Shown: in pieces, positions 1 through 26,326 of the stretch
Numbering within the stretch: the first letter of the stretch is position 1
Layout: the number at the start of each line of letters is the position of its first letter
Origin: Verrucomicrobiota bacterium
GTDB taxonomy: Bacteria > Verrucomicrobiota > Verrucomicrobiia > Verrucomicrobiales > Akkermansiaceae
Direction of reading: 5' to 3'
Assembly: GCA_037133195.1 (NCBI GenBank)
Contig: JBAXOP010000039.1
Span: 1-26,326, forward strand
DNA length: 26,326 bases
Position numbers and translations under genes: made by a program
The notes under the pieces: model-generated
The model's input: the letters and a program-made list of their open reading frames with translations, nothing else
Told to the model about the DNA's origin: nothing
Database searches by the model: none

Positions 1-1401
1 ATTGAGGGTCAAACTCCCGCTGGAACTTGTCAGATTGGCCGCCCAAGTAACGGTCTGGTTGTTGGTATCAACCATGTATTGCTGGGCGGCGGCGCTGCTG
101 AAGCGCCCGGAATAGTCATACTGATTGGCTGCCGAGTATTGCAGCGTGCCACCGTTGAGGATGATCGTGCCGGTGGCCGTTTTCAATTGCTTGCCAAGAG
201 GCCCGGAAACATTCTCATTTTCCGTGATGCCGACGTTGAGGTATCCGGACGTGAGGGTGGTGGTGCCCGTGTAGGTGTTGGCACCGGAAAGGACGACCGT
301 ACTGGTACCGGCAGGGGTGCCGACAACCGTCAGGCTATTGCTGCCGGTGAGTGTGGCGCTGCTAACCGTCAGCGTGCCGACAGCCCCACCCAAGCGGTAG
401 GTGCTGCCAGTTGGGGTGAGCGTACCCGAGTAAGTGACCGAGCCCGATGCACCGAGGCTAGCGGCGCTAAAGCCAGCCGCGTTAAAGTCAATGGCTGCGC
501 TGCTGCTAACATTGAGTGCGATCGCACCGGTGGAACTGGTGACGATTCGTCCGGCTAAAGATGATATATCGGTTGCGCCATTCAGAACCACTGCGCCGCC
601 GGAGCTGACATTCACGGTACCTCCGGCACCGCCGCTAAACGCGAGCGCCGAGTTGAACTGCAACGTGCCCTTGGTAACCGTGAACGTGCCAAGAAAGCCG
701 CTGTTGGTGCCTGACAGAATCAAAGTTGAAGTACCGTTTTGGGTGACGCCGGTGACCGCGGCACCGATGTTCGCGCTGATGGTGGTCGTGTTGCTATTGG
801 TGTTGGTGACCTTCCCGGCGTTGTTTAAAGCGACGGTTGAAATCGTGAATGGCTTGATTCCTAGCAATGAAAGGGCCGAGGTGCCGGTGATCCCACCGCT
901 GATGGTGAGACTCCCGCCTCCATTGTTACCATTGTTCAGGAATGTCGCCGACGAACCTAGAATGATGGGCGTACTAACAACGGCCGAGCCGTCACCGGAC
1001 GTCTTGATCCCCGCCGTCGCACTTGATCCGGTGCCCAAAGTGATACTGGTGCCGCCACTAACGGTGAGTAAGGGATTGCCACCGGAATTCGTCAGATCTA
1101 TGCTATCACATGCCACGGCTCCCGACACCGTGAGCGTGGAGACAGCATTGGGTGATACAATCAGGGTATCCGTGTTTGTTGTGGCAATTCTGTTATCGGC
1201 GAAGGCACCGTTCGATGACGTGGTCCAAAACGAATCCACGCCCCAGGTTCCGGTGGCCGCGCCAAATATCGGCGAGGTGGTGGCACCGTTGGTATCCCAG
1301 TACAGGGTGGCTGCGGGTGCTGGGGCAACACTGATAGCGGAAGCAACTAGCACGCTTATAGATCCGCTACGGACCAGTCGGAAAATCGATGATGGGCTCA
1401 T
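1..1401 (-). CDS. Autotransporter-associated beta-strand-repeat surface protein (N-terminal 467 codons; the 3' end lies beyond the window start)
   Basis: Absent from the ORF track because it runs off the window. I read every + strand triplet from nt 1 to 1401 and found no TTA/CTA/TCA, so there is no minus-strand stop. CAT at 1399-1401 is the ATG, and an in-frame TAA lies upstream at 1438-1440. The translation starts 'MSPSSIFRLVRSGSISVLVASAISVAPAPAATLYWDTNG' (signal-like). It continues with G/T/S/N-rich units such as 'GTSTLILSGTNSGFLGTFTVTKGTLQF' and 'STVVLSGANTYTGTTTLTSGYLNVG...GTIILNGGTLQYS'. This is the signature I associate with autotransporter-associated beta-strand repeats (TIGR02601-type). 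Confidence 0.8.
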   Translation of the reverse strand, partial: MSPSSIFRLVRSGSISVLVASAISVAPAPAATLYWDTNGATTSPIFGAATGTWGVDSFWTTSSNGAFADNRIATTNTDTLIVSPNAVSTLTVSGAVACDSIDLTNSGGNPLLTVSGGTSITLGTGSSATAGIKTSGDGSAVVSTPIILGSSATFLNNGNNGGGSLTISGGITGTSALSLLGIKPFTISTVALNNAGKVTNTNSNTTTISANIGAAVTGVTQNGTSTLILSGTNSGFLGTFTVTKGTLQFNSALAFSGGAGGTVNVSSGGAVVLNGATDISSLAGRIVTSSTGAIALNVSSSAAIDFNAAGFSAASLGASGSVTYSGTLTPTGSTYRLGGAVGTLTVSSATLTGSNSLTVVGTPAGTSTVVLSGANTYTGTTTLTSGYLNVGITENENVSGPLGKQLKTATGTIILNGGTLQYSAANQYDYSGRFSSAAAQQYMVDTNNQTVTWAANLTSSSGSLTLN

Positions 1402-1411
1402 GGGGGGGGGG
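1402..1411 (-). repeat. Homopolymeric C10 tract (G10 on the + strand) directly abutting the ATG at 1401
   Basis: The + strand reads t-gggggggggg-atg at 1401-1414. On the coding strand this is AATAATCAT-CCCCCCCCCC-ATGAGC. The tract lies in the 31-nt gap between the stop of the upstream hydrolase gene (1433-1435) and the start codon at 1401. Confidence 0.9.
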
Positions 1412-1432
1412 ATGATTATTGGGTGGCTTTTA

Positions 1433-4400
1433 TCATTTTAGGCTTACCGGTCCGAGCAAACCCGCGGGTGTCAGCGGAGTGTCCTTCGATACGGTTGCAG
1501 CAGTGATTGATGTGATTCGCTGTTTGAGCGGCAGGGCGGCATCGCCGACGAGGCGGTTGTTCCAAGTGTTGACCACATCAACTTCGAGCGTATTAGAGCC
1601 AAGTTTCACGGCGTCGGTGATATCGAGGCGATAGGGTGGCAGCCAGAGCGTGGCGAGTTGGCGGCCGTTCAGGCGCACGGTGGCGATATCGTTGACTTTG
1701 CCGAGGTCGAGAATCATTGGGGAGCCGGGCGGGCGCTGAGCCAGGACTTCAAACGTCCTGCGATAGGTGGCCTTGCCGGAGAAGTGCTTGATACCCTCTT
1801 CGGGACGCTTCGTCCAATCGGTGAGTACGTCAAAGGTGATTTTCTGAGGTGCACCGCGTCCGGGTGCAAAGCTCACATCCCATGGTCCGGTAATATCTAT
1901 CGGTGCGGGTGTTGCTGCAACTTGCAGTTGGCGTGTCTGACCATCGGCCATCTTCAGTTGGTAATCGCCCGGTTGTCCGCCTTGTACGGAAAAGTTACCG
2001 GCGGAGTCGCGAGTCACTTGGAATGGCTGTTCACTATCTCCGGTGCTGGGTTGCGGCATGGAAACCGCTAGCTGGGCGATCTCGTCAGCGCTCAACGAAC
2101 GCGCTAACGCCACCACTCTGCCAAGCTTGCCGCAAAATTTTGTGCTATCCTGGGTGGCACCGGAATGCACGATGTGGGTGCTCTTCAAGCCGGTTTTTGC
2201 CAGCACACCGTTCAGATACAAAGTGGGCTGGCCATCGTGATAGACCACCGCCAGATGTGTCCAGTTCGTGAGCGTGGCTGCGTGAATGAGCGTGGGCGCA
2301 AAATAATTCCCGCTATGCTCGAACACCCCCACCCCATTGCGCCCGACCGCCAAACCGCAACCGGCGTGCGCCTCGCCACCGAACCCGTTGCCATGCGGCG
2401 GGGGAAATACCTCGTTGCGCTTTTCAGCCATGCCCACGATGCCGCTGTTTGCCTCGCGGACGAGTGAGGTGTCGTCATCGGGCTTCACCCAGACCGCGAA
2501 GGTGAAGTTGTTTGCGCTCTCACTGCCGCCCGAAGCGCCGGGCACCGAATGCACCGTCGTGCCCAGAACTTCCTCGCCGTGGCGCGTGACCGACACGATG
2601 CGTTCGGCCGGTGCCGCTGCTTTCTCGCGGAACACCACAAACACCGAGCCCGTCGGCCCGAACGACATGGGCAACCGCACCTCCCCATCCGCCGCCTCGT
2701 AAACTGCCGGCCGTTCAATGCGGCCGCTATCCGGCCACCATAGCTCCGGTGCCTTGTCGCCGACCCGGAACGCGGCGGTTGTTGTCAGCGATTCAGATTT
2801 TGAATTAGCGACGAAATAAATCTCCGCGTCGTCGCTGTGTCGGTGTGTGAAACCGAGCTGCGCCGATGTTTTAAAATCCGGTTGCAACCCCAGTTCGGCA
2901 AAAACAGTGTCCAAACCCTTGCCCCAGAAGACGCGTCCCTTGCCTAACAAATGCTCACCCGGCTCTTTCGCATTGGCATCGCCCCAGATTTCGCGGGCCA
3001 GTGATTGCACCTCGGCGTCGCACTTCGGAAAATTTTCCAAGCTCGGTGATCGCGATGGGGGTGCTCCCACAACCGTCGCCCCGGCCTTCACCAGATCACG
3101 GATTTTTCCTAGCAACTCGGGACGCATCCTCGCCGACTCCGGTAATGCCAGCAACCGGAAGCTCATGCCGTCGGGCAAGACCAGGCGACCATCTTTCACC
3201 GCCAGCCGATGCTCGATCACATCGGCATTGATGAAGTCATAGTCGAATCCCGGCGGCAAGGGGGGCTGCTGCGGACCGGCGAATTTGGGCGCGTCCTCGC
3301 TGATGAAATAGGCCACATCGGCCACGTGCTTGCCAGTCTGCAAGAGCACTGTACTGCGGCGCAGATAGTCAATCCACGCCTTCGATTGTTCGAACCATGT
3401 GTTGTTACGGTTAAACTCAGTGCCGAAGCCGGCATTGATGCCAGGTGGTTTGTCGTCTGTCGGTTGGTGGATATTCACGTGAAACACGAATTGATTGATC
3501 CCTTCGCAAAACGCCCAGTCGCCGCGTGCTTTCAAATCGCGTGGTGAGTTAATGAATGCCGGACCGCCGGTGAATGCCTCCGCCCACGTGATAGGTTTGT
3601 TATAAATGTTTGCGGCGGAGGAAGCATCGCGCAATTCATAGCGGCCAAGGTAGCCCGTATCCTGCTTATTCTCAAAATCACCGCTGGCCCAGAACTCGCC
3701 GGCTATCTCGTCGCACAAACCGCCATACTGCAAAAACTCCGCAGGAAAACCCCAGTGCCCGTAATTCTCCAGCCACATCTTCATGCCGTGTTCATGGCAC
3801 AAGTCGCTCAGACCACCAACGTAATCCTTCGCAATTCGGTCTGCCACCAAGCGCCGCAAATCCCAGAGGAAACGATCTGATAAATCCACGCTGCCGACGA
3901 TGCGCCCGGTCATCACCGGCAAAAACGGCATCGGATCGTAACCATAGCGCTTCAGAAAATCCGCCGCGAATCCGTCGGTCCAATTTTGCGGGCCCGTCTC
4001 ATAACTGTCGGCCACCACGTGTTTCCACGATTTACGATCTGCCGCCGGAATACGCTTGAGCAGATTGCCGACATAAGCATCAAAGTGCGAGCGCAACGGG
4101 ACGCGGTTCATCTTGTCCACTTCAAATCCAGTAGCCTCTGGCGGGGCCGGGCTGTTTTTGGTGCCGGTCGGCGTAAGTGCCGTGCGCAACACAATCCAGT
4201 CGCCCGCGGGCACCTCCCAATTCAATGTTCCATCCGGCGCCATCAGCTTGCTCAGATCGCGCACGGCGTCCGGTTTGACCGTTAGGCCGTCCGCATTTGG
4301 CTCGGCAACATTGGGCCAGGTATAAAAGTCATAAAGAGCATGTGGATCCTGACATACCTTCTGCATGGCTTTCTCTGCAAAGCTTTCCACGCGTGCCGCC

Positions 4401-5230
4401 GGCGAGACATGAATGTCGCCGAGTTCGCAAGCCGCGGAAAATTTCAACTGGAAAAACCGCGCTGTGGTGGCTGGAAAGGAGGCCACCACTGGTGCGAGCG
4501 GCACCGGGCCGACGCCGACACCGAGGTTGTGCCGGTCAATCGCGAATTTCTTCACCGTGCGAAATTGCTTCCCGTCATCCGAGGCCAGTAACTCAGCCGC
4601 GACGTTCACGAGCTTCACCGGTTGCACTGTCACACTCCGCGCCGTGAAGGGCGAGGGCATCTCAAAGCTAATAAGCGATGGCGTGCGCGAGGTGATCTTC
4701 GCGACTTCGCCTTCACCGGCCGGAACCGGAAATGCCAGCACCGCGAGATCTTCATACTCACCCGTCGGCACCGGTAGCTTGCCTACAAAATGCTGCGGCC
4801 CGTGCAAGCGCAATTCCGGCAGCGTGACATAGCGCATCGCCTGCGAGGGTTTCACCCATGGCCCGCCCGACTGGCTCCAGCCCGGCGAATTGAACAGGCC
4901 AACGTCCACGCCGAGCCGTGTGCCTTCGCGTACGGCGTGCTCGATGAAGCTCCACCACTCGTCCGTAAGTGCCTTGGACGTGCTACTCGTCGGCGTTCCG
5001 CTCTGGCCGCTGATGACGCCGATGTACCCTTCGCCAATGCCCACGCGCTTCATCGCTTCCAGATCACGCGTGATGCCCACCTTCGAAATTTGACCGTCCA
5101 TCCAATACCAATAGCAGCGCGGCTTGGTGGTTTCCGGTGGCTGGGTGAAAGCGGACTCAAGCGAATCGGCGTAAACGCTACAGGCTAGCAAGCTAGCGAA
5201 CAGCAGATGCTTGGAGGGGGGGATTTTCAT
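1433..5230 (-). CDS. Secreted glycoside hydrolase, GH106-like (rhamnosidase-type N-terminal region), with an internal LamG/concanavalin-like insert and a C-terminal galactose-binding-like jelly roll
   Basis: Complete 1265-aa ORF in the track. Signal peptide 'MKIPPSKHLLFASLLACSVYA'. 'KPRCYWYWMDGQISKVGITRDLEAMKRVGIGEGYIG' matches the N-terminal signature I recall for GH106 / 'GH2 sugar-binding'-annotated enzymes. LamG-like segment 'FTFAVWVKPDDD...WTHLAVVYHDGQPTLYLNGVL'. C-terminal 'FSGKATYRRTFEV...VRLNGRQLATLWLPPYRLDITDAVKLGSNTLEVDVVNTWNNRL'. The family assignment is from memory and was not searched. Confidence 0.75.
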   Translation of the reverse strand: MKIPPSKHLLFASLLACSVYADSLESAFTQPPETTKPRCYWYWMDGQISKVGITRDLEAMKRVGIGEGYIGVISGQSGTPTSSTSKALTDEWWSFIEHAVREGTRLGVDVGLFNSPGWSQSGGPWVKPSQAMRYVTLPELRLHGPQHFVGKLPVPTGEYEDLAVLAFPVPAGEGEVAKITSRTPSLISFEMPSPFTARSVTVQPVKLVNVAAELLASDDGKQFRTVKKFAIDRHNLGVGVGPVPLAPVVASFPATTARFFQLKFSAACELGDIHVSPAARVESFAEKAMQKVCQDPHALYDFYTWPNVAEPNADGLTVKPDAVRDLSKLMAPDGTLNWEVPAGDWIVLRTALTPTGTKNSPAPPEATGFEVDKMNRVPLRSHFDAYVGNLLKRIPAADRKSWKHVVADSYETGPQNWTDGFAADFLKRYGYDPMPFLPVMTGRIVGSVDLSDRFLWDLRRLVADRIAKDYVGGLSDLCHEHGMKMWLENYGHWGFPAEFLQYGGLCDEIAGEFWASGDFENKQDTGYLGRYELRDASSAANIYNKPITWAEAFTGGPAFINSPRDLKARGDWAFCEGINQFVFHVNIHQPTDDKPPGINAGFGTEFNRNNTWFEQSKAWIDYLRRSTVLLQTGKHVADVAYFISEDAPKFAGPQQPPLPPGFDYDFINADVIEHRLAVKDGRLVLPDGMSFRLLALPESARMRPELLGKIRDLVKAGATVVGAPPSRSPSLENFPKCDAEVQSLAREIWGDANAKEPGEHLLGKGRVFWGKGLDTVFAELGLQPDFKTSAQLGFTHRHSDDAEIYFVANSKSESLTTTAAFRVGDKAPELWWPDSGRIERPAVYEAADGEVRLPMSFGPTGSVFVVFREKAAAPAERIVSVTRHGEEVLGTTVHSVPGASGGSESANNFTFAVWVKPDDDTSLVREANSGIVGMAEKRNEVFPPPHGNGFGGEAHAGCGLAVGRNGVGVFEHSGNYFAPTLIHAATLTNWTHLAVVYHDGQPTLYLNGVLAKTGLKSTHIVHSGATQDSTKFCGKLGRVVALARSLSADEIAQLAVSMPQPSTGDSEQPFQVTRDSAGNFSVQGGQPGDYQLKMADGQTRQLQVAATPAPIDITGPWDVSFAPGRGAPQKITFDVLTDWTKRPEEGIKHFSGKATYRRTFEVLAQRPPGSPMILDLGKVNDIATVRLNGRQLATLWLPPYRLDITDAVKLGSNTLEVDVVNTWNNRLVGDAALPLKQRITSITAATVSKDTPLTPAGLLGPVSLK

Positions 5231-5264
5231 GGCTTCATCAATCGTCTCGGATTTTGTTCCGTTT

Positions 5265-8200
5265 CTATTCCACCCGCACGTTTAAACGATAGAAAATTTT
5301 CCCCGCAGTGGCGGGCAAGGTGAGGGTGATAGTCTGTCCGCCGCCGACGATGTTGATATAACCAGGCGAGCCTTGCCAGGATGTGGGGTTGGACAAATCA
5401 CCGCTAGTCTCCAAGTCATACTTGCGGGTGCATCCGGCATAACCGGTGCCCGTCGCCGCGCGTGCCACAAAACTCAGAGTGAATGAGTTGCCAGTTGCAC
5501 GGGTCACCACTAACGGTGGCGGCGTGAAACCATGCGGATCGGTACCTAATGTGTACTCAACTAAATTGCTCAATCCGTCGCCATCCGGGTCGGCACCGTC
5601 GGCGGCCAGGCCTGTGGTGATTTCCGCAGGCGTGAAATACTCGCTGCGCCAAGCGGTGACCAACGAGATAGGTGTGGCGCTGACCTGACCGGAGTTATTA
5701 CTTTCCCCTCCACTGTTGGTTGCCGACACCACGTAGTAATAGGTGGTTCCACTCGCCACCATGACATCCGTATATCCCGTGCCACCAGCCGCTCCAACCA
5801 TCACATACGGACCACCGCTCACCAGCGAGCGTTTCACGTTGTAGCCACTCGCCCCGCTCACGGCTGTCCATATCAGGCCGACCGAATTAATGCCCGCTGT
5901 AGCAACCAAGTTGGCAGGTGGCGACGCCGGTGCTGGCGGAAGCACCGGCAAGGCACTGGCCTGGCCCGAGTCTGACGATTCGCCGAGTGCGGTGCTCACC
6001 GAGATCACATAGTAATAGCGGGTGCCATTGGCCAAGGAGGCATCAATCGCGCTGGTGCCTAACTCATTGCCTAGCGTCGTGTACGGCCCGCCAGCGGTGA
6101 GTGAACGTTTGATAGTATAATTGGTGGCTCCCGGCACCGCATTCCAACTCAGCGCAATCTGCCCATCTCCCGCCACCGCCGTCAAACCGGTGGGACACGG
6201 CTGGAATCCTGGAGTCACGTCGTGTAAGGCATAACCGTGAATCTCCATCTCACTGACGTATCTTGTTAGAACAATATTAGCCGTTGAATCCCCGGCAGTC
6301 CATATTGCGGTAAGCAAGGATGGCTGGCTTCCCGGCCAAGTCACCGGTGCCGCCCCCTCCACCACCACACTGCAATTCGCAGGATTCGGCGTGATGAGTT
6401 GCAACCTATAGCTGTGCCCGGGCGTTAAACCAGGTATGTCCAAGTACTCCGCAGAACTCGACGTCCATGTGTACGAACGCATGAATTTCCCAAACCCCGT
6501 GGCATCCGTTAACAACGGCACTTTCCCGTGTGCATCGGTATCCGTCCGCTGGTTGGATGCATACCATCCCGAGGTCATCTGTGCCACGCTGGTCCCGAAG
6601 ACCAATCCGTTTGCCAAGGTGATCGGCGCCACCGCCGATGTGCCGGTATGATTGGCCGCAATAAGCGTGCCGGTGCTGAGGATTTCCGCGCCGCTCGATG
6701 CGGCTGTGATCGCAAGAACAGTGTTAGAAAAAACCACATTAGGCGCGACGATGATCCTGACCGTATAGTCCTGATAGGCCGTGCCATTCTCGGCACGCAC
6801 CCGGTAGGTTACCGTGTTGGCGAAATTCTGCGCAGTGCTAGGCGTGATAGTGCTACCCACGGCCGCGACAAACGTCGGCGTCAGCGAGCTGATCGCAGTG
6901 CCACTGGGCACCGTAATACTGATGTTACTATCGGTGATAGTGGCGGCACCCAAGGCACCGAAGCTACAAGTGTCAATAGTGGTGTAGGCATTGGCAGCGG
7001 CTGTTCTCACGCCACGATCGATGAGCTGCCACCCGTTAAGCGTGGCGGATGTGGTGTTGAGCATCGCCTGGACGTGGATTTCCCCGGCGGAGTTAGGGAT
7101 CAGGCCATCGAGCAAGCCATAGTTCAATCCATTGCGCCAATCACTCGCCGCAGCCCCTCCGGCCACCATTTGCTGGACCGGACCCACCCGATAGGTTGCG
7201 CTGGTGCTGGTGGTGCCGGATTGGCTGGCCAGCGCGAGTTGATAGTTATGGGTGGTATCGAGGCCGGACAATTTGAAGAGGGTTTTGTAGCTGAGCAAAT
7301 TCGGGCTCTGGCTCAGCGTCACCCCACCCTTGAGCAATCTGGCGCTGCCGAGGCCGCCACTCAAAGAACTGGAACTGCCATGCGTAACAAGCAACGCCGA
7401 AACCCCGATGCTGGTGGCCACCCCTTCCGAATTCTTCAGACTGGCTAGAGCCGCAGTGCCATCCGACCCAGTGTTCCAGTAATTCACCGCCGTGGCCGCC
7501 GCATTGATGCCGTCGTAATCAAACGGAGCCACCCGACTGGCCGTGCCTCGATCACTCGCAGAGTAGGAGCTGATGCCATTCATATAGATGCTCGAACTGG
7601 GATGATAGTCCAGGTTCACGCACACCGGGGCCGCCACCGGGATAGCTGCAGATTCGTTCGAAACAAAGCTGGTTCCTCCCGTACCGGTGGCCGTCACCAC
7701 ATAATAATAGGTACTACCATTGACAACCGCGCTGTCCTGATAGCTGGTGGTCGTTAGACCGCTGGCTAGAGTCGTGTACGCACCGCCAGCCACCAGCGAG
7801 CGTTGCACCGAATAACTGGTAGCGAATGGCGAGGCCGACCAGGCGAGGGCGACGAAAGAATCCAACGGAGTGGCGCTGAGGTTGGCCGGGGCCAGCGGTG
7901 CGGTGCTACCTAGGCAATGGAACAGAACACCCGCCGGCACCACTTGCTGGGATATGCTCGAACTCTTCCAATAAAGCGTAAAATGATTCTCGCCACCATA
8001 CTCGACATACTCCAGGCGCAGCGAGTGATAGCCCGCGGTCAAGTGCAGGGGCGCACTGACGCCAGGGTTCGGGAAGACCTCTACAACCACCAGTGTCTCA
8101 TCAATCCACAACTTACTGTTATCGTCCGCTGATAGGATGAACGTGTAATTGCCACTCGTCGGCACATTGATATATCCCGTGTGCCGCGAACTGAAATTGT

Positions 8201-11200
8201 CGGTAAAACCCGCCGGCCAACCAGTGTTGCTGATGTTCAAAATGGAATCAAAACGCGTCGCATCGGGCGTTTTGCTGCTTATGTCCGGCCATGATCCGGT
8301 GAATCCACCCGGCCACAGGTAGCATTCCGTATAAACCTGCGCGGAAACCACTCCCATACTCAGAAATACGGTGGCAATGTTAGAATCCGCCTTGCCGTCA
8401 TTCACCTTGAAGGTGAAACTATCGATCGAGTTGTAGCCGGCCACCGGCGTGTAGGTGAGATTAGGTGCCGTGCCCGTGAGAGTGCCGCGCAACGGCTGGC
8501 TCATAACGATGTAAGTGAGCGGATCGTTATCCGCATCGGTGGCATCCAGGACCACGCCCGTGGCGCTGCCGACAGCCACCGGCACACCGCGGTTGAGCGC
8601 AACGGGCGGCTGATTGACCGGACTGATCGTGATACTAACCGTCGCCGCCACCGATACCACCCCTTCGCTGTCAGTCACGGTGAAGCTCAGGCTGTCGCCG
8701 CCATCGTAAAGGGCGGTGGGCGTGTATATCAGGTTGGGCACCACCCCGCTGAGCGTGCCATGGGTGGGCGAACTGGCGAGTTGATAGCTGATGGCATAGC
8801 CTTCCGGGTCGGTACCGCTCAGGGTGATAGGCAGGGCCGTGCTCTCCAGCGTGCTGAGGCTTTGAGCGAGGGCCACCGGCGCGTCATTCACTGCACTGAT
8901 GCCAATAACCACCGTCGCCAGGCCCGAGGTGGCAGTGCCATCGTTGACGGTGAAAGTGAAACTGTCGCTGCCGTTATAGTTGGTGGCCGGGGTATAGGAT
9001 CGGTTTGCTGCGCTGCCGCTCAGCGTGCCATGGGCGGGCCCGGTAACGATGCTATAGGTGAGCGGATTCAAATCCGCATCGCTGCCTGTCAGAGTGATCG
9101 TCTTGGGGGTGTCTTCCAAGGTAGTCACATATTGGTTTTGAGCTACCGGCGTGCTGTTGGTGCTGGTGCCAACCGTGATCGTGACGGTGGCGCTGCTGGA
9201 GTCCACCTTGCCGTCGTTGGCCTTGAATGTGAAACTGGTGGTGCCAGTAAAACCCGCCACCGGAGTATATGTTAGGTCGGGTGGCGTACCCGCCAACGTG
9301 CCACTGGCCGGGGCACTCACCACGGTATAAGTCAGGACATTGCCATCAGCGTCGCTGGCTGCTAGAGTGATATCCTTGGCCGTATTCAGCGCGGTGGTGA
9401 CGTTTTGGTTTGTGGCCACTGGCGACCGGTTCGGATCGGGCACCACCGTGATGGTTAGGTCGCGGGTGACCGGTCCGAATTTATTCGGATCGAGCACGGC
9501 ATCGGTCACGCCTAGGCGAACCAGATAGGTGCCCGGGGTGTCGAAGCTTGCGGTGGTGGTATTACTGGTTAAGGAGGCGTTTGAACTGAACGTCACGCCA
9601 CCCGCACCGCGCAATTTGCTCCAAGTGTAAACGAGCGATGCCCCATTGCCATCAATGTCTGCGGCGCTCGCACTCAAATTGGTGCTGCCGACCGGCATGG
9701 CCACTGTGGTGGCGCTCGCTGTGCAAGTATTGATAGTCTTGAAATATGCCAGCGTGTGCGTACTCGTATCGGTTTGGATCGCTGCAATTGTCGCCGTCAG
9801 ATCGTACCCATTGCCATTCCAGGATGTGAGTGTCGGCAACGTGCCGACAGCCGTCGATCCATACTTTTGCAAGGCTGTCTGGCAGGTATTCGAGTCGGTT
9901 GGCCAGGCCCGGCCATATTCCTGGTTGAGAAATGTCATGGCCGCCGGAATGCCTTCGTCTATGTTGTATTTTGAGAGAACACTCACGCACGCATTGGCGA
10001 GCCCACCCTGACAAATTGTATGGTCAGTGAGCAAGGCAGTGGTGATGGTAGGGGCTAGAGCTTGGACATTTGCCAGCGACAACGCATTGCGGAAGGTGTT
10101 GGCAAGGCAACCCCGGCCGAGCGACTGGGACATAGCGGTAATGGCCGGATAAAGCAAGCTGGTGGACACCCCGCTGATGGAATTACCAAGCTGCCCCTCA
10201 AACGCCGCGCTGCCAAGGTCGCCGTATGCGATTTGATAGGGATCGGCCCAATTGATCGGTTCGACCGGTTGGGCGTTGGCCGTGATACTCGTGAGCATGT
10301 CGCTCAACACCCCAGAGGCCGCAGAGCCCAGGTTTTTGAGGGCATCGGCCGCATAGTAACGCACATGATAATCCGTGTCATTGAGCCGGTCACGAAGCAC
10401 GCTCGCGGCCGCCGTTGGCTTGATCCGTCCCAACGCTTGGCACGCACCTTTGCGGGCATTCAAATTGGTTAAATCGGCGGCCATCGTCAGCAACGTGGCC
10501 ACTTTGGTGGAGGCGTCTGAGCGCTTGGCCAATTCGGCGGCGGCCCAGTTGCGTTTTTGCGATGACCAACTGCCGAGGCAGGCTATGAGTTGATCGCTGG
10601 TTAGGGCCATCAGGTCGTTGCGCAACGAATACACCCCGTCGGTGATTGCTTCGCTCACATCGGCGGCGCTGATATAATTCGCCGCACTTTGGCTCTTGCC
10701 TGTTAGATAAATCTTCTTCAGCCCCGTAGCGTAGGTCAGCAAAAAACAGGCGGTGTCGCTATCGGTGCCCAGGCCGGCGGCACCGGCTTTAGCGCCGGTG
10801 GCCGAGTGATAGACGAACGAGCCATCCCAGCAGCGGACGAGGTCGAGTTCCCACTCGATTTGTTGGAAATAAGCGGCCATGGCGGTGGGGCCGCCGACAT
10901 TGACGCCGAGGGGTTGCCAGAGGTGTGCCCAATACGGGCCGCAATGGCCCGTTTCGCGCAAGTTATAGGCAGCGGTGCAGGACTTGGCAAAATACTGGGC
11001 ATGGCTGCTCATATCCTCTTGGGATTGCAGCGCCATGAGCAAGGTCGCCAGACCGTTTTTGCCGTTATCGTCATGCAAATCCTCCGGCGGCGAATGCCCG
11101 TAAGGCACCGCTCCCTTGCCGGCAAAATAGCCGAAATACTTGCGGGCCCGGGTGATGGCTGGCTCAATCTCCGGATCAATGGTGGCATCACCGGCGACGG

Positions 11201-12182
11201 CGAGCGCCTTACGGCCTAGCATGATTCCGAGGTTCACGGTTTCCCCGGCCTGGTTGACGGGGCCGTATGGCGGCACATAGCCATGGGTGGAGGAGCCGTC
11301 GGATTTTGACCAAGCCATGCCATGGCCATAGGTGCCGAAGAGACTTTGGCCGGTGGCGCAGATGGCGGTGAGTTTGCGGATGGCAGGCAACACCTGGGCG
11401 TCTAGGGTGGCCAGATAGTACTCACTTAGAAACACGTTGTTATAGCCCCACGGCCAGGCCACCATTTGATTCAACGGAATGGTTAGGCTAAGGTTTTGCG
11501 AGGCGACCAAACGGGCATATGTTTGCACCTTCGACTGCACCGTGGCGTAGTAAGCATCGGTGGGTGACACACAAGCCAGCAGTGCCAGGCCGATGACGGC
11601 GTTACCTTCAGTATAGCCGCTATTGATCGAGTGGGACGCCAGCAAGGTGCAGGCCTTGGTGATGATGGCAGAGGATTTTGGGCAACTGAACGGGGCAGTG
11701 GCGCTGTAGCTACCCATAACTTGCAGCGTGAGTTGCACCGGCGATGGCAGCAACGCCCCGCCCCGCCACACCAATAACTTCAGAACACCCGCATTGGCGG
11801 ATTTTTCCGCCTCTCCGACCGCCAGCCCGAGGCTCTTGCGGGCGTCTGATGTGAAGGCCACCGGCGCGGACGCCGTACCGCTGGCACCCAGTATCACATC
11901 GTTGACTAACAACTGGCCGGCGGCCGGCGAACCGGCGTCGATTTGCGTTACTTTGATCTGCCTGCTCTCGCTGGTGAACGTTTCCGGGTTGAACATCCAC
12001 TCGTTGCCCGTGCTATAAATCCAGCCGCGTGCGCCGGTCGGGCCGAGGTTATAGGTATTGGTAGTATCCACCAAGGTGCCCGCAACCGTCAAATCCGGTG
12101 GCGCGGCCTGCACCCGTGCTGGCAGCGTGAGAAGTAACACTAGCACGCCAATTCCGGCAAGGCAGAGGGGGTGGTTTTTCAT
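5265..12182 (-). CDS. Giant secreted multidomain protein (PDZ-like / helical toroid-like N-terminus, HEAT-like repeats, PKD-like domain, 4x Ig/cadherin-like repeats, PA14, 3x Fn3)
   Basis: Complete 2305-aa ORF in the track with signal peptide 'MKNHPLCLAGIGVLVLLLTLPARVQA'. Domains recognised by eye:
- HEAT-like 'ARKGACQALGRIKP...DYHVRYYAADALKNLG' (aa ~540-640)
- PKD-like 'IDGNGASLVYTWSKL...TPGTYLVRLGVTDA' (aa ~825-915)
- four tandem ~90-aa repeats (aa 918-1281)
- PA14 'NFSSRHTGYINVPTSGNYTFILSADDNSKLWIDE...YHSLRLEYVEYGGENHFTLYW'
- three Fn3 modules with the pattern 'W..V.GA..Y.[IV][KQ]RS...GG.Y...YYYV'
- C-terminal 'DPDGDGLSNLVEYTLGTDP' acidic calcium-binding-like motif
The gene ends 34 nt upstream of the next gene's start. 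Confidence 0.85.
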   Translation of the reverse strand: MKNHPLCLAGIGVLVLLLTLPARVQAAPPDLTVAGTLVDTTNTYNLGPTGARGWIYSTGNEWMFNPETFTSESRQIKVTQIDAGSPAAGQLLVNDVILGASGTASAPVAFTSDARKSLGLAVGEAEKSANAGVLKLLVWRGGALLPSPVQLTLQVMGSYSATAPFSCPKSSAIITKACTLLASHSINSGYTEGNAVIGLALLACVSPTDAYYATVQSKVQTYARLVASQNLSLTIPLNQMVAWPWGYNNVFLSEYYLATLDAQVLPAIRKLTAICATGQSLFGTYGHGMAWSKSDGSSTHGYVPPYGPVNQAGETVNLGIMLGRKALAVAGDATIDPEIEPAITRARKYFGYFAGKGAVPYGHSPPEDLHDDNGKNGLATLLMALQSQEDMSSHAQYFAKSCTAAYNLRETGHCGPYWAHLWQPLGVNVGGPTAMAAYFQQIEWELDLVRCWDGSFVYHSATGAKAGAAGLGTDSDTACFLLTYATGLKKIYLTGKSQSAANYISAADVSEAITDGVYSLRNDLMALTSDQLIACLGSWSSQKRNWAAAELAKRSDASTKVATLLTMAADLTNLNARKGACQALGRIKPTAAASVLRDRLNDTDYHVRYYAADALKNLGSAASGVLSDMLTSITANAQPVEPINWADPYQIAYGDLGSAAFEGQLGNSISGVSTSLLYPAITAMSQSLGRGCLANTFRNALSLANVQALAPTITTALLTDHTICQGGLANACVSVLSKYNIDEGIPAAMTFLNQEYGRAWPTDSNTCQTALQKYGSTAVGTLPTLTSWNGNGYDLTATIAAIQTDTSTHTLAYFKTINTCTASATTVAMPVGSTNLSASAADIDGNGASLVYTWSKLRGAGGVTFSSNASLTSNTTTASFDTPGTYLVRLGVTDAVLDPNKFGPVTRDLTITVVPDPNRSPVATNQNVTTALNTAKDITLAASDADGNVLTYTVVSAPASGTLAGTPPDLTYTPVAGFTGTTSFTFKANDGKVDSSSATVTITVGTSTNSTPVAQNQYVTTLEDTPKTITLTGSDADLNPLTYSIVTGPAHGTLSGSAANRSYTPATNYNGSDSFTFTVNDGTATSGLATVVIGISAVNDAPVALAQSLSTLESTALPITLSGTDPEGYAISYQLASSPTHGTLSGVVPNLIYTPTALYDGGDSLSFTVTDSEGVVSVAATVSITISPVNQPPVALNRGVPVAVGSATGVVLDATDADNDPLTYIVMSQPLRGTLTGTAPNLTYTPVAGYNSIDSFTFKVNDGKADSNIATVFLSMGVVSAQVYTECYLWPGGFTGSWPDISSKTPDATRFDSILNISNTGWPAGFTDNFSSRHTGYINVPTSGNYTFILSADDNSKLWIDETLVVVEVFPNPGVSAPLHLTAGYHSLRLEYVEYGGENHFTLYWKSSSISQQVVPAGVLFHCLGSTAPLAPANLSATPLDSFVALAWSASPFATSYSVQRSLVAGGAYTTLASGLTTTSYQDSAVVNGSTYYYVVTATGTGGTSFVSNESAAIPVAAPVCVNLDYHPSSSIYMNGISSYSASDRGTASRVAPFDYDGINAAATAVNYWNTGSDGTAALASLKNSEGVATSIGVSALLVTHGSSSSLSGGLGSARLLKGGVTLSQSPNLLSYKTLFKLSGLDTTHNYQLALASQSGTTSTSATYRVGPVQQMVAGGAAASDWRNGLNYGLLDGLIPNSAGEIHVQAMLNTTSATLNGWQLIDRGVRTAAANAYTTIDTCSFGALGAATITDSNISITVPSGTAISSLTPTFVAAVGSTITPSTAQNFANTVTYRVRAENGTAYQDYTVRIIVAPNVVFSNTVLAITAASSGAEILSTGTLIAANHTGTSAVAPITLANGLVFGTSVAQMTSGWYASNQRTDTDAHGKVPLLTDATGFGKFMRSYTWTSSSAEYLDIPGLTPGHSYRLQLITPNPANCSVVVEGAAPVTWPGSQPSLLTAIWTAGDSTANIVLTRYVSEMEIHGYALHDVTPGFQPCPTGLTAVAGDGQIALSWNAVPGATNYTIKRSLTAGGPYTTLGNELGTSAIDASLANGTRYYYVISVSTALGESSDSGQASALPVLPPAPASPPANLVATAGINSVGLIWTAVSGASGYNVKRSLVSGGPYVMVGAAGGTGYTDVMVASGTTYYYVVSATNSGGESNNSGQVSATPISLVTAWRSEYFTPAEITTGLAADGADPDGDGLSNLVEYTLGTDPHGFTPPPLVVTRATGNSFTLSFVARAATGTGYAGCTRKYDLETSGDLSNPTSWQGSPGYINIVGGGQTITLTLPATAGKIFYRLNVRVE
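8340..9431 (-). repeat. Four tandem ~90-aa Ig/cadherin-like protein repeats inside the giant CDS
   Basis: Repeat units begin 'NRSPVATNQNVTT', 'TPVAQNQYVTT', 'PVALAQSLST' and 'PVALNRGVPV'. Each contains '[TS]L.[AG][ST]D.[DE]G..L[TS]Y.[IV]...P..GTL.G..P.L.YTP...[FY].G.DSF[TS]F.[VA]NDG'. Coordinates were derived from residue numbering (aa 918-1281). Confidence 0.75.
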
Positions 12183-12233
12183 GGGTTAGGAACGAGTACG
12201 CACCAAAAAACACAAGTTACGCGCTGATGTCGA

Positions 12234-12269
12234 GGCGAATGTTGATGCCTGTCGGCGAATGTTGATGCC
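12234..12269. promoter_or_regulatory. Two copies of a 16-nt direct repeat (GGCGAATGTTGATGCC) with 20-bp periodicity, upstream of the giant gene
   Basis: Perfect copies at 12234-12249 and 12254-12269, separated by 'tgtc'. They lie 52-87 nt upstream of the ATG at 12182, in the 199-nt gap between the two minus-strand genes. A regulatory role is inferred only from position and helical phasing. Confidence 0.4.
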
Positions 12270-12381
12270 CGGCACCTCCAACCCCATTTGATCGGTGTGG
12301 AAAACTCTCATGCCGTCATCACCCCGAATTTGGCTTAGGCCTCCTATAGTAATAAACCTCCCGAGTCACTTGGACCGTTAC

Positions 12382-15267
12382 TCATCGTTCCACTCCCTGC
12401 GCCTTGCGGGTTCTGTTGCAATAATCTACCAGCCGCACAGACTTCGGCGCAAAGGGAGCAACATGGATCGTGTTAGATCCGGGCTTGAGAAGGCGGGTGA
12501 TGTCGAGGCGCAGCGGCTTGCCGATGAAGCCGCCAGCGAAGCGGCCATTGACGGTCACGCTGGCGGCGGCTTCGGGTTCGAGTTCGTCCACTTCCAGACA
12601 GATGCGGGCCTTGGTTAGATCAAGATCGGCGGGGAGGGTACAAGTTCCAGCAAACGGATTTGCCGTCACCGGGCTGGTATTGACGTGTCGTCCTGCGGCA
12701 TTACGCAACCCATCCACCTCTGATGTGGTCGGGTTGGCGCTCAGAATGATTGTCTCCTTATCAGTGCCCTTGAGGGTGATGGTTTTTCCCCCGGCGATGC
12801 ATACGGCCTCCAATGTCTTGACCACGCCGAATGCCGGGTCATCACCATCCGCCAAACGCGCTACAAGCAGCAGGTGTTCTCCGGCGTTGATCCGTTGTTG
12901 CAGGCGCTCGCGCACATCTCGGCTGCGCTGGGCGTCGCCCGGCACACCGTAGCTTGCATTAACCACAACAAGTTTGGCAGGCTGTGTCTTATCCTCCACT
13001 GGCCGGGTATCGAGCACTGGGATTTCACGTTGCGGCTTCATGTCGCTAGTGATGCGGACGGGGAGTTGACGCGGTTGGCTCTGGAAAACGATCAGCACAC
13101 TTTCAGTCGGCTCCAGTGTGAGTGAAAATTCCGTTCCGCTAGCCGCCGGTTTACTCGGGATAGAAGTGATTTCGTTGCGCATTGGATCCCAGATTTCAGG
13201 TGTGCCATTGACGGCGGCGTGGAACGTGAACTGTCGGGCGGCTCCCTCACGGTTCTGGTTACAGACTAGGAATACGTCGTGGCCAGATTTCTGGCGATGC
13301 AATATATGCAGCCAGTTGCCGGTGTCGCCCGACACCACTTCCAGGGCAGGGTGAATGCCGGCATCATCAGTTAGCACTTTCTTCATGTCTGCGGCTGTGG
13401 GTTTTTCCGGCAAGAAATACAAGCGACCTCCAGCGGCGTTAGTCTTGCAGGCGCTCAGACCGGGGGTGGCCGCACCCCACAGCGCGTCTCGCAGGGTGGC
13501 AATGTCCTTGGCATCACGGCCGAGGGTAGCCGATTTACTTGGCAGCATGCCATAAGCAATGACCACGCCGCCCATGTCGAAGAACTCACGCGCCTTGGCC
13601 AGCGTCGGATAGGGAATCACCTCGACGGCTGGCATGACCAATACCTGATAAGTTTCCTTGTGCAGCGTGATCCCCTTCCCTGCTAGTGTGGCGTCCTTTT
13701 CCCAGGCGTCGTATTGCAACCAATCGCAGTCGTACTGCGCGTCCTGCAAGGTGCTGGTTAGCTCTTCCGGCCGCAGTTTCGCTCCAACGTGGTAACTCTG
13801 CCCAAGGTGCAACATGGCTACCGGCGCCACATGCCGCCCACCGGTTAGCATCAGGCTCAGGCGGTTGGTGTAATCGGCCCAAACTCGATAAAGCGGCCAG
13901 CGTGGCTCCTTGCCGCCGTTATAAAAATAGGGCGGGTAGTCGCCGTCGTAGGGTGCCCGCGGATTGAACGAGTGCGGAATGAGGAAATTGACGCCACGGA
14001 CTTGGTGCCAGTCGGCAAGCCACTTCATCGTTGGATAGGTAAGGTTTTGGTTATACCCGCCGAAAATTTCACAGAATGCGATATCGTTATCCTTGTTGTA
14101 GGTGTGCGAGACCGAGCTAGCCATCTTGGGCATCTGGTATTCACCCATATTGCGATTGCCGGGTTGCAATTGGCCGCAGACCAGATCCATGCCGCCCATA
14201 TCACTGAACTTCTGCAATTGCATCATGTTCCCCCCAGACATGTCACGGTTGAACATGTCGTTGCCGTGCTCCATGAAATGGCCCATCGAGAATACCTTGT
14301 GCTCGCGGCACCAGCGGCTCATGCCCCCATACATCGTGCGGCCCCACGACTCGGTGAAACAATCGAGATATGTATAATAGGCCGCAACCTGGTCATCTCC
14401 GATGAGCTTGAACTTATATCCAACCAATAATTTATTCAGGTCGAGATTGCGCTCGGCCACCAGCTTGGGAAAATCGCTCCCCCAGTCGCCCTGGGTTTCC
14501 GGCTCATCGTAGAAATAGCCGCTGATGGTTTTTCCGAAGTCACTCTTGAAGCGATCATAATGCGGCTGATAGACAGTCTTGATGAACCAATCAACGCAAG
14601 CCGGATCCGCTCCATCCACCGAGACGTATTTCTGTTGGCCGCCTTTCGTGCCGTTGAATTTCCAGGTGAATTTCATGATGCGCCAGGTGCCCGCCGGGGC
14701 ATTCCATTGCAGAGTGCCGCCCTTTACCGATGTCGTTAGATCCACCAATTTACTGCCGTCCACCGCCCCATCAACCTCGCGGCCGGCGATGACCCGGATG
14801 AGGTTCGGGTCGTTGTAACCGGTCTCGCTCACTACTTTCGGGCCCTCGACGCGAAGATCTGAGGCCACCAGGCGTTTGCTGCCATATTCGGGCGGCACGC
14901 GGCCGCCCATCATTTGGCTCGGCCACCACCAGTCGTCGTAGATGATCATGGTGAGGTCATTCTTGCGGGCGAAATCGAGGTTGATGCCCAGGTCGCGGTA
15001 CCAGCCCTCGCCGAGCCAATCCTTGTGCGGGCGAGGCTCGGCGGTGAATGTCCCATTATGGCCTTCCAATACCTTCTGCAATTCGCCTTCCAATTGGCTG
15101 CGTGTTTCATCGCCGTGCATCCAGAACAACGGACCGGTCAGGCGTCGCGCCTCCATCGGCAAGGTGTCAAATTGTTTTTCCAAGTCCATCCAGCCGGGTT
15201 CCATGGCATGCAGGGATGGAAGGGCGAGTAACACGAGTGCGCTTGTGGTAAATCTGGCTGATTTCAT
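12382..15267 (-). CDS. Secreted glycoside-hydrolase-like protein (family unassigned; TIM-barrel-like N-terminal half, C-terminal galactose-binding-like domain)
   Basis: The track ORF is 12382..15594, but I place the start at the ATG at 15265-15267. This gives 'MKSARFTTSALVLLALPSLHA', a typical signal peptide. The upstream 109 codons are low-quality and run through a tRNA fragment and a terminator. The body contains 'PLFWMHGDETRSQLEGELQKVLE...DWLGEGWYRDLGINLDFARKNDLTMIIYDDWWWPSQ'. The C-terminus contains 'VTVNGRFAGGFIGKPLRLDITRLLKPGSNTIHV'. This style matches large Bacteroidota/Verrucomicrobiota 'glycosyl hydrolase' proteins. Confidence 0.7.
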   Translation of the reverse strand: MKSARFTTSALVLLALPSLHAMEPGWMDLEKQFDTLPMEARRLTGPLFWMHGDETRSQLEGELQKVLEGHNGTFTAEPRPHKDWLGEGWYRDLGINLDFARKNDLTMIIYDDWWWPSQMMGGRVPPEYGSKRLVASDLRVEGPKVVSETGYNDPNLIRVIAGREVDGAVDGSKLVDLTTSVKGGTLQWNAPAGTWRIMKFTWKFNGTKGGQQKYVSVDGADPACVDWFIKTVYQPHYDRFKSDFGKTISGYFYDEPETQGDWGSDFPKLVAERNLDLNKLLVGYKFKLIGDDQVAAYYTYLDCFTESWGRTMYGGMSRWCREHKVFSMGHFMEHGNDMFNRDMSGGNMMQLQKFSDMGGMDLVCGQLQPGNRNMGEYQMPKMASSVSHTYNKDNDIAFCEIFGGYNQNLTYPTMKWLADWHQVRGVNFLIPHSFNPRAPYDGDYPPYFYNGGKEPRWPLYRVWADYTNRLSLMLTGGRHVAPVAMLHLGQSYHVGAKLRPEELTSTLQDAQYDCDWLQYDAWEKDATLAGKGITLHKETYQVLVMPAVEVIPYPTLAKAREFFDMGGVVIAYGMLPSKSATLGRDAKDIATLRDALWGAATPGLSACKTNAAGGRLYFLPEKPTAADMKKVLTDDAGIHPALEVVSGDTGNWLHILHRQKSGHDVFLVCNQNREGAARQFTFHAAVNGTPEIWDPMRNEITSIPSKPAASGTEFSLTLEPTESVLIVFQSQPRQLPVRITSDMKPQREIPVLDTRPVEDKTQPAKLVVVNASYGVPGDAQRSRDVRERLQQRINAGEHLLLVARLADGDDPAFGVVKTLEAVCIAGGKTITLKGTDKETIILSANPTTSEVDGLRNAAGRHVNTSPVTANPFAGTCTLPADLDLTKARICLEVDELEPEAAASVTVNGRFAGGFIGKPLRLDITRLLKPGSNTIHVAPFAPKSVRLVDYCNRTRKAQGVER

Positions 15268-15360
15268 TGAATTTATAGGGCTTGGTGTTTCGAGCAGCAT
15301 CGGATTTCGGCGGGGTTCCATGGCACTTGTACCTCTCCCCATACGGGCATTCTTCCCCGA

Positions 15361-15389
15361 ATTATTCACCTCAACACCTCGATTTTCAA
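15361..15389 (-). promoter_or_regulatory. Candidate sigma70-type promoter for the hydrolase gene starting at 15267
   Basis: The minus strand reads TTGAAA (15389-15384), then the 17-nt spacer ATCGAGGTGTTGAGGTG, then AATAAT (15366-15361). It lies about 94 nt upstream of the ATG. This is a pattern match only, and promoter rules for this phylum are poorly known. Confidence 0.3.
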
Positions 15390-15428
15390 GGTGGGCCCGC
15401 AGGGATTTGAACCCTGGACCAAGGGTGC
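15390..15428 (-). other. Orphan tRNA 3' fragment (variable-region end, T-arm, acceptor 3' strand); probable att-type integration scar
   Basis: The minus strand reads CTTGGTC-CAGGG-TTCAAAT-CCCTG-CGGGCCC-A-CC. That is a 5-bp T-stem (CAGGG/CCCTG), a canonical 7-nt T-loop (TTCAAAT), a 7-nt acceptor 3' strand, discriminator A, then CC. No complementary 5' acceptor strand (GGGCCCG), D-arm or foldable anticodon arm exists in the roughly 60 nt upstream. Confidence 0.6.
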
Positions 15429-15451
15429 AGATTCTAAAAGCAGGCAAATTG

Positions 15452-15491
15452 GCGGATAAAAAGAAAGCCGGGCCATTGCTGGCCCGGCTTT
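15452..15491 (-). terminator. Rho-independent terminator (minus strand)
   Basis: Perfect 11-bp stem AAAGCCGGGCC (15464-15474) / GGCCCGGCTTT (15481-15491) with a 6-nt loop. On the minus strand the stem is followed by CTTTCTTTTTAT. On the + strand only TTTGATGG follows, so the minus orientation is favoured. It lies downstream of the minus-strand gene ending at 15820. Confidence 0.6.
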
Positions 15492-15626
15492 GATGGCGAT
15501 TCAGGGCAGAGTTCTTATCCCTATTGTTTTTGACCGACAGAAGAAATTTGCGTTCAGCTAGCGAACTTTTCCCGACAGAGGACCGCCAGCGCACGCAGTT
15601 TCTCAGGCAGTTCCTAAGCTAATTGC

Positions 15627-15654
15627 CAGAAGAGATCGGGTCAGAAGAGATCGG
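15627..15654. repeat. Tandem duplication of CAGAAGAGATCGG (15-nt period) in non-coding DNA
   Basis: Perfect 13-nt copies at 15627-15639 and 15642-15654, separated by 'gt'. A second nearby pair, GCATTAGA[G/A]CCG, lies at 15732-15743 and 15757-15768. Confidence 0.7.
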
Positions 15655-15819
15655 TCACCGGAATTCTGATGGGAGGCTTGAAGCACGCACGGTCGATGGC
15701 GACTCATTCTTTGCGTGGCAGTAATCGTGTGGGCATTAGAGCCGGTGCGCCATCAGTGCATTAGAACCGCTCAGATGCTGGCAGCGGGATAGATTGCCAG
15801 GAGAATTTCTCGATGGGCC

Positions 15820-16221
15820 TCAAAAAGTCCGGCGCAGTGAGCCATTCACATATTCGGCGGTGCGGCCGTTTTTGAGGTCGCCGAAAACCGAACCGCCGCT
15901 GACCCTGACCCGCACGACGTCCGAACCATAGGAGCGGCGCAATGATCCATTCACGTACTCCTGGATGCGCCCGTTTTTGGTGACCGCCGCCACGATTTCG
16001 CCGTCGGTTGAGGCGTCCACAATATCCGAGCCGTAGGATCGGCGCAATGAGCCGTTGACGTATTCCTGGATGTGACCGCCCTTCACCCGGACTGTGGAGG
16101 CGTCGGCAGCCATGGCTGGTGGCAGGGTCAGCACGGATAGGACGGCCAGGATGCACAAGACGAAGGCGGCAGTAAAGAGGCGGAGGATGGCGCGGCGCAG
16201 CTTGGGAATGGGGGAGGACAT
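15820..16221 (-). CDS. Small secreted protein with three ~33-aa internal repeats (hypothetical)
   Basis: The track ORF is 15820..16269. I prefer the ATG at 16219-16221, which gives 'MSSPIPKLRRAILRLFTAAFVLCILAVLSVLTLPPAMA', a signal peptide with an AxA site. The mature part has three copies of '[KN]G[HR][IT].EYVNGSLRR[ST][YF](GSD[IV]V)'. No family is recognised. Confidence 0.6.
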   Translation of the reverse strand: MSSPIPKLRRAILRLFTAAFVLCILAVLSVLTLPPAMAADASTVRVKGGHIQEYVNGSLRRSYGSDIVDASTDGEIVAAVTKNGRIQEYVNGSLRRSYGSDVVRVRVSGGSVFGDLKNGRTAEYVNGSLRRTF

Positions 16222-16472
16222 GGCTGGAGTTTTGGTGGAAGAAAAATCCTTGCCGATGAACATACCCATCGCATCAGCAGAGTCGAGTCATCTTTTGAAG
16301 ACGGGGGAGGCTTTTGAGATTTTGAGGGCAGTCGCGAAATTTTTATCGCGGCGGGGGGGATGAAACCTGCGTGTGCAACCCGCCGGCGGCCACCCACAAT
16401 ACGCTCACCGGCTACCCAACCTAACTTAATGTACAGCATTATCAGTTACTTTCACAGAAACATAGACATATC

Positions 16473-17050
16473 ATGAGTAACAACAACGAACCGAAGCGCT
16501 ACGCCGGGGGGTGTCTCAGGGAGGTCTTAGACCCAGGGTGGGATATGCTATTCCACTGCGCCAATTGTGGACTGGAGAGCCTGGGAAATGATTCGGGTCC
16601 GGAGTATCTGCATCAATCCTTCTTTACCCGCGAGCGCTCGGATTGTGCCCATAACGTTGTTTCCATTGTGCTCCCCCATGTCACTGAAATGTTAGGCAAT
16701 CTCTCGAGGGGCCGCCTCCAGAAACCCGGGAGGAGGTTTTCGCTTTCGCCGGAGCATCTACGCAGTGGCAGAGGGAAAAACTCCATCGCATCGAACAACT
16801 CCCGGAAATCAACCTCGACGCTATTGTTCTCGTTTGGGATACAGATGACGAAGGCCAGGAAAGATCCGAACCATATGCCCAGATCATCATTCGCTGCGGC
16901 GAGCGGGAGATTTACCGGGGACCATCCAGTTGGGAATACTACGCATACTTCATCGACGCCTGCAAGGTGCTGCGCCGAAAGTATGGAAACCGGCTCCATG
17001 ACGTGATCCCAACCGAGCGAACATGGAGTGCGCTGTGTGACAATGCCGGC
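16473..17050 (+). pseudogene. Hypothetical gene with an apparent 1-nt frameshift near 16690-16735 and no clean stop
   Basis: The frame of the ATG at 16473 gives a plausible 'MSNNNEPKRYAGGCLREVLDPGWDMLFHCANCG...VLPHVTEMLGNLS' and then turns into R/S-rich junk. A second frame opens at 16688 and reads convincingly: 'EGPPPETREEVFAFAGASTQWQREKLHRIEQLPEINLDAIVLVWDTDDEGQERSEPYAQIIIRCGEREIYRGPSSWEYYAYFIDACKVLRRKYGNRLHDVIPTERTW'. That frame has no ATG/GTG/TTG before 16967 and a purine-rich first codon position. It then decays into P/R-rich sequence with no stop until 17587. The 3' boundary is uncertain. Confidence 0.4.
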
Positions 17051-17084
17051 GCCTCAGCTCCGTGCGCAGCACCTCTTCTCTTCG

Positions 17085-17126
17085 GTTCGACGTTGGAAGT
17101 TCGGCGTTCGATGTTCAGTGTTCGCC
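17085..17126. repeat. Six tandem heptamers (GTTCGNN)x6
   Basis: The sequence reads gttcgac gttggaa gttcggc gttcgat gttcagt gttcgcc. The 7-nt period is incompatible with coding periodicity. The array lies about 250 nt upstream of the RyR-domain gene start at 17379. Confidence 0.8.
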
Positions 17127-17378
17127 TTCCCCTAATGAACCGCCCAGCCCCCGCGCAAAGCTCTTTGCCATCTAAAATCCATAATCCCAAATCTCCGCCT
17201 CACCCTCTGCCACCTCGTGTGGGCACAATGATGGCCCTGCCCGAGCCCTCACATGCCCGTCGCTCTGCTCGGTTCATGCGTGGGATTCCATGCTTCACCC
17301 TTGCAGTTCCCAGGCTTTTGGCTATGACTACGGCAGGTTTCACCCAATCCCCTTCAGCACCTCATCACCCGCATCCCA

Positions 17379-19028
17379 ATGTCAGAGCATTCCTTACCCA
17401 AACTGCCCGCAAAGCTGTCACCGAAACTGATGGTACTCGGCGGCCTCCTGTTTCTCAGTTTTCTATGCCTCGGCTATTACGGGTGGACGGAGACGCTGCG
17501 CGAGGCGACCGGCGGGGGCCAGCCATCAGAGTCGTTGTTTCACACGGTGGAACTGGTGACCGGAGAGACGGCGCTCGTGGTGGATGAGATCCATAGCCAG
17601 CACTGGGCACTGATGGTCGCAAAATGGGGGATCAAGAGCTTGCTCGCAGTGGCCATTTTTCAATCGGGGATTTACCTTTTCCGGCGGCAATTGCGCCGCT
17701 GGAAGTTTCGCAAGGTCTCCGGCCATCAGGTGTTTCTCGGGCTGGACACATCCAACCAGGAACTTATCAGACTGGCACTGGCAGATGGCAGGCAGGTGGC
17801 GGTGATTGATAAAGACGAGCATCACCCGCGTCGCGCAGATCTCGAATCGCAAGGTGTCCTTTTCCTGTGTGGCAGCCCGCTGGACCCAGGGTTGTTGCGC
17901 AGCGCCGGCGCAGCCCGGGCCAAGCGGGTGGTCGCGGGAACGGGTAGCGATGAGAAAAATGCGGCCGCCGCAGAACAGGTCGCGGCACTGGTGAAGCAGG
18001 AAGCCGGAAAATCCGTTGAAATTCTGGTGCCGATCGAGTGCCCAAAAATGCGCGAATTGCTCCGCGAGCGCTGGGAGCTTTTGTCCCATGCACATGGGTT
18101 TCACGTTCGCTTGGTAGGCTTCCGCCCGGCGGCGCTCCGCCATGTCCTGACCCAGCTCGCCGGGTTGCTGGCCAATTCCCCAGACATCTGCGGCCGCGGA
18201 CCACGAATCCTGCTAGCCGCGCCTGCAGATTTTGCCTTGGCGTTGTTGGATCTGGCCGTGCCCTTCCTGCAAGTGACTGGCGATGCATTGCCGTCCTACG
18301 ACATCTGTGGCGTCGCCGACAGCGAGGCCCGGCGCTTTCTCAAACAACATCCAGACCTCGGTCTGGTGGCGGATGTGGTGTTCCATCCCGAGTCTGTGGA
18401 TGAAGCGCCGCTGGCGGAGGGCCTTGATGACAGTGAGTTCGATGTCGCCTTGGTGCATCTCGATTCGGAGGCCGCCACCCTGGCTGCCGCCGACGCTCTC
18501 CTCCGCAGCAATCGCTTTCGGGTCGGGCGGGTGCAGGCCATCATTCACGCGTCTCCGGTCATCCGCATCAAGCCCGATGAACGCCTGCAGGTTCTATCAC
18601 TTTTCATGCACGGCATGAGCGCGCCCGAATTCGGCGATCACTCGCTCGAACAACTGGCCAGGGACAACCACGAGACCTATCTGGCGGGCCTGGTCCCCGC
18701 CGAACGCGCCAGCGCCTCGTCGTGGCAGGCCTTGGGCGAGGCATTCAAGGACTCAAACCGCTGGGCCGTCTTGCACCGGAATGTCAAATTGGCCATCTGG
18801 CAAAATACGGCCGATTCCGACCAGCCCGCCATCCTCGAAATGTTGGCCTGTTCCGAGCACCAGCGGTGGATGGGCGAAAAAATCATGGCCGGCTGGCGCG
18901 GCGGAGCCACCCGCGACAATTTCCACAAAATCCACCCGGACATCCGTCCCTATGCCGACCTTTCGGAGCCGGCCAAGGAGAAAGACCGCGTGCAAGTCCG
19001 CAAGGCGCTGGGTCTGAAAAATCAATAA
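17379..19028 (+). CDS. Membrane protein: 2 predicted TM helices, TrkA-N/RCK-like Rossmann domain, C-terminal RyR domain
   Basis: Complete 549-aa ORF in the track. TM candidates 'LMVLGGLLFLSFLCLGYYGW' and 'WGIKSLLAVAIFQSGIYLF'. TrkA-N-like 'HQVFLGLDTSNQELIRLALADGRQVAVIDKD...GVLFLCGSPLDPGLLRSAGAARAKRVVAGTGSDEKN', where the GxGxxG motif has degenerated to GLDTSN. The C-terminal 'LARDNHETYL' and 'EHQRWMGEKIMAGWRGGATRDNFHKIHPDIRPYADLSEPAKEKDRVQVRKAL' match the RyR-domain signature (PF02026) as I recall it. Confidence 0.8.
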   Translation: MSEHSLPKLPAKLSPKLMVLGGLLFLSFLCLGYYGWTETLREATGGGQPSESLFHTVELVTGETALVVDEIHSQHWALMVAKWGIKSLLAVAIFQSGIYLFRRQLRRWKFRKVSGHQVFLGLDTSNQELIRLALADGRQVAVIDKDEHHPRRADLESQGVLFLCGSPLDPGLLRSAGAARAKRVVAGTGSDEKNAAAAEQVAALVKQEAGKSVEILVPIECPKMRELLRERWELLSHAHGFHVRLVGFRPAALRHVLTQLAGLLANSPDICGRGPRILLAAPADFALALLDLAVPFLQVTGDALPSYDICGVADSEARRFLKQHPDLGLVADVVFHPESVDEAPLAEGLDDSEFDVALVHLDSEAATLAAADALLRSNRFRVGRVQAIIHASPVIRIKPDERLQVLSLFMHGMSAPEFGDHSLEQLARDNHETYLAGLVPAERASASSWQALGEAFKDSNRWAVLHRNVKLAIWQNTADSDQPAILEMLACSEHQRWMGEKIMAGWRGGATRDNFHKIHPDIRPYADLSEPAKEKDRVQVRKALGLKNQ

Positions 19029-19618
19029 CGCGCCCCGCTGTCGAAACCGCCAAGCAGGCCACCCCGCATCCGCCCCATGCAATCTCATCCTGACTCCACA
19101 CCTGAGCCGACATCGGCAAGGTCTGGCATGGCGGAGTCTGCGGATGGCATCCCTTTTCCGTCGTTCCCGTCCTTGACAGCACAGGCGTTTCAACTAAGAT
19201 CCCAAGGTCGCTATGCACTCCACCCCATCGAAACCGCTTTTCACCATCACCGTGCCACAACCGAAGGCCTTGGTGAAGAGGGCGACCGTGACCTCGGTTT
19301 CGCAGAGGCAGAAGGTCACTACCGCGCAGGCGCTCAAGGGTTACGCCTATCTGAAATCCCACAGCTCCCGCAGCAACTCCGCGAGATGAGCCGACTCGGG
19401 GTGGTGGACCGGGCCAGCCGCAAGGCGCTGTGGACATCCCCCCAATCCCGAACCGGCCGCAATTTCTTGCCGATTTCGTTTGACGGGCCTGCGTACCGGC
19501 GTTTGACTTTCCCCAGCAGACCCGCCGGGCCTCTCCTCTCCTTCTGGAGGGTGATGCTTACTTCGGCGGGTGTTTCTTTTTCAGGCGATGGCACCAATGA
19601 CAGAAGGGAATCGAGGCC

Positions 19619-19915
19619 ATGAAATATGAAAAGGCGGCGCTGACCTTCGAGGAGCAGGCCACGCAACTGATCAACCGCGGACTCATCGCGGACCACAGGC
19701 AACTCATTGAACGCCTCCAGGCCACGAACTACTATCGCTTTACCAGAGGCATCATGCTGTTGATCATTCGCCAGTGGCTGGAGCGAGTGAACTCATCCCA
19801 TTCGTGGCATACCCGCGTGGAAAGCCTCTTCGACGACTTCCCTGAAACCGACCTCGTCGCGCTAGGGTTGGACCCGGCATGGCGTGAACACCCAATCTGG
19901 AACCCCGCCTCATGA
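19619..19915 (+). pseudogene. Internally deleted Abi_2-family (AbiD/AbiF-like abortive-infection) gene relic, 98 codons
   Basis: 'MKYEKAALTFEEQATQLINRGLIADHRQLIERLQATNYYRF' matches the characteristic N-terminus of Abi_2 (PF07751) proteins. 'WHTRVESLFDDFPETDLVALGLDPAWREHPIW' matches their C-terminal tail. The roughly 200 aa normally between them, including the conserved R..x..AHH region, is missing. The junction lies near 19742-19750. Its stop (TGA, 19913-19915) overlaps the ATG at 19912 of the next gene. Confidence 0.6.
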
Positions 19916-22900
19916 AAAAAGCTCCATCATCCCAAAGCCGCCTCGTCCGCGTCTTCATCAGCTCGACCTTCCGTGATTTCATGGGAGAGCGGGATGAGTT
20001 GGTGAAGAAGATCTTTCCGGAGTTGCGCAGTCGCTGCAAGGAGCGGTTTGTGGAGGTATTGGAGGTGGACTTGCGCTGGGGGATTACGGAGGAGCAGAGC
20101 AAGCAAGGCGAGACGCTGCGCATCTGCTTGCGAGAGATCGACCGTTGCCGGCCCAGCGCGCCTGTGTTTTTCATCGGGATGCTCGGTGAGCGTTACGGGT
20201 GGATCCCGCCGCAGGATTTCTATCCGAAAGACGTGTTGGACGACCCGGACTTGGAGTGGGTGAAGGATCACGTCGGAGGCAAGAGCGTGACCGAATTGGA
20301 AATTCTGCACGGTGTGCTGCGCGACGCGAAGATGCGTGATAAGGCGTTTTTCTACTTTCGAAACGACGGTTATGAGCAACGGCATTGGGATGAGATTCAT
20401 ACAAGTCCCGCATATTCAAATCTCGCCCCCCCGGTCACGCAGGACGACTTCACCAATGCGGATTCCCGGGCGGGCAAAGCAGATGCGGCGAAGCTGAACG
20501 AGCTGAAGCAACGGGTGCGTGATGCCTCATTCAAGTGGGAGCCCAAGGACTATGAGACGCCGGAGAAACTGGCCAGCATGGTGCTCGAGGATCTCTGGAG
20601 CGCCATCGACGAAATCTTCCCGGCCAGTTCGGTGCCCGATGCCTTGGCGCGCGAAAGCTTGGAGCATCGCGTGTTCATGGAAAATCGCAGCAAGGCCTAT
20701 GTCGAGCGCGTTGGGTTATTTGAAAAGCTGGACGCATTCGTGGACACGGCGAAAATCGATGCATTGGATTCAGGCGACGAGGATATCGAGGATGATGCCA
20801 CCAAGACAGCACCGCCACTTCCCGCGGTGAGAGTGGTTCTGGGCGAATCCGGAAGCGGGAAAAGTGCCCTGCTGGCGGCGTGGCTCGAGCCCCGGATGAA
20901 GGGTGTTGTGTTTTTCCATTTCACCGGTGCCACGCCTGCGAGCGGTTCCGGTTCCTCGATCTTGCGCCGCCTGCTTGCCACACTGCGCCAACGCGGGGCG
21001 GTGGCTGCATCGGAGGCGATTCCACAATCTGACGAGGCCTTAGCGCAGGCCCTGCCGATGTGGCTGGAGCGTCTCTCCGAACAAGGCGGCGGAATCCTGC
21101 TCATAGATGCGGTGAACCAACTCGGGTCCGCCCGTGACCGCGAACTTTGGTGGTGGCCAGAGCAGTGGCCCGCGAATGTGTGCATCATCATCAGCACCCT
21201 GGCCGGCGACTCGCTCCGTGAGATGCAGCGCCGCGGTTGGATCACGGAGGATCTTGTCATCCGCGTCCAGCCGCTCCAGACCGGAGAAAAGCACGCGATC
21301 ATGGATTCCTATCTGAAGCTCTTTACCCGGGAACTGGAGCCCCGGCTTCAGGAACAGATTCTTGCTGCACCACAGACGGCCAATCCGCTTTTCTTGCGCA
21401 CGGTGGTTGAGGAATTGCGCCTACGCGCCCAACACACGACATTGGAGAGCAACCTCGCCGCCATGCTCAGTTGCCCCGATCCGGCCGCGCTCTTTGTGCA
21501 TGTTTTGAAGAATCTGGAGCGGGACTTTACTCCGCGCGAACACCCCGGTCTGGTCCGCCGGGCGCTGGGGCTCATGGGAGCGGCTCAGCGCGGGCTTTCG
21601 GAAAATGAGATCCTGCAACTCCTCTCGCCATCGAGCACCCCGGCCTCCGACCCCTTGCCTCGCCACTACTGGGCTGCGCTTTACCTAGCACTGGAAGATT
21701 CCCTGGTCAGCCGCGATGGTCAGTTAGGGTTTTTCCACGACTACCTGCGACAAGCGGTGCTGCGCGAATATCTCGACGAGGAACACGAGCGAGTGGCCGC
21801 CAATCGACGTCTGGCCGAGACCGTCACGCACTGGAAAGATGCGGACGCGTTTGGTTCCAGCCTCCGCGCCTACGGGTTTGAGTTTGGCATCCGGCACCTT
21901 TTGGCCATTGGCGGGTTGGATGCCGCGACACAACTGCTGCTGAATGCAAACTACCGGCAAACCGCCGCCATCGCCCTCGGGGCCGCGGAACCCATTCAGC
22001 GACAAGTGGAAGCCACCCGCATGGAAGCGACCCGCGCCGGTGGCATCGACGTGGCGGCATCCGCACAACTTACCGTTCAGGCATTGAAAGGGCGGGTTGA
22101 TCTCAAGTGCCACCTGCGCAGCCATCTGGACGATTGTGCCAGGCTAGGGAAATGGGAAGAGGTGATGAAGTTGGCTGCCGCTGAGGAGAACGATGAGGCA
22201 AGGTTCATGCTCGGGCTGCGGGCCGCTTTGGCGGGACGTCCTGTGAAGAGCGATGATTTCAAGGCGTTTCTGTATTCTCTCGGCTTGACGGTGAATGAAA
22301 GGAAATTGCGCGGGGCTCCTGTAGAGGTGGAAGCCAAATTGGTTTCCAGCTTCAGAATCTTAGGTATCCGGGTTGACATCGATGATATTACCCAAGGTGA
22401 CGTATGGGATATCGGCCTGGAACTCCGCGATGGCGCGATCCGGTTCTCAATCAATGGGACGCTGGTGGCGGCCAAATTGGTGGAGAGTTCAATCGGTAGC
22501 GCCTGCCACAACCTGCCGGAGGATTTGCGCTTTCTGAGCGCCACCAGCCTAACGGAACTCGTCGATATCTCGCCATTGGCACGGTTCCGAAATCTTCGCA
22601 AGCTGGACCTGTCCGAGTGTTCTTCTTTGAAAGATCTGTCACCACTCGCCGATTTGCCGGAGATGATCACATTGAAACTGGATCTGTGTAACAATCTCCA
22701 AGACATCGCACCGCTTGGAAGATTGGCAAGCCTCCTTAATTTGACCCTGCGAGGCTGTGAATCGCTCGAAGACGCATCCCCTCTCGCCAGTCTGTCTGCC
22801 TTGAGGCATCTAGAACTCATTGCAAATTTCACCCTGCTCAAAAACGCTGCTGCGATCGGTAATCTGCATGCCCTGGAAGTTCTCATTCTAGATATCAACG

Positions 22901-24741
22901 AATCACTCAATGATCCGACTCCCATCGGCAATCTGCATTCCTTGAAAATCCTTGAAATATCTCATTTCAATAACTGGGAGAATCTTGATTTTGTATCCCG
23001 GATGCGCGGGCTTGAACAACTCATCTGGACGGGGTGCGATTCGCTCAACGACATGGCCGGCTTGCGGAACCTTTGCGAATTGGAATTCCTGCTCTTGAAT
23101 GGATGCCAGCGATTGGTGGATCTACGCCCTCTGGCTGAACTCGGAAAGCTTTCCAAATTGGTTCTTTTCAACGCGAAGAAAATTGCAGACCTCCGGCCTC
23201 TTGGCCATCTTCGATCACTTCGGCAAGTCAGCATAGAGGGTTCGGATACGCTTCATGAGTTAGCGCCGCTTCGAAATTTAAATAACTTGGAGGAACTGTC
23301 GGTGTCAAAATGTCGTCAGTTGGAAGCAGTGGATGACTTGCTCGGATTGCCGACCCTGGGTGTTTTGAAGATCAATGATTGCCCAAAGGTTGCTTCGGTC
23401 ACTCTGACTGGATTGCCGAACCTTCGTGAGGTTGATCTGAGTGGCTGTCAGAGAATTTCTTCACTCGCCTCACTCGCAGCTGCGCCGCGGATCACCAGCC
23501 TGAATCTTGATGGATGCACCGGCATAGCTGACTTCAGTCCGGTGGCCGCCATTCCCAGCTTGAAAGTGCTCAAAGTGAATGGCTGTAAGCAACTATCGGC
23601 ACTGCCAGATTTTGACGATTCCAGCCATCTCGAACAAATTGAATTCACTGGCCTTAGTCGCGTCCGCTCGATCGAGCCATTGCACAAATCTCGCCAACTG
23701 AGAATCATTGAAAGTGACTTCCATCCCGGCATGGTCGCTGAAATCCTCGCTTCGGCGGCCGTGGCTCGTCCTGATGACCCATTCATCTCCAGCAATGCCT
23801 CGGCATGGCTTGGAGAGGTGAGTCGCTTTGCTGATAACAGCGGGAGTGATCGCGAGCGCCTAGCCACCACTCTGGGACGAGCCTTCGGCAGGCTGTCGGA
23901 CAACCATCCGATTGTGCCGCGCTACGAGGCGTTTCTCAAGAGTCGGCCGGAATTTTCCGCTGAGCCATGGAAAGCCTGGTTCCGGGGAACCGCAATCGCC
24001 AGGCATCACGCGTTCGATGTTCTCGTGAGTCGGATTGAGCGACTGGACTTGCTCTCGCTCACGCCAGGAGTCGTGGGCGGGGTGTGCGCCGCATTGGCGG
24101 ATGACACTGCCCCGGCGGAGCACCAGAACTGGGCGCGGGCATGGCTGGAGCAATTCGAAAAAGTCCACAGCGGCCGCGCTCATGCGTTGCTCCAGGTGAG
24201 CGCCGAAATCTGCTTGGCATACGCCCGCCTCGGTGAGAGTGAAGCCCTGGAGCGCTGGCTGACAAGATTCACCGATCCGTCCGATCCCGCAGCCCTTGAT
24301 CCGGTGCAGGTGGCTCTTGGGAACTGGCGGTTAGGGAGGGGTGATTTCGATGCAGCCTACCGGCATGCGGCCGCCGTTCAAATGCCCAGGATCAGCGACC
24401 CCCTGCTGATGAAATTGGCGGAGGCCTGGACCGTGCTGGAATCGGGGAGAGCGGGCGAGATTCTGCTGGCGATTGTGGATCCGTCCTTGCGCTGCGAATT
24501 GATGAAAATACTGGCCAGCAACCGGGAGTTTGTTGCGGTGCCATTGAATGTGCAGCGCCTGATGGTGGCGGCCGGGGATCGCCCCGAAGCACTCGGCAAT
24601 CTCATTGCGGAGGTCGGCGCCACAGCTGACCCGGCACACTTCGAGGAATTATGCGCGCTCCTGCAAACCAGCGCTGAGGCGATGCGCTCGTGGCGGCGCG
24701 ATCGGCTGCAGCAAATGCTCGAGGCCATCGACAAGGAATAG
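19912..24741 (+). CDS. NLR-architecture STAND protein: DUF4062-type N-terminal domain, NACHT-type P-loop NTPase, helical region, ~17 Cys-containing LRRs, unassigned C-terminal helical domain
   Basis: Complete 1609-aa ORF in the track. Motifs recognised:
- DUF4062 signature 'RVFISSTFRDFMGERDEL...FFIGMLGERYGWIPP' (aa 13-100)
- Walker A 'GESGSGKS' (nt 20842-20865)
- Walker B 'ILLID' (nt 21094-21108)
- 'VCIIISTLAG' (NACHT 'hhhTSR'-like)
- 'LQPLQTGEKHAIMDSYL'
- 'NPLFLRTVVEEL' (nt 21382-21417, GxP/PLxL-like)
- 23-24-aa LRRs of the type 'L..L..L.L..C..L.DL.PL' from about nt 22540 to 23710
- C-terminal domain starting 'FHPGMVAEILAS' at nt 23719. Confidence 0.9.
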   Translation: MKKAPSSQSRLVRVFISSTFRDFMGERDELVKKIFPELRSRCKERFVEVLEVDLRWGITEEQSKQGETLRICLREIDRCRPSAPVFFIGMLGERYGWIPPQDFYPKDVLDDPDLEWVKDHVGGKSVTELEILHGVLRDAKMRDKAFFYFRNDGYEQRHWDEIHTSPAYSNLAPPVTQDDFTNADSRAGKADAAKLNELKQRVRDASFKWEPKDYETPEKLASMVLEDLWSAIDEIFPASSVPDALARESLEHRVFMENRSKAYVERVGLFEKLDAFVDTAKIDALDSGDEDIEDDATKTAPPLPAVRVVLGESGSGKSALLAAWLEPRMKGVVFFHFTGATPASGSGSSILRRLLATLRQRGAVAASEAIPQSDEALAQALPMWLERLSEQGGGILLIDAVNQLGSARDRELWWWPEQWPANVCIIISTLAGDSLREMQRRGWITEDLVIRVQPLQTGEKHAIMDSYLKLFTRELEPRLQEQILAAPQTANPLFLRTVVEELRLRAQHTTLESNLAAMLSCPDPAALFVHVLKNLERDFTPREHPGLVRRALGLMGAAQRGLSENEILQLLSPSSTPASDPLPRHYWAALYLALEDSLVSRDGQLGFFHDYLRQAVLREYLDEEHERVAANRRLAETVTHWKDADAFGSSLRAYGFEFGIRHLLAIGGLDAATQLLLNANYRQTAAIALGAAEPIQRQVEATRMEATRAGGIDVAASAQLTVQALKGRVDLKCHLRSHLDDCARLGKWEEVMKLAAAEENDEARFMLGLRAALAGRPVKSDDFKAFLYSLGLTVNERKLRGAPVEVEAKLVSSFRILGIRVDIDDITQGDVWDIGLELRDGAIRFSINGTLVAAKLVESSIGSACHNLPEDLRFLSATSLTELVDISPLARFRNLRKLDLSECSSLKDLSPLADLPEMITLKLDLCNNLQDIAPLGRLASLLNLTLRGCESLEDASPLASLSALRHLELIANFTLLKNAAAIGNLHALEVLILDINESLNDPTPIGNLHSLKILEISHFNNWENLDFVSRMRGLEQLIWTGCDSLNDMAGLRNLCELEFLLLNGCQRLVDLRPLAELGKLSKLVLFNAKKIADLRPLGHLRSLRQVSIEGSDTLHELAPLRNLNNLEELSVSKCRQLEAVDDLLGLPTLGVLKINDCPKVASVTLTGLPNLREVDLSGCQRISSLASLAAAPRITSLNLDGCTGIADFSPVAAIPSLKVLKVNGCKQLSALPDFDDSSHLEQIEFTGLSRVRSIEPLHKSRQLRIIESDFHPGMVAEILASAAVARPDDPFISSNASAWLGEVSRFADNSGSDRERLATTLGRAFGRLSDNHPIVPRYEAFLKSRPEFSAEPWKAWFRGTAIARHHAFDVLVSRIERLDLLSLTPGVVGGVCAALADDTAPAEHQNWARAWLEQFEKVHSGRAHALLQVSAEICLAYARLGESEALERWLTRFTDPSDPAALDPVQVALGNWRLGRGDFDAAYRHAAAVQMPRISDPLLMKLAEAWTVLESGRAGEILLAIVDPSLRCELMKILASNREFVAVPLNVQRLMVAAGDRPEALGNLIAEVGATADPAHFEELCALLQTSAEAMRSWRRDRLQQMLEAIDKE

Positions 24742-24763
24742 CCAGACATCGCAGTTAGAAACC

Positions 24764-26326
24764 ATGAAAATCCTCGTCCGGCCCGGTTCAACGATCAAGG
24801 AGAAGACTTCCAGCGTTAGGAGTTTTCTCAATTCGCTGGGTGCACAGGCCGACCGTTATGCCGATCCGCAGACTTGTGAGATGACTCAGAACACCAAGCT
24901 CAACCTGTTTGGCATCTGGGTTCCCATGACGAAGGAACTTTACCAGAGCGCCGAATGGGAATACCAAATCATCAGAAAGCAGGGTACTCTCCGCTTCACG
25001 ATCAACGGGAACACCATCGCCGCAAAATGCCTTGGCAAACTCGAGGATGGCTGGATCCGAGGTTTGCCTCAGGAGCTTGAAAACCTGACGCTCACGCATC
25101 CAAAAGACACTGCGGGTGACCCTGGCAACCTGGCTGCGCTTGCTCCTCTGGGAAAGTTGGTCCGGCTCAATCTGAGCGGGTGGAGCGATCTAGTGGACCT
25201 CGGCGGGATTGAATCCCTGAAGTTGCTGAGGATGTTGAATTTGGATGGTAGCAAGTCTTTAACGAACCTTGCGCCTCTCGCCTCGCTTCACGAATTGCGC
25301 GTCCTCGATCTAGCCAGTTGTACGGTTCTCGAGGATCTGTCGGCCCTGGCAACCCTCGAGTGGCTTCGCTACCTGGATCTTTCGCGCAGCAGCAGGATCC
25401 GCGATTGCAGCGCTCTTCGCGGGCTGAAACGCCTTAATTCCTTGAAGTGGACTTATTGCGGCAAGCGCAAGGATGTGAATCTGCTAGGCGGGATTAGCTC
25501 TTTGGAGTGGCTCGATCTCGGGAATGGTACCTGCCTCGAGGATTTGTCCGGGCTCGCCCAATTGGAAAATCTCAAATCGCTCACACTCGCGGACGGCAAT
25601 GCCATCAAGTCGATTGAGGCACTGGCCTCACTCCAGCAACTTGAGCGACTTGACATGAGTGGGTGTGAATCCCTGGGAGACCTCAAGCCATTGGCAAATC
25701 TGCGTGCACTGGCTCATTTGGACCTGAGCAATTGCTCTAAAATTAGGAGCATCGCCGCGCTATCCAGTTTGGAATCATTGAAATCATTGGACTTGAGCGA
25801 TTGCTATCAGGTGAACAATCTCCGGCCTTTGGCGTCTCTAAAAAACCTCGAATCCCTCGCGATTACCAGAATGAAGCGGCTCAAGTCGATTGAACCGCTG
25901 CGAAACCTGCCGAAACTTTTAAAACTCAGGTCCAGTTTTCATCCGGGCAGCGTGGCGGACGTCTTGGCGTCTCTGGCTGTCACTCGCACGGATGTCGACC
26001 TGATATCTAGCACTGCCAAGAGATGGCTTGCGGAGGCGATGCGGTTTGATTCGGAGAATCAGGCAGAGCGCGAAAACCTCACCGGCACATTGGGTGAAGC
26101 CTTCAATCTGTTGCCGCAAGATCACGAGATTCTGCCTCATTTCGAAGAATTTCTGCTTCGCCACCCTGAGTTTAGTGCCCGCCCGTGGAAATCGTGGCTG
26201 CTGGGATCGATCCTCCATCACGGATTCGATGTTTTCCGCCAGCGCGTCGAGCGATTGCCACTGCCCAAACTCTCCCCGGGCGGCATCGGCGGTGTTTGCG
26301 TGGCTCTGCCGGATGGCGATGCGCCG
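24764..26326 (+). CDS. LRR protein, paralogue of the sensor half of the upstream NLR-like protein (no NTPase); 521 codons, with the 3' end beyond the window
   Basis: Absent from the ORF track because it runs off the window. I read all triplets from the ATG at 24764 to 26326 and found no stop. It starts 22 nt after the upstream stop. 'GTLRFTINGNTIAAKC' (nt 24983-25030) parallels 'GAIRFSINGTLVAAKL' of the upstream protein. About 11 LRRs of the same Cys-containing type span roughly nt 25124-25933. After that, 'FHPGSVADVLASLAV...HPEFSARPWKSW...GGIGGVCVAL' parallels 'FHPGMVAEILASAAV...RPEFSAEPWKAW...GVVGGVCAAL'. Confidence 0.85.
   Translation, partial: MKILVRPGSTIKEKTSSVRSFLNSLGAQADRYADPQTCEMTQNTKLNLFGIWVPMTKELYQSAEWEYQIIRKQGTLRFTINGNTIAAKCLGKLEDGWIRGLPQELENLTLTHPKDTAGDPGNLAALAPLGKLVRLNLSGWSDLVDLGGIESLKLLRMLNLDGSKSLTNLAPLASLHELRVLDLASCTVLEDLSALATLEWLRYLDLSRSSRIRDCSALRGLKRLNSLKWTYCGKRKDVNLLGGISSLEWLDLGNGTCLEDLSGLAQLENLKSLTLADGNAIKSIEALASLQQLERLDMSGCESLGDLKPLANLRALAHLDLSNCSKIRSIAALSSLESLKSLDLSDCYQVNNLRPLASLKNLESLAITRMKRLKSIEPLRNLPKLLKLRSSFHPGSVADVLASLAVTRTDVDLISSTAKRWLAEAMRFDSENQAERENLTGTLGEAFNLLPQDHEILPHFEEFLLRHPEFSARPWKSWLLGSILHHGFDVFRQRVERLPLPKLSPGGIGGVCVALPDGDAP

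Follow-up and report, generated by a model that had tools for sequence, protein, structure and literature searches.

DUF4062 domains are TIR-like NADases that cleave NAD+ to ADP-ribose (ADPR) and nicotinamide (bioRxiv 10.64898/2026.05.01.722283 and 10.64898/2026.06.25.731849). According to these 2026 preprints, linear ADPR is the sole product of the published enzymes, the catalytic glutamate is E1008 in TEP1 and E97 in KpSwz, and mutation of the TEP1 residues R908, R976 and E1008 lowers or abolishes NADase activity. DUF4062 proteins protect against phage through NAD+ depletion, and the bacterial ones examined to date act against phage; human NWD1, NWD2 and NPHP3, when purified, have no NADase activity in vitro. 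Swarozyc (KpSwz) and Evangelion (Eva01) are single-gene systems of this kind, activated by higher-order assembly (in KpSwz, on the phage portal) and acting by NAD+ depletion and abortive infection; they lack a STAND NTPase and pair DUF4062 with a region that is helical or auxiliary. In TEP1, NPHP3, NWD1/2 and bacterial DUF4062–NACHT–TPR proteins ('nephrocystin-3'), the TIR-like N terminus precedes a NACHT-clade NTPase with NPHP3_hel/HTH_NWD1 signatures and a TPR or WD40 sensor in cis. NACHT proteins with C-terminal leucine-rich repeats (LRRs) are represented by bNACHT16 of Vibrio campbellii, and the NACHT scheme of Kibby et al. places TEP1 in clade 16 and NLR/CATERPILLER proteins in clade 12 (bioRxiv 10.1101/2022.07.19.500537).

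Here we analyse a 26,326-nucleotide stretch of Verrucomicrobiota DNA (the window; contig JBAXOP010000039.1), in which a single gene (19912..24741, + strand) encodes a head of DUF4062 (TIR-like) and NACHT modules that continues in frame into an LRR/C-terminal-domain protein. Translation gives an unbroken frame of 1609 aa from the ATG at 19912 to the stop ending at 24741, with zero internal stops or frameshifts across 4.8 kb. The N-terminal 40–54% of the protein has thousands of homologues (E values down to 1e-228) and aa 781–1609 share 73% identity with a separate 843-aa protein, P0121, which sets aside a chance origin of the frame. An earlier note on this DNA had proposed a DUF4062 N terminus, and Pfam DUF4062 (PF13271) indeed matches aa 13–101 with an E value of 9e-13 (48.7 bits; cut-off 24.7). 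The TIR-like domain of human TEP1 (PDB 11gz_A) matches aa 10–154 (E 4.9e-29), and from the Pfam and PDB matches we place the TIR-like NADase domain at aa 13–154 (19948..20373, + strand). Predicted active-site residues R21, R94 and E130 (codon 20299–20301) align with TEP1 R908, R976 and E1008, an assignment that takes the offset between chain and TEP1 numbering from the three Arg residues named in the TEP1 paper, and all three are kept in 11 of 11 aligned bacterial heads. The effector chemistry, which the note had considered beyond prediction, is thus now predictable from sequence as NAD+ cleavage by the TIR-like domain, although the inactivity of human NWD1, NWD2 and NPHP3 means that NADase activity of this domain is not guaranteed.

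Pfam, alignment, AlphaFold2 and Foldseek place a STAND/NACHT NTPase comprising a nucleotide-binding domain (NBD), a helical domain and a winged helix at aa ~306–620 (20827..21771, + strand). For the fused protein itself, nSTAND1 is above its cut-off on aa 306–486 (28.5 versus 27.1 bits), and NACHT (PF05729; 18.8–21.3 bits, cut-off 26.7) and NPHP3_hel (23.4 bits, cut-off 27.9) are below theirs; among 16 aligned family members, 13 match NACHT (best E 8.7e-11), 9 match NPHP3_hel and 3 match HTH_NWD1. These matches agree with the P-loop STAND NTPase expected here, and motif reading places the anticipated Walker A lysine, K317, within GESGSGKS at aa 311–318 (20842–20865, + strand). Within LLIDAVNQL, D399 is the Walker B aspartate, and 16 relatives show no variation at the P-loop and Walker B residues G, S, G, G, K and D. 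Throughout the clade the second Walker B acidic residue is replaced by N/Q, and because the window reads DAVNQ in place of the usual D-G-x-D-E, NTP hydrolysis is possibly weak. The module also carries an NPLFL/EELR motif at aa ~491–503 and a winged-helix FFH motif, in which F607-x-H609 is invariant in the family alignment and H609 corresponds to NLRC4 H443, as in bNACHT proteins. The AlphaFold2 model of the module (pLDDT 85) has as its best Foldseek matches MalT (E 8e-8, TM 0.57), CED-4, the plant TIR-NLR WRR4A, NRC3, Avs5 and Avs4, and a search of PDB sequences with the NTPase family profile found no match. Although Avs4 and Avs5 are among these fold matches, PADLOC v2 models, which include bNACHT/NLR-like, Avs and Thoeris families, give no match to the fused protein at E ≤ 0.1. 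Kinship to TEP1, NPHP3 and NWD1 suggests a NACHT clade other than clade 12.

The part of the chain that derives from the LRR protein begins with what is left of a small N-terminal domain (aa 781–870; 22252..22521, + strand). This remnant is 74% identical to P0121 (positions 3697–3966 of related locus L002) and has lost the conserved M-x-I-x-I segment at its N terminus, which is probably the first β-strand. It is followed by 17 LRRs of 22–24 aa (aa 872–1262; 22525..23697, + strand) with the consensus LxxLxLxxCxxLxDLxPLxxLxx and a Cys at repeat position 9 in 10 of the 17, close to the array of about 17 Cys-containing repeats described before. Several Pfam LRR families score above cut-offs over aa 885–1190 (LRR_4, E 2.9e-21), so that the profile search suggested by the earlier note yields PF13271, STAND and LRR matches above cut-offs. 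The predicted helical domain of ~340 aa is also recovered, as an all-α, TPR-like solenoid of 348 aa (aa 1262–1609; 23695..24738, + strand) delimited by AlphaFold2 and family search, with about 20 helices at a mean pLDDT of 90.2. Foldseek returns weak generic TPR matches only for this domain (E ≥ 2e-3, TM ≤ 0.38), and it has no match among PDB sequences. It occurs in 92 representative clusters, always at the C terminus, and is preceded by LRRs in 10 of 10 members scanned. A small N-terminal domain, an LRR array and a helical C-terminal domain of ~340 aa with the motifs PWKAW and RFTDPSDP..LDPV constitute the signature of a stand-alone LRR family, to which aa 781–1609 conform. We therefore read the LRRs and C-terminal domain as a pre-existing stand-alone protein family, so far unnamed, of which the C-terminal domain is an integral part and not, as had been thought, an extra. 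Across four orthologues, 47 of 85 concave-face x positions in the LRRs vary versus 27 of 136 scaffold positions, and identity is lowest in the LRRs (70–74%, against 78% in the C-terminal domain and 85% in the head). High divergence, variation at concave x positions and tandem paralogue duplication all suggest sensor-like behaviour of the LRR array.

In relatives, the head (784–834 aa) and the LRR/C-terminal-domain protein (691–1242 aa) are separate adjacent genes. This arrangement is found in L002, L004/L005, L007, L008, L009, L010, L011, L012 and L018, a count that takes in Verrucomicrobiota loci with both genes visible, all of which are split. The two genes overlap by 4 bp in L002 (an 834-aa head and P0121), L004/L005, L007 and L008. 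Partner-linked heads are short and without TPRs, and partnerless paralogues carry TPR or WD40 repeats in cis. By blastn, L002 1155–3522 corresponds to window 19931–22247 and L002 3709–6312 to window 22264–24870, and relatives have 170 extra bases at the fusion junction (22248..22269, + strand). Four-way alignment of the window with L002, L007 and L008 resolves this difference as a single clean 170-column gap flanked by an imperfect direct repeat, TTCGAGGAATTT / ATCAAGGCGTTT; the missing bases comprise the end of the head gene (its last ~33 codons plus the stop) and the start of the LRR gene (~19 codons). As read from this alignment, the 1609-aa protein is specific to one lineage and arose when a 170-bp deletion fused two translationally coupled genes in frame. 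The fusion is unique so far and confined to one lineage: no C-terminal domain occurs in proteins longer than 1139 aa among the representatives searched, no LRR occurs among the top 120 head homologues, and among related loci the window frame is alone in placing LRRs C-terminal to NACHT within a single chain.

Two genes in all relatives, and the low coverage of this metagenome-assembled genome (about 4.8x by the ENA contig name), could mean that the organism really has two genes and that the long frame arose in assembly or sequencing. However, an identical 1609-aa product is present in three records, namely the window, ENA ERZ4224321 NODE_5074 and Logan SRR12676973, and the ENA contig carries the same fusion with 2 mismatches (SNPs) over 8722 bp, so it is independent of the window and not a copy. 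A single clean block with a flanking short repeat is moreover typical of a real deletion, and we find an artefact barely credible. We also considered an evolved single-chain NLR and rejected it, because related loci encode the two parts as separate genes and 170 bp are missing at the junction. The complete NLR-like architecture reported in the earlier note is accurate for domain order in one chain, but this order is secondary; as to its remark that NACHT with LRRs is rare in prokaryotes, a bacterial case, bNACHT16, is already published.

Several genes accompany the fusion. Directly upstream lies a 98-aa AbiD/Abi_2-type abortive-infection relic (19619..19915, + strand), which shares 4 bp (ATGA) at its stop with the fused gene's start. 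Its aa 2–42 match positions 2–43 of 277 in the PADLOC AbiD profile (E 1.4e-8) and Pfam gives no Abi match, in keeping with the relic recognized previously; among the neighbours scanned with PADLOC, which the note had advised, it is the sole one to score. In relatives other genes occupy this slot: Kinase-PolyVal in L004, an unknown of 282 aa in L002. Downstream, a second and unfused LRR/C-terminal-domain paralogue (24764..26326, + strand; identified by tblastn and translation) begins with an ATG 22 nt past the fused-gene stop. The window end cuts this gene, which is complete in the longer contig L019 (7160–9352; 730 aa), and tblastn gives ~30% identity to the fused copy in the LRRs and 51% in the C-terminal domain. 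Neither this paralogue nor the membrane protein described next was picked up in the earlier note.

The membrane protein (549 aa; 17379..19028, + strand), defined by Pfam, PDB profile and hydropathy, combines a TrkA_N/KTN domain at aa 121–225 (17739–18053, + strand; Pfam E 4e-10) with a RyR domain (PF02026) at aa 481–544 (18819–19010, + strand; E 4.2e-11, 43.4 bits versus a cut-off of 27.4). Hydropathy indicates an N-terminal hydrophobic helix at aa ~13–36 and a probable second helix at ~76–100, and a profile of six orthologues matches RyR repeats (E 2e-25) and TrkA (E 3e-19) in the PDB. H494, W497, H519 and D536 are invariant in the six orthologues with spacing identical to H75/W78/H100/D117 of phage RyDEP, so the RyR domain keeps the four ADPR-ligand residues of RyDEP in a predicted pocket. 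TrkA_N–RyR genes lie near the cassette in L002, L003, L004, L008, L009, L011, L012, L016 and the P0124 contig. They are not found in L007 (which has an IS66 transposase downstream of the LRR gene), L010 or L018, and the protein is thus not obligatory. Look-ups starting from RyR reveal adjacent DUF4062–NACHT–TPR, DUF4062–WD40, TIR–NPHP3_N–TPR or TIR_2 genes in 3 of 3 informative loci, and this protein may be the most interesting component of the cluster.

Every part of the fused gene has a dN/dS of 0.20–0.38, the same as in an unfused–unfused pair; the parts are under purifying selection, and these values mostly reflect time preceding the deletion. One alternative is that the fusion is damage, a random in-frame deletion (a 1-in-3 chance) in a decaying island that left a misfolded or constitutively off product on its way to a pseudogene. 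The Abi relic directly upstream and the restriction of the fusion to a single lineage would fit, and since the deletion took away both the head tail and the conserved segment at the LRR protein's N terminus, the fused protein is possibly impaired. The TrkA_N glycine loop is likewise degenerate in the window, reading LGLDTSN where four orthologues have the canonical CGAGEKG; yet L011 also has a degenerate loop and its cassette is intact, making this a subfamily trait and not decay. No further stops or frameshifts have accumulated over 4.8 kb, dN/dS is no different from that of the unfused pair (with the same limit on its time span), the second LRR paralogue is intact and the RyR gene is retained. 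We regard damage as unlikely, though worth keeping in view.

On balance we think it probable that the window encodes a Verrucomicrobiota-specific multi-gene NAD-based conflict system, most likely of an anti-phage/abortive-infection type, with one junction fused. The sequence data show the domains, the conservation of catalytic and nucleotide-binding residues, the fusion, the linkage of the genes and the purifying selection. The defence or conflict role raised in the earlier note remains plausible, as relatives sit amid TIR_2, FGE-sulfatase, WD40 and IS66 genes and head-paralogue arrays, but the proposed island context does not extend to the left side of the window, which carries carbohydrate-active and adhesin genes and is not a defence island. 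The metabolic genes flanking the cluster in the window would suit a different role, in which the cluster serves non-phage cellular signalling or regulated death (developmental, kin-recognition or ion-homeostasis), as in eukaryotic NPHP3/NWD1/TEP1, and is inherited vertically at a fixed site. So would the limitation of the family to Verrucomicrobiota in our scans, the absence of family relatives from viral contigs and of TrkA_N–RyR relatives from phage and plasmid collections, the recurrence of PKD and Tubulin_2 genes downstream in three loci, and the lack of NADase activity in the purified human proteins. Some of the synteny is possibly inherited and not selected, because the loci from the LRR-first search all share ancestry. 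Set against this role are hallmarks of conflict, namely paralogue arrays, gene content that varies between relatives, TIR/FGE-sulfatase/IS66 neighbours, LRR genes duplicated in tandem and rapidly diverging LRRs, together with intact catalytic residues and the anti-phage function of bacterial DUF4062 proteins tested to date. We judge cellular signalling to be rather improbable and favour the conflict system.

For such a conflict system, we infer a defence role, a trigger, sensing in trans by the LRR protein and RyR coupling along the following lines. An ancestral head gene would have encoded a TIR-like NADase of the DUF4062 type in front of a NACHT-clade STAND NTPase, without a repeat sensor of its own. 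Its partner would have been one or two genes, each for a protein in which a variable LRR array lies between a small N-terminal domain and a conserved TPR-like C-terminal domain. The first of these genes would have adjoined the head, with the 4-bp overlap seen in the closest relatives; the usual third part would be the membrane protein with TrkA_N/KTN and RyR domains. Deletion of 170 bp between two short imperfect repeats removed the head stop and the LRR start, giving a TIR-like–NACHT–LRR–TPR-like single chain. The LRR/C-terminal-domain subunit, acting in cis here and in trans in relatives, may sense an invader-derived ligand and free the NACHT module for nucleotide binding and oligomerisation, which would cluster the TIR-like domains and start hydrolysis of NAD+, yielding ADP-ribose plus nicotinamide. 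NAD+ depletion could itself arrest the cell; alternatively, the RyR domain of the membrane protein could read an ADPR-type product, in which case this protein would be a second effector or a regulator that removes the signal.

What the window cluster offers towards such putative Thoeris-like signalling is the linkage of the genes together with conserved residues of the pocket. Thoeris and the RyDEP sponges/glycosidases likewise link a TIR-type NAD+ enzyme with a pocket for ADPR derivatives, and the window RyR domain keeps the H/W/H/D residues. By contrast with these systems, the RyR domain here comes from a host gene, is anchored in the membrane and is fused to TrkA_N, with the TIR-like enzyme residing inside a STAND protein; a RyR domain occurs in no known Thoeris effector. 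Compared with KpSwz and Eva01, which share the DUF4062 TIR-like NADase, the window adds a switch of the NACHT type, sensors made of LRRs and a partner with a RyR domain. Bacterial DUF4062–NACHT–TPR relatives are 40–56% identical over aa 1–~700, but whereas TEP1/NPHP3/NWD1/2-type proteins carry TPR or WD40 sensors in cis, the subclade of the window has a repeat-less head and a separate LRR protein, and in the window alone LRRs, and not TPR or WD40 repeats, have been fused on. The window protein shares with bNACHT proteins (Kibby et al., especially bNACHT16) and Avs/AVAST a three-part plan in which a STAND NTPase connects an effector with a repeat sensor. Plant TNLs (such as ROQ1, RPP1 and WRR4A) likewise run from a TIR-type NADase through a STAND NTPase and LRRs to a post-LRR domain, with oligomerisation-triggered NADase activity. 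However, their modules are a canonical TIR, NB-ARC and C-JID, in place of the DUF4062, NACHT-clade NTPase and TPR-like solenoid of the window, where the single chain stems from a recent deletion; the likeness of the two architectures is convergent, not homologous.

The gene at 19912–24741 (forward strand) encodes a 1609-amino-acid protein that an earlier note had described as a DUF4062 N terminus, a P-loop NTPase of the NACHT/STAND type with K317 in its Walker A motif, about 17 Cys-containing leucine-rich repeats (LRRs) and a roughly 340-residue helical C-terminal domain. This account of the sequence is accurate. Pfam places DUF4062 at residues 13–101, nSTAND1 at 306–486 and LRR families at 885–1190, all above curated cut-offs, with NACHT and NPHP3_hel scores just under theirs. 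The Walker A motif GESGSGKS spans residues 311–318 and thus includes K317; residues 872 to 1262 hold 17 LRRs of 22–24 amino acids each, 10 of them with Cys at position 9; and AlphaFold2 confidently predicts an all-alpha domain for the final 348 residues (pLDDT 90.2). Because NCBIfam matches to internalin and Xop LRR models are partial and far under cut-offs, we rejected an identity as internalin or type III effector. The PADLOC check proposed in the note returned no match for the fused protein, and a cluster invisible to PADLOC marks a gap in defence catalogues. The order of predicted TIR-type NADase, STAND switch, LRR and post-LRR domain equals that of plant TNL receptors although the parts are unrelated, a clean case of convergent receptor design. 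NACHT joined to LRR in bacteria has already been published for bNACHT16 (bioRxiv 10.1101/2022.07.19.500537). New here are the split organization with an LRR/C-terminal-domain family as dedicated partner, the natural fusion of that partner in the window, and the linkage to an RyR-domain membrane protein; the interest lies mainly at the system level, not in the single-chain architecture emphasized by the note.

The LRR half of the fused protein belongs to a protein family of its own. P0121, an 843-amino-acid LRR/C-terminal-domain protein from the related locus L002, is 73% identical to residues 781–1609 across 830 residues, and its gene lies immediately downstream of an 834-amino-acid DUF4062-nSTAND gene with a 4-bp overlap. 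At the DNA level, window positions 19931–22247 correspond to L002 1155–3522 and positions 22264–24870 to L002 3709–6312, and aligning the window with L002, L007 and L008 reveals that it lacks a single clean block of 170 bp, with the imperfect repeat TTCGAGGAATTT / ATCAAGGCGTTT on the flanks of the gap. This deletion takes out the stop codon and about 33 codons of the DUF4062–NACHT gene (the head) as well as some 19 codons from the LRR gene, joining the two frames. Head and LRR gene are separate ORFs in every related locus with both genes visible (L002, L004/L005, L007, L008, L009, L010, L011, L012 and L018), none of the best 120 head homologues contains LRRs, and no C-terminal-domain protein among 92 representative clusters exceeds 1139 amino acids. 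These comparisons indicate that the single-chain ‘NLR’ is derived and so far unique. We rejected an assembly artefact because two further records encode an identical fused product: an ENA contig, with 2 mismatches to the window across 8722 bases, and a Logan contig. All parts of the fused gene have a dN/dS of 0.20–0.38, equal to that of an unfused–unfused comparison. The fused protein may be impaired, since it has lost the conserved N-terminal segment (probably the first beta-strand) of the partner N-terminal domain. The fusion constitutes strong genetic evidence that the stand-alone LRR family cooperates with a sensor-less TIR-like/NACHT protein, suggests that some bacterial NLR-like receptors consist of an executor and exchangeable sensor subunits, and supplies a ready-made single-chain construct for experiments.

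The earlier note had held that the effector chemistry could not be predicted, a judgement that recent work on DUF4062 overturns. DUF4062 is a TIR-like NADase that produces ADP-ribose and nicotinamide (bioRxiv 10.64898/2026.05.01.722283, 10.64898/2026.06.25.731849); the bacterial members Swarozyc and Evangelion defend through NAD+ depletion, and human TEP1, which with NPHP3 and NWD1 belongs to the same DUF4062–NACHT family as the head, acts through E1008 and is less active when R908 or R976 is mutated (2026 preprints). Residues 10–154 of the fused protein align with the TEP1 TIR-like domain as crystallized (11gz_A; E 4.9e-29). With chain-to-TEP1 numbering assigned from the three Arg residues named in the TEP1 paper, R21, R94 and E130 are the counterparts of TEP1 R908, R976 and E1008, and all three are kept in 11/11 bacterial heads aligned. 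Because DUF4062 has been shown to be a TIR-like NADase and the three active-site residues are conserved, the N-terminal domain is a predicted TIR-like NADase with predictable chemistry. In L002, the closest unfused relative, a 17-amino-acid insertion (LCAWIRRFLGLSPKGKS) at about 1500–1560 directly precedes the catalytic SVTELE motif of this domain.

The central NTPase is best classified, from alignment and modelling, as a STAND protein of the NACHT clade. In an alignment of 16 relatives, Walker A and the Walker B aspartate D399 are invariant, as are the motifs NPLFL...EELR and FxH, the latter (H609) within a predicted winged helix. The Walker B region reads DAVNQ and lacks the usual second acidic residue. 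Pfam recognizes NACHT in 13/16, NPHP3_hel in 9/16 and HTH_NWD1 in 3/16 of these relatives, with the fused protein itself below the NACHT threshold. The AlphaFold2 model (pLDDT 85) matches MalT best in Foldseek (E 8e-8, TM 0.57), followed by CED-4, plant NLRs, Avs5 and Avs4; a profile of the region searched against PDB sequences returned P-loop noise only.

Exhaustive searching recovered the C-terminal domain in 92 representative clusters, versus 15 proteins by word-indexed search. Its position is C-terminal in all, and an LRR array precedes it in the full-length members (650–1139 amino acids). The domain has no match among PDB sequences, and its Foldseek hits are all generic solenoids of TPR-like type (E ≥ 2e-3, TM ≤ 0.38) that point to no particular function. 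We rejected a secreted internalin-like role for the family because the N termini shown, judged by eye, carry no visible hydrophobic signal and, in the closest relatives, the gene is translationally coupled to that of the head. No other part evolves as fast as the LRR, where 47/85 concave-face positions vary versus 27/136 scaffold positions. Between paralogues, the C-terminal domain is more conserved than the LRR (51% versus about 30% identity by tblastn). Within the window, GC content falls to 0.51–0.53 across the LRR region (22000–23500) from 0.59–0.62 on either side, and dS against relatives is higher in the LRR gene (0.46–0.54) than in the NACHT part of the head (0.27–0.30), a hint of a separate history, for instance through exchange between LRR paralogues. 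Distant LRR/C-terminal-domain members share 28–29% identity: in L014 (652–6747) the partner is a divergent NACHT protein bearing a different N terminus, and in L013 (219–7964) two copies lie in tandem near a calpain-type peptidase.

Searches by tblastn with separate modules defined a recurrent cassette in which the head is followed by an LRR/C-terminal-domain gene, often by a second paralogue, and accompanied by a membrane TrkA_N-RyR protein. The window carries an unfused second paralogue at 24764–26326 (+), which runs off its end and shares about 30% LRR and 51% C-terminal-domain identity with the fused copy; on the longer contig L019 this paralogue is complete (730 amino acids) and is followed by a 668-amino-acid TIR_2 protein. 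With a five-sequence alignment, a locus scan recovered six genome and four metagenome loci, and no cluster loci in viral contigs. Each of the six genome-collection loci comes from a member of Verrucomicrobiota (Luteolibacter, Akkermansiaceae, Verrucomicrobiaceae and Puniceicoccaceae). Genes found nearby in relatives include those for TIR_2 proteins, an FGE-sulfatase/SH3 protein and a giant WD40 protein, as well as IS66 and DUF4062–NACHT–TPR paralogues in arrays.

The TrkA_N-RyR protein, encoded at 17379–19028 (+), keeps the ADPR-binding residues of phage RyDEP. According to a 2026 preprint, RyR-domain proteins of phages (PF02026) act on 2′/3′cADPR by binding or cleavage, and the ligand residues of RyDEP are H75, W78, H100 and D117, with linear ADPR in the crystal (PMC13232231). 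H494, W497, H519 and D536 of the window protein have the same spacing (+3, +25, +42) and are invariant across six orthologues only 23–43% identical to it; the orthologue profile matches RyR repeats (E 2e-25) and TrkA (E 3e-19) in the PDB. Position and strand of the gene vary among loci, and it was not found in L007, L010 or L018. Independent look-ups starting from homologues of this protein found adjacent DUF4062 or TIR genes in 3/3 informative contexts, on unrelated contigs: DUF4062–NACHT–TPR in L021, DUF4062–WD40 (4-bp overlap) with two TIR_2–NPHP3_N–TPR genes in L022, and a run of TIR_2 genes in L023; in a fourth, L024, outside this count, the gene lies at the contig end. Plasmid and phage collections contain no match to the protein, and a limited literature set including a systematic Thoeris survey yielded no bacterial host RyR or TrkA_N-RyR protein tied to TIR, DUF4062 or STAND systems. 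The repeated linkage of membrane RyR-domain proteins to TIR or DUF4062 STAND genes suggests that the RyR fold also has a role on the host side.

Heads with an LRR partner are short and repeat-free, whereas unpaired paralogues carry TPR or WD40 repeats in cis. From this, the fast variation of the LRR concave face and the conserved C-terminal domain, we infer that the LRR protein would act as sensor subunit, with either the C-terminal solenoid or the small N-terminal domain as constant docking part; the NACHT head would serve as a switch by clustering the TIR-like NADase, and the RyR membrane protein would read or remove an ADPR-type product. A joint reading, which we consider possible rather than probable, is that ADP-ribose or a related product of the activated DUF4062–NACHT/LRR complex binds the RyR pocket and gates or activates TrkA_N-RyR as downstream receptor or effector, possibly an RCK-regulated cation pore, with LRR/C-terminal-domain proteins as interchangeable trans sensors on one NACHT executor (a ‘split NLR’) and the fused gene as natural Rosetta-stone proof. 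If true, a split NLR would give one NACHT executor a repertoire of sensors, and the pathway would give prokaryotes a host-encoded equivalent of the (c)ADPR-to-ryanodine-receptor axis debated in animals. The host-side role of RyR, if confirmed, would offer a simple bacterial system for ADPR-type ligand action on RyR domains, an open question for animal ryanodine receptors.

Pfam detects no ion-channel domain in the TrkA_N-RyR protein. Between its two N-terminal hydrophobic helices (17500–17680, residues ~40–100), four orthologues keep the motif Y.ALQLFT..GGD..G.VP, from which the window and L011 copies deviate (TVELVTGET); the segment bears a faint likeness to the pore loop of a cation channel with an RCK domain after it. 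The TrkA_N glycine loop (GxGxxG; 17739–17800) is canonical in the L002, L008, L009 and L012 orthologues (CGAGEKG) and degenerate in the window (LGLDTSN) and L011 (AGCGQHN).

The adjoining Abi relic of the earlier note holds, as a 98-amino-acid ORF overlapping the start codon of the fused gene matches the N terminus of the PADLOC AbiD model (E 1.4e-8), a resemblance seen only through that model, with no Pfam match even at E 10. The region at 1433–15594 (−) is a carbohydrate-utilization neighbourhood and not a defence island: a 2305-amino-acid surface protein of DUF6288/HEAT/cadherin-like/PA14 composition lies between two members of the GH106 alpha-L-rhamnosidase family (1265 and 1070 amino acids). 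A promoter and terminator scan of 16200–26326 found fewer sites than in shuffles. The region’s only strong promoter-like site (19173–19200) falls inside a 181-amino-acid ORF (19077–19622, +) that separates the RyR gene from the Abi relic; this ORF has odd composition and no match in Pfam or PADLOC, and may not be a real gene. In three loci, a PKD/BiPBP_C protein (~720–970 amino acids) lies just downstream of the DUF4062/LRR/TIR cluster (L001 24805–27038, L019 13834–16899 and the 23-kb contig of P0124), followed in 2/3 loci by a large Tubulin_2 (PF13809) protein, with the L019 contig stopping 162 bp into the next gene; the recurring protein either anchors a variable island or belongs to a bigger system. 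Window positions 15820–16269 (−) encode a small protein of 149 amino acids in which an N-terminal hydrophobic segment accompanies two IceA2-type repeats (Pfam E 1.6e-23).

Follow-up and report, generated by a model that had tools for sequence, protein, structure and literature searches.

The locus described here raises the question of why an LRR gene without any NTPase module should directly follow a complete NLR-like gene whose C-terminal half it resembles. The window, i.e., the whole stretch of 26,326 nucleotides that was analyzed, originates from a Verrucomicrobiota bacterium; it contains the NLR-like gene (gene A) in full and the first part of the LRR gene (gene B), which is cut by the window end. 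In the original prediction, B was regarded as an NTPase-less paralogue of the sensor half of the full-length protein, possibly serving as a decoy or co-sensor in analogy to paired plant NLRs, as an inhibitor or guard, or as a reservoir for recombinational diversification of the sensor.

Architecture of genes A and B

The features of gene A are the following.

19912..24741, + strand: gene A, 1609 amino acids (open reading frame and translation; stop codon 24739-24741)
19948..20214, + strand: DUF4062 domain of A, residues 13-101 (Pfam PF13271, E 9e-13)
20827..21369, + strand: STAND NTPase core of A, residues ~306-486 (Pfam nSTAND1, NACHT, AAA_16, AAA_22)
22246..22551, + strand: pre-LRR domain of the sensor half of A, residues ~779-880 (alignment to B and to free-standing sensors)
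22594..23706, + strand: LRR region of A (Pfam LRR_4, LRR_14 and others; repeat parsing)
23719..24738, + strand: C-terminal domain of A, residues 1270-1609 (all-alpha solenoid; alignment and AlphaFold model)

The protein, which is found in identical form in two other assemblies, starts with a TIR-like DUF4062 domain, a STAND NTPase, and a helical region. These are followed in frame by a complete sensor module composed of a pre-LRR domain lacking its first strand, about 17 LRRs, and a C-terminal alpha-solenoid. The DUF4062 match (48.7 bits) lies well above the PF13271 gathering score of 24.7, and the GERYG sequence at residues 92-96 is consistent with the "E-Y" motif of the Evangelion preprint. 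DUF4062 domains are described as TIR-like NADases of abortive infection (bioRxiv 10.64898/2026.05.01.722283; bioRxiv 10.64898/2026.06.25.731849), and that of A is presumed to be a NADase effector. With 28.5 bits for nSTAND1 against a cut-off of 27.1, the NTPase belongs to the STAND class; it contains a Walker A motif (GESGSGKS at 311) and a Walker B-like motif (LLIDAV at 396), while the matches to NACHT, AAA_16, AAA_22, and NPHP3_hel all remain under their Pfam cut-offs. The pre-LRR domain aligns with the N-terminal domains of all free-standing sensors described below, and the ~16-17 LRR units of ~23 residues each follow the form LxxLxLxxCxxLxDLxPLxxLxx. The C-terminal domain is the best-conserved part of the sensor family, with 34 invariant alignment columns. 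Its AlphaFold model contains 19 helices (pLDDT 89.5); a PDB fold search with this domain yielded weak generic TPR-like solenoid matches (TM 0.3-0.36), from which no function could be read.

Gene B and the spacer in front of it are laid out as follows.

24742..24763, + strand: A-B spacer, 22 nt (sequence; junction comparison)
24764..26326, + strand: gene B, first 521 of 730 codons (translation; the window end cuts the gene)
24764..25063, + strand: N-terminal alpha/beta domain of B, residues 1-~100 (alignments; AlphaFold model)
25076..25933, + strand: LRR region of B (Pfam LRR_4, 107 bits, 7 stretches; repeat parsing)
25937..26326, + strand: start of the C-terminal alpha-solenoid of B, residues 392-521 of 392-730 (alignment to A)

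The complete gene is present at positions 7160-9352 of contig L001 (ENA ERZ4224321 NODE_5074), which overlaps the window by 8722 bases with 2 differences; it encodes 730 amino acids and aligns to within ~15 residues of the C-terminus of A. The next gene on L001 encodes a TIR_2 domain, so that the further copies considered possible behind B are not present. The N-terminus of B is formed by the conserved first strand of the sensor family, here MKILVRP (MKILVRPGST), and the N-terminal domain aligns along its full span with those of 19 other sensors, which assigns it to the ~95-amino acid alpha/beta domain with an MxKIxIRF-type strand. Its AlphaFold model has a pLDDT of 88.6, with blocks at 93-98 that cover residues 1-90; a PDB search with this fold gave no match (best E 0.5) and no readable function. 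When the domain alignment was run against an index of 5.8 billion proteins, only 2 proteins were retrieved, and a truncated B in contig L017 was revealed. The ~12 LRR units share the 23-residue type with those of A, and their number is equal in the orthologue of a Luteolibacter locus (L006). Full-length B from L001 displays the signatures of the ~335-amino acid C-terminal domain (GG..C, W...WL, E.C.A.AR, and FTD..D...LDP), with GGVCVAL, WARNWLEQ, AEICLAHARLG, and FTDPSDPAALDP as the motifs found. In agreement with the original prediction, Pfam gives LRR families only for the full 730 amino acids, i.e., neither an NTPase or nucleotide-binding oligomerization domain (NOD) nor DUF4062.

The observation that B is a homologue of the sensor half of A is confirmed. 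In BLASTP searches, A matches the in-window part of B with an E value of 4e-65 and full-length B with 3e-144 (44% identity, 596 amino acids), and the pre-LRR domain, the LRRs, and the ~340-amino acid post-LRR domain of A recur in B in collinear order, as had been claimed. This is not merely generic LRR similarity, since the two flanking domains also align separately. The pre-LRR domains (A 779-872 and B 14-105) do so with an E value of 3e-10 and 26% identity, including the stretch GAIRFSINGTLVAAK / GTLRFTINGNTIAAK, and the in-window post-LRR part of B with A 1270-1401 with an E value of 5e-45 and 69/132 identical residues (52%). Over the whole C-terminal domain, B is 57% identical to A. Of the 88 residues after FHPG, 46 were counted as identical, compared with 47 previously, and the 22-nt gap between the stop codon of A (24739-24741) and the ATG of B (24764) is as first stated. 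B follows a sensor at this distance in the window, in L006, and in contigs L016 and L017, where blastn alignments are collinear across a spacer of equal length and similar sequence; this conservation implies cotranscription of A and B.

Split NTPase and sensor genes in the relatives

The relatives of the cassette are, throughout, metagenome contigs or MAGs. In all that were found (~16 loci and ~65 NTPase clusters), the DUF4062-STAND NTPase and the LRR sensor are encoded by separate, adjacent genes. By tblastn, separate NTPase and sensor ORFs were seen in L003-L013, L016, and L018-L020. The ~65 NTPase homologue clusters, taken at an identity of at least 53%, comprise proteins of 776-856 amino acids without LRRs, and each of ~60 representative proteins with the C-terminal sensor domain has at most 1139 amino acids. 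The sensor gene lies directly 3' of the NTPase gene, and in many cases the stop codon of the one overlaps the start codon of the other (ATGA). All free sensors start from an ATG of their own, placed at the NTPase stop or shortly behind it, and carry the conserved MxKIxIRF strand at their N-terminus; from this arrangement, they would often be translationally coupled to the NTPase gene. In the junction comparison, the start of B aligns exactly with this gene boundary. Frameshift errors are an unlikely cause of the split ORFs, given the conserved starts and the different reading frames; as all relatives are metagenome-derived, some breakpoints, namely those of L016 and L017, could be assembly chimeras.

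Since the NTPase protein of the relatives has no sensor of its own and a sensor gene follows immediately, the sensor would have to act on the NTPase in trans. Moreover, because the split arrangement is seen in every relative, B is to be regarded as an ordinary free-standing member of the sensor family and not as a reduced copy of A. Nothing relevant on bacterial NLRs that are split, paired, or provided with a trans-sensor was found in literature searches; the sole mention among the papers searched is that of "split proteins," made in passing for Avs7/Dsr1 in a Methods section (PMC13581612).

The single-chain form of A is traced to one position of the window.

22258..22259, + strand: fusion scar (DNA alignment with L006, single 170-nt gap)

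The 170 nt that are absent from the window correspond to positions 1328-1497 of L006 and comprise the last ~40 NTPase codons, the NTPase stop codon (TGA, sharing the sequence ATGA with the start of the sensor), and the initial ~17 codons of sensor A. As 170 equals 3x56+2, their removal brings NTPase and sensor into one reading frame. Lost in the same event were the first strand of sensor A and the C-terminal NTPase tail RW..TGKPEWEE, which is conserved in 10/10 split NTPases. Judged from this alignment, A is a lineage-specific, derived fusion that arose through one 170-nt deletion within an ancestrally split family, which reverses the direction of derivation assumed in the original prediction. 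The arrangement of a full-length gene plus a sensor-only gene, for which a survey of homologous loci had been proposed, turned out to be unique to the window genome; what does recur is one NTPase gene followed by two tandem sensors, namely in six loci (the window, L006, L012, L018, L019, and L020), and many loci carry one sensor only.

Selection, loss, and surroundings of B

With slightly more confidence than doubt, B is interpreted as a free-standing, optional, alternative specificity subunit that would act in trans within a split NLR-like system. Its orthologue in L006 is 80% identical, likewise of 730 amino acids, and free of indels. The dN/dS value of B against this orthologue is 0.25, averaged over both lineages, and compares with 0.26 for the NTPase and 0.30 for sensor A. 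B is a real protein that is selectively maintained under purifying selection. These data bear upon the alternative that B is an orphaned remnant, having lost its partner upon fusion and deletion of the NTPase tail and being still intact for lack of time. If the lost tail were the docking site for free sensors, a role that is a guess, B may have no partner in the window genome; the removal of this tail, conserved in all 10 split NTPases, together with the first strand of sensor A, and the truncation of B in two close relatives, by which its loss is seen to be tolerated, would fit such a fate. Against it stand the full 730-codon ORF with conserved start and spacer, a dN/dS value not above that of the NTPase, albeit as an average over both lineages, and the C-terminal solenoid, which is the part kept similar between coresident sensors and is intact in both A and B. 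On this balance, an orphaned B appears unlikely.

Of the truncations just mentioned, that in L016 leaves B with 40 codons and that in L017 with about 113; both contigs are ~95% identical to L006. L016, which alone of the two extends upstream, retains an intact NTPase and an intact sensor A, while L017 is too short to reach its NTPase. From these losses it follows that B is an optional accessory. They also weigh on the alternative that B is an antitoxin-like inhibitor or guard, which would block the sensor-binding surface or heterodimerize with the sensor half of A. STAND sensor domains are in general autoinhibitory, and the C-terminal domain common to A and B could mediate a heteroassociation; yet such ready loss as is seen from L016, with its B of 40 codons, and from the many single-sensor loci would not be expected if B were indispensable for restraining a toxic NADase. 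This second reading of the original prediction is, consequently, rather improbable.

The third gene to be considered lies upstream of A.

17379..19028, + strand: TrkA_N-RyR protein, 549 amino acids (Pfam TrkA_N and RyR; N-terminal hydrophobic segment)

The same architecture adjoins the cassette in L006, L007, L008, L010/L011, L015, L016, L018 (two copies), L019, and the P0199 locus, i.e., at nearly every locus with enough flanking sequence, in varying position and orientation. A hydrophobic N-terminal helix was found in 6/6 copies tested (window, L006, L007, L008, L010, and L016). By its recurrence, the TrkA_N-RyR protein is a probable third component of the cassette; literature searches for proteins of this type returned nothing relevant. 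Genes for TIR_2 proteins adjoin the cassette in the extension of the window, in the P0199 locus, and in L019, and these proteins are not orthologous, no match being obtained by tblastn. No tblastn counterparts in L003-L015 were obtained for the TIR_2 gene behind B or for two small ORFs (181 and 98 amino acids) preceding A, and all three were rejected as system components. In view of these neighbors, B might operate independently of the NTPase, e.g., by binding a ligand in partnership with the TrkA_N-RyR protein or with the TIR_2 protein encoded behind B. The near-constant presence of the former gene and the repeated presence of TIR_2 genes would speak for such a role, but the sensor genes are always found immediately downstream of the NTPase gene, often overlapping with it, whereas the RyR gene shifts in position and orientation and the TIR_2 proteins are unrelated by orthology; in addition, the fusion in the window itself shows sensor and NTPase working as one unit. 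There is, hence, little probability that B is independent of the NTPase.

Returning to B as a specificity subunit, the comparison of coresident sensors is informative. Their identity is 21-28% in the cap domain versus 40-80% in the C-terminal domain, and the gene-conversion tracts detected in L012 and L019 are confined to the latter; in the tandem sensors of L012, pS drops to 0.00-0.24 across about 160 codons, and in those of L019, one 40-codon block has a pS of 0.00. A variable cap combined with a similar and converted C-terminal domain is what one would predict if the recognition parts vary while the face that binds the partner stays constant. In the window, no conversion tract was found between A and B, the longest exact shared word being 14 nt and synonymous sites being saturated, with a pS of 0.59-0.80 along the entire C-terminal domain. 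Conversion was also rejected for a 90%-identical stretch (A1456-1485), where third-position identity is ~50% and no shared word exceeds 14 nt. In a tree of the C-terminal domain, A and B are sisters in 199/200 bootstraps, as are s1 and s2 of L012. A reading of this tree as recent lineage-specific duplications was withdrawn because of the conversion tracts in L012 and because coresident sensors fall into different ancient subtypes by their N-terminal domains. On the predicted concave LRR face, orthologue substitutions show no significant enrichment in A (0.39 versus 0.28, p 0.09) and no excess in B (0.18 versus 0.20, p 0.85), leaving an arms race on B without positive indication. That B is a silent or semisilent donor cassette diversifying the sensor of A by recombination, as the third reading of the original prediction had it, is very improbable indeed: tandem sensor genes of the family do undergo gene conversion, but the tracts lie in the constant C-terminal domain and not in the LRRs, A and B in the window are devoid of them, the numbers of LRR units (17 in A versus 12 in B) are stable between species, and B has its own conserved start behind a conserved 22-nt spacer and is under purifying selection.

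Proposed role and comparison with known systems

In the proposed mechanism, a sensor would consist of a small N-terminal alpha/beta cap, a set of LRRs (about 12 in B), and the conserved C-terminal alpha-solenoid. The variable cap and LRR part would bind an invader-derived ligand, while the solenoid would serve as the constant face touching the shared NTPase and/or the adjoining TrkA_N-RyR protein. Ligand binding would license oligomerization of the NTPase, and the clustered DUF4062 domains would then hydrolyze NAD+. Two anciently diverged sensor genes per NTPase gene, as carried by many genomes, would, in this manner, provide two specificities for one signaling core. In the lineage of the window, the 170-nt deletion joined the first sensor to the NTPase, creating a canonical single-chain NLR and leaving B as the only free sensor, which would engage the fused A. 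Models of PADLOC-DB 2.0 (Avs, TIR-NLR, and others) gave no match for A and only a spurious 17-bit MTase_II match for B, so that the assignment of a defense role rests on DUF4062/STAND homology and on the neighborhood; from this homology and from TIR/NLR-rich neighborhoods, the cassette is inferred to be an anti-phage defense system.

The general description of NLR/STAND immune receptors is that of a single chain whose sensor autoinhibits the NTPase in cis. The Avs families and bNACHT proteins are of this type and resemble A in the order of N-terminal effector, central STAND NTPase, and repeat sensor at the C-terminus; the logic of ligand-triggered oligomerization leading to abortive infection is presumably common to both. 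In the present family, in contrast, the sensor normally is a separate polypeptide, of which up to two exist per NTPase, and joins LRRs with two family-specific domains; no Avs or NLR model of PADLOC matches A or B. NWD1, NPHP3, and TEP1 share with A a DUF4062 domain that is immediately followed by a NACHT-like NTPase bearing an NPHP3-type helical domain, but the eukaryotic and TEP1-like DUF4062 proteins have fused WD40 or TPR sensors instead of an LRR sensor supplied in trans in one or two copies. Swarozyc and Evangelion, which also contain DUF4062, consist of one gene each and have no STAND module.

Plant paired NLRs (RGA4/RGA5, RRS1/RPS4), sensor-helper networks, and NAIP-NLRC4 likewise divide recognition and signaling between adjacent, coregulated genes, and one signaling unit can serve several sensors. 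This likeness is one of analogy only. The plant and animal partners are both complete NLRs with their own NOD, whereas B has none; plant pairs are typically arranged head-to-head with a decoy integrated in the sensor, while A and B are in tandem on the + strand, and Pfam shows no non-LRR domain in B that could be an integrated decoy. Of the three readings of the original prediction, the first, in the form of a co-sensor acting with the NTPase protein, fits best, and the comparison with plant pairs fails on its defining features. A parallel in organization is offered by type I restriction-modification, where HsdS is the specificity subunit operating with HsdM and HsdR. Both systems have separate specificity proteins with constant partner-binding and variable recognition parts, of which multiple alternative copies may lie beside the core genes and recombine with each other; their folds and chemistry are unrelated, and in the present family recombination is seen in the constant domain only.

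Summarizing, the locus may belong to a naturally split NLR family of Verrucomicrobiota, in which one sensor-less core would be served in trans by LRR sensors, one or two in number, that are interchangeable and stem from several ancient subtypes, their C-terminal domain being matched to the core by selection and gene conversion, and in which the TrkA_N-RyR protein would be a fixed third component; the window would then display how a 170-nt deletion gave birth to a single-chain NLR, with a second sensor still accompanying it as a free protein. Confidence in this full picture falls just short of even. A bacterial LRR sensor that is routinely separate would be a simple model for the coupling of recognition to NOD oligomerization in trans, and the family a model for how one signaling core can acquire several specificities, i.e., for the same problems as are encountered in plant sensor/helper NLR networks and in NAIP-NLRC4. 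Useful in this respect are the presence, at times, of two divergent sensors, the gain or loss of the second copy between strains, and the one genome in which a sensor has been joined back to the NTPase. The very recently described DUF4062 TIR-like NADases would, furthermore, be extended to a multigene, NLR-type context, and a conserved TrkA_N-RyR partner is indicated. If the proposed scenario holds true, the window would represent a living intermediate in which the NOD-LRR architecture and the sensor/helper division of labor interconvert.

Tandem sensor genes and the split architecture

The two genes lie in tandem, and their homology extends beyond the repeats.

Gene A: 19912-24741, + strand, 1609 aa; DUF4062, STAND NTPase and sensor half.
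Gene B: ATG at 24764, 22 nt past the stop of A, + strand, 521 codons up to the window end; free-standing sensor.

BLASTP aligns the in-window part of B with A at E 4e-65, and the flanking domains match separately, namely the ~95-residue element preceding the repeats (E 3e-10 on its own) and the post-LRR domain as far as it lies in the window (E 5e-45, 69/132 identical), which bears out the original prediction that B is a homologue of the sensor half of A. The similarity claimed past the FHPG motif stands, with 46 identities in the first 88 residues instead of 47. Pfam families in A are DUF4062 (with a GERYG "E-Y" region), nSTAND1/NACHT-like (with intact Walker motifs) and LRR, while B contains LRR families only and, as had been stated, is devoid of DUF4062 and NTPase. 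A protein identical to A is encoded by one Logan contig and by L001 (ENA contig ERZ4224321 NODE_5074, 16.9 kb), the latter sharing 8722 bases with the window at 2 mismatches. On L001, B is complete at 730 aa, and its alignment with the sensor half of A reaches nearly to the final residue (E 3e-144; 596 aa at 44% identity), the C-terminal domains being 57% identical. A third copy, considered possible because of the truncation at the window end, is absent after B on this contig; the genes there encode in turn a TIR_2 protein of 668 aa, a vWA/metallopeptidase-like product on the opposite strand and a protein of vWA-PKD type.

Related loci came from species-representative genomes, from metagenomes and from look-ups of the exact protein, with three genome matches (Luteolibacter sp., Verrucomicrobiaceae and a Puniceicoccaceae MAG); the NCBI annotation of the window itself is Verrucomicrobiota MAG. 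In L003-L013, L016 and L018-L020, homologues of residues 1 to ~780 and ~780 to 1609 of A are separate adjacent ORFs in different frames. Each sensor ORF possesses its own ATG, either 0-30 nt after the NTPase stop or overlapping it, and opens with the conserved first strand MxKIxIRF (alignments A2 and A3); the N-terminus of B (MKILVRPGST...) coincides exactly with this gene boundary. In database-wide searches, NTPase homologues of at least 53% identity form about 65 clusters, all of 776-856 aa and without LRRs, and about 60 representative proteins carry the C-terminal domain, all of at most 1139 aa with the domain at the end. The latter is a distinct family with 34 invariant columns in alignment A1, including GG..C, W...WL, E.C.A.AR and FTD..D...LDP. 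Since every locus has separate ORFs and both searches agree, the split arrangement is the rule in relatives; among the loci and database matches examined, the fused 1609-aa protein occurs in this genome only. One L003 sensor appears broken in two ORFs (6721-7554 and 7286-8737).

The closest locus, L006 (Luteolibacter sp. MAG), has three genes, for NTPase, sensor A and sensor B, the stop of the first overlapping the start of the second as ATGA; identity of its proteins is 74-85% with A and 80% with B. In the DNA alignment, the window lacks one stretch of 170 nt after position 22258 (L006 1328-1497), and with it the final ~40 codons of the NTPase gene, its stop and the first ~17 sensor A codons including the first strand; as 170 is 3n+2, the two reading frames become one. 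The lost NTPase tail contains the motif RW..TGKPEWEE, kept in 10/10 split NTPases examined. Because this deletion removed the gene boundary, the alignment identifies A as the derived form and the sensor-only gene as the ancestral one, which reverses the earlier view of B as an NTPase-less version of a full-length NLR. Between window and L006, dS is 0.24 in the NTPase module, about half that of the two sensors (0.45-0.51); the locus halves may differ in history (recombination) or in codon constraints.

Maintenance, diversification and apparent loss of sensors

B and its L006 orthologue are of equal length without indels, at a dN/dS of 0.25 (cap 0.19, LRR 0.24, C-terminal domain 0.28), compared with 0.26 for the NTPase and 0.30 for sensor A. 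Both organisms have about 17 LRR units in A and about 12 in B. The C-terminal domain is modelled as a 19-helix solenoid (pLDDT 89.5), whose PDB matches are no more than weak and TPR-like (TM 0.3-0.36), and the N-terminal domain as a small alpha/beta domain preceding the first LRR (pLDDT 88.6), for which no matching PDB fold was found. In these models, both domains look non-enzymatic.

Two sensor genes stand behind one NTPase gene in the window, L006, L012, L018, L019 and L020; only one is present in loci such as L007, L008, L009, L010/L011 and the P0199 locus. Between co-resident sensors, identity is only 21-28% for the N-terminal domain and about 30% for the LRRs (A/B and L012 values), and 40-80% for the C-terminal domain. 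Between the L012 sensors, pS drops from 0.7-0.86 to 0.00-0.24 over about 160 C-terminal-domain codons, and those of L019 share one 40-codon block with a pS of 0.00.

Tandem sensor genes with conversion confined to the core of the C-terminal solenoid:
L012 (metagenome contig Ga0172376_10007307), 2366-7356.
L019, 11490-16150.

These drops indicate gene conversion confined to the constant C-terminal domain, a pattern resembling concerted evolution of that part in sensors whose divergence is otherwise ancient. The N-terminal domains form ancient subtypes, such as IRLSEK..CP (second sensors of L012, L018, L019 and L020, and L003b) and "VRP", which unites B with the L009 sensor, the first L020 sensor and the relatives P0031, P0036 and P0041. 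In the C-terminal-domain tree, A and B are sisters (199/200 bootstraps); given conversion in this domain and the ancient N-terminal subtypes, the tree was rejected for dating duplications, and the sole certainty on the age of the A/B pair is that it predates the split from L006.

Two roles proposed for B are disfavoured. As an inhibitor keeping the NLR off, it should not be dispensable, and two contigs ~95% identical to L006 in DNA lack most of it. In L016, the genes for NTPase (834 aa) and for sensor A (843 aa) are intact, B homology ends after codon 40, and a different TrkA_N-RyR gene is next on the other strand; in L017, the end of sensor A and the first ~113 B codons precede unrelated sequence. 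Unless these contigs are assembly chimeras, B was lost twice among close strains and is optional, which argues against an essential inhibitor. A recombination reservoir finds no support here: A and B share no nucleotide word above 14 nt, and saturation of synonymous sites (pS 0.59-0.80) extends to stretches with 90% protein identity. By this measure conversion has not occurred recently, and B does not serve as a silent cassette.

Neighbouring genes

Nearly all loci with sufficient flanking sequence encode a TrkA_N-RyR protein of 550-620 aa beside the cassette. It consists of a hydrophobic helix at the N-terminus (examined in the window, L006, L007, L008, L010 and L016 copies), TrkA_N (NAD-binding Rossmann/RCK-type) and a C-terminal RyR domain, and copies vary in position, strand and sequence (25-88% identity). 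Several loci also have, close to this gene, one for a small IceA2-like protein (PF05862, 82.7 bits), the window and L008 copies of which are 64% identical across different verrucomicrobial families.

TrkA_N-RyR genes: window 17379-19028 (+); L006 6249-8105; L007 6020-7738; L008 17073-18812; L010 11066-12814; L015 1917-3605; L016 6550-8223 (-); L018 16320-18044 and 18264-19982; L019 19540 onwards.
IceA2-like genes: window 15820-16269 (-); L008 3187-3534; L018 20418 onwards; L019 19088-19504.
Two small ORFs directly upstream of A: 19077-19622 and 19619-19915 (+), 181 and 98 aa, with stop/start overlap.
DUF4062-STAND paralogue arrays: L003 362-14573; L008 11028-16992; L018 4945-8469; L020 14415 onwards; P0199 locus.

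The position of a nucleotide-binding protein beside a presumed NADase suggests that the TrkA_N-RyR protein is an effector or NAD+/ADPR read-out; no literature on it was found. The 98-aa ORF overlaps the ATG of A, and its first 42 residues match the N-terminus of the PADLOC AbiD model (E 1.4e-8); tblastn found no counterparts of either small ORF in L003-L015. The paralogues among which split cassettes sit carry fused TPR or WD40 (TEP1-like) sensors, the arrays constituting DUF4062-NLR islands in Verrucomicrobiota. Outside the window, the TIR_2 gene (L001 9476-11482) starts about 124 nt past the stop of B; its product has a C-terminal TIR_2 domain (63.6 bits), ThsB-like PADLOC matches and a large N-terminal region without annotation. 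No orthologue was detected in other loci by tblastn; unrelated TIR_2 genes adjoin the cassette in L019 and in the P0199 locus, there overlapping the NTPase start. The products encoded at 1433-15594 (-), two resembling GH106 alpha-L-rhamnosidases and one a DUF6288/cadherin-like/PA14 protein of 2305 aa, appear unrelated to the NLR-like locus.

Putative mode of action

Taken alone, A is a conventional STAND/NLR-like protein with a DUF4062 effector; PADLOC models matched neither A nor B. The suggested analogy to paired plant NLRs breaks down, as does a comparison with NAIP-NLRC4, because the sensor partner in those systems carries its own NOD, which B lacks. For split or paired bacterial NLRs, a "split proteins" remark in the Methods of one Avs paper was the only mention found in the literature as far as consulted, and no published description was found of an LRR sensor encoded as one or two separate proteins. 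The split-sensor family is known here from computation.

DUF4062, which precedes the NACHT domain in NWD1, NPHP3 and TEP1, has been reported as a TIR-like NADase executing abortive infection in Swarozyc and Evangelion (bioRxiv 10.64898/2026.05.01.722283, 10.64898/2026.06.25.731849). That B is orphaned in this genome, as the missing conserved NTPase tail of fused A might imply, is improbable; contact with A could possibly occur via the C-terminal domains. In the most economical model, the sensor protein would bind the NTPase protein in trans and keep it off. The partner-binding face would most plausibly lie on the constant solenoid, since this part stays alike in sensors that share an NTPase, with conversion even contributing to the likeness. 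Once a ligand is bound by the variable cap and LRR part, NTPase oligomerization would be licensed, the clustered DUF4062 domains would hydrolyze NAD+, and two sensors would confer two specificities.
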